A program made the translations under genes and the position numbers. DNA of 55,369 nt, filler included, from Sphacelaria rigidula (Eukaryota): assembly GCA_964200075.2 (NCBI GenBank). It is 3 parts of 3 records of this genome, joined end to end, with 100 filler letters (N's around TTAATTAATTAA, not from the genome) between each part and the next. Parts side by side here need not be neighbours in the genome. Positions count along the whole stretch, not along the records: positions 18,494 to 36,883 come from CAXNAA020000869.1; 2 more parts are not named here. One strand, 5' to 3'. Below are positions 1-55,369 of the stretch, in pieces (the first letter of the stretch is position 1; each line of letters opens with the position of its first letter). The notes below the pieces were generated by a model, which was not told the origin of the DNA, ran no database searches, and saw nothing but the letters and a program-made list of their open reading frames with translations.

Positions 1-130
1 TTTGTAGGGATGCGAGGTCAATGGTCTTATGACTATGGCATGCATGATCATGAGTACACCCCCCGCACAATTATATCTCGCTCGACCACTATCATGGATA
101 GCGCAATAAAACACAAGCGCGCGCATTTGA

Positions 131-485
131 TTTTTTGTCGCACTTTGAAACCCTCCCCTTCCTCGGGACGAGTCCGTGATCTAACAGTCTCAAGGGATCA
201 ACGTGATCTAACAGTCTCAAGGGATCAAGCGATCAACTCATCTCTCTTCGGTACGCGCCTTGCATTTTGATCTCGCGGATTGGGTCATGACCATCGGCAC
301 TCCCGCACCGCGTCAACTCACGTCAAACAAACGCAGTGGACTACTTTGTTCACTCACGTTCTCACGCTTTCCACAGTGGAAATCAGATATTGCGATGAAC
401 CCCCCCCCCAACGCATCAGGAATCGACTCCTCGTTCTCCCCACCCTAATGGCGACGGTCGGACCATTACACCACCGGGGCGCGGC
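131..485 (-). mobile_element. tRNA-derived SINE, copy A
   Basis: On the minus strand it starts GCCCCGGTGGTGTAATGGTCC (Pol III A-box-like), has GAGTCGATTCC (B-box-like) about 45 nt later and ends in an A-rich tail. Homologous to 51523-51810 and to the 3' fragment at 39189-39280. Confidence 0.7.
175..228. repeat. 27-bp perfect tandem duplication inside the SINE
   Basis: cgtgatctaacagtctcaagggatcaa at 175-201 and 202-228; single in the other SINE copy. Confidence 0.9.
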
Positions 486-1135
486 ACGCATGAAAACGAT
501 AATCTGGTTGCCTGGCGTACGCAGTGAGTGGTGTGTTTTACACCGCCGTTACCAATCGACTCCAACCCCAGGGGCGGATGATGGGGGGTTAGATAATACT
601 CAAGGAGAGAAAAAACACAATAGTATTTTCCTGCGCGATTTTAATGCCCGAGGCACCGAGATTGTGTGGGTCTCGTAGCAGCTCCTTCTTTTGGTGCTGC
701 TCGCGCACGCGGTGGGCTTGGTGGGCTTGGTGGATCGCAGTAAAAGTTTGAAGGACAAGCCGAAACACCTTCGTTAACTGGACGGAGGAGGGGTACAAAT
801 GTTCTGGATTTTCGAGTAAACATACCGTATGTCTACAGCGTGAAGATGACTTGACATGCATGGAAACCAAGGCAAACCTTGGCACGCTGCCTCCACCACC
901 GACGTAGCCGCGCGTACCGGACAGGAGGGGCGGTTGGTTGCTGACTATGGTACGCACCAAAGCATCCGGAATACTAGGCAAAAATAGGGACATACAGTTC
1001 CACACATTAGACCGGTTGAGATAGGGTTATGGGGTAATTAAGTCGGGGCGGAGGTTACCATACGGTACGATACCGATCGCACTTGCAGGGTCATTTACTG
1101 CATTGTAGGCACGTAGTCAGCAGTGAACAACAATA

Positions 1136-2363
1136 CGAGCTGGGCCAGCCTCAAAACGGATTGAAGCTCTCAAAGCAATATCTCATCGACATAGATGAGT
1201 TGGGCCATGATCCGCATATCGTATTAATCGTCTAACCAAGGGGAAGGTCCCCATCTGCTTATAAATCTGGGCCATTTTCCCCTCCTTGATTAAACCCCAT
1301 GTCTAGCAATTCCTTCCTATGCCGTACGGAGATAGCGTCCACATTAAAATCTCCATGAGACCCCGAACGATGCATTCAGCGGATGATGACGATTTTTGGT
1401 GTGGATCCTCCCTGGAGCATGGGGAGAAGATAGATACGCTCATCTTTACCCGATTCGTAATCTATATAGAGATCTGGCACACATAAGGTTCGATACAAAA
1501 ATCAATATATTACGAGCAGAGGCACTAGATGCCCTAAATCTGGATATCGCGTCTGAATTTTTGAAAGTTGTGCTATGAAATTTGGTATGGAGAACCGCTA
1601 CCTAGAGCATTATGGAAAAAAAAGACAGATTTTTACTTTTTTCGTTTATTTTTCATTTTTTGGTGTTTTTAGGGAAGTTTTCAGGAGGAATAAACATTGC
1701 TCTTGGGCCTTATCTCAATTTTTTGGCTCGATTTTAAAAATTGTGATTTGAAACTTAGCACAGACGACGACAGAGGTATGCTGAATAAATGAAAATGGTC
1801 CTTCTCTTTTTTTTTGGGGGGGGGGAGAGGTTCCGGCTTTCTCGTAAAGAAATGGTCGTTACCACACTAAAACGCCCTAAACCGGTGAAAAAATAATAAA
1901 AAAAACTGACCCATTGAGTTTTGTTACTCATGCCCTAGCGAGGGCCCACACAAAATTTCAATACATAAAGACCAAACGTGGGCCGGTGAGTGGCCTGCGA
2001 AATACTATTCCGATTTTTTACCGACCCGGTTTTTGAAAGGTCAATGCGCCGGCCAAAATTTAGAGTTGGAGCGTAAAATGTGGTGTGTACAATGCATAGG
2101 ACATGAAAAAATATTACAGAAGCACCAAAAGTTTTTTTTTCATGAGTTAAGGGCAATAATCAGTTTTCAGGTATCAGTAAAATGCTCTTAACTCATAAAA
2201 AAAAACTTCTAGTGCTTCTGTAATATATATATATATATATATATACATACATTATGCCCTAGAGCTATGCATTGTCCGTACCGAATTTTGCGCTCCAACT
2301 CTAAATATTGGCCGGCACATCCGCCTGCAAACTTCAAATTCGCCTCTTTGCTGGCCCAGCTCG
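1136..2363. mobile_element. Non-autonomous DNA transposon (Tc1/mariner-like, TA TSD), family TA-1 copy A
   Basis: 14-bp perfect TIR CGAGCTGGGCCAGC (1136-1149) / GCTGGCCCAGCTCG (2350-2363), flanked by TA on both sides. Interior homologous to 25857-26712; no transposase ORF. Confidence 0.85.
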
Positions 2364-3013
2364 TAGCGGCAGTCAGTACCCGGAAATACTTATTTGCATA
2401 CATTCAGGACTACAGTATGTGGCACTTGCTGGCTCTTTGTCTGCAGTTTGTGGTACTCTTATCTATCTTGCTGTCCGTAGCAACGAGAAAAGACAATATG
2501 CCACACTTTCGAAGGCAGCTGTCAACCGTAAACGTAATAGCTTTGTTGCTTGTGCAAGGGTTAAATTGATGTCTCACTTTGGCGTATAGTGTATAGCCGC
2601 CCGCACCGCAATGATAGTACTGAACTTGCCTTGTTAAAATACTGAGTATGCAGATTGAGTGTTTTACGCCCGCGTCGGTCAACAAAGGGGACGACAACAA
2701 AGTAACAGGCAAGCTACTCTGTAATAATGCCGGAAAAAGCAGTATTCACGGGTCACCTGAAGAATTTATCTCGGTGGTCTCAGATCGTCACTGAATGGTG
2801 TCGTCGTATCTCTTACACATATACAGCGTAACACCACTGTCACAAGGCGACCTTGCCCGAAACCGAAGCAGGCTACTCGCTTGTAGCGTCCTTGGCCCTT
2901 ATCGTGCTACCCGAACGATGGGAACGTGCTCTCATGACACCTGTGCAGCATAAAAAAAACATCGACCAGACTGAAATGTTACTATTGCCGTTTTCACTCG
3001 TTTGGCGTGGCAG

Positions 3014-6000
3014 AATTGGCTCGATGCTCGCGACAGGGTAGGCGACAGTCTTCTCACGGATTTCAATGGTATGCCGTACTCGGTTCCAGTAGGCATGGTC
3101 AGCACCCAGGTGTGAGTGTGCGATAGTAACGATTGTTCCGCCTGTTGAATTCTCTTGGGTAAAATGTACGATTGCCCTCGTTCAGCCTGTCTTCCCGCCT
3201 GCGTGAATGTTTACTCTTCTCTATTTTTCTGGTGATGTGGCCATACGCACAAGACCAGAGCACCGTTATCTCAGAGCCTGTTGGTGGTATTTGAACGAAA
3301 ATGATGTTATACTCTCATTCCAACCACTTCGTGCCCTTGCTGCATCTATCAATGCGCTTCACATCCAACCAACAAGTTGAATATTACCCGGGAAGACTTC
3401 ACATATATTTTTGCTCATGTCTTGTTCGACACCTTTCCTACTCTAGGTGTTGACGGGCTACGCCACGTTCGTTAGTGATCCACATTTTCTGACGAACGAC
3501 CTCCTGGATGAACAAGCAGCGGAACAGGTGATATTCAAAATTAACAGTGGGAAATTAGTTACTGAGATTGACCACGGTGCACCCGGTGACTCGAGACTCG
3601 AGCAGTGCCACATGGTGAAAAATATCCTCCTTGTAGCTTTGCTGTAGATGCCGTCATGACGGGTGCATGGACATGGGGGAAAACATGGGCGCTTTGAGAC
3701 AAGTCATGATCAGAAGGTCAAGTTCACACGTGTCGATATAAGTCTGGAATGCGCATCTGTATTTTTTATGAATTTCTATTCATGTTCATACAGAGTTTTG
3801 ACAGAAGGGGACCGCTGAACCCCTCTCGCGATAAAAATAGGGCATGTACCGCAGGAGGAAGGTGTAGACCCGAAACAATTAGAGAAGAGGAAACTCTTGT
3901 GTTGGCCTTCTTCCTGCGTGACCCCGGCTGAATCGCCCACATATCCCGAAAGGTGTAGACTGGCGTCCAGAATAGATTGGATGACAACACATACATACAT
4001 ACACGCAGATTCTTGACAAGCATGTCATCGGTCACGAAAACAAGGCTGTCCCGGGAAACGTACGCCTAGCTCCACGTGTCTCCCGCGCCATTCGATGACG
4101 GTACTCGAATCGATGTTACCACGGCCAAAGTGACCGTTACAGTATATCCTCCAGTACCTCTATTTACCATGATGCGGAAAGAGGGAGGCAGGTTCGTTGT
4201 ACACTTGTGCGTAGTCTTATATATACATGAAACTGAAACTGAAGCTGTTATCGTCCCTGCGGTGCCTACATATTAAGAACGCAATGCCACATGAGGGCAG
4301 AGGAGCAAGATTGCGCGTTGTTTCTAGACAATCGGTGCAATCGACGCCGATAAAGATATTGCCATTCGTATATGCTAGCGTGGTGCAATAACATGGATCA
4401 TTTTTGGCTTTCGACGTTTCTGTCTGTTCGCTCGTCGGGAGTGCCAGATGAATTACATTAATCCAGACGACACGCTACATCAAAGTTTCGTCGACGTTGA
4501 GCCCGTCACAGGCAAAGTACTTCGAAAAGCGGTGAGGTTGCAGGTGCGACTCGTCTCGGAGTCATGATCCACTGCACTTTCGCGGCGTTGCGTTTTTGCA
4601 CGAACTCCAGTTCGAAGCCCTTTCGGGGGTTTGTTCTTTCTCTGGATCGCTCATAGCTCGGCGTCTTTGTCGATTTATAGTGTGTTTCATTTTTATGGTG
4701 TCGTTTTCTGTCTCGCTTCTGCTCATTTTCCCTCTGTATTACGGAGGTTCCCGTTTTCATTACCTTGACTAAGTCCATGCCGAGAATATCGGCACCATTG
4801 CGGAAGACGTAACGGGCCAGTATATGTGATATGAGACAACCAATCCAGCAATAATCAATGAGAGGGGTGGTTTAACGCCTTTTCTGTAGTCGTCGCCCGT
4901 GGTAGAGTCATACCGATCGAAGCCGAAAGAGTCACGATAGTCTGATGCGGTAGTTGGTAACGGTCTGGATACATTTGGTTGGTGTAGCAGGTCACACCCG
5001 ACCCCGTCCCCCGATGGGGCGGGTCCAGGGTATGGAGAGTTGATCGAGGCTAATGGCGCATGTCGCGTATTATAAAATACCTCCGCGGAATCAACAGCTG
5101 AAGAACGCCATAGATATAGTTTCGAATGAAAACTGAATCGAAAAATGGAATTCCTCGATGCTAGCGTACGGCTTAAATATCATGCCCGCAACAGCCAACA
5201 GTTCCCTTGATCAATCGGGGGCGGTGGTGTTGCTCCGTGCTTTTCGTGATCGTATATCTTTCTGTTCACCATGGTCAAGTTTCTAGCCTTCCCCTTCCAA
5301 GCTCCAAGTCGCGTCTCGGGAGTAATCATACTAGATAGAGTACATTTCGTGCCTATGAGAAGTCACCCAACGCGCCAATGGTTGAGCGGAGCAAAAATGT
5401 GATGATGTGTCAGCTGAATCGAAGTACAGTCTTTCTTTCGTGCGGTGCGTCGTGCCGAGGCCTGTTTTGTTAATCCTCTTGTTATCTTCCTGCCTGGGAA
5501 ACGTTCAAGGTCTACCCGCGAGGGTTGAAGTTCATCTAAGGGGCCAGCGTATTCGCAATACTAGGTAGCATGCAAAAGCCACCACAGCGATGGGGTGAAC
5601 AGTATCTCCGTGCCGCCCCCAACATGCATATTCCTGTCCGTCTCGCAATCGCTCTTCGGGTCAGCTACTCTTTCGATTGGAACGAAGCGCATTCAGTCCG
5701 GACATCCTCTCCAGTGAGTCAAGTTTCACCGTTTGCCGGTCCCCGACGAAAGACACCATGGACGACGGCTTCGGGTGCTTCATGTGGGTGTGGGCCGTTT
5801 CGGGGGTATTTAGTAGTCATGGCAAGTTCTGGGTGGTGAGTGTTGGTATGGAGCACGTCAGCACAACCTCGACTTGTGATCATCATGTATAAAATCGTCG
5901 TTCGATGTTTCACGTCGTCTCGTGCCATCGCGTCTGTTGGGTACAGAAGTACTGTACAGTAGCGAATGGGGCATGTGCGTGTCAAATCTCGCTCGGGTAC

Positions 6001-6264
6001 GCCATTGCGTCACTCCATTTCACCTGTTCTCCGTTCTCTGTTCTCAGGTATGTCCCGATCCTATGGTTTGAGGATCAACGCGTCATGGATCGAGAATCGG
6101 CGGAAACGCTTCAAGAACGTTTCTTGTTTTTCGTCGACTACGCGTTGGATACGGCGTGGGATGGGGTAGTCGGGCCGGGAACGTTAGCAGTTTTTGGATC
6201 CATCATCTGGGCAGTTTTCAAGTTCCTAAACATCAAATTTGACAGAAGGAAATGGATCGATTGA
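3014..6264 (+). CDS. CD36 / scavenger receptor class B (LIMP-2-like) family protein, 3' exons only
   Basis: In-frame GT-AG exons at 3014-3109, 3447-3527, 4448-4543, 5665-5783 and 6048-6264. They translate to CD36-type motifs FVSDPHFL, INPDDTLHQSFVDVEPVTGKVLRKAVRLQ and YVPILWFED, then a hydrophobic helix (GVVGPGTLAVFGSIIWAVF) and a short basic tail to TGA. 5' exons not identified. Confidence 0.8.
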
Positions 6265-6358
6265 AAATGACTTATGTCTACGATTTCTCGACTTGGGGAT
6301 TTTTTTTCTCTTGACATTCCGGTCTGGATGTTAAGTAATTGTGCTCGCGGATAGTCGT

Positions 6359-6443
6359 TCCGTCATGTAGTATCCATGGATCTTTATTTCCGTCATGTAG
6401 TATCCGTCATGTAGTATCCGTCATGTAGTATCCGTCATGTAGT
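6359..6443. repeat. 14-bp minisatellite (tccgtcatgtagta) between two convergent stop codons
   Basis: One copy at 6359 and about 4 tandem copies from 6389. Confidence 0.85.
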
Positions 6444-6790
6444 TTATCACCGTAGACGGAGGGGTGCTGTAGAGCAATTTTAGGTCCGAAGGCGGACTTT
6501 TGCGATTCCGTCACATTGTTTGTCAAGGTTTCGTTCTGTACAAATTAAACCAGTACCCAAATGCATTGCGCTAGGGTTCTTTTTTTGTTTTTTTAAGCAA
6601 TCCCCGGAAAAGCTATCGTAACACCGTGAAGTCCTGATAGAGCTTCGCTCAAGCTTGTAGTGCACCCCCGCCCAATGTTTGCCCACGACCTTTAGTGGTT
6701 CTTGCATTGTATATCTACCACTGAGTACCCCCTAATGCGGCTCAGCTTCACACAACGTCGCCATGGATCCCACGTGACTCCGCGAATCAT

Positions 6791-9700
6791 CTAACTCTCA
6801 AGCGAACACAACATGGCCGTTCCATGAAGGATAAACTGCCGAATTGGCATATTCGTCAAGAACTCCACAGCAACCACGAAATTCGTAGAAACCCCCGTCG
6901 TGGACAGCTCTCCCCTCCTCTCTGAGGTCTTGTACGTCGGGCATACATAGTCATCTGTAAGGTTGGCGGGTCGAGTGTCCGAGAGTCGTCGAGGGAGATA
7001 TGATTAGTGAAATACGGGTGGAACCTATATACGCTTGGTCTTGTCATAGGAACTAGCAGCCAAATGCACTTTACTTGGTCGGAAATATGCACAGTTATCC
7101 TAAGCGAAGTGTGCCGCATTCCCGACTGCCCATGCAACTTGTTCTGGGCACAGCCTTCCCCAGCCGTAAGGAAAATCCTATCCAAGGTCGACAAAGCGAA
7201 AAAAGAGAAGAAAAAACACGCCTTAGGGTCGCGCGGAAACAAAAGTCGCAAGGAACATGCGTGTCACATGAGAACACCTACTATTTAGGTGATTTATTCA
7301 GCCAGCGTCACATGGTACCCCCCTCACCGGGGTTAGGCCTGTGGTTCGCCTCAGGCAAAAAGTGCACGATCGGAGCCGGTGCTCGCATCTGATCGGGACG
7401 GGGGTCGCAAAGGCGTTTGCTGGCATGATCCCACGATGCCCCCTCGATGTGCATACCGTAGACAAGCACGCCGTCGGGAGGGTGGCTAGATGCATCCTAA
7501 AAATGGTGCACGATGGGGAGCGAGAGAAATAGACGGTTGGTCGAAACAAGACGAGTGTGCGGACAAAAGGTTCTGATTGGTAATGCGGACCACTATTGTC
7601 CAAGTAGTTCCAAAGCGATGCCGCTCGATTGGTCGATTGGACAACAATACTGCTAATCATTCCTAGTTTGTAAACCTGGGTCTTTGCCAGCGAGGAATAC
7701 ATAGGCTTAGGGGTACTCGCCTGGAGTGTTCAATTACAGAACATTCAGTATCGATGGTTGTTTATCGCAACATTTGCAGCCCAAAAATATGTGGAAAGCT
7801 AGCGACCCAACAGCACGCCCCGACGACGTGACACGATGCAACATACTGTACACGCCACCACGCTGCCAATGATGCCAACAACCCAGTCACCAGTAACAAA
7901 GCAGCACAATGGAACGATCATAACAACAACCTTAATCCCCACCCACGAGAGAGAACACACGCGGCAAGCGAAGCGTGGCGAGATGTTTGCCTTTCAATAC
8001 AGCTCCACACGAAGTATTTAGTATTTACAGTTCTACACGGGTAAACGAAGCTAACACACTCAAAATGGCTTCAGGAGGCGGAGTGTACCGTGCTAGCTAT
8101 ATTCGTAATCCTTCCTTCACCAAGCGTTTCCTCCGTATACTTTCGTATATATCACCTTCAACTATAATTTCAGTCAAAAACGTCACAGAGTACGCCAGTA
8201 GTGCCACTGATTTCACGAGCATGATTCCCTCGTCGAAGGAGCAAGCGTCCCACGAGGCGGAGCTACACCGCGAATGGTTGGGCGTTCGACCAGGGTGTTG
8301 ATGGCTTTAGTTCAAGAACGCGCAACTTACCTGTACTACCCCCGCCTTTAGCATGCAGTAGCCAACAAAAAAAAAGTCGGAAGACTTCACGCACGCACAT
8401 ACTCCCTTGACTTGAGAGCGCCTGATCAGTTGCTCTATAGTCGCTTATCTGATCTTCCGACGAAGGGGTGAAAGGTAACTCCTTTCGTATTCGTACCTGC
8501 GGTTGCTCAATGTCCGGAAATTGATACTTGAAGCCCAACAGATTCACCGGGACTGCGTGCTTTCGCGCGTGGTTTTGTAAAATGGCCGTCAAAAAGCCCT
8601 GCGGATAATAAGTAACGGATTGGGCAGCGTGAGTACGGTCGAACGTTTTGAATCGATCGATGGTTGAAGTGGATAATCAACGGCGGTCAGAGTGAAGCTG
8701 AACGGACACGAAGGGGTCAACTATCACGAGGCACGAGGAGCGCCTTCGTGACCGACCCCACTCCTGCTTACATTGCTTACGTTGGCAACATTGCTATGAT
8801 CCCCATACCTTGTGCGGTTACTTTGTAGTCACCTGGGGGAAAAAAAAGGCAGGCAGCGCGTACGCGTAGGGGTTTCCACGTTCTAGCCACAGCTCGAAGA
8901 ACCGCACTCTCCATCTCAGCTCCTTTATCCAAGACCCCAGCGGCTTCAGGCTCGCAAATCCTCGCCGACGCCACTGGTCCGGCACTTGATTAATGAGAAA
9001 GTTGATGTACACCTGCAGCGAATCAGACACAGAAAGGGCAAGTAGGTACGAGAAAGTTAGCCGTGGAATCAGCCGGTATTTATTTCAAGATAAAGGTATT
9101 ATTATGGACGGGACTGGACTTGTTTCTAAGACTTCCCAGACTTCTCAAACGTTCCCCTTTTCCCGAGAACTTGGAGCGTTTTCCTGACTTCTCCTGAATC
9201 ATCCAACGAAAAAACCCGCCCAACAAAAAGTCCGACGCTAGATTTTGCGAGTAATCTGTAGTCAGTCTTGATTTGATTTATTACCTGACCTGTGTAAGAT
9301 ATTCGCAATCACATTCTTCGGAGAAGAAGTTTTCTCCCGGAAAATTCGGAGATTTCGTCTCAAAAAAAGGCCCGCTAGTGGGACCCCTGAAAAATCAAAA
9401 CATCATTTTTCGGCTGATTGTCCATGACTGTTTTGACATCCTGCAAGAATTGTTCACCCATTTTGGCAGAGTATCATGAAGCTTAAGTATTTCCTAATGT
9501 CGCATCTTCTGTATCCAAGCATTCATGTTCCATGATGTGTAGTAGATGAAGTTCGTACACTAACATCTTTTCCTAAATTTGTACAAGTATAGCGACTACA
9601 AAGCAGTCAAAATTGATTTTATCACTTTGAACTCCGCAAGTGCGGTCACCTTTTCGGGAGCTGTCGAGCACTGTTGTCATGCTGCCGGAACTTCTGTGCA

Positions 9701-12700
9701 AGCAATTTCGGGTCAATTTCGGTATGGCCTAAGGCCAACAACCATTCTGACCTTGTCGAGTTCAGGTGTCATCACGGTCTCTCCCTTCACCGCCAGCACG
9801 AGTTGCTCCACCGTGGTACGGACGATCTGATCAATTGAGCGCGGGACGACGTTCTTTTTACATGATCGAGACAAGAAACTCAAAGCTTTCTATGAGATTG
9901 GCGGAGTTCCCGGCAACAATTCACACCTGTTGCTGACCGATTTTGCGAGGAGAAAATTCCTGAGGGCATCACACGCTCTTCGGTAGACGAAGATATCCTA
10001 TTCGTAGGTATACCTGAAGTAAGCCGTTACAGTTGTCCAGCTCCTGGATCAAAACGGTCGCCAAGCTATCCGTATTGGACGCCCCCGGCTCCATACTGGA
10101 TCCTCGCCGAGTGAGATGATTCACGGCTCCTGCCTGTAGCGGGAATGATCGAATGTTGGATACAATCGGGCAAATGTGAGCACACGCCATGTGGCCATCG
10201 GACGTCGCCCGTGGTACACTGTTGCGAAAGCTTCGCTTCAGATCGACCGTTGCCTCCGTAGGCGAGCGTTTGCTTGCGATATCCTTCGGCAAATATTAAC
10301 AGGGTAATGTTTCCAGTAATATAATCGTATTGCAGCGGCATCCTCCTATTATTGAGACCTGGACATAATGGCGCATTCCTATGGCTCGGGGCTGGTCATA
10401 CTTTAGAACAGCACGGCGCAACTTACGGCACACACTAGGGGCTTGACCTGTCGGTGTTTCAGGCCACCCGGTATCCTTGCAACAAGCTCTTGGGTAACCG
10501 CGAGAACAACGTCATCCGGCCGTTGCCCGATGGGGGCGTTGGCATCCCGCGGTTGCAAAGCGAGAACGGCATCCAGCAGGGCATTGCTCTCCTTTAACCG
10601 AAGTGAGATGTCCGCCTGGATTTTGTTAGAAAAGACATGTGTCTTACGTAAGACTTGCGAACGTGTGGCTCCGTACTGTCTTCCTGCCATCAATCTTTTG
10701 TTGCCAACGGTTACAGGTCACAGGTACACACAACAGTATCACTAAGATATACATTATTTTCAGTTCGACGTGCTACATTTGGGGTGCTCATCGCGGTCTC
10801 TGCACTGGTGCATGTACGCGTGGTGGCCGTGGACACCCCATCGAACACACAGACTCGAGACAGTCAAAGGGACTTCGTGAAGTTCATGAAGGAGGTACAA
10901 CAAGGACTATATGTGATGCAATAGCTGACACTATCGACTGTGGCATGATGAACTGTGACAACTGGTCGTTTGCGCACCGAGGCGTGCATGCCAAACATTT
11001 GCGGGCCATCTTCTGGCGGTATTTGCTCGATGTAGCTCCGGTAACTCTCGGATGGGGCGTCTACAGGTGCCGCTGCTATCATCGCCGACGACGCGGACAG
11101 CCGCCGAACCAGTCGCGCCTTTGTCTTCGAAGAACCGCTTTTGTCATCTGGGCTTCCTCTCAAACCAGACACTGGTGAAACGCCTCCAGCACTTGGCAGC
11201 TGTAATGCGCGGAGTTCGGGATAAGCAAACGCCAACCTAATGAAAGAAATGTAACCATATATGTTGTGCACTTCAGAGATTGGGCAATCCACGGTATGGC
11301 CTGGGGGGACGTTCAACAACAGAGCCATTCATCGTCGGTAGTTGCAGCGACTGACTTCAAGCTGTGTGTTTGACATCTGCCACAATTTTAGCAAAGTCTG
11401 GGTGACCTGGAGACGAAGAAGTCGAAGAGGCTCACATTTTCACCAAATATGCTTGCCGTGTAGAAGTGATCCAGCACTGCCAACAAGCACCGTCGATCCC
11501 ACTCGTCGGTTACCCAACCGCCATAAGTGATGTTCCCAGTCACGTAAACGAGACTTTCCACGGGTAGGGTGGCCAGGCTGGCCTTAGACGGGTCGGGGTG
11601 AAGATGGTCCACGAACCGACCTAGAAGTTTGAACGCCGTATCCAGATCGGAGTCCCCGAAATTGTACGTTACATTCCAACCTAGAGGGCCGAATTTTACC
11701 CTAGGAAGATCACGCAAACAGTACGGCAGGGATTGAGAAGGTACAGAGGCCAATTTGACAGGAGATGTGAGCGAGAGCGAACGATTCCCAGCGTTTGAAG
11801 TATGGGTGTCGAACGTGATACAGAAATACGGACCCTGCGGTATGTGCTAATCGGCACGTCAAAATAGCGGAGGAAAACACGTTACGCGGGTTCCGGTGTT
11901 TGGCTGGCAATTGTAGATCGAACTCAGCAACGTATTTCATGCGGTGCTGTTGCTGTCTATAGACAGCTCCCAGGGTGCGACATTTCTCTCGCGCGGGAGT
12001 CAAGTGCACAGACGGCCGAACGGTATGGTCGACCACAACCGTAATGACAACAAGAATATGGTCCAAGACCAGAGGTAGGGTGTACGGTCGATCGAATGTA
12101 CGCGCAGGCTCAGGTCCGGAAGTTCTCGCCCACCTCTCTTGCACGACCGCGTGGAAGAAGCAAAGACCGAACAAAAGACGCTTCCATTCGGCAGGCCTCT
12201 GAATGCCCTCGCCCTCTTCTCGGCTCAAGATTTCTGACATCTGCTTGAAGCAAAAGGGCGCCAGAATCAACAACATACATCGAGTGATGAAATTAAGCAG
12301 TTCCCTCCCCAATGCAGGGATGCGACAAACGCAATGAGGGTGAAAACAATGCTTTAATCTCTTGACCGTAGCGGCAAAGCACGCGCGAATGGGCTCAGCA
12401 CCACGGCAGTGGATCTCGACATCAAAAGTCAACGTCTCGATTACTGCAAACGCAAGCCCCGCCAACAATCACCTGTAGGTTGTAAGACCGCCGGAGGTTT
12501 GCCTGTATTCCTCGAGGTGGTTCGTCCGTGATTTTAACGCTTCTTTGTAGGACACTGACGGGAAAAAACGGTACAGCGGCGGCACTAAGGAATAACCTAA
12601 AGCCTAATCTTGCGTCCTCTCGATTGTTGCCCAGCTGCTTCACAATACGATCGAGGGTAGGCAACCACGAACAAGCCAGGTGGCAGTTCTGTAACATCAC

Positions 12701-15700
12701 CCAGGTGCCGCCCAACCTCGCCGCCTGGGTTGAGAGAACGCGCGACACAAGGGAATGGTCAGCCCACGAAGAGCGTCAGGGATGGCAAGATAGTCAGGAA
12801 GATGCTCGGATGGCCGTTTGTAACGGTCGGGGTATAGATACCATGAACGAGGGTGGTCATCAAGACATCAAGCACAAATGAATCGTCGAGTGTTTGCCAT
12901 ATTCCATTATTCAATACCCATTGTAGGACATCGACAGCCCTTGTTGGTGTCCCAAGCATGGAGAAGTTCGGTATAAGGTGGACATTGTTGATTGCGAGAG
13001 TATTTAAGGTGAGATAGTTCGGCGGCCAAGACTGCGTTTACACCGTTTCTCGATTTAAATGCAGGTTTCCCCATTGTTGTAGCGTTTCGGCCTCAAATTG
13101 GGTCCCTCGAGCTGCCCACCGCGATCAATACACAGCGTAAAACCACACCCTGCGAGAATAGTCTGGCACGAAATGCCTACCCTTGCCTAGCCACGTGAAG
13201 GTGATGCCATGAGTCCTGCGTTGCTGCTCCTGGCTCATGCGATGCTGGAGTCCGAGCTAGCCTACTACAAGCTCTATTGATAGTAGGTAGGCCCTCATGA
13301 CGTTTTCCGTTGAAATGCTTTCACTTGCCACTGTATAGATTTTGAGGTAATGGCATGGCTGTGGCATGGTTGAAATGGCTGGACGCACTCTATCCTACCA
13401 GTTCACTGGGCTACTACGCTCAAGAATTTATTGTTGGGGTGATCTTGAACCTAGCCAATCAATGGTGGGCACTCTATACTCAAGCGACGCACGGCTCGAA
13501 TATTTCATGGAGTTTGGAAGGGCCATGCCGTGAGCAAGTATTTAGTTGTTCCCATGGTGTATCAATAGTGGTATGGAACTAACTTACCATAGACCGAGCT
13601 CAAGCGAAGGGTAGTGAGGGCCCATGAGTGCCGCTTGCCACAAGGAAACACATGATAACGCTGCAATGTAGTGTGGACCCGATTCAGGGCGGTAATCACC
13701 GTAAAGAGATTTCCGCGTAGGTTTCGATTCTACGGCAGTTTCAACGATGAACAGATATTCCTTACCCCACCTCGACAATTGCCTCAGCCCGGGGGCCTTG
13801 CCCCCTGCCCAGGGACACCACTTCAAGCCCTGTCTCCATTCCCATAGAAGAAGCGTACTTTAGTAGCAAAGCCATCGGATCGGCGCCTGGCGAGAGAACG
13901 AAGACACATGGAGTGTTCTCGTTCACGTCCGCGAAAACCTGTGATGCACAGCACACACGCAAGAGCTGGTCGGAGCCCTTGAAATTGGATTCATTATGGT
14001 GAAGCGGACGAGCTTGGGATGGCATCCCCTGCTACGTGCATGCGTTCGGACATAATTTTAAGGTAGATTGTACACGAGGCTAAAGCCCAAAGGTACAGTA
14101 CCAGGCGTAGGCAAGCCTCAGGTGATGAAGGTGTCTTGGTGTGTGCTCACCTCGTCGATTCCCGCCGCACTTCCCGAATGTCGAATCAAGTCTCGCCCGA
14201 GGTAGTGCTCGACCAAGTCAGCTACGGCTCCATGGGTGCAAGCCTTTGACCCGGGAAATATGTGAGGAAGTGTAACGGTGGAAGCCACACCATGCATATT
14301 ATGGTAGGTGAGATATGCGTCATCTCAACATGGGGTACGTGTAGGGCAAACGCCGGTAAGGGTGGTAGGAGTGTTCCTTATATCGGCGACGCTGTGCCGT
14401 GCCTAGCGATACATGCTCACCTTAGCCAGAGTGCGAACAACGATGACCTTCTGGAAGCGGTTGAGTTTTTCCTCCCATCCACCTGGCAGCGGGGCTCGGT
14501 GTGCCGCGGCATCCGTCCGCCAGTCCTGCCACTGTGTCCACAACTCAGCGACAGATGTGCAGATCTCGCGCATAGCAGCAACCGTACTCTCAGCGTGTTT
14601 CAGCGTCTGCCAGTCCTGCCGGATGCGTGCAAAGTGTAGTATATGCAGCACGAATAGTAACGTAACACACGAGAATGCCAGCATCGTGTATGTGAAAAAT
14701 TACAGGACGAGATACACTATGCTGCAGAAACGATGAAGTCCACGAGGAAAAGTAAGACCTGAGTACTTCCCCCTCTCGAAAACAAGATATTAAAAGCAAT
14801 CGAGAGCTGGCTCACCCGGTCGTCCAATGTTACTGGATCTGGATTTTTCACGAGTTGGCTTGCTCTCTGCTCGTTGAGTCTCCCTCGACTCGTTCTCCTT
14901 CGGAGGTCAGGGCGCGCCCCTTGTAACAGTAGCATCCACTCAACAGCTGATATCTACAAATCGCGAAGAAATATTAGTGCGTAGACTTCATGTGATAATG
15001 TGAGAATCGATAGCGGCAGAAGAGCACAGCGTTGAAGTAGCACACGTTTTTAGTGTTTGTTACTTGGCGCTCTCGTGTTTCGTCTCCAAGACGCTGTCGG
15101 CGTCATATATGTTTCTGAAACCATAAAACCGATCGATCAAAACAGATGATGATAAAATAATATAATGATCCCCTGTGAGAATGACTTCTTCGAGCAAGGG
15201 AGGACGGTTTGATGGGGTCGCGAGCTATAACTCGTTGATGTTCCGTACCGACATCTGACACCTTTAGAAAAGAATAGAGTCGTGGGATTGACTTTCCACG
15301 GACACGCTCGACCGAGGGTGCCATAATATATGTTATGTTATTCATCTCCTGGACCTCGCGGTGAACACACCGAGCAGCGTCATATTTTAGGGTTACTGTA
15401 ATCCTTCGCACGCACAGCGTATGAACATTTGGAGTTCCATGGCAAACTGTGCTACAACAATTGGATTGGAGCATAAATGACTGGACTTTGGTTACAACCA
15501 TTCTGCATGACGGCATGAAAAACAAAATGCATCGAGGATCAACCTGGCTTCCTGGTTGCAAGATAGGCAAATGGTTCGTGGTCACCACACCTCTCCCGAG
15601 GCTCGAAGGACGCCGGTGCAAAGCATAAAGGCAAAAAGCAGCTTATGACGTTCAAATAGCCCTCTCGACACCGCACGATACACGGCCTCTGTACTCTTGT

Positions 15701-18178
15701 CCTGGAGATGTTGCAGCCTGACTTGCAAATCTTCGCGCCCAGATTTTAAGGTTTCCATTATGCAGTTGGTGAAAAGGAGCTGCCGACGGACAAGAGGTCA
15801 TGAGAGTCGGCGGGAGTAAGAACACGCTTACGTTTGTCGTTCCAGTGTCAGGAAATCAGAGCGGTTACGTCCTGTGGAACGATATCTCGATGTTTACACC
15901 TGATCCTTCGGAATAAAAAGAAGGCTTCGCAACCATGACCGATGTTGACACATGAAGGGGGAGCGATGTGAACCAACCCTTTTCTGTAACCATGATAATT
16001 GTGCCATCATCTGCAAGAGTATCCCAATCAGCTTACCTGGAAGTAGTCCAAGCTGTACTGATACATGGCATCCACTTTGCAAAGCTCGGCGATGGTAAAG
16101 TACAGCAAGGAGCCACGGACAGCAAGTGGTTGGTAGCGCTCCCTGCTTTCTCCGATCTGTCTCTGCGTGTTCTTGCTGTCGGCGAGACGCTCACCGATCG
16201 CCTTGCTCATGGTCTTGGATTTGCTGAGAGTAATGATGAGAGTCTGCGGTAATATGGACATGAGGATTTTCCGTATTATACGGGACGCTTTGACCATGTC
16301 ACGTCACCAAGAGGCGAGGTAAGCAACGTCGAATTTATCGTCTCGTGGCTGACAGGTATGGAATTATTGAGCAGAGAGAGACAGGGGGCCCATAAAAAAA
16401 TCAGTGACAAGCACATTCGCAAACTTAGCGTCGGCTGTCATTGTGCAGTGATATGGTCGCACTTGCAAGCAAGGACACACCTCATCTTCTAGGACATTCA
16501 CCCCGCTGCCGGCATCGTTCAGGAGACCCAGAATCTGGTTTTCCAGCTCCAATAGCTGCTTTTTATCGGTCGCGATGCTCGTGATGAGATTGTGATGCCG
16601 ATCTTCTAGCTCCGGCTGCTCGAGCGTCACCACCTGCATTTTTCCATGTGGTGATGGTTCAGCACCAGGACATGCCTTGAACCGCCTTGCTAAAGTATGC
16701 ACATACATGCATTACGATTCGACGATATTTCGACAGGTGGGGTGCATTCTGCTGTAGTGACAAGAATGTCACGCACGGCCCTGCCGTGGGTTCTGCGCGC
16801 TGCTGCCCACACCAACAGAGTTTGGCTTTACCATATCCTACTTCACATGATGTCCGCACCATTTTAAGCGAACACTTGAGCAATCGGGTAGTGGCACACT
16901 CACAGCCCCAAGTAGTTGTTCTTCCAGTCCGCGCCGAGTTACGGTGAAGTTGATCAGGTTGACTTTGATAGCGGTGTCAGCTTGGAATTCCGGGTTCGAC
17001 AGTTCGGTGGTGAGGTATAGCCGGAAGTTGCTGTTGTACTCCACATCCGTGCTCCCCAGAGGCAACATGGTTCGCCCCCCCTGGAGCTTTTTCGTTCAGA
17101 CACGCACGGCGGTCGCAATCGTATCATATGTTGAACTTTACGTGAATTGGTTGTCGCTTGATACGTGCTAGGCACAAAGTGCGGGGAATGCCCGTTCGCC
17201 TGAGCATCCCATTCCATTAGCCTCTATAGTTTCGTCCTTCCACACGCATACAGCTGCAAGGAGCAAGTATGGCACATAACCATCAACGTAGTGGAAGAGC
17301 GAACGTTACACAGTAATACTCACCTTGGTGTAGGTGCGATGGCACAGTATCGGATCCAAAACGGGATCGATGGTCGAGTCGACATCTTCTATCAAGAGAC
17401 GCTTCCCTTCTGTTATCGACGACTGCAGAATTGACAGAAGAGAGGGATTGCCAATGTTCACGCAGCAGAAGCCCTCTGATGTTGTCCTCGTGCGGTGACT
17501 GTTGAGTGCGAGAGGCGTATCAGTTGCTGAAGGTTTGGCCCATTCATCCCTATTTCGCATAGCCTCTGGGTGGTCAAAAGGCGTTCAAGGTGCGAAAAGA
17601 CGATCGCGAAAGACACGCTCCACGGTTAGAACAATCTCAGTCAAAGGTGACGCGTAGCCGAGAATGCAAAACATCGAGAACTCGCAGCATGTCGGAGAAC
17701 ATTGCTCACATGTGGAAACAGCCTATGCGGACATAAAAAAAAATGGTCCAAATATTTTCTGATGATTGAATTGTTAGGAGCCCTCTCTCTCAACCAATAA
17801 ACGGCTTATGAAATGTATGATAGCACGCCACGATTAGCGCTCTAATGGGCTAGGGATATCCCGAATTCATTTGAAAACGGTAATGTGGGTACCCACATTT
17901 TTGCGTAGCTCGCAACTTTAGGGGCCACTGAATGAGGAAGATCTGGGCCCAAATGTGCAACCCCTACCGTAGCATGACTTCCAGTATGCCACACGTATCG
18001 CCAACGGCTACGTACCCATTTGGCTCAACCAGCGGCAGGCCTGTCGTTGCGGGTCTATAAGCAGTGGCCATCTTCCAGTCTCCACAGTTGTGGCCATGAT
18101 GGCGTTCTCCACCGAAGTTCTGTCGCTGGGCAATCCCATCAGGTGCCATTCCCGCAACACCACGGGCTTACCGAGGAC
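6791..18178 (-). CDS. Axonemal inner-arm dynein heavy chain (DNAH6-like), C-terminal ~1,180 aa (AAA5, AAA6, lid, C-terminal domain); 5' part lost at the contig end
   Basis: 21 phase-consistent GT-AG exons: 18016-18178, 17324-17565, 16904-17080, 16481-16633, 16037-16243, 15591-15779, 14816-14953, 14421-14615, 14151-14243, 13771-13938, 12473-12724, 12134-12240, 11436-11700, 10978-11199, 10448-10615, 10014-10133, 9752-9826, 8833-9012, 8497-8598, 7328-7496, 6791-6954. Motifs: RWPLLIDPQ, FRLYLTT, INFTVT, MYQYSL, GLFERHKLLF, LSPGADP, SLGRGQG, WVMLQNCHL, FFHAVVQER, KFGPLGWN, SLKPLGSW, FFPQGFLTAILQNHARK, CPTYKTSERRGELSTTG. Stop TAG at 6791-6793. Confidence 0.95.
17750..17980. mobile_element. Sola2-like MITE, degenerate copy in a dynein intron
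   Basis: One TIR (gtgcaacccctaccgtagcatgactt). Interior matches the reverse complement of 49209-49465. The other TIR is not recognisable. Confidence 0.6.
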
Positions 18179-18393
18179 CTGCCACACAAGAAAGGCAGGA
18201 AGAGCGGCAGGTTTGCATGGCGCAACATGACGGCCTGCATGAACGACTTGTCTACATCAACCTCCTGGTGGTGGGGCTCGCTCAAGAAATGATATTTCCA
18301 GACGCTTTCACAACCCTTGTAATACGTGAGAGGACCGCGTGCTTAGAGGACCCCGCCGTAGTTCAAAATACCCCAGGATCGACGTTTTTCAAA

Positions 18394-18493
18394 NNNNNNN
18401 NNNNNNNNNNNNNNNNNNNNNNNNNNNNNNNNNNNNNTTAATTAATTAANNNNNNNNNNNNNNNNNNNNNNNNNNNNNNNNNNNNNNNNNNNN
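18394..18493. other. Assembly spacer (100 bp) with artificial TTAATTAATTAA linker
   Basis: N44-TTAATTAATTAA-N44; the linker has stop codons in all six frames. Confidence 0.95.
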
Positions 18494-18564
18494 TCATTCA
18501 CTGATTGACCGCTTTTCACTCTCAACCGTATCATCTACTCTCAATCTCACGAAAGCCCTGTTTA
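18494..18564. mobile_element. MITE family TA-2, terminal fragment at the contig edge
   Basis: Reverse-complement match to 19173-19245 (tcattcac...actctcaatctcacgaaagc). Confidence 0.65.
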
Positions 18565-19172
18565 ATGTTGTCACCACTCCTTTCCCGACTACGCTGAATC
18601 CGATTCTTGCTTCGCTGTAATCCGGCGGCTTGATCCGTTGCACTATGTAACGATTCGTACCGATATACAAACCGCAGATCCTGCTACGCTCCGATCCTTC
18701 ACTTTCAGGGCCTGTCTTCGCACGTTTCTTTTCGATCGAAAAAGTGAGGCGGTGGAATTGATTCGAGCGAAAATTTCTCGGTTTGATGCAGTTGGATCCG
18801 GATGGATTTTAAAGCTTTCGATCGAAGGAAGACAATGAAAATCGTGAAACGGTACATGGCCACTCGTGTACAGTACAGACAGTCTGTACTGTCTGCACTG
18901 CTTGCAAGCAGGGTGTCTTGAGTGCGTGTGTGCGTGGTTCGTGCAGGAGGGTATAAAGGAGAAGCGGGCAACGTGCAGTGCAGACTGCCCTGGACTATCA
19001 ATTTTCCCTGCTTACAATGCGTCGTGAAAATGACTTCATTCAGCAACGTGCAGCTTTGTACTGCCTGCTGCACTGTTCATGAGCGTGCACGCAACTTGGT
19101 CTGCAGTTCACAGCAATATGCTCGAGTCGAGCTGATTCGGTACACTTGAGGAGGTATGGTTGGAGATGCAAA

Positions 19173-19474
19173 TAACAATGCTTTCGTGAAATCGAGAGTA
19201 GAGGATACGATTGAGAGTAAAAAGCGGTCAACTAGTGAATGAATCGTTTCGGTTCCGAAATGTCCCTCCGCGAGGCCCGATATGCTTTCTGTAGTAGCTT
19301 GCCACTAAGGCCCTTGATTTCCCTGAGAAGGATATCGACGTATAGCTGTAAGCACACGCTAGTGATAGAGATGAAGAAAAATACACACGGAATGACGAAA
19401 TGGCCAAGATAGATCGAATGACCGAAGCCACTCTCAATTAGCGCTCTAATCTCAATCTCGCGAAAACGTTGCTA
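19173..19474. mobile_element. MITE family TA-2 (~300 bp)
   Basis: Imperfect TIRs taacaatgctttcgtgaaatcgagagtagag / ctctaatctcaatctcgcgaaaacgttgcta. Interior matches 21160-21435 in the opposite orientation (shared core gtggcaagctactacagaaagc). Confidence 0.7.
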
Positions 19475-19935
19475 AATGTGGCACTCTTTTCTGGCCCAGC
19501 CTGCACGGTCGACGAGGGAAAGGGACTGCTGAACTCCTCTCGTGATAAGAAATAAAGGCGCACCAGGATACGGCGTCAACACTTCTTATCCGCTTGTCAA
19601 ACCTCGTGCGAAGCACAGCTCTGCAAATATAGACAGTTCAGTAGTACAGGGTCGCACCTGTACAGTCTCCATTTGTCACCGTGGAAGCTGAGATACGTCT
19701 CCGCCGCCCGCAGACGTTGCGACCAGAAGCTCCCGTACTACCACCGTTTGGCGACAGTCGACACAGAAGGAGTAGTTCGAATCAGTCAGATCATGTACTT
19801 CAACACCCCCTCCCATCTCAGCCACGGACGGCGTCGGCATGCACAAGCGAAGACAAAGAAGAAAGCAGCAATGAAGCTGAACCTTCTTAATGGGTTTTAC
19901 AGTGATTCGGAGAGCATTGCTGCGTGTGATGCCTC

Positions 19936-20181
19936 GAGTGATGCTGCGATAGGGTCTGCACTTTTGGGGCCAAAACTGGCCTGAGAGCCACGAGAGTAAT
20001 TTTCCATCGACAATATTGTGACCTCCGCCCGAACCTGAGACTGGAATTATCTCATGGGTCATGGATGCATGTTCCACCCTTAGGCTCTGAGAACTGTGGT
20101 GAGAGTCAAAGTGATTGGACATGCCTAAATCCCGATTTCCTCTCAGGCCGCAAAAGCGCAGACCCTATCGCAGCATCACTC
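19936..20181. mobile_element. Sola2-like MITE
   Basis: TIR GAGTGATGCTGCGATAGGGTCTGC / GCAGACCCTATCGCAGCATCACTC with a perfect 4-bp TSD CCTC (19932-19935 and 20182-20185). Confidence 0.75.
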
Positions 20182-21159
20182 CCTCCAACCTCCCAAAGTG
20201 CCTCGTTTGAAGTTGCGACAGTCAAGTCTGAGAAATTCAATCAAGACCAGCGCTGGTCAAAAGGGGTCGAGCTGGGCTGCTCCTAAGACCGCTTACAGAC
20301 AGAAGCGAAACACAACGCCATGAGCATCAATGGAGCTGAAACTTCTTGAGGGCATTTCGATTTATGTTAGAAGAGCGATGGGATGGTTTTTTCGCACAGC
20401 GCGGCTTCGGATCCATTCGAGAAATGGAAGTGCGAGGTTCTGGCCTTCGTTGTGAGAGCGGATGGATAGGATAGGAAAGGACACTTTTTGAATTTCGGTC
20501 CAGTAGAACCCTTTTCGGCCTAGCTAGGGCCTCAAAGGAATGTAACTCACATCCAAATCGCTGTATCAACAGAAACGTAGCATGCACTTGCAAGTGGACT
20601 GGAGGTGAAATACTCCACACCTTTCCTGAAGTATTTCAACCCGTCTTCGTCGGTATTAGACTTGGTCTTGTTCTTTCAACCCGCAACCGTTGTTGAATCG
20701 TACCGGTTGCAGTTCTTCGTTTCAGTCGCCTCAGACACTCCGCTGTATCTTCAACCGCACCCATACCCACGTCTCCAGCGTGAGACAATCTCTGAGTGCC
20801 TCCACTAGAACCATTGCCGCCGGGAACCGCGTTGCGTGGTAGTCGCACGTCTTTCAACACATTTGACCCACGTATATCGTGAAAATCAAGCACCGGAGGT
20901 TTCTTCGCCGTATCTGGGTTCCTGCTGGCGCACTTCCTCTTCCCCGGCCATAGTGCATATTCAGAATTGGAACGGCTAATGAACGCTAGCGAGAAGGAGT
21001 ATCTCGTACGCTAGTATTGCATACGCCGCAAGTTACAAGCGAAATGTCACTGTCGCCTCGGTGAGCACGTAGTTTGGGCGACAATCCCGGTTGCGATCTC
21101 TTTAGATCTACATGAACATGAATTGAACTATTGAACAAGTCCATCAACCACTCAAGCCA

Positions 21160-21435
21160 TAACAATGTTTTCGTGAGATTGAGACAGTTCTATCAGTCGC
21201 TCTGACGTGCAATGTTTTTATTTTGTGTGCTTTTCCTCGCCTGCATCACTGTCGTGTGGTCACAGCGATACGCCTATCTTCTACCCAGGAATATCAAAGA
21301 TTTCAGTGGCAAGCTACTACAGAAAGCGTAGCGGACCTCGTATGAGGGCCGAAGGGGCTGAAACAATTTCATACTATGAATGCTTCTCATTCCCAATCCT
21401 ATCCGCACTCTCAATCTCAATGAAACCGAGTGATA
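21160..21435. mobile_element. MITE family TA-2, second copy
   Basis: Starts taacaatgttttcgtgagattgaga and ends ctctcaatctcaatgaaaccgagtgata; inverted homolog of 19173-19474. Confidence 0.65.
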
Positions 21436-21599
21436 TGCAATAATCACTCCTTTACACCCAGGTACAGAACATTCCAAGACCCGTTCATTGAACGAGGTTA
21501 CACAAGCAGCGACTACTGTTGTACAAGCCTAAGCAACGAAATTGTTATCCGACCAGGAGTATTTATCAACCTCGACTGACTGCTTAAAGCCCTCTGCGA

Positions 21600-22062
21600 G
21601 CGCTCCGAATATCCGCTTCTGCAACGATGCTGGCCACGCCACACTGTCGATCGGCTATTCAATTCAGGAGCCCCAGAACGTCAGATAACAAGCCACATCA
21701 TGACCTCAAACGACTGTTGGCATCGACATCCCCGAGGCAGCTGCAGCGGCCTTGTAACCACGATAAACCCTCAACCAGCGCGTTGAAGCATTTCCAAATA
21801 TCAGCTGATGCAGTGACGAACGCTATGCAACGCCTTTGATGCACTTGTTCATTTATTCTCAAACGCCAGCTGCTGCAGCGACGCTGGCTACCCTAACCTT
21901 CGACGAGTAGGTTCGAGCGATTTCCGAACGTCGGTCATTGGAACGACACAGGTCAAACCACGCCTTTGACGGGCTTGTTTTGTATCCACTCGTCAGCTGC
22001 TGCAGCAACGCTGGCCACGCCATATCCTGGCTCGGCTGGTTAAAGTAAGCTCCGAACGTCAG
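21600..22062 (-). pseudogene. Decayed FNIP repeats continuing past the stop codon
   Basis: Reading through the TAG gives LTFGAYFNQPSQDMAWPALLQQLT, followed by increasingly frameshifted 66-bp-like units (recurring cagctgctgcagc and ggccacgcc on the + strand). Confidence 0.75.
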
Positions 22063-23670
22063 CTACTGCAGCGACGCAAGCCACGCAACATCCTTAATCG
22101 GCTGGTTAAAGCCATTTCCGAATGTCAACTGCTGCAGCGACGCAGGCCACGCCACACCCTGGATCGACTGGTTGAAGCCGTATCCGAAATTCAGCTGCTG
22201 CAGCGACGCAGGCCACGCCACACCCTCGATCGCCTGGTTGAAGCAGTATCCGAAATTCAGCTGCTGCAGCGACGCAGGCCACGCCACACCCTCGATCGAC
22301 TGATTGAAGCAATGTCCGAAAGTCAGTTGTTGTAGCGATCCTGGCAACACCACACCCTCGATCGGCTGATTGAAGGAATCTCCGAAGTTTAGCTGCTGCA
22401 GCGCAGGCCACGCGACACCCTCGATCGCCTGGTTGAACATTGTCCCGAATGCCAGCTGCTGCAGCGACGCAGGCCACGCCACACCCTCGATCGGCTGGTT
22501 GAAGTAACCTTCGAGCGTCAGCTGCTGCAGCGACTCAGGCCACGTTACACCCTCGATCGACTGATTAAACCTTACTCCGAACGTCAGCCTCTGCAGCAGC
22601 GAAGGCCATGCCACGCCCTCGATCGACTGGTCGAAGCAATATCCGAACTCCACCTGCTGCACCGACGCAGGCCACGCCACACCCTGGATCAACTGGTTGA
22701 ACATCATTCCGAACGTCAGCTGCTGCAGCGATCCGGGCCACGCCACACCCTCAATCGGCTGGTTGAACATCATTCCGAACGTCAGCTGCTGTAGCGACGC
22801 AGGCCATGCCACACCCTCGATCGGCTGGTTGAAGCGACCTCCGAACGTCAGCTGATGCAGCGACGCGAGCCACGCGACACCCTCGATCGGCTGGTTGAAC
22901 GCTTTTCCAAACGTCAGCTGATGCAGCGACGCAGGCCACGCCACACCCTCGATCGGCTGGTCGAAGACGCAATCGAAATTAAGCTGCTTCAGCGACGCAG
23001 GCCACGCCACACCCTCGATCGGCTGGTTGAAGGCATAACCGAACTCCAGCTGCTGCAGCGACGCGGGCCACGCCACATCCTCGATCGGCTGGTTGAAGGC
23101 ATGATCGAATTTCAGCTGCTGCAGCGACGCAGGCCACGCCACACCCTCGATAGGCTGGTTGAAGTCTTTTCCGAACGTCAGCTGCTGCAGCGACATAGGC
23201 CACGCGACACCCTCGATGGGCTGATTGAACCTTGTCCCGAACGTCAGCTGCTGCAGCGATGCAGGCCAGACCACCTTCGTGATGGGTTGATTGAAGTCTA
23301 TCGGCATTGGACCACCACGACCTCTGAACACAATTTCCCGGACTTGCGGGGGCCAGATAATATAGTCCAGACTATGGTCAAACATACAGCCAAAGTGCCA
23401 GTTTTGCACTTGGGCCAAAATATTGGTGTTGCATGACATGATTGCCGCGTTAGCACTAAACATCCACAAGATACTGTGTGCTCGTAATGAGGGCACTCGA
23501 GGTTCAGCATTGCGATCCATTCTTCCAGCTATCATAGTCGGAGATTGCTCGGCGGGATCGGCCCATAGCCTGCGCGGTGTAGACCTATCAACTTTCACCA
23601 ATAGCGTGCTTACGCCGCGGCAAGCGATGCAGAGCTGTAGTGATGCCAGCTGTAATTGTTTTGTTGGCAA
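22063..23670 (-). CDS. Intronless FNIP-type (22-aa LRR-like) tandem repeat protein, possibly truncated or pseudogenising
   Basis: 18 complete units plus one interrupted unit of FNQPIEGVAWPASLQQLxFGxx (66 bp each, one unit 63 bp) at 23295-22063, after a ~125-aa non-repeat N-terminal region. The ORF-track start is TTG; the first in-frame ATG is at 23535. Confidence 0.85.
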   Translation of the reverse strand: MPTKQLQLASLQLCIACRGVSTLLVKVDRSTPRRLWADPAEQSPTMIAGRMDRNAEPRVPSLRAHSILWMFSANAAIMSCNTNILAQVQNWHFGCMFDHSLDYIIWPPQVREIVFRGRGGPMPIDFNQPITKVVWPASLQQLTFGTRFNQPIEGVAWPMSLQQLTFGKDFNQPIEGVAWPASLQQLKFDHAFNQPIEDVAWPASLQQLEFGYAFNQPIEGVAWPASLKQLNFDCVFDQPIEGVAWPASLHQLTFGKAFNQPIEGVAWLASLHQLTFGGRFNQPIEGVAWPASLQQLTFGMMFNQPIEGVAWPGSLQQLTFGMMFNQLIQGVAWPASVQQVEFGYCFDQSIEGVAWPSLLQRLTFGVRFNQSIEGVTWPESLQQLTLEGYFNQPIEGVAWPASLQQLAFGTMFNQAIEGVAWPALQQLNFGDSFNQPIEGVVLPGSLQQLTFGHCFNQSIEGVAWPASLQQLNFGYCFNQAIEGVAWPASLQQLNFGYGFNQSIQGVAWPASLQQLTFGNGFNQPIKDVAWLASLQ

Positions 23671-23883
23671 ATACGACCGACCACCTGAGGAAGCCTCGTT
23701 GAGGGTGGTGATGAAGGCGTCCAGACAAAGGTTGCTGCCTGTGTCACAAACATGGAGCGAGCGCTGTGCGGTTTAGCTTGTCTGGGATTACTATTATCAA
23801 GCAGCGACGTGAAACCCGTCGCGAGTTGACGACGCAACCTCGGTCGGTACACATCCTCAACGAACGACGAAGGAATCGGACTA

Positions 23884-24497
23884 CGAGCTGGGCCAGCCAG
23901 CAATGGCTAGTTTTCTCACTCAGGCGACGCACGGCGCGATTTTAGGGGGACGCTGGAATTTTGACAGCAGCTTTTTCATTATAGACATGCAGAACATCAC
24001 GTGAGCAGCGAAGAAAAAAAGGGAAAACCAGGAAGTTATGGGGATTTGAAATTTCAGCAAAAACAGGGTAATGTCACAAGTCCAGCAAAAAAATGAGAAT
24101 CTGCAAATGCTCACGGGACGTATTATTTCCCTTGGGTGCAGAAGGGCTTCGTAAAGTTTCAGCTCAAGAGTCGTCTAATTGGGCCGTGCGTGCAACGTTT
24201 TGCGTGACGCTGCTGCACGTCACTAATACTCAGTACGGGGTGATTGCTGACGTGAACCCACCGCAATAAAAAAGAAACACAACGACACGCTATCGCCCAA
24301 CGATATGAGGCGCACCTCTTACTCTATGCAGTACAATAACGTCATCGGCAATACGACGCCAATCGAACAGCGACGCATTCCTTTGTCATCAGGTGGGTCT
24401 GCAGGTCACAGTTATACGCTTACAACGGGTTCACCCAGGAAACTGGGAAAGCTGTGGTGTGAGAAGCATTTAGCCGTTTTTAAGCTGGCCCAGCTCG
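23884..24497. mobile_element. Non-autonomous DNA transposon with the family TA-1 TIR and a distinct interior
   Basis: Perfect TIR CGAGCTGGGCCAGC (23884-23897) / GCTGGCCCAGCTCG (24484-24497) with TA on both flanks; lies just upstream of the FNIP ORF. Confidence 0.8.
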
Positions 24498-25856
24498 TAC
24501 AGCATATAATAGCAGAAATTTCAAGCTAGTGAACATCGCAGGCCCTTACCTCTCAGCCTTGTCCAATCTCCACGGGAATCGCGGAGAGGTCATCATGTCG
24601 GATCATGGGCGGATTTTACAGACTTGCCCATGGTGACACCAGATATCCGTACTACTTCAACCAACTGCAGCTTTGTCCAAAGGCAGTGAAGGAGACCCTG
24701 AACGTTCACTTCACGATGTTGAATAGCACCGGATATTGTATGTGGGTTGGTACGCCAGTCGCCCATAGTTCGCAGTGAAGGACGATAGTGTATTGGCGGA
24801 GAAATACGCGCGCTCAAGGGCTACATTTCGCTGAACTCTTCTTATTGTACAGCAGTGCCTACTGCATGCGTTACGTTTTGGCTGACATGTATACATTCCA
24901 CTGATTAAGACCCGTCACACCTGCTGCTGTTTCGAAGCCGGTGTCAGACACGCCAATCCGCGCAACATTGTGACCGTTTGCGGTCGAAGTCACTGTGCCA
25001 CAAGAATGCGCCATTACTCAGCACTCCACGCCGACGAATCTACAGTGAAGACAGCAGAGCGTTGAGCACTCGTGCACACCTGCGATCGGAGAAGCGAAAA
25101 TCGACATTGCGAGATTGATAATGAGTCACCTCACCATTCTATGCCCACCGCTCTCCATTGAAATTTGGTCCAAAAGCTGGGGATGGTTAGCTCTTGTACC
25201 GCTGTACTTAGCAATCGCGGCACCAATGAGCGGAAGGCAACCACCAGTTTAAGATTGTATCACGTGCGGTCATGCGGAACGTTGACCGACTGTAGCGGTA
25301 GCCGCCTACAGGACGCTTGTGAAAGCTGTACATGTGATTCGACAGGCCATAAATATCGCCAATTGGTAGCTGAATCGGTGGCGTTACCAATGCCCACCGT
25401 TACTTTCCCCTCCTCTCTGAGCTTCCTCTCGAGCAAGCAACGTACCGATCCAAAGCACTAGAGTGCGTGTCGTATTGCTCGCTTGTCAACACCTCGAACC
25501 AACCCACACCAACAAGATATCAACATGCTGAAATCGTAGGAATGATACAACTCCCTGCGCACAGTTGCCTCCGGAAAATGCGGAATGTTCATGCGCACCC
25601 GCAGAAGTGGTCAATATTACGCCGCTAGCTGCCTGTTAGACCAGGCTTGGATTTGTGCATTACGTCGAACGCTACTCTCTATGAAACAGCACCAGCACGA
25701 TTGCGATCTGACCCTGCCTTCAGTCGCTTCTCAACGTAGCTCTTACTTCTTCTTTGTTCCCTCGGTGGGCCGACATATTCTAGAATAAACCGCGTATCGC
25801 GGAGATATTCCCGAGGTCTTGACCTTGATGAGATCAAGGCAGTTAACCCTTGTATA

Positions 25857-26712
25857 CGGGCTGGGCCAGCCTAAAAACGGCTTCAAGCTCTAAAAGCAAT
25901 ATCTCATCGACGTAGACGACTTAGGCCGCGATCCGCATATCGTATTAATCGTCTAATCAAGGGGAAGGTGCCCATCTGCTCAGAACTTTGGGCCCATATT
26001 GTCTCGTCGATTAAATCTCATGTCTAGTAATTCCTATACCTAAGGGAGATAGCGCCAATACTAAACTCTCTATGGAACTCCCGATCGATGCATTTAGCGG
26101 ATGGCGACGAATTTTGGTGTGGAGAACCACAAAAGAGTGCCGAATGAAAAAAACAAAAATGGGCCCTTCATTTTTTTTTTCACAGAGGTTGGAGCGTTCT
26201 CGTGAAATATGGTCTTTACGATAGTAGAATGCCCTAAACCAGTGAAAAAATGAAAAAAATCAACCTGACCCACTTTTTTTGTTCATTGTGCATTAGAGAG
26301 CGCCCGCACAAAATTTTAATACACGAAAACCAAACGTGGGTCGGTGAGTGGCCTGCGAAATACTGTTCCGGATTTCTACCGACCCGTTTTTTTAATAGGC
26401 CCATTCTTGTATATATATATATAGAGTTGGACCCTGAAATTTAGTGTGGACAATGAATAGGGCATAAAAAACAAAATACTGCGGTACCAAAATGTTTTCG
26501 TTTTTTTTCATGAGTTAAGGGCAATAATCGGTTTTCAGGTATCAGTAAAATGCCCCTAACTCATGAAAAAAAACGAAAACATTTTGGTACCGCCGTAATT
26601 TTTTTTGTAAGCCTTATGCATTGTTCATACCAAAATTCAGGGTCCAACTTCAAATGTATAGAAGAGAATGGGCCTGCAAACTTCAAATCCGCCTCTAGGC
26701 TGGCCCAGCTCG
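25857..26712. mobile_element. Non-autonomous DNA transposon, family TA-1 copy B
   Basis: TIR CGGGCTGGGCCAGCCTA / TAGGCTGGCCCAGCTCG with TA TSD. Collinear with 1136-2363 but about 370 bp shorter. Confidence 0.85.
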
Positions 26713-29039
26713 TACACACAAGGTGATACTCCAGTGCTCCCTGGTCGGGACAGACGGTAGTCACCACAGCGCCGAGTGTGCTGGTGTTGTTGCAGCTCTT
26801 TATTCGGATAATGGCCTCCATGTTCACAAGCATGAGGCATCTTGGTGCACCTTGCTACATATTCCAACTATAGGACAACTTTCCTGATGTCTCCCGCGCC
26901 GGCTTCCAAATACAAGCAAATAAGCGTGAAACAACCGCAGTTTAGGGACCAATACCCCTTACTACCATGTGCACATAGGTACCAACACCTCCAGCTCCTT
27001 CATATTCCAGGGAGAGTACTGGATTTACCAGTCACACTTACGCTGCTGGCGCAGAATATTGCAGTGTCATCAAGTGTACAGTCCACAGAACGATGCTGTA
27101 CCGGTGACGGCCCTGACGATGACATGGATACCTTTCAAAGCGTAGTCCTTGGTTGACTAAGCGCATACCTTGCCACGAGCTCGGCGGGGTGCCGCAGAAG
27201 CCGAAGCGATATCACAGGTGTTCGGTGCCAAATAACACGTCAAACGGGCTGCCTTCCGCACACTTGTTCGGCATATGACACTTTCATCTATCCTCCGATG
27301 CATTTGATAGGGATCGACCACAAAAGTTTACACTGTTGTTCGTTCGGCCCGGATGTTGAGCAGAAAAGGATTTTGCTGAAAAAGTTCAAACATAGAGAAC
27401 CGGTGCAATCCCTCGGAGGCGTACGATTGTCCAGCTGCCAGTGCTTGGTCTTCCTGAACGGCGATACACTCAGATTTTTAGGGGCTACGATACGCTGCAT
27501 TAACTCTTCCAGTGACGGAAATAAATACCTCTTCCAGCGACCCTTGCACGAATAGGGCACGTTACGGACTGGTGTACCAAAGCACGTGCAGACAGTGCTC
27601 TGCTGCTGCTCTTGCAGATATCAACAGATGCCGTTTTCTTCGCCAGCACAAACTGGGGGTACACTGCTAATGATGAACCCCAGAAGCTGTGGTAGCGACT
27701 GTTGCGTGCAATGCTCGAGAATGCGCTGTGAGGGTACCTTGATGCAGATCATGCGGGCATCGTTGCATCGCGGTTGGTGATACTCCAAAGGTTTCCACAC
27801 AATTAATCAACAAAGATATCCTCATTTGCCAGCACCTCCCTGGCTGGGTAGTTCAAAAGGCAGGTTTGCAATCCGGCTTTCATTACCGTCCAGATAAAGA
27901 GAACTCGAAACTCCAGTGCCGAAGACTGACGTTCGAAATACCTTCCACGTGGGTATCCTACACTCAGCGAAACAGGCCAACCGCTGGGCGATCCAGCCCT
28001 CCACTCGTTTCCTGAGCCCCTCAATTTTGCAGTGGCCGCCGGGTATGCCCAATATTCGCCAAGTGAAAGATTGCAAGTAGGGAGGCAATTCTGATGTTGA
28101 TATACATGATACGCCAGAACAACAATGGCGCTTTCCTGCAGTACAAAATGGGGTCTGTAGTACTGTCGATAATCAGAAGGTACTACGGTGTCCTGCAATT
28201 CCTCTCCTACTGATACATCAATTCGACGAACCATACATGAATCCAGGTCATGCGTCCTTTGGCCTCTTTCTTTCGTTTTGTCTTGTTTGGGTTCCCTCTT
28301 CCTGTACTGTCTCCTCGCCTGAAGCTCTGCGGCAGAGGGCAGCCATCGATTACGTTTTCATCGGGACCAGTATCAGATTTGTTTTGGCCTTCTTCTCTCC
28401 TCTTCGTTTCTCTATTTTGCCTTGTTTTGTTCATCACTTTTAGCTCGCTTGATTCTATTTCGCTTCATCTTTCCCCTATCTCGAGGTTTTTGTAGCGATG
28501 CACGATCCTTACGCAAGGCAAGAAGCTGTAACGCCTCGGGTGCGTTGTTCCTGTGCCAGAAAGCACGACTGTCATCGCGGGGGAGGCGTGGTACTGCGGG
28601 GCGAGCATACTTGTCTGTAATATAGGTTCGCAAAGTCCCTTTACCAAGAGGTCAGCATAAACAACACGTCGACCCAAGCACGAGAGCTTGCAATGTGAAC
28701 TGCCAACTCTACGAACCACGATCTTCCTCTTACGAGATGAGGATTTTCACATGCGTGGAGCTTGCGGCTAAGGCGCCATGTCCATATCTTGACACGAGGT
28801 ACAGTTACAGAGTCACTGGTTCGCCACGAACTGTACACCACTCTTTTACATCATTTCAAGGGAGAAACACAGAGTTCCTTCACCAGAACGTTTCTTTGTT
28901 TCTCGAGACCACCGCGGAGGAGACACACGATTAAACACATCCACTTGTCGTTAGGAACGACGAACGCTCAACGCCGTCGGCGAATCGGGGCCTCGAGCTG
29001 CTGTTCCAATCATGAACAAAATATCCCAGGTTGTGTGCT

Positions 29040-29453
29040 TGAGGGTACGGATATGTTCTGTATGGTACGGGATTCCTTAGATAACTTGAAGAAATATCGG
29101 GTACGGGTATGAATGTCATACAGAATTTACAAAATAATCGGGTGACGGTATGTATTACAGAAACTACAGAACTTGCCGGGTAGGGTATGGGAGGCTCACA
29201 GAGAACCGTACCGGCAACCGGGTATTTCTTCAAGGGTATACCCACGCCCCGGGTTAGGGTAGACATTATGTACATACCTCACAGGACGGTCGGGCAAGGG
29301 TATGTAGGTTGCCCAGAAAACTGGACTCGCAATCATATTTTGTCAAAAGTATAACTATGCCCCCCCTAACCGTACGGGGGGCTTACAGAACTCACGGAAC
29401 TATCGGGTAAGGGTATAAAAGAGTCAGAGGTTACAGAACTGTAGGGTACCGGT
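29040..29453. repeat. Degenerate ~35-40-bp tandem repeat patch (gggtacgggtatg...acagaactt-like)
   Basis: Recurring motifs cgggtacgggtatg, gggtagggtatg, gggtaagggtat and acagaac; one part is inverted (catacc, tacccacgccccggg). Confidence 0.6.
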
Positions 29454-30480
29454 TTGAGTACGGTGGTACTCAAGATAGTCGCGACTCGCCTTAGCGCTTA
29501 TTACGAGTGGAAGGGCATCCTCCCAGAAGCACAATGGGAATTCCGAACTGGCCGGTCCACAGTCGACATGATGGTTGTACGCAGACTCCAAGAGCTGGCC
29601 AGAGAGAAAAATCTTCCTCTGTGTATGTGCTTCATCGACCTCCAGAACGCATGCGACTCGGTGGACCGCTCTCTTCTCTGGAAAGTTCAAGCACGCTACG
29701 GTATCCCCGCCAAGGTAATTTCCATTATCCGCCGCTTCCACGACGGCATGCGGGCATGCGTACGCCTGGACAGCGGCGAGACGTCTCAGTGGCATCACGT
29801 GAACCAGGGCCTCCGCCAAGGGTGTGTGCTTTCCCCTGATCTGTTTAGCATCTTTTCCGCGGCGGTGCTGACGGTAACGTTCGACCGCTTCTCGGTCAAT
29901 AGAGCGGTGGTGCGAGACGTCATCCGCATCGCTGGAAGGGGCGGGAAGACCAAGGACGAAGTCAGCAAAGTGCTCTGTGCAATACGCCGACGACGCTGGC
30001 ATCGCTTCGCGGTCCCGGGTAAGCCTGGCGAAGCTCACGACGGCCCCCGTCGAAGTGTGTGCAGTATTCGGTCTCGTCGTCGCGGAGAAAAAGACGGTCA
30101 AGTGGCACATGCGCTCCCCGAACATGGAGAATCGAGGTGGAGGCAGCGGGCCAAAGAAACAAGCAATTTGAGTCGTTCCTCTACCTGGGTGGAAAGATCA
30201 GCAACATCGGTCATGTCACTCCCGAGACCCACAGCCGAATCGGCCAGGCCTGGACGTGCTTCTACAATCACAGCAAAGCGGTATACGAAAACCCGTGCAT
30301 CGCCCTCGACACCGAGGTTCGTCTCCTAAAGACTGAAGTGATCGAGGGAATGCTGAACGGCTGCGTGACCTGGACGATCGCACACGACGATTTCGGCGCG
30401 TTACGGAAGGCCCATCGAGGATTCCTGCTGAGGTGCCTCAATAAGCATACCTCATGCCGCAGCGCCTCATGCCGCGGGCC
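29454..30480 (+). mobile_element. RTE-clade non-LTR retrotransposon (LINE) reverse transcriptase, frameshifted relic
   Basis: Three overlapping frames give ILPEAQ.EFRTGRSTVDM, FIDL..A.DSVDR, QGLRQGCVLSPDLF, YADD, FLYLG and GCVTWT, typical RTE RT motifs; at least two frameshifts. Confidence 0.9.
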
Positions 30481-32236
30481 AACCCCAGGGTGTTGCGACA
30501 GACAGCTACTGCGGCAACATATATATCGCCTCCTACGAACCCAACGCGAAGCGCATTAGCCTGACAAAATGAGCAATTTATGTCACAGATTTAGGTGTTT
30601 CATACAAAACTCGTCAACGCAAAAGCTACAAAGTCTACTGGATCGAAAAAGATACATGCGTGCTTCAAAGACTATGAGAACTCCATCGCGAAAAGTTTGA
30701 CGGGATTTCAACCATGCTGTGCATTCAACGACGGGGCAGAGTTTGCCAACCATACACATTCCGGAACTCCGAAGCGTGCGATACAAAGATTTGGTACACA
30801 GCCCGCATCCGACAGTGACTGTACAGTTTTGTGGTAGCCCTCAAATATCAAGAGGAGAGTGGTCGACGACGTGCAAACTCCGAACAGGTACACGAAAGAC
30901 ATGAAACCTGTTCTGAGTACAAAATACAGCAAACTGTGAACCACAAGTGCAGCACGAGGCGCAGAGCTCACATTTGCCAGCAATGGCCATGTGACGGGAA
31001 ACCACCGTACCTGTTGTGTTGCTTTCAGGGGCTGTCTTGACACATATTTAGGGTTGCGAGAAGATGCGGCGAGACAAAGAAAAAAATAACACCGTGATGG
31101 ATCCACGTTGTTTCTGTTCATCATTCTTTCATAATCCTTTGCACCCCAACAGAAGTGTAAATGTTAGGGCTGTGAAGTGGAGCAGTTTGTACTGGCAGTT
31201 AAACTGTGACTGGACTTTAACTGGAACTGGTGATGAGGACTCCAGTTTATCCAGTTTATTTGAAGTTTGCCGTTACCGGCTACGTTGATACCATTTTTAG
31301 TATAGTGATTATATAACAAGGATGCTCACGTGATTACGAACAAACTGACACTAGGATTGGGGTCTGCACCTAACAGAGTACAGTACCGTACTCGTGGTAA
31401 CTACACCTAGAAGTGATATTGCGGATGTATGCCAGGTTTGTCGTTTCATAGCACGACATCTGGAATAAAAAAATAGTAAACAAACGGCAATCCGCTACCA
31501 CAAAATACAAAGTATACCATGGCTTGCAATTCAACTGCATGCGTGCTTGTGGGTCCCGACGTGAATCATTTTGCGCTTTTATCTCCGCGTGCTGCCAGCC
31601 TCGGTTTGTTTGCATCCTCCTCTCCTTACGGAGAGTCTGCTGCTGCATATTACAGATGAATGGTTTTCGAATCGCTCACCGTTTGAATGGGATTTGAATG
31701 TCATCCGAGAGTGCCCAACAAAAGAATTCGAGACCCTATGCCCCTTTTTCGAATTGTGGAGTTTTTTCTTGGGTGGGGGGGGGTGGGGTGGGGCTAATAA
31801 ATCTCATACATGAAAAAATGAGAGATAAAAACAAAGAAATAAATTGAAATGTATGTGAAAAAATCAAATTCGTGTTGATGAAGCTTCAATTCTTCGCATT
31901 CATTCGGAGCCAACTAAGGCCAAGTTATATTCATGGGTTTCGGCAATACGTTGCACATCACACTCTCAAGACAAGAAGACCAGACAAGTACCACAATGCT
32001 CTGCAATGTTTGCTCATGCTAAACGCATCTATCTGCACCGTCAATTTACGTCCAATGTGCGTCGCATCTTGTAGTGGCAGATGGGGCCAACAATAATGGG
32101 CGCCACCTCACCCAAGTCGGGCTCAAATGGCTATTTATTGAGTGTTTCTTGACGTGAAAAAAAAACTCCTGCGACCGCTGGAGGGGGGGGGGGGGGGGGG
32201 GGGGGGGTGCCCCAGGGTTAGGGGGGGGGAGGGGCT

Positions 32237-32246
32237 NNNNNNNNNN
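32237..32246. other. 10-N gap within a poly-G tract
   Basis: Ns flanked by long G runs; locally low-quality sequence. Confidence 0.9.
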
Positions 32247-32344
32247 GGGGGAAGGTGTGGGGAGGGGGTGGGGGGGGGGGGGCGGCGTCGAGGCGGAGCG
32301 GAGGAGGATGGGGGGGGGGCATTGCTGTGTCATCCAGAAATTTT

Positions 32345-32968
32345 TAGGGCTGTGAACTGGAGCAGTTTGTACTGGCAGTTAAACTGTGACTGGAGTTTAA
32401 CTGGAACTGGTAATGAGGACTCCAGTTTATCCAGTTTTTTTCAAGCTTGCCGTTACCGGCTATGCTTATACCATTTTTAGTATGGTTCGTTTAGAACAAA
32501 GATGCTTACATGATTACGGACAAAATGACAGTAGGATTGGGGTCTGCACCGGACAGCAGTACAGGAACTCGCAGTACAGTACAGTAATAGTGGTCACTAA
32601 ACCTTGAGGTGACTTTGCGGATATATGCCAGGTTTGTCGTTTCATAGCATAACATACATCTGGAATAAAAAATAGTAAACGAACGGTAGTCCGCGACCAC
32701 AAAATACAAAGTACACCATGGCTTGCAATTCAACTGCATGCGTGCTTGTGGGTCCCGACGTGAATCATTTTGCGCTTTTATCCCCGCGTGCTGCCAGCCT
32801 CGGCTTGTTTGCATTCTTCCCTCCTCACGGAGAGTCTGCTGCTACATATTACAGATGCATGGTTTTCGAATCGCTCACCGCTTTGAATGGGATTTGAATA
32901 TCATCCGAGATTGCCCCCCCCAAAAACAATCCGAGACCCTATGCCCCGTTTTTGAATTCTGGAGTCTT

Positions 32969-33027
<59 letters not shown>

Positions 33028-33740
33028 AAATCTTATACATAGTATAAAATTATGAAAAATAAAATAAATAAAATAAATAATAAAAATAAAATAAATAATA
33101 AAAATAAAACAAATAGTACATAAAAAATTAAAATTCGTGTTCATGGAGCTTTAATTTTTCGCATACCTTCGGAGCCAAGTAAGGCCAAGTTATATTTATG
33201 GGTTTCGGCAATACGTTGCATATCACACTCCCACGACAAGAACAAGACCAGACTAGTACCACAATGTTCTGCAATGCTTGCTCAATCAAGCTAGACGCAA
33301 CTATCTGCACCGTCAATTTGTGCCCAATGTGCGTCGCATCTCGTGGTGGCAGATAGGGCCAACAATCGTGGGCGCTACCTCACCCAAGTCGCCCCAAAAT
33401 GGCGATTTATTGAGTGTTTCTCAATGTGAAGAAAAACAAAATCCTGCGACCGCCGAGGGGGGGGAACGTGCACAGGATCTCGGAGGGTTTTTCGTCGGGC
33501 ACTCCTTTGTCATCCAAGACTTCAAGCTCCTCAATGTGAGGGGTCACATTTTCTACATTTCTCCACATTTTTGAAGGAGAAACAAGCCAAATACCGCAAA
33601 ATTTCTCGCTTCCGGCAGCGCTCCCGCGGGGCCCCCTCACCAGCCGGGGGGGCCCGTTGAACTGGAAAACAATCGATGTACTGGCCGCGCCAGCGGTCAG
33701 TTTGAACTTAAGTGGCCAGAGCAGCCAGTTCACAGCCCTG
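32345..33740 (+). mobile_element. hAT-type non-autonomous element, inner copy nested in the same family
   Basis: TIR TAGGGCTGTGAACTGG / CCAGTTCACAGCCCTG; 8-bp TSD GAAATTTT / GAAAATTT (one mismatch). Homologous along its length to the outer copy; contains (GT)n at ~32972-33023 and (AAAAT)n at ~33056-33110. Confidence 0.85.
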
Positions 33741-36700
33741 GAAAATTTAGCTCCTCAATGTCATGGGTCACATTTTCTACAAATTTCCACATTATTGAAG
33801 GAAAAAACGAGCCAAACAAGACAATTTCTCTGCGGCGGCGCTCCCGCGGGGCCCCCTCACCAGCCGGGGGAGTGGCGTTTGCGGCTCGCGGCTTTCGCCG
33901 ATTAACTGGAAAGCAATCGATGTAAAGGCCGCTGGCGCGGCCAGTTTAAACCTGATTGGCCAGAGCATCCAGTTCATAGCCCTAGTAAATGTAGAACTTT
34001 TGAGCTTTTACGGTTAACACATAGACCGCGATGCGGGTAGTCCATCAGGATCGCGCATACTTTTCCCCAGTGGAATAGATGCCGATTCAGCAGGTGACCT
34101 ACCCTCGAGGTCAAAGGGTAAAAAAAGGCAGCGGGATTATATGCCAATCTGAGGACAGTCCGCGTTTTGTCACCTCGTGGTAATGCGCAACCATTGAAAA
34201 CGTGTGCTCCATATTTCAAGGCATGCCCCCCCCCATCTACAGGCACCAACACCTTTACAGATAACCATAGTCCACCGCGGTATGAGGTAACGCGCTTCAG
34301 TGGCGTTGGTGCCATATCGGGCGGGCAGCAGTACCAAGATTAGGCGTGAACTATGCTACTTCATGATTTAATGACTCGTCAATTCGGCTGAAGCAGCTGT
34401 CCCCAAACGGATAACGCCGCTGCAGTTCCCGACTGATCGGTATACAATCAAGCACACAATGAATCCGCTGAATGAGAGGTACTATACGCCCCGGACTATC
34501 GAGTTTTGTGTTGCGCGCTGTGTACCTCGTGATCGACGTGTGGACAGCTTCAAGGTCAGGGGTGATACTTGCTGTGGGTCGGAACGTCAATGTCAGTTTC
34601 GCGCTGCGCGTTTGGGATAAAGCTGAATCCAAAACGATTGACAACTACGACCAGCAGTCATACCGCGTCTTCTCACTTGACCTCGTTGTTTCATGAGACA
34701 GTCACTCACTGGTCGTTTCGGCCGCATCTTTTCTGCTCCACCAGCGTGCCCGCAGTTGACACTATTTCTCCTCCACGGTACCAACTGAGAAGAATCAACA
34801 TGCGCTGTGTAGCTGAGACACATAACTACAAAAGCCTTCCAGTGCTCTGATGTACATGTGCAGTGAATAAATAGTTAGGGGTGGAGTCGAAAGCATCGCC
34901 AGCAAATACGGTACGCTTTCTGCAGTAACGGGCACAACGTTTGGGCTCAAACGACAGTCGCCAGCCAGCACTGTCTAACTGTGCAAAGGCGCGCCGCCTT
35001 TTTCCGTACAGCGGTAGTTGTTCGCCGTCACATCTTGAAGCAGTTCAATCGGAGAAGGACTTCAGGCCTGTACAAGTAACCGATATGGTGTTGGTCCTTT
35101 CAAAGAGACATGCATGGACAATTTGTGCGCTGTAGTGGGTGGACTTGGGCCAGAGCTCGTTGATGACGTACCTTGACAGATTCGCTGTACGTGTTCCCCG
35201 GTATACTGGTGATGGAATGGTCGGTCGAGTTTGTTGACTACGCCGTGTTTTCGTATTCAGACGTGGTTTTCTAACGTGACCTTGATTTCCGGCACAACGC
35301 TGAAAAGATACTGCCTAAACCCCCGGTGATGCATGACTTTGAAGATAGACGTCGGGGCTACATGGTACAAGCTACATGAATACAGTGTTTGATCGACGGA
35401 CGATAGATTATGAAGGTCCATATCCATGGTCTCGGCTTCCACAACTAGTGGATACAAGTGCGACATGGTGAAGAAGGAACAACAGCATGCTCGGCTTTAC
35501 CCCTCCTCTCCGGTTTCCCGATTTGACGGTTTTGGGGATATGGCTCCTGAAAAGTATGCCCATATGCTCCCTGGACTCAAGCGAAACTTTCTCGGTGTTA
35601 CGAAAGACAATGAATACCCTACCCCCCTGACGAACAGGCAATAGGATATCAGTACCGCACGAAAGCGGCTTCGCACCTGCATTACCCATACTCGCTCCTC
35701 GAAGCCACTTCACAGCTGACACTCAAAATATGCCGTGTATATACGGTTCTACGCGGGTGTGTGGGACGCATGTTCACAACCTCCTCGAGAAGCGAACGAC
35801 TGACGGTATGGGTCGTTTAGGCTGCGTCTCAGCGAGACAAAGAAAAAAAGCAAGCAAACAGAAGCGAGTCAAAAGAAGCAAGCAGAAGAGGCATCTTGAT
35901 TGATTGGTCGCTGCGATACCGCACCCCCCAAAAAAATATAGCGACGGGCGGTTCATTTCCATGAATAATATTGTTTATTTTTCAGGTTATTCGCTCAGAC
36001 GACTTAAAATTGTTCGCCATGAAGGGCAACATGAACCAGCGGTGAACAATACATTTGCTGTGATGAACAGGTACAAACCTGTCACACAGCCCGGACCTGA
36101 GGTACAAGGTGGTACGTATCAGCTTGTGATATCGCTGATCCCGGATTGACAATGATTAGCTCGATCCATACCAAATGCCATGTGCGACGTTTTTGGTGGG
36201 GGGAAACAGGTTTCAAGCTGAATGAGACATGACGATTTCTGTCAGATGGGCGCTGCATATAGCAGTCATCTTTCAGACAAAACGTGGTTGATTGACAGCG
36301 AATTTTCAACGTTTTTTCTGTTACCACGACACATCACGGTTTCTGTTTGATCTCAAACGTTTGGAATCGAAAAACATGACCATCCGACACAAGTTTCGAG
36401 AAAAAAAAAGGTGATCCACGACTATTTAACTTCTGATCGAGACACCGGCTCGCCGGTCTTTCGGGGTCGCTATGATGAACAATTTCACGCCATAACCCTT
36501 AGGCAGCCACCCTCTCGCAGGAAGACTGAGTAAAATTATAGATTGCTCTGCTTCGCATCGCGCTTCCAATTTTCTCATCCTTTCTTAGATTGGAATGGAA
36601 TGGAAAAGGGACAGAACAGACAGACGCCCTCACAGTGTTGTTCCTTTTCGATACTGTAATATGGAAGCTTTGATCACGGTGAGGTGTACGTTCTACTAGT

Positions 36701-36883
36701 TGAAGTCATACTTCGCAGTTTCAATTATCTCGAGCTCAGACAGGAGGTCATCGTGGGAAGAGGGTTGGGCACTGACAGCTTCAACAGCTCGCTTCACGGG
36801 CGATGCCGCACATGGGAGAAAGCAGCATAATGCATGACAATCATCACGGCACACGTTGCAAGCGTTTTTTGCTGAAAAGATTC

Positions 36884-36983
36884 NNNNNNNNNNNNNNNNN
36901 NNNNNNNNNNNNNNNNNNNNNNNNNNNTTAATTAATTAANNNNNNNNNNNNNNNNNNNNNNNNNNNNNNNNNNNNNNNNNNNN
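36884..36983. other. Assembly spacer (100 bp) with artificial TTAATTAATTAA linker
   Basis: Same structure as 18394-18493. Confidence 0.95.
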
Positions 36984-37340
36984 GTGTTCTTCCTCGTCTA
37001 CTTTGCGTCTGAGCGCTCCTTTTCCCCATATTTCGATCATATCTCTTACTTTGGGAAGGGGGGGCTATCGTGGCATTACTCAACTCAAAATGGGGGTATA
37101 CACTGGCCTACAAGGCTTGAATTGCTCCCGAACCAAGCTGACAATCCACCCTTGTGATGAGTGCGTGTGAATCATCTCGTGCTTCATTCGGCCAACGGAA
37201 AAACAGTACGACAAGCAGGGCCAACCTTCACACGGATCTCCACGTGATGGAGAATTCAGCGGCTCAGATTTGAGAGTTGCCCTTTCAAATTTGGTATGGA
37301 GCATGGCAGGGGCATCGAAAAAACAACTTTGAACAGCGGA

Positions 37341-37750
37341 TTCTCAAAGATGGTGTTGGCCAAAAAAATGAGGTTCAACTCAAAAGCGGTGCTTTCCCTG
37401 ACCCAAAGTCATGACAAATAACTCTCATGTGGTTAACCTCATCCTTCCCGACCTCCTCAGAATTATTTCGGGGGATTTCTAGCCTTCCGTTCCCTCAAAG
37501 GATACGTGCAAAAGCACGATTTTTGGGCCAAAAAAGCGTTCCTTTTTTTACCCCGAAATCAAGACAGGCCAACATGTGTTTTCGCACATACTCTTTGGGG
37601 GAATAAAAGGCTAGAAATCCCCCGAAATAATTCTCGGGAGGTCGGAAGGGATGAGGTCAACCACATGAGAGTCATTTGTCGTGACTTTAGGTCAGGGAAA
37701 GCACTACTTTTGAGCTGAGCCTCACTTTTTTTCAACCCCATTTTTGAGAA
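37341..37750. repeat. Long imperfect inverted repeat (foldback)
   Basis: Arms of about 175 bp at ~37341-37520 and ~37575-37750, e.g. agaattatttcgggggatttctagcctt / aaggctagaaatcccccgaaataattct. Confidence 0.85.
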
Positions 37751-39188
37751 CCTGTTGTTTGTGGGCCATTTTGATACTCGTCGTATGTTTCATGAGTTGA
37801 CGGCTAAAACAATATACATTTCCCACAAAACAATATCCTCAATCTATGAAAAACTAGAAGATAAGAATGACCTACAGTTGCTGTTCATGTAAGCAATCTT
37901 CAGAGCGCAACTCTCACAATTGAGCTGCTAAATCCAGATTTAGTGGGCCTCCTCGTAATATTTTTAATTTTGTATAGGACCTTATGCGCGCCATAACTCT
38001 CGAAGGCGCGGACGGGAGAGTAAACGATTTTTGTTTTTCCTTGATGAAAGGAGGAAACCCAACCCAACACTTACCCCGCAAGTGATCGCAGGCGATCGCT
38101 AGCGAGTTCGTGTGCCGATTACCCGAAGGCTCGGCTAGACCACCTCGCGGCAGTCATGTAGGCAAGGCACCTCAAGCGGTGGCTCAAGGTAGTGTGGGGG
38201 ATGCTCCCACTAAAACCCCCTGTCAACTTGGCGCAGTACACGCGCCGCCCTGCTCTTAAGAGCTTTGGTCCTAGGGAGGATCAACGAATGACGTGGATGG
38301 GAGGGTATCGATCATTTCACCATGCCCCAAGGAACTTTCACACCAACAATCAGCATAATCATTTCTGCTTCAGTATACATTTTGCGGGGTTTCGCATGGA
38401 CTCGAGTATCGAGATATCTCCGCACGTCACGGGACTACTCGACGTGGCCTTTGATCGACGAGAAAGCATGTGACTGACCTCTTGTGTAAACAGGTATCTG
38501 CCTCTTGGTTAGACGATTAACACAATGTGAGGATCACGGCCCAATTCTTCTGAGTAGATGGGAGACGGCTGCGGCAGTTCGAACCCGCCCTCGGGCTAGC
38601 CCAGCTCGTTGTGCCCTACGTTGTGTACCGTAAACCACCACGCATGGGAAGGCTGTTACGCTGTCTGCGCACAACAGGCAGATACACGAATGCTCTCACG
38701 TTGGGTACTACAATCGTCGCAGCACACCATGTCTACATTCAGTGCAGCCGTGTGCTGTGTGCAGTATCGGGAATGTGAAAGCGTCGAACAGCACAACCGT
38801 ACTGAAATCTAGAAAAGAAAGAGAAACTAGTCCGGTGCATAGATTCTCGAAACAAGTCTGGGTGTTTTCATTTTCTCATTCTGTATACAATATGCTGTTT
38901 ACGCCGGTACGAGCTGCAGTGCCAATCGAGGTATTGACCGTGTCTCCATATATTTTTCTCTGCATGTGCCAGCACCATCACTGCATGGATGAAAGATGGG
39001 CGTCATGGTTGACCTTTACTCTACATTATACATGCGTTGTAACTTCGTCGAGTGGGGTGATAGATGAGGTGGCCCTAACAAGCAAACCCACACATGAACC
39101 CATGCAAGTTACGGGTGTGTACGGGGCTTGACTGTCTGTACTGCACACACACTATACTGCAATGCCCTTTTGGCTTCACTGTCTGAAC

Positions 39189-39280
39189 CGGAGAGAGACG
39201 GGTTGATCCCTTGAAACCACGGGCTCATCCCGAGGAAGGGGAGGGGTTCAAAGTGTGAGGAAAAAGAAAAAAAGAAAAAA
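39189..39280 (+). mobile_element. SINE 3' fragment
   Basis: ggttgatcccttgaaaccacgg...gaggaaggggaggggttcaaagtgtg followed by an A-rich tail; matches the 3' end of 51523-51810. Confidence 0.65.
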
Positions 39281-40749
39281 TATATATTAGAGAAATATAG
39301 GATCGCGACCAATCCTATAGAACTATCCATACCACCAGGTATCACAGCGCGTAGTGCTGTTGTGGTTGGTGAGCATCCTTTAGTCTCGTAGATGGTACCC
39401 AGCCTGCTAGGTCACAGTGCGCACCGCAGTCGACATGTCCGTACGGCTGTACCTATGTTCGAGTTTCCATGTTCGCTCGGCTAGCCAGGTGCTAAAGCGA
39501 AAACTGATGCGTTCCATTACAGGATAAGGGTTCAAATCACCGTCTCGTGAAAGGGAAGGGTTGGTGAGTAGTGTTTGTGCGGGAAAGTAATGCTCACCTG
39601 CTTTTGCGTTCTCGATATCATCATGTTGAATGTGGACGTTATTCGGTTCATTACATTGTACTGTACAGTATTTCAGGAGTGTACTGTCATTTGTTCAATC
39701 CACTCAGTCTACCAATGACTTGTTCTCCCGTATTTTGCGCGAAGCCATCAGAGCTTTGACAGTCGCCCCCGGGTCTTCCTTGGGCGTCGATCTACCACCT
39801 ACATCACCATGATACTCTCTTGCGGTGTTGTGTGGGCCTGCACTGCTGTAGTAGAAACGCTACAGCTGGCGCCGCGAACATTTTGTCGTTGTTAAGCTAT
39901 TGCGGGGCGAAGAGTCACTACTGTCTGCAAGAAAGCCCATGCACACCTGATAGTCGGAGCATGTATGACGATCTTATACACCAGGCGAAGAACAGAAACC
40001 CAAACACACCCAACGGTCTGTGTTTTATCCTAGTCGTAGGTTTTCCGAGTCTGAGGAGGAAATACGGGTAGCGCGCCAAAGTGCGGCCTTCGTTGCTGCT
40101 GCTGTTGCACCGCGCCACGCGAGCACCAAAATGTCTCCCTGACCCACACCAAAGGTACGTGAGCATTACACATGCCCCATAGTGCTCAGCAGAAACAATT
40201 TTGTTGCCAACAGAGCGTCCCGCAGCGGAAGATACCGTTGCTAATGAAAACCGTTTCAAACTCTTTTTGTTATTGTGAGCTGAAAGTATCAAGTTCCTCT
40301 AGCTTCTGGACGAAACCCGGGTTGAGATTTGGGGAAGCGGGGGCGATCTCGATCGAGGTCTTCGTTTCAAACGTTGGTACATGGATGAGTTGATTGATTG
40401 TCAGACATTGACTTACTGATCCCCGAGGGATATAGCTGTGGTCCCGAGATGGACGTGCCCCAGATGGACAGAACGGAAACATTTTCTTCAGCCAACTCGA
40501 CAAAGGGAGAACTCACACAAAAAATAAGAAAAACGATAGATGAGAAAGAAGGGGCGGAGAAACTGAGCAAAAACGAGAGACCAAAAAACGATAGAAAAAA
40601 AATGGGGAAAAAAGCATCAAGGAAAAAGGAACAATGAATAAGAATAGTCGGTCCCGATGAAACTATGACAAAATGACGAATACAAGGAAACAAGAGAGAC
40701 GAAGGAAGGAACGGAACACGAAGATCACGCAAAACGTGTGTGCGAACAC

Positions 40750-42330
40750 AGGTAGGAACATCGCCAAGTTTTCATTCAAGCCAAGGAAGGGAGCTAACAA
40801 CCGATACGAGAAGACAGTACATCGATTTCTTGTTACCCTTGACTCTCCTACCCATTCCTCGTCGGGTACAAAGCGAGTCACCCCCTCGACCATTTCTATC
40901 CTGGATTCCTTGGAAGCCATCTTTATCGTTGTTGTGTCAGCGAGTACGACTCTCCCCCGTTGGCGGTTCTCAGCGCAGCAGCCTCTCGTCTGTGGCGAAG
41001 GTTCGATCGGAATTTGTCTTCACGTCGCCACGGTCTCCTAGAACCTCTTCACCTCCTTCTCGATCCCCAGGTACCCTGTTTCCACGTTCTTAGCGGCAGT
41101 GGCCTAGTCGTGTGAGTCTTTCACCTCCATACCGTAGACGAACCATGTCCTGCGCCCTCCGTCATGTGGGACAACCCCTAGCGCACGCAGGTCCTCCTGA
41201 CACGACCTCCACAGTTTCTGGAGGGCCGGTCGACCTCCTTGGGCTCTCGTGTGGCCAACCGCCCATCATGATGCGCTTTGGAAAACATGTGACGTCCGGC
41301 CGAACAAGGGCTGAACCGGAGTTAACGCTTGCGGATGGTCGTCTCGTGCACAGCTTTATACCTGAGAGGCTTGTGTCCGGTGCAGCCCTCCCTGCGAAGG
41401 CCAATTTTTCGCCGTAACAGCTTTTGGTGAGCAGTGCGGAGGTTTCGGAGTCCTCTGAGCGCAGGGTCCAACGCAGCATATCTATACGGCATAGGTTTCA
41501 CCACCTCCGCTTAGAGCAACCGGACTGTCAGAGAAAGTTCGGCGGCGGACCGATCGTGTAGTTGCGAACTACTTTTTCGGGGGCGTGGAAAGGCAGCGCT
41601 GATGCGGCGCTTCGTTCCGATGGAAACATTTGCGTCCGCACTGACAGCGTCACCAAGGGAGACAAACTCGACCATCTGCTTGTACCGTTGACCTGTCGCC
41701 TTGACGTGCAGTGTGGCCTCTAGGGAGTTGGCTACTGACCACAGGCGCATGACCTCTGTCTTGTTCCCCCAATACCATTAGGTCGAAGTCCTGACAGGCC
41801 GCTACTATCACAGCCATCATCCTAGTAGGTCCGTCCGGGAACCTCGACGCTGTGCCTACGGCATTCCCCATACCGCGCGTTGCACCCTCTTTAGCGGCGT
41901 CTCTTCCAGGGGCTAGTACACCTCACTTTATGGTGCATCTTCTAGATGCGCCACGTTGGGATGATGACCGGATCTTCCGCGAAACGCTGTAGGATTACGT
42001 CAGTCAAGATCGCGCCGAAGGTGCTAGACAGTAACGGGGACGAATAGCATCCTTTTTCAAGTGCCTGACAGACCTAGAACCACTCTGATATTTTGCCATC
42101 GCCCAATTGTACCCAAGCTCTCATGCCATCGTGGGACACACGGGTGACCTTGTTCACCCGCGGAGGGACTCCGAAACGGACAAGCACCACTCCCCACAGG
42201 AGCGTACGGTCGACGGGGTCGTGCACACTTTCTGCATGTATGACAGATTACGCCCTGGGGTTGTGATTCCCTACAACAAATCCTTACCCAGTCCTAAATT
42301 CTCGCATGTACACCCTACTGCGCCGATCGA
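40750..42330 (-). mobile_element. Heavily decayed RTE-clade LINE (RT domain to C-terminus)
   Basis: Minus-strand fragments HDGMRAWVQLGDGKISEWF, KATGQRYKQMVEFVSLG and LRTAHQKLL parallel the RTE relic at 29454-30480. Many stops and frameshifts; boundaries approximate. Confidence 0.75.
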
Positions 42331-43596
42331 ATGGTTGGCCTTGACTCGACTTATTCACTAGCACATACCGAATCATTCTCTCCAGCAGTAAGGCAGAATG
42401 GTGTCGGTTTTCGCCTAACGATAAGGCGGAACGAAGTCCAGGCACACACAAAAACTAGGGCATCCAAATCTTGACCGAACGCACTCAGTATCAATATCGG
42501 GCAAACCGCCAAAACTGCACGGTTTCGGTGCCTTTGGTATCTACGACCAATGTGACAAACCAGAACGATGCTTGGTGCTACAGGCTTCCCACCAGTATCA
42601 TTACTGTGCATATTAGACCGCAATAGCTGTATCCACACCAGAAAAGTGTGAGGGTGGATGGTGGGCTGACATGTGTCATATCCAGCACTTGTGAAATTCC
42701 CCCGGAGAAAAAACATGCCGAGTTATACCTCTATCGAAGAAAAATCGTTAAAATCGTCGACACCTACCCAGATTGCACCACTGCTGTGCATAAAATAAGT
42801 AGCAGCGCTGTTCTTTAGGGGTGCCAACTTTCCAAATTTTCACGTGGGAACCGAAAATCACCATGAAGAACAAGTCGTGCCCATTTGCAAACTCGAAAAA
42901 AACCCACCATATCTGCAGCCCTGGCAGGAGCTCCTCGGGGATATGAACGGTTCCACTCCTGATTTTTAGTGTGACGTTCGACGTTTTTTTCCCGTATTGA
43001 CTCATTTTTTTTTTCCCCACCCTTTTTCCTGCCTGGGATGTCCCTCGGTTGGTATTTTCGTTCTACTTACCTTGAGTATGTCTCAATTGCGACCACGGCC
43101 GGGTTCGTAACACGCCAGCTGATATAAGGTAATTAATAAATCAATGAACAAATATCGTTCGACTATGTTAAACCAACACAAAGAATCCACGAGTGAACCA
43201 CTCAAGCCAACGCCCAAAGGCACACATTTTATTGGAAAATTAGGGAGTTTTCGTGCGCAATGAGCTTACAGTCAAAGGCGCCGCGGGTCATGGCTCGTCA
43301 CGACGGAAAGCTGCCTGTTTGCCTTCCAAAAAGCGGTTGATGCGTGCGTCTTCTGCACGCTGCATGATACGTACGCCCACGTGGACATGGCCTCCGGATT
43401 CAGCTTCTTCAGCAACTCGACATGTTTTGCTTGTTTAGGTGAACCCAGGGGACACTGAGAAACAGAACGAGCACAGCAACGGAACTGCTGAATCACCCGT
43501 CAGATCGCAACCGATTGGAGGTTGTTACGCTATAATAAGTGTAACGCTTAAAAGCATCCCATTGATTTGCAGAATGCACACGCGCGCGCGCGCGCA

Positions 43597-43632
<36 letters not shown>

Positions 43633-43840
43633 GGTGGACTAACCTGAAGCGGACGAGGTTGTTCATATACCGGTACCCTTGCATAATAATATATGCCACG
43701 TTACATGATTATTTTCTATTTGTCGTGATCCAGTGGAAAAAATTGAAAGCCTTGCTTCTCGCATGATTTTGATAGAGCTTCGCGATCAGCTTTCACCCAA
43801 AAAATAACATCGTGGGCCGAACTCGCGTGCGACGCCACAG

Positions 43841-46800
43841 GTCATGCGGCGGCGGTGTTCAAGAACAAGCTTTGGGTCGTCGGAGGCACTGGCGAGGAGT
43901 ACCAAACGTACAACCTCAAGTACCAAAATCGCCGCGGAGACGTGTGGAGTTCCACGGATGGAACCTCCTGGGATCAGAACGAAGGCCTGACGGGTGACTT
44001 CCACCTGCAAAACTATGGAGCGATGGACTCAGGATCGCTGGCGCCTTGGTACGCGCGGTTTGGACACACGCTGGACGTTTTCAACGTGACCGACTTCGAC
44101 GGCGTGGAGACCGAGATCATGGTTCTCACAGGGGGATACACGCCAGATCCCGACAACGACGTGTGGATCACAGAGGATGGGAGTGAGCGAGAAGATGGTT
44201 GATGGTTCAGTTTTGCTTGTTTTGAATATCGGCCAGGCATGAGGCGATGAAATTGCATCATGCTTGCCGAAAAGACGGGTACTTTCTGCTCGCTACTCGT
44301 ACAGAGAGCCTTCTCCTGCATACTAGCGAGAGTAAAACGTGGTGTAATGTCCCCAAGTGGAAAGTGCGCAGCACCAGCTTTCCCGACACCTTTGATTTTT
44401 CTCTCGTGCCATCTTCGCTGTAATGCACAGGCTGCTGGAACTTCACGGGTAACGCCAATTGGACAGGCCGTGGTTGGCATGAAAGCGCAGTGTTCATGAA
44501 TCGGTGAGTGATGACTTATTGATATTTTTCCCCACCATACGTGCTGCTTCCTTCGACCCAACGTCTGTGCCACTACTCGTCCGGCCATACAACAAGCAGC
44601 CCGGTGTAAGAGAGACGCGTAGTACATGACTTTGACCACATCTCGTCAGGACGAAGCAACATTTCGCAAAAACAAAATGGCGTGCGGGTAATCAATTCTG
44701 TGGAGATCAGGCTATTCATCATCGGTGGATCCCCGCTCAGCAACGACGTATGGGCAGGAAACCTCGCGCAGAACTCGGCTGGAAAATGGAGTTTCACGTG
44801 GGAGTCCATGGCAAGCGGCGACAACGTTCCCTTTTCGCCTAGAGCAGGGCTAGGTAAGGGCCGAGGGTCGAGGTTCGGCGTGCCCATGAGGTTCAGTACT
44901 CGATGATGCACGAAACAGCTGGCACCGGTACAACGAGTGCGTCGTCCACAGTGATCGGTCATGAACGTTCCCACGAGTTTACATGGTTGTGCGACACGAT
45001 GGCTGTTTGTAGCTATGTGACCAGCTGCATGCACTTATCTCTTTCATTTGTTGTCCAAGGGCAGACGCACCTGCCAAACGTGTGTCGGAGATGCCAAAAA
45101 ATGGTGCCTAGTTTTTCGTCGACGGTGTATGAATCACACACGAAAAAAGACATACAGTACTGTAGCAACGATGAACCAGGCAAATGCGTCGACATGAAAT
45201 CAATTCTTCGTCGCGCTCGCTTGTTATTTTTCGTGCCCCCCTCCCCTTTCCCCTCTTCCTCGAAACCCCTACAGCCGCCGCTGTGATCCAGCGGCCGATG
45301 ATCGAGAGCTCATCGGGAGCTCTCACATATAACGACACATTGTTTGTGATGGGAGGCTTCGGGGGATGGCCGGAAAACAATCCCAGCCACGACGGAATGC
45401 GATGTCGGAACGACGTCTACAAAACTAAGGACGGTGGTAAGCAGGAAGCAGGCTTTCCGTGTGAAGTACGTGTGTGGCGATCCTCTGTCTGCCCGTCCTT
45501 CCTTGGGCTGGGAGTAGAGCAAACAACATGCCGGCAGAAGCAAAATGCATGCCAACGTGAACGAGTCTCTTGCGTCACACGCTGCAGAAATATACCTGTA
45601 CACTGTACGTATATGTTTGCGCGAACGCATTGTAGGGGCCTCCGTGTATGCTCCGCGGCACACTCCTTGTTGCTGGTGCACCCATGCCCACGGTGTGCGC
45701 TCGTACAACGTCGGCGCGCAGTCCATGGACTCACCAGAAGTGGTGCGTGAGCGAGAGAGAGAGAGAGAGAGAGAGATCTCACTTCTCAGTATGACCCCCA
45801 CGTGCGCTGGTGCTATCTATGCGAGTGAGGTAGCAAATTCAGATTCAGCGTCGTTCGATGAAGAAGAAAGTAATCAAGGTTGCGATAATGCCCCACTTGG
45901 GAAAGTGCTGCAATGTTCATGCCACGCCCCCCTAGCGAAACGTGCACACTTCCTTATTCTTACCGTTTCATTGAGAGAGTGCTTTATTCACCTCGGGGAA
46001 CGTCACGTCTTTATTTGTGATCACTGCTCGATTCGTAGCGAATTTGTTTATGTTACTGTGCGACAAGCGATTCATTAACCACTCTACCACGATAGATCAG
46101 ATGTTGACACCCCAACACGCCGACAATGCAGTCCGCCCTCAAGATGACGAGGGTTTTGATTCTGCCGAGAGCATTGGAAACAGGATATAGCTAAAAAGCA
46201 GCCACACTGCTTGTGCATATCCTTGTAAAAGCGCCAGATATCACCACTCGTAATCCAGCCACGTCCGATATCCCGCACTTGATATCGCTCTATCGGAATG
46301 GTCTAGTTGAATGGTCAGTGGTGACCAAAAGCGCTGCGTGGGAAGCTCGAGGTTGGTTCGATGTTGCGACGCTGGCGAAAGTCTCCGATCCCTACTCAGA
46401 CGTTACGCCTTCTTCGGAATATCGCACCATATCGGGAAACGGCCCGAGAATGTGGTTGGCCGGCGGCGGGTACATGGGGCAGAGGGGCAACAGTATTGTG
46501 TCCAAGATGATCGGCTATGTGGACATGTGGTTCAGTTCGGATGGTGCGACGTGGCATCAGGTGGGTGGCCGCGTGCACGCATGAATGCACACGAGGGTGA
46601 ACTGACGACTGACCCTCGTATCCCACGAGAGTAGCCTAGGGTTTATTGTCGATCTTGCGCTTTCTGCGCGGCCGGGAAGCTGTGTTGGAGTGAGGAAGGG
46701 TTATTATTTTCACCGGTCCGCCAGCAAAAAGGATACACAGACGCATCGTAAGCTTGAACCACAACCCAGCGCCCAGCAATCTAACGCAGGTTCCGTGTAG

Positions 46801-48578
46801 ACCGCAACGATATCGAAATCCCATGTATGCGGTGTTGAGCGGAAATGTGAGATATATGCTCGCCTTTGGAGCTCATGTTTCTGCAGTTTTGCAGTGAAAT
46901 TGTTGAACAATTAGGAAAAGGGATAAAAATGAAATAATGAATGTTTTCTCCCACATTTGCCTGCCGCCACCAAACTAATTAGGTCGCCCGTATCCTCATC
47001 TCGAACACGACATACTCGTCGTCCCATGACTGAAGGTGAATTACGAAGAAGGATCGGGGTCGAACCTGTACTCCAGTATGGAGTGGGCACTGACAGAAGT
47101 AGACAACGCCGACATTTATCTGGGCAAGTGGGGACATCGATTGCTGCCATGGACAAAAGAGACTGATGAGGGAGAGATGGAGCCCGCGCTGTACTTTTTG
47201 GCAGGCGACGCTGCTGGTGACGGATCTTTCGTCAGCGATGTGTTCGTCAGCACCGAAACGCGTGAGTACAACAACATGCCGTATCAGACACCGTCAAAAG
47301 CCGAACGTATGACATTTGCAACGTACAGGCGTTACCTAGTAGTGGCCGCGAATCTCGTTTATCTTACTCTTCTTCGACAAAGCCGGCACTTATGATCATC
47401 ATTCATGAGCCAAACCCTTTGCATTCTGCGCCAACGCGGCACACAGCCAGTTTTCTCGGGAGTCATACCCCCGACAACCTCCAAATCGGCAAAACAGGAA
47501 GAGGGGGAGAGTTGCTACGCATAAAACTAAGTTTTCCCTTGCAAATCGCGGGTGTACTAAGTGTTCATCTAGAAAAGTAAGAAAAGCGAATGCCTGGGCG
47601 CTGTCGGGGCAGTGAGAAATGTTTGCTTGGCTTGAAAACGACTGTAAACAACTCCCTTTTTGTCCAAAACGTTACATTTGATACCTGGGTGCTGCCTGAA
47701 CTATTAAAAATGTGTGTTTGGCTTGGTGGCAGCTGCGAGATCTCCGAATTTGGGCCAGACAAACAACCGTAAAATACACCTTATGTGACCTAATAACAAC
47801 TGTACATTCTCTGTATTTAGCCCAAACCATTCGGCGGGGGGTGGGGGGCGGAGGGAGGGACGGAACGGATTCTGGTAGAAAAGTTGCAAGCCCCCCTGTT
47901 CCACGCATCGCACGTGGTATTTTATGCTAACACACGCTAATTCTACTCGTGTCACGGGATATAATGTTCAAACCCGCTGCGCGGGTAAAAAAGCGCAAGA
48001 CGGCAGAGTGATTACTGTGCGGTTCACTATATCGCAGAGAAAAATACGGCACTACGTGTACAACATCGCCCTACTCGTACTCAAATCCCATCGCACGCGA
48101 CATACTCGGTAACAAGCGGGGAACCTTGAAATGAGAACACCAAGCTAGCTACCATGGTGAGGGCTGTGAATGTCGTCCACCCGATGCCGGCTGCTTGATC
48201 CGCAAAAAGATTGCAATTAACTTCACATCTTAAGTGACGTTGCAGAATGAAAGCGCCAGAAACCTGAAGCAAAACACCATGTTTTTGCCAGTCGTACCGC
48301 TGAAGGATACACACCCCCGCTCGTCCACCTTGATGTGAGCAGTATTTTGCTCGTTGGAGGGTATCGTCTGTGGCGGCGTGGGAACGTGCACGGACTACGG
48401 GTGCACCTGTACGACGACTGAGGGAGACTTTTGCACCGTTGGTGACTCCGACTCTCAGTCGGCCGCCACACGATCCGCACCGTTCGGTGGTTTCTCGTCG
48501 CCCTCAGTAACGGTAGCGGTGTCGACGCTTGCTGCTTCCGCATTGCTGGCGACACAACGGACCCCAAGACCACAGTGA
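43841..48578 (+). CDS. Kelch/beta-propeller repeat protein with a C-terminal EGF-like module and a putative GPI-anchor-like tail; 5' exons not resolved
   Basis: Phase-consistent exons 43841-44182, 44431-44503, 44711-44853, 45275-45436, 46307-46560, 47036-47261, 48343-48578. Kelch-like blades GHAAAVFKNKLWVVGG...DVWSSTDG, PWYARFGH...MVLTGG...NDVWITEDG, RLFIIGG, LFVMGG...NDVYKTKDG, MWLAGG...DMWFSSDG. Last exon has CSLEGIVCGGVGTCTDYGCTC...C, a Ser/Thr-rich spacer and a hydrophobic end. 43439-43520 is a possible upstream exon. Confidence 0.85.
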
Positions 48579-49208
48579 AGGACGTAGGTCTCCACCGAAT
48601 TCGCTGCGTTGATTTGAGAGAAGAGTATCGAGCGTCGTCCGTTCGTTCGTTGCATGAAGCGCGCACACGGCACACGCCGGAATGATTTTGTAATATGGCA
48701 GTTGAGTGTCTAACAAATAAAAATAAAAATCATTGTTCTTGCTCCACAGGAGCGGGGTGCCGACCCGTACTGATAGCAGGAGGGCGCGCATCTATTGCAT
48801 CGCTGCGTGCCTCTTTCACTGCATCCTTTCAACACGCAGTTGTAAGACAGAGAAAAGAGGAAATCGGAACACAGCTGACAATACTGCGGCGTTTTCCCGC
48901 GGTTTTCTCTCGGGACGCTTGCTCAAGTTCCCGTTCCAATACTTTCGGTGGAGGACCGCGTGTTCTACAGGAGGACTGATCCGGCATTATTATAGGAGTG
49001 GGATATCGCTTCCCCACTACATCTCACAGCAGTACGAATCAAAATAGGCGGTTCAAGTCATTCCAGGCTTCCCTTGTCTCAGTTTTATTCGATGCCACAT
49101 CACTGCACGCGAGTCTGACGAGCGATTCTGAGGAAAGCGGCGTCATTGTTGGTTCAGGCCCGGCCGGGTAGTTCGTAAGAGAGCGGCGCCTTAATACCGA
49201 CAATATGC

Positions 49209-49465
49209 GAGCAAGGTTACGGTAGGGGTGCACTTTTTTCGCGAAATTATGTCTAGTTCAGGGGCTCCTAACGATTCAAGATGCAAAAAAATATGGGTCA
49301 GGACATTCCCGTTTGCAAATTCATTCGGGATATCCCCAGCACATTGGAGTAGTATTCCTGGCCTACTCTCACATATTTTCATAGGTCGCATTTTGCATGA
49401 GATAAAGCGCTCCTAACAATTCAAACCTCAGGAAATATTTGTGCACCCCTACCGTAGCATCACTC
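49209..49465. mobile_element. Sola2-like MITE
   Basis: TIR GAGCAAGGTTACGGTAGGGGTGCAC / GTGCACCCCTACCGTAGCATCACTC with a perfect 4-bp TSD ATGC (49205-49208 and 49466-49469). Confidence 0.8.
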
Positions 49466-50294
49466 ATGCGCAGACAGCGCCCGATTTTTTTCTCGTCTTG
49501 AAATGAAAATAGAATCGTGAGAGTTCAGTATGGCCCCAGCGTACCAATATCGTGTTTGGACGCCATCGTACGTCCAGGAGGATAAAGACATCTACTTGAC
49601 GGGCGGAAAATCCTTCGGCAACCATGTCCCATAATGTACACACACGCCCACACGAGGATCATCAGCGATGTCCACTGCATTGGATACCACATCTCCACAA
49701 CTGCATCGCGAAGTGGATGGAGCATAAACACCGATCCTGTGATGACCAACAACACCTGTGGTGATTACACCGTGCTGCGAAATACATGACTCCGTGAAAA
49801 CGGTAACCGTGTTCAACTTTTCTCCACTTCTTTCGTTACGTGTGTACAACATGTGACCCTTACACGTACGGCTATATGTACTTCTTGTACCCCCAGTTCC
49901 ACATATGTGGGCCCCATTGTACGATCTCCTTTTTCCTCCACGAATCATCATTTCGTGTTCCTTTTCACAGACGGTTGCGAAAAGGCCAAAAATCGTCACT
50001 GGGACGTCTGTGTTCCACGGTAATAACAGCGTCACCACATACGCGACAACTTGCACGCGTCGAATTTCTGAACTCCCACTGCGGGCAAGACCTTTCACGT
50101 CCCTCTGCCATACTCTCCATTTGCAGTCTGGTTGTGACACACGGCGGTGAACTCTCGCCGCACGGCACATAAACGCGCATCTACGTAATTACACATGCTA
50201 ATGACTGACACCGTGGCTCTTAATATAGAGTGCTGTAGTCGCTGCATTCCCCCTCACATTACAGGCGACAGAGTAAAAACCATGGTGGAAAATA

Positions 50295-50900
50295 TCAATT
50301 CGGGGCACAGTATCCCGGAATAAAACACGCAAATATGGCCCAGACAAACACCAGCCCTGTAACCGCCACGAATGAGATGGCGTACGTCACGGGATTTTCG
50401 AACCACTGCAATTCTCCGCGCGACTCCCTTCCGGCGGTGCGCTCGAACCAGTCGGCGTCCCGGCGCTCGGTTCCCGACATCTGGCTCGTATCTAGCCCGC
50501 GCATTCCGCTCCCTGGGATGAAATACGGCTCCTCCTCGTTGTCCTTAGTATTTTTCCCGCCGTTACTGGCTTGCAAACGCGTGACCATTCGCCCGCGCGC
50601 TGCCTCCGCTGCCGCCGCCGACAACAATCCCACCCCGTCCTGTCTCCGACCTCCGCGGCGGCGACACAGGGCCGAGTCTCCCAACCTGCATCGGAAGATG
50701 TTTCGTTCGCTGTGGCTTGCGCTGCTGCTGCCGCGACGGCTGGTTGCCTCCATCGCCGTCATAGATGGGCTCGGCGGTAGGAGCGACGGAGTTCGGGTGA
50801 CGAACACGAACGCGTGTGCTTGATGTTGGGCGGCGGGCCACAAAACTCCGATGAGGCAGGCCAGCACTGGTGTCGCCGTGGATACCCCATGCGTGAACAT
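50295..50900 (-). CDS. Intronless putative plastid-targeted single-pass membrane protein of unknown function
   Basis: From ATG 50900: signal peptide (TPVLACLIGVLWP) ending AHA|FVF (ASAFAP-like), an S/R-rich transit-peptide-like stretch, a charged domain (DADWFERTA...LQWFENP) and a C-terminal TM helix (YAISFVAVTGLVFVWAIFACF). In-frame upstream ATGs exist to 51005. Confidence 0.7.
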   Translation of the reverse strand: MFTHGVSTATPVLACLIGVLWPAAQHQAHAFVFVTRTPSLLPPSPSMTAMEATSRRGSSSASHSERNIFRCRLGDSALCRRRGGRRQDGVGLLSAAAAEAARGRMVTRLQASNGGKNTKDNEEEPYFIPGSGMRGLDTSQMSGTERRDADWFERTAGRESRGELQWFENPVTYAISFVAVTGLVFVWAIFACFIPGYCAPN

Positions 50901-51108
50901 CTTGTATGATCGCGGACGGCGAACGTAGTCAGGGCTCGTTGTTGTGTCTTCTTGTTGGGTCACGACTGTCTCATGTGCATGGAGTCGCGAGAACATGGGG
51001 GACATCCAGGAGGTGGTGAAAAGTGGTCAACTTGGTACGTGCATTGCAAGAGGATAGTTTTTCCAAGAGTCAAGGCATAGGGGGCGGGGCAGACGTTCTC
51101 TCACCAGG

Positions 51109-51395
51109 GAGCTATGCTACGGTACTCGTAGGGGTTGCTCTTTTTTTAGCGAAAACGTTTCTCGAGGTTGCTCTGGGTGTTGGACGGATCATTTTGAGAA
51201 TCGGCATCACATTTACTTGAAAAAACTGAAAATTATGCCGATTCACGAAAAGACCCCTGCGTGCAAACACCATATTCCTGGAAGTCCGGTGCCCGGAGAT
51301 TTGGGTTGCACAGTAAGCTCCATATATACTCGGGCTCCTCCTACAAAAAAAAAGACCTAGAAACAAAAAGCGCAACCCCTACCGTAGCGTTGCTC
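51109..51395. mobile_element. Sola2-like MITE
   Basis: TIR GAGCTATGCTACGGTA(ctcgta)GGGGTTGC / GCAACCCCTACCGTAGCGTTGCTC; 4-bp TSD CAGG/TAGG (one mismatch). Confidence 0.7.
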
Positions 51396-51522
51396 TAGGA
51401 GGAGCCTTTTGTTTACCACAGAGCTCGCTCGTCCGTTTACTCTTGTGTCTTCCGTCACACTTAGATGGTTGCAACACGTAGGTCCAGGTCACTCAAGGTT
51501 CGAATCATGCAATCCTTGCCTC

Positions 51523-51810
51523 GCCCCGGTGGTGCAATGGTCCGACTGTCACCATTAGGGTGGCGAGAACTTGGGTTCAATTCGAAGTATGTATATCGAT
51601 TTAACACCGTCAAAAGCGTGAGTACGTGAGTGAACAAAACAGTATCCGACTGAGTTTGTTTGTCGAGAGTTGACGCGGTGCGGGAGTGCTGACCCGATCC
51701 GCGAGTCCAAAATGCAAGGCGCGTGCCGTACCGGGGAGAGATCGGTTGATCCCTTGAGACCACGGATTCGTCCTGAGGAAGGGGAGGGGTTCAAAGTGTG
51801 TGACAAAAAA
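51523..51810 (+). mobile_element. tRNA-derived SINE, copy B
   Basis: GCCCCGGTGGTGCAATGG (A box) and GGGTTCAATTC (B box) head, body homologous to 131-485, ends tgtgacaaaaaa. Confidence 0.7.
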
Positions 51811-52444
51811 CACACCCTTTTTTTTCCCTCTGGAGATGAGTTCTGCCTAAGTGGTTCATTTACACGTGCGTCTGTCTCCCCACGCGTCTGACAAGGGGTA
51901 CAGTATGTCAAGCAGGGCTGGCTGCGTGTCTGATATGAAAAGCGGTACACCAGCAACAACTGAAGGATCGTTGCCCTAGCGAAATTCTTTTGTCGCAGGC
52001 AATACAGCAGTTCGCGGCGATTTCCAAACTAGTACGCTGACACAGGGGCACAAGCTTTGATTTCATGCCGTTTCTCACTGCTGTGTGTGGGGCGAAAAAA
52101 AGGAGTATTCGCTGATCCGACCGAGTACGACGCCTGCAACAAACCGTGGCTACCAACGGGCACCCCCCCCCGAACAACCTGTTCAATCTTGTGGTCCTAA
52201 CGTTTCCTCATGGTGTACCAGACCATCCCGTACATGATCGGACGCACTTGCATCGTTCAAGCGCTCCCCATCTCTTCGACTACGAAACATTAACGGGCCT
52301 TTAGTGTTCTGCTAAGGAGCATTCATATATGAAAGCCGACTTAAAACATGCCCATAAGTCGGGCGGGCGTCGAAGCGAGGAAAAAATCAATCAAAAATCG
52401 AGGTATAAAAAAATCGATGCTAGATTGATTCGGTGTGTTGCGGG

Positions 52445-52860
52445 ATGCCTACCGCGGGATCCTGCAGAGGTGTGCCTCAACAAGTATACCTCAAACCGCA
52501 ACGCTCCCGACCACCACGTGTTGCCATACCGCGAGGTCCTCGAAAGAACTGGCTACGAGTGCATCGAGGCTCCCGTGATGAGGTGAATCCTCCTACACGT
52601 CGGTCACGTCGTGCGCGTGAACGGCGAACGCCTCCCCCGACATCGTCATGCGTGGAGTAATTTTCGGAGAAAAGGTCGAAGGCAAGCCGATCAGCGGCGA
52701 GACGCCTGCAACACAGCATCCCCGAACACTGCTCCGACTTCGGAATCAAAACGTGACATCGTGAACGCGGTTGCCCAAGATGTGTTTGAAAGGTACCGGT
52801 TCGTAGGGGAGCACTCTAAGATGTACATGATAGCCTCGGCCAAAGCGCGACATGCTGAGG
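52445..52860 (+). mobile_element. 5'-truncated RTE LINE 3' fragment
   Basis: CLNKYTSNR...LPYREVLERTGYECIE...GHVVRVNGERLP; begins with the motif (CLNKHTS) where the 29454 relic ends. 3' boundary approximate. Confidence 0.65.
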
Positions 52861-55369
52861 ATTTTGTCTGCTGTGTTGCCGCTAGAGTTCCCTCTGTGCC
52901 TGTCGAGGACCACCGAGATGTAACCAGGAGACCGTCGCGTAGTACTGTAGTACACTCGCTGGTGCGTCTGTCGTATTCTCATCAACTTGAAACATTTTCA
53001 TGGAAACACGACAAGTACAAAAAACGGCACATGGACATCATTGAGAGCCAGAAGGGTTCGAGATACAAGCGTGTATCTCTTGAACATTTTCGGGCATGCT
53101 GTATCACGTACAGACACCCACCATGGAACGTGCACACGTTCACAGATAGCCTGATTTCACCGAAACACAAGGTGGCCTGGCCGAGTGGCGGTTGGTTCTG
53201 TATCGGGCGAGCATTGACGATGTGCGCAAGCAGTCGCGTAGTTTCTCTACCCCCAAAATGTGCAGTTCTGGCAGGATTCGTTGTGCCGTGCGTTTTTTGC
53301 CAACAGTTATTGCAACCTATTTCTTTCACGGGTCGAAGCCAAAACAAGAACATCGTATCGTGCGTGCTTGAGGGATATCGAGCTATCGCGAGGGATATCG
53401 AGCATTGTATGGGGACACGAACGGCTCGCTCTCTTGGTCAACATTTGAACCCCTTGGGTCGGCCGTGGTTTTATCAGCCGTCTGTTGGTCGTTATGGGTC
53501 CAACTTTCCGTACATGTCAGGAGAATTTTCGCTGCCGATGCCGGACCAAATCGAGACATCGCAAATATCAGATCGAACCCTAACCATATTTCTAGTTTTT
53601 ATCACCTTTTTCTGTTAAGTCAGGCTCTTAGCATTCGCGCTGACCCTGTTTGCCCTTTCTTCTTCTCTCGTGCCAACGACCGAAGCTGGAGTGCCGAATA
53701 TTTCTCAGCCTTTGGGCATGGCTCAATATGACGAATCACTTGCATTTTGATGGTCAAACAACCCTTTGTCGTGAATCGCTGTAGTAGGCAGTGAGCGACC
53801 GATGTACTGGGAAACCACAGACACCCATGTGCAGGTGCGATGAAGAGCGCTACATATACGCAAAATGTTGTTTTCATTGTTCTTGATGTGGTACCCGCCA
53901 CCTGAACGCCCGGAAAACCTATGTTTCCCCCACCCTCAATCGGAAACTAAGATAGCACTATTATTCTAGAGCGAATGAAAACACCAGATCTGTTGCCCTT
54001 CAATTCAGGAGCCAGAACACTCAGCGCAACGGGCCACGCGTGAATTCCCGTCGTTCCCGGCAAGAATTCCGTCGTCAAAGTTCGGATGTTTGCACCTTTG
54101 AGCAAGCGTGGCGGTTCTCATTTCGAGTAAAGATATGGATAAATTTGAGCAGCACCAGGTGCTCAAAAATGCTCCGTTCAGGGTGATCTTGCACTGCCGG
54201 GAGTCCGGCACGGGAATATATGTTATTTTCTGCTGGTGCAAGTGACAGGCAAGCCGGGAACACACACACGCAAAAAAAACACGCGGGGCTGCTTTTCAAC
54301 AAAAGAGAGAACGGCACGCATCGAGTTGCACGCGACTGCGTGCCGACGACGCTGTTTTGTTGTTGGTGGCACAGTGTTATGTAACTCAGCGCCTGCTCTC
54401 TCAGGCATGCCCCTGTGTACTCCTTATATTGATGACGCATCACGGCACACAGAGCGGCAGAGCATGGTGCTGGTCTAAGCCGCCGTGCCGTGTGTTGCGT
54501 GTTGTGGGCACGTTGGACCGTGTCTTCACGGGACGAAACATGCATGTTAATGGAAAGAAGTGTTCAGAAAACGATCTGTGATGGGTCGCCTCGAGACCAA
54601 CCCCTCTCCCTCTCTCCCCGCTGTCCCCCAAGAAAAGGTACTTTCACCCTTTTCTTCTGCAACCCAGCTTTTGATTATAAAAAAATCTCTGGTGCCTTTC
54701 TCGAGGGGTGGCGTATCTCTCAGTCGAGGCGCCAAACACACAATTTTCCCGTGATGATAGATTTGGCGGGGGGGGAAGACGTGTAGTCATGGTTCGGCAT
54801 GCCCTAGTCATAAGATCATTGGCCTCGCACTCCTACGAAACCGGGACGGAGCACGACGGGTTTTCGAGGAACCAGGCTCGCAATTACCGAGCGCCAGGCG
54901 CCGTGATGTGTTCGGGGAGTCGCATGAAGGGTGAGCTGTATCCTGATAATATTGTTCGGCCCAAAGCGTACTAATCATCTTGCGTGTGAATGACAGCCTC
55001 GAATGTATTGCTTCATTTTTTGGTGCCATCACTCCCAGAGACACATCTACACGTAACGCTGCTTCGTGGGTGTCTCACCATTCCAACACAATGTAGTACA
55101 ATCATCCCCTTTGCGCGGAGTTGAGGATTTATTTACCTCGCACAATATGATCTAACTCGACCACCATCATAGGGGACGGGGGGGGGGGGCGTACTCATTT
55201 GTCGCTTGCCTTAGTCGTTTTACCATTGACCACGCATCCCCTTCGAGACGGAGCACCGTTCCTACTCTTAATAGAGACACCTCCAACATTCCGACGCTCA
55301 TTACGCTTCTTCCATACATTACACAAAAACCTTTAACATCTCTTACCCCCGTCCTGTTTCGCCGTCTCT

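Follow-up and report, generated by a model that had tools for sequence, protein, structure and literature searches.

The FNIP locus described here is clearly a member of the FNIP/FGxxFN LRR class, of its CroV539 'WP' subclass and of a brown-algal subfamily, and its repeat units differ from one another above all in the two residues (xx) between FG and FN. We consider it fairly probable that three things hold of it together, namely that the locus is a WP member of a known family, that the stripe formed by xx has been selected for diversity, and that this particular copy is a damaged relic. The finding is largely ordinary, in that it concerns one copy of a large, described family and its hypervariable residues are the known variable binding-edge positions; new in our analysis are a turnover at xx above the synonymous divergence of the unit frames in two unrelated arrays, and a filtered residue usage at xx. 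The locus lies in a window (the whole stretch of DNA analysed) of 55,369 nt from Sphacelaria rigidula (GCA_964200075.2), in which positions 18,494-36,883 are those of CAXNAA020000869.1.

Table 1 Features of the FNIP locus, in window positions.
Feature	Position	Strand	Remarks
Open frame	22063..23772	minus	569 codons and TAG stop; called as 22063-23670 and extending, stop to stop, to 23772; bounded upstream by TAA at 23773-23775
Sole ATG close to the frame's 5' end	23751..23753	minus	Shifted by one base relative to the open frame
Conserved N-terminal module (N-module)	23389..23739	minus	Brown-algal FNIP subfamily; profile match i-E 7.9e-28
18 regular in-frame units	22117..23301	minus	17 of 66 bp and one of 63 bp
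Unit 10	22642-22707	minus	Several frame columns deviate; poorly modelled (residues 359-375)
Unit 14	22381..22443	minus	21 residues, one codon short; low model confidence (residues 447-455)
Unit 19	22051..22116	minus	TAG at 22063-22065 ends the frame; neighbouring units have CAG or CAA
Unit 20	21985..22050	minus	Past the stop, frame unchanged, more diverged
Decayed array tail	21560..21984	minus	Irregular unit spacing and stops

The repeat array and its variable columns

Tandem Repeats Finder detected a 66-bp array at 21991-23268 (19.4 copies, 80% matches, score 1419) with the unit consensus xxFNQPIEGVAWPASLQQLTFG, in which every unit opens with the two codons of the xx slot; we number the 22 columns of a unit from the first x. 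Cutting the array into units reproduced exactly the xx pairs listed in an earlier, sequence-only reading of this DNA: TR, KD, HA, YA, CV, KA, GR, MM, MM, YC, VR, GY, TM, DS, HC, YC, YG and NG, with AY after the stop. These pairs are encoded by 17 distinct hexamers in the 18 units. Amino-acid entropy per column across units 2-18 reached 3.03 and 2.97 bits at xx, followed by 1.82 bits at column 20 (the LxF site, occupied by T/K/E/N/A) and 1.55 and 1.44 bits at columns 6 and 14, with each of the remaining 17 columns at 0.83 bits or less. In the same 17 units, F3 is invariant (17/17), F21 and G22 occur in 16 and 14 respectively, column 4 is N in 15 and D in two, and the WP-class residues are P at column 6 (10/17), W at column 12 (16/17) and P at column 13 (16/17).

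Between units, all six xx nucleotides differ at p=0.695, against p=0.236 at the four-fold degenerate third positions of the frames and ~0.75 for random sequence, so that the contrast between xx and frame is far above chance. Unit cutting, entropy and these two rates confirm that near-constant 66-bp units carry a near-random xx, and the second rate bears out the remark that flanking codons are conserved even at synonymous sites. Among 75 proteins compared, this array has the strongest xx-versus-frame contrast and unusually homogeneous frames, whose entropy of 0.56 bits is fifth lowest of the 75 (median 1.00).

Family membership and predicted fold

The LRR-like FNIP solenoid previously suggested for the locus was recovered by profile, sequence and structure alike. 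Pfam FNIP (PF05725) matches the protein in 12 stretches with a score of 272.1 bits (E 1.3e-82; cut-off 21 bits), and phmmer against solved structures finds CroV588 (PDB 6NYR, E 1.9e-111) and CroV539 (PDB 7ZAL, E 6.2e-63). An AlphaFold model (mean pLDDT 81, pTM 0.80, with pLDDT 95-98 over residues ~160-355) has the same two as its top Foldseek matches (6NYR, 6e-24; 7ZAL, 1.7e-15, TM 0.67).

The window unit consensus agrees with that published for the CroV539 class, LxxLxFGxxFNQPIExVxWPxx, in which position 13 is Pro and positions 19-20 are Trp-Pro (PMC9525666). CroV539 thus has the same 22-residue unit, consensus and variable positions (8-9 and 5) as the window protein, but 12 units rather than 18-20, and a 15-residue N-cap where the window protein has a brown-alga-specific N-module of ~117 residues; CroV539 is also a viral gene, whereas the window copy sits in an algal nuclear context, without a C-terminal cap, and is probably truncated. 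CroV588, although the best match in both sequence and fold and sharing the FGxxFN double-phenylalanine core, has LP for WP and lacks the position-13 proline, the window units belonging to the other subclass, and its 25 units, with a His/Tyr ladder, close a ring (PMC9525666).

The best homologs are brown-algal proteins of 32-54% identity, which share both the N-module and the WP-class units with the window copy. Of 88 near-invariant family columns 83 are kept, which ranks the protein 15th of 48, ahead of most annotated relatives. In the model the N-module consists of helices at residues 15-28 and 37-53 followed by cap strands; no Pfam family matched it, a profile of it (25 of 120 homologs) matches the locus strongly (Table 1), and a word-based search with residues 1-128 returned two proteins. 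The N-terminal F-box of giant-virus F-box + FNIP proteins was not found: at E<=1 the window protein matches six families, none of them an F-box, and none appears among the 25 listed of 30 families matched by the 48 aligned members. Atlas neighbours score 0.82-0.84, a range often reached by shuffled sequences, and those with an F-box score 0.82, which is below the reliability line.

Families of this kind are large in brown algae (PMC4421812, PMC2373305, bioRxiv 10.64898/2026.04.27.720984), where FNIP is among the largest orthogroups, and have already been described as expanded and virus-related (including in PMC4421812 and PMC9525666). Saccharina japonica has 121 FNIP proteins (PMC4421812), and an HMM search found 104 sequences from a brown alga (PMC9525666).

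The crystal structures of PMC9525666 place positions 8-9 (LxxLxFG numbering) at the concave edge of the solenoid and position 5 on its concave face, and identify xx of FGxxFN as the most variable site across all such proteins, on the concave edge, where it probably sets ligand specificity. In our model, columns 18-21 of successive 22-residue units form strands, which would put column 20 on the concave sheet and xx just after the FG turn. Each 22-residue unit would accordingly form one turn of a curved solenoid with a buried core of L16, L19, F21 and F3; columns 18-21 would supply the strand of the concave sheet, with xx between FG and FN at the sheet edge, beside column 20, and over ~18 turns the variable positions would merge into one continuous stripe. 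That the three variable sites lie together, as had been anticipated, is suggested by the published structures and by the strand register of the model, and on the same two grounds the stripe is the most likely ligand-binding surface. The hypervariable slot put forward earlier as a recognition surface is real, but it had already been published as the xx of FGxxFN (PMC9525666).

Probable damage to the window copy

The window copy had been proposed to be a modular receptor or effector. We find it to be probably a damaged relic, and a working receptor is improbable because the start is unusable, a nonsense codon lies inside a unit and the tail is decayed. No in-frame ATG occurs between the TAA bounding the frame and the first one at 23535 (codon 80), and the N-module begins upstream of this first in-frame ATG. 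The TAG in unit 19 replaces CAG, a C-to-T nonsense change, and is supported in three runs (X1, X2 and X6) from two studies by error-free contigs covering 21926-22154. Further downstream, tail units at 21923, 21793 and 21604 are spaced by 62, 130 and 189 bp instead of the expected multiples of 66, and six more in-frame stops follow in the tail. The C-terminal cap (the WMPNLE...GIEWP region) is not recognisable downstream, where only the repeat-like part of its profile matches (best match i-E 0.019, aligning 21571-21669 with positions 12-41 of the 107-position profile). The brown-algal relatives differ in these respects, in that the window copy has no start before the N-module, a nonsense codon in a unit and a decayed tail.

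Against damage stand the length of the open frame, the conserved family columns, a frame dN/dS among units of 0.32 and the consideration that an 18-unit protein might still fold, the C-cap being matched in only 22 of 120 homologs and hence not universal in the subfamily. These points would suit an intact, expressed gene, in which a 5' exon outside the frame supplies the start and is joined near 23760, the protein ends naturally after unit 18 or 19, and the decayed units are 3' untranslated remains. Such a gene would be in keeping with its relatives, since between 11 and 186 residues precede the ELQLASL motif in annotated homologs, and some homologs likewise end without a C-cap. Introns also appear common in this genome: the adjoining dynein heavy-chain gene is split into at least 14 exons over 11.4 kb, which agrees with the earlier description of the genome as intron-rich. 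The locus itself had been called intronless, which is true of the 1.7-kb frame and may not be true of the gene, should it have a 5' exon. We nevertheless regard an intact gene as somewhat unlikely. A tblastn search of the whole window with the N-terminal extensions of homologs (those with >60 residues ahead of ELQLASL) gave only scattered matches, the best at E 0.19. The unit 19 stop looks like a mutation and not a designed end, as it is one base from the CAG of its neighbours and the array runs on in frame past it, and the tail contains frameshifts as well as stops. No match beyond 18.2 kb was obtained for residues 1-609 of the dynein relative, so that nothing places the FNIP locus inside a dynein intron.

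Rates of change and residue usage at xx

Nonsynonymous differences between units amount to pN=0.730 at xx, against pS=0.283 and pN=0.107 in the frames. The bootstrap ratio of xx nonsynonymous to frame synonymous difference is 2.61 (2.00-3.42), and was <=1 in none of 500 resamples, the units compared being members of one array and not independent lineages. In 14 nearest-neighbour unit pairs, the frames differ by 0.094 per nucleotide and xx by 0.714. A tree-based count gave 9.2 changes per site at xx against 2.4 (p=3.5e-9), on a tree fitted to the frame columns and so biased toward an excess at xx. An unrelated WP-class array (L001), located on a 49-kb contig of a viral collection, shows a ratio of 1.73 (1.46-2.00; <=1 in 0/300 resamples). 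In both arrays xx has reached saturation (0.73, with ~0.75 as the ceiling), so that these ratios mainly gauge how unsaturated the frames are. The diversifying selection that had been proposed for the variable residues is upheld in part: xx exceeds the synonymous rate, but column 20 does not rise above this neutral level (p=0.34).

The residues found at xx are filtered and not random, which indicates that the slot is under some selection. In the window array L, I, F, W and P are absent (0/36 residues, a set chosen after viewing the data), and family-wide (1466 xx residues) P, I, L, V and T occur at 0.12-0.37 of codon expectation, whilst D is found at 3.2 times the expected frequency. With rates high and residues filtered, we infer that the slot is selected and kept diverse, and is not just unconstrained. 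New units would arise by tandem duplication, their frames being kept alike through shared descent and probably also conversion, whilst xx codons would be replaced faster than synonymous sites, with proline and aliphatic residues avoided.

The same pattern could be produced in the absence of positive selection, if short-tract conversion halts at the mismatched xx block. Here xx would be the least constrained surface loop and the 60-nt frames would be homogenised by short tracts stopping at six mismatched bases; frame synonymous divergence would then under-report the age of the units, because the frames are repeatedly homogenised. The saturation of xx in both arrays would fit, and contigs of 90-99% similarity pile onto the unit frames by hundreds in each of the four runs (855 in X1), as family-wide homogenisation would produce. 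Codons are moreover column-specific (Pro is CCG at column 6 and CCT at column 13, Gly is GGT at column 9 and GGA at column 22), so that the synonymous likeness of units reflects descent, or else conversion, and not codon bias. This alternative is unlikely in our view. It does not account for the clearly filtered usage at xx or for the recurrence of the xx excess in the unrelated array, and conversion tracts confined to <60 nt would be unusually short. Selected diversity at xx is thus the reading we retain. Our literature search found no paper pairing 'FNIP repeat' with 'positive selection', and among the four papers containing 'FGxxFN' none suggests a test of positive selection by its title or abstract.

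The finding re-describes the family's eponymous feature in one probably dead copy, and its direct value therefore lies mainly in annotation, as an FNIP/FGxxFN pseudogene or truncated gene beside a dynein heavy-chain gene. If the xx excess were confirmed on orthologous arrays, it would provide a testable handle on the targets of these functionally unknown repertoires, which are very large in brown algae, slime moulds and giant viruses. A bolder proposal, which we consider distinctly unlikely, is that brown-algal FNIP/FGxxFN proteins form a germline recognition repertoire evolving in the manner of TALE repeats or VLR cassettes, with frames homogenised by conversion and unequal exchange, xx kept different by selection, and truncated copies such as this one serving as a reservoir of units which recombination could transfer to working paralogs. 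Were it true, the family would become a candidate for how brown algae sense pathogens or viruses.

Possible viral origin

A recent arrival of the FNIP gene with an integrated giant virus, as an endogenous viral element with which it would now be decaying, is highly unlikely, although precedents exist: an FNIP pseudogene lies within an Ectocarpus viral fragment (PMC2373305), brown-algal FNIP sequences are reported to have their nearest relatives in CroV (PMC4421812), and the L001 array is itself on a viral-collection contig. In the window, by contrast, none of the 137 open frames scanned carries a viral hallmark domain, the scan yielding only dynein exons and a single reverse-transcriptase fragment (29445-30329); no terminal or other repeats were found flanking the locus, and a single-protein scan of the viral collection returned no close relative of the window protein. 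That reverse-transcriptase fragment is also all that was found in these frames of the transposon density formerly ascribed to the contig. A separate scan with the unit alignment gave one viral locus and three metagenome loci, one of them on the same contig as the viral locus; two (L002 and L004) have few units each, the L004 match spanning 39 bases. An N-module common to the window protein and the viral-contig protein was considered and rejected (HMM E 0.17, BLASTP E 23).

Comparison with other repeat proteins

TAL effector repeats are like FNIP units in being near-identical except for two adjacent hypervariable residues. They are, however, helical repeats of ~34 residues which read DNA bases, whereas the FNIP unit is a 22-residue beta-solenoid with no evident code. 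Nothing supports the TALE-like 'programmable' code suggested from the sequence, and a reader of this type, which would match its successive xx pairs one by one to the units of a linear polymer, is scarcely credible beyond the formal resemblance, given the beta-solenoid LRR fold, the lack of a small recurring xx alphabet (as the number of distinct hexamers shows) and the lack of any such ligand in the crystal-structure paper (PMC9525666).

VLR, TLR, LGR and YopM, which appear as generic Foldseek matches after the CroV proteins, share with the window protein a curved LRR solenoid with variable concave-side residues, but the variable residues of FNIP proteins lie more on the edge than on the face, and relative to other LRRs the FGxxFN core has a shifted Asn ladder and an added double Phe spine (PMC9525666). 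The authors of that study themselves draw the analogy with VLR repertoires (PMC9525666). In VLRs, LRR cassettes are assembled somatically within a germline gene; for the FNIP locus, known here from contigs, there is no sign of this. Some contigs contain joints in which 858 bp or 1188 bp are left out, equal to 13 and 18 units; with only 21-30 letters on either side and a multi-copy family, these joints may stem from paralogs.

A repeat array with a variable pair in every unit

The 66-bp tandem array spans 21991–23268 (19.4 copies, 80% matches, Tandem Repeats Finder score 1419) and lies in a minus-strand frame that stays open for 569 codons, from a TAA at 23773–23775 to a TAG at 22063–22065. Setting unit boundaries at the FNQ motif yields 20 consecutive units, in which per-column entropy reaches ~3.0 bits at both residues before FNQ (columns 1–2, here xx) and 1.8 bits at the LxF site (column 20), columns 6 and 14 hold 1.4–1.6 bits, and the remaining columns ≤0.83 bits. 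The variable two-residue slot described in the sequence-only reading is therefore real, and cutting the units reproduced exactly its list of residue pairs and its T/K/E/N/A set at the LxF site. The xx hexamer ATGATG (Met-Met) occurs in both units 9 and 10 (22642–22773), the sole hexamer repeated among 18 units, which suggests that one unit was recently duplicated.

Features of the FNIP locus, its surroundings and the related viral-collection array
Feature	Position	Strand	Description
FNIP units 1–18	22117–23301	minus	regular, in frame; unit 14 one codon short
FNIP unit 19	22051–22116	minus	contains the stop
FNIP unit 20	21985–22050	minus	same frame, past the stop
Dynein heavy-chain gene, 3' part	6794–18193	minus, same strand as FNIP	at least 14 exons
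Reverse-transcriptase fragment	29445–30329	plus	RVT_1, E 1.2e-14
FNIP frame of L001	1157–2740, end of a 49-kb viral-collection contig		528 residues, open-ended

Family assignment and the slot across homologs

The window protein is certainly a member of the FNIP/FGxxFN family: it scores 272 bits with Pfam FNIP (PF05725), for which the cut-off is 21, and in sequence it matches the solved Cafeteria roenbergensis virus proteins CroV588 (6NYR, E 1.9e-111) and CroV539 (7ZAL, E 6.2e-63), whilst its units follow the consensus given for the CroV539 ‘WP’ subclass (PMC9525666). An AlphaFold model from 48 aligned sequences (mean pLDDT 81, pTM 0.80, regular units 95–98) again placed 6NYR and 7ZAL at the top in Foldseek, followed by generic LRR receptors. 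Named brown-algal proteins at 32–54% identity (Scytosiphon, Ectocarpus, Pylaiella, Ascophyllum, Undaria and other genera) head the 465 significant homologs; no self hit was among the 465, so the source organism's proteome is probably absent from the collection. An N-terminal module is common to the brown-algal homologs, and its profile (25 homologs) hits 23389–23739 (i-E 7.9e-28). All tblastn matches of six full-length homologs fall inside 21553–23748, a single FNIP locus in the window.

The hypervariable slot is already known for FNIP/FGxxFN proteins. According to PMC9525666, position 5 (the LxF site) is the sole variable site of the concave face, ligands are probably bound via the concave side, an HMM search gave 104 sequences from one brown alga, most containing WP, and FNIP repertoires are likened to variable lymphocyte receptors. 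Three further papers report 121 FNIP proteins in Saccharina (PMC4421812), a FNIP pseudogene in Ectocarpus (PMC2373305), and otherwise near-identical virophages that differ at a hypervariable region, a FNIP gene (PMC10945749). Reading the array as a recognition surface is thus reasonable but not new, being the published view of the family, and we found no support for TALE-like ‘programmable’ recognition.

Among the 74 of 120 listed homologs with at least six regular units (552 units in total), mean within-protein entropy was highest at columns 1–2 (2.34 and 2.31 bits, the next 1.93), and in 29 of these 74 proteins no other two columns ranked above them. Strands in the model recur every 22 residues on columns 18–21, so column 20 is predicted to lie on the sheet and xx to follow directly on the FG turn, which is consistent with PMC9525666.

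Substitution rates at the variable slot

Mean frame entropy of the window array (0.56 bits, median 1.00) is the fifth lowest of 75 proteins, and its xx-versus-frame contrast is the largest among them. Within the array pN(xx) = 0.730, pS(frame) = 0.283 and pN(frame) = 0.107, and unit resampling gave a pN(xx)/pS(frame) ratio of 2.61 (2.00–3.42; ≤1 in 0/500), which chiefly reflects frame unsaturation, because xx is saturated, and which compares array units that are not independent lineages. Between units the six xx bases differ at 0.695 versus 0.236 at four-fold sites, bearing out the earlier remark that flanking codons are conserved even at many synonymous sites, and nearest-neighbour unit pairs (n = 14) differ at 0.714 per nt in xx and 0.094 per nt in the frames. 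Codon bias was rejected as the cause of this synonymous similarity, since the codon for one amino acid changes with the column (Pro is CCG at column 6, CCT at column 13; Gly is GGT at column 9, GGA at column 22). Parsimony on a unit tree counted 9.2 nonsynonymous changes per xx site versus 2.4 synonymous changes per frame site (p = 3.5e-9), with a frame dN/dS of 0.32; as this tree was fitted to frame columns, we give the tree-free figures more weight. Column 20 was not significant in the parsimony count (p = 0.34).

The slot is not neutral, its residue usage is filtered. L, I, F, W and P, a set picked post hoc after the data were seen, account for none of 36 window xx residues (expected 23–26%), and across the family the slot (n = 1466 residues) holds P, I, L, V and T at 0.12–0.37 of codon expectation and D at 3.2 times.

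The rate excess replicates in L001, the only independent array for which DNA was obtained (pN(xx) = 0.728, pS(frame) = 0.421; ratio 1.73, 1.46–2.00, ≤1 in 0/300). Its protein is of the WP class with at least 14 regular units (14 used for rates), and its N-terminal region showed no significant similarity to the algal module. Turnover at xx that is faster than synonymous yet filtered, measured in two arrays, is the modest new element here. Short conversion tracts halting at the mismatched xx block could also produce this pattern without positive selection, and a claim of diversifying selection is premature before a test on orthologous arrays.

A short FNIP remnant also opens an 11-kb metagenome contig (L002, 1–2767), where the adjoining frames look, by eye, exonuclease-like and ribonucleotide-reductase small-subunit-like.

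State of the window copy

The window copy is probably broken. The N-terminal module starts at 23739, the first in-frame ATG is at 23535 (codon 80), with none between it and the upstream TAA, and initiation at that codon would cost the protein 68 of its 117 matched module residues; the sole ATG close by (23753) is shifted by one base from the frame, and the longer N-terminal extensions of homologs had no match in the window (best E 0.19). The TAG occupies a column that holds CAG or CAA in neighbouring units, and is not an assembly error, because contigs from three runs of two studies (X1, X2, X6) span 21926–22154 without a difference. Past unit 20 there are six further in-frame stops, and three more units can be recognised, spaced by 62, 130 and 189 bp instead of the expected multiples of 66. 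A search with the profile of the family's C-terminal cap gave no match for its specific portion. Model confidence is low at two irregular units, 10 and 14. We lean, with some reserve, towards a damaged or truncated relic. A live gene is the less likely reading, though 83 of 88 near-invariant family columns are kept in the 569-codon frame (rank 15 of 48), the cap is not universal in homologs, and an upstream exon is possible in a genome whose dynein gene in the window packs its exons into 11.4 kb.

Contigs 90–99% alike stack on the units and N-terminal module, hundreds in each run compared (855 in X1, a depth that does not equal copy number), which points to many close FNIP paralogs in the source organism.

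Surroundings of the locus

The dynein exons match residues 610–1839 of a 1842-residue relative and carry AAA_9, Dynein_heavy D6, AAA_lid_11 and Dynein_C domains. Between 18.2 and 55.4 kb no exon for residues 1–609 was detectable, so near 18.2 kb the gene is possibly truncated or interrupted. Just upstream of its last detectable exon lies 18394–18493, which, like the identical-looking 36884–36983, consists of 44 N, 12 bases and 44 N (the 12 bases read TTAATTAATTAA at the first); both resemble linkers from scaffolding, or masked sequence, rather than biology.

None of 137 open frames ≥95 residues scanned in the window carried a viral hallmark domain, the RVT_1 fragment was the only transposon-type domain among them, and no terminal repeats were found flanking the FNIP locus. 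An inverted repeat (26414–26660; 110-nt arms, 85% complementary, only 27 nt apart), which lies some 2.6 kb away from where the FNIP frame has its 5' end, may represent a small foldback transposon or another element that forms a hairpin. A further N run occupies 32237–32246, and a simple-repeat cluster at 32183–33126 comprises a 25-G run, (GT)27 and an A-rich minisatellite.
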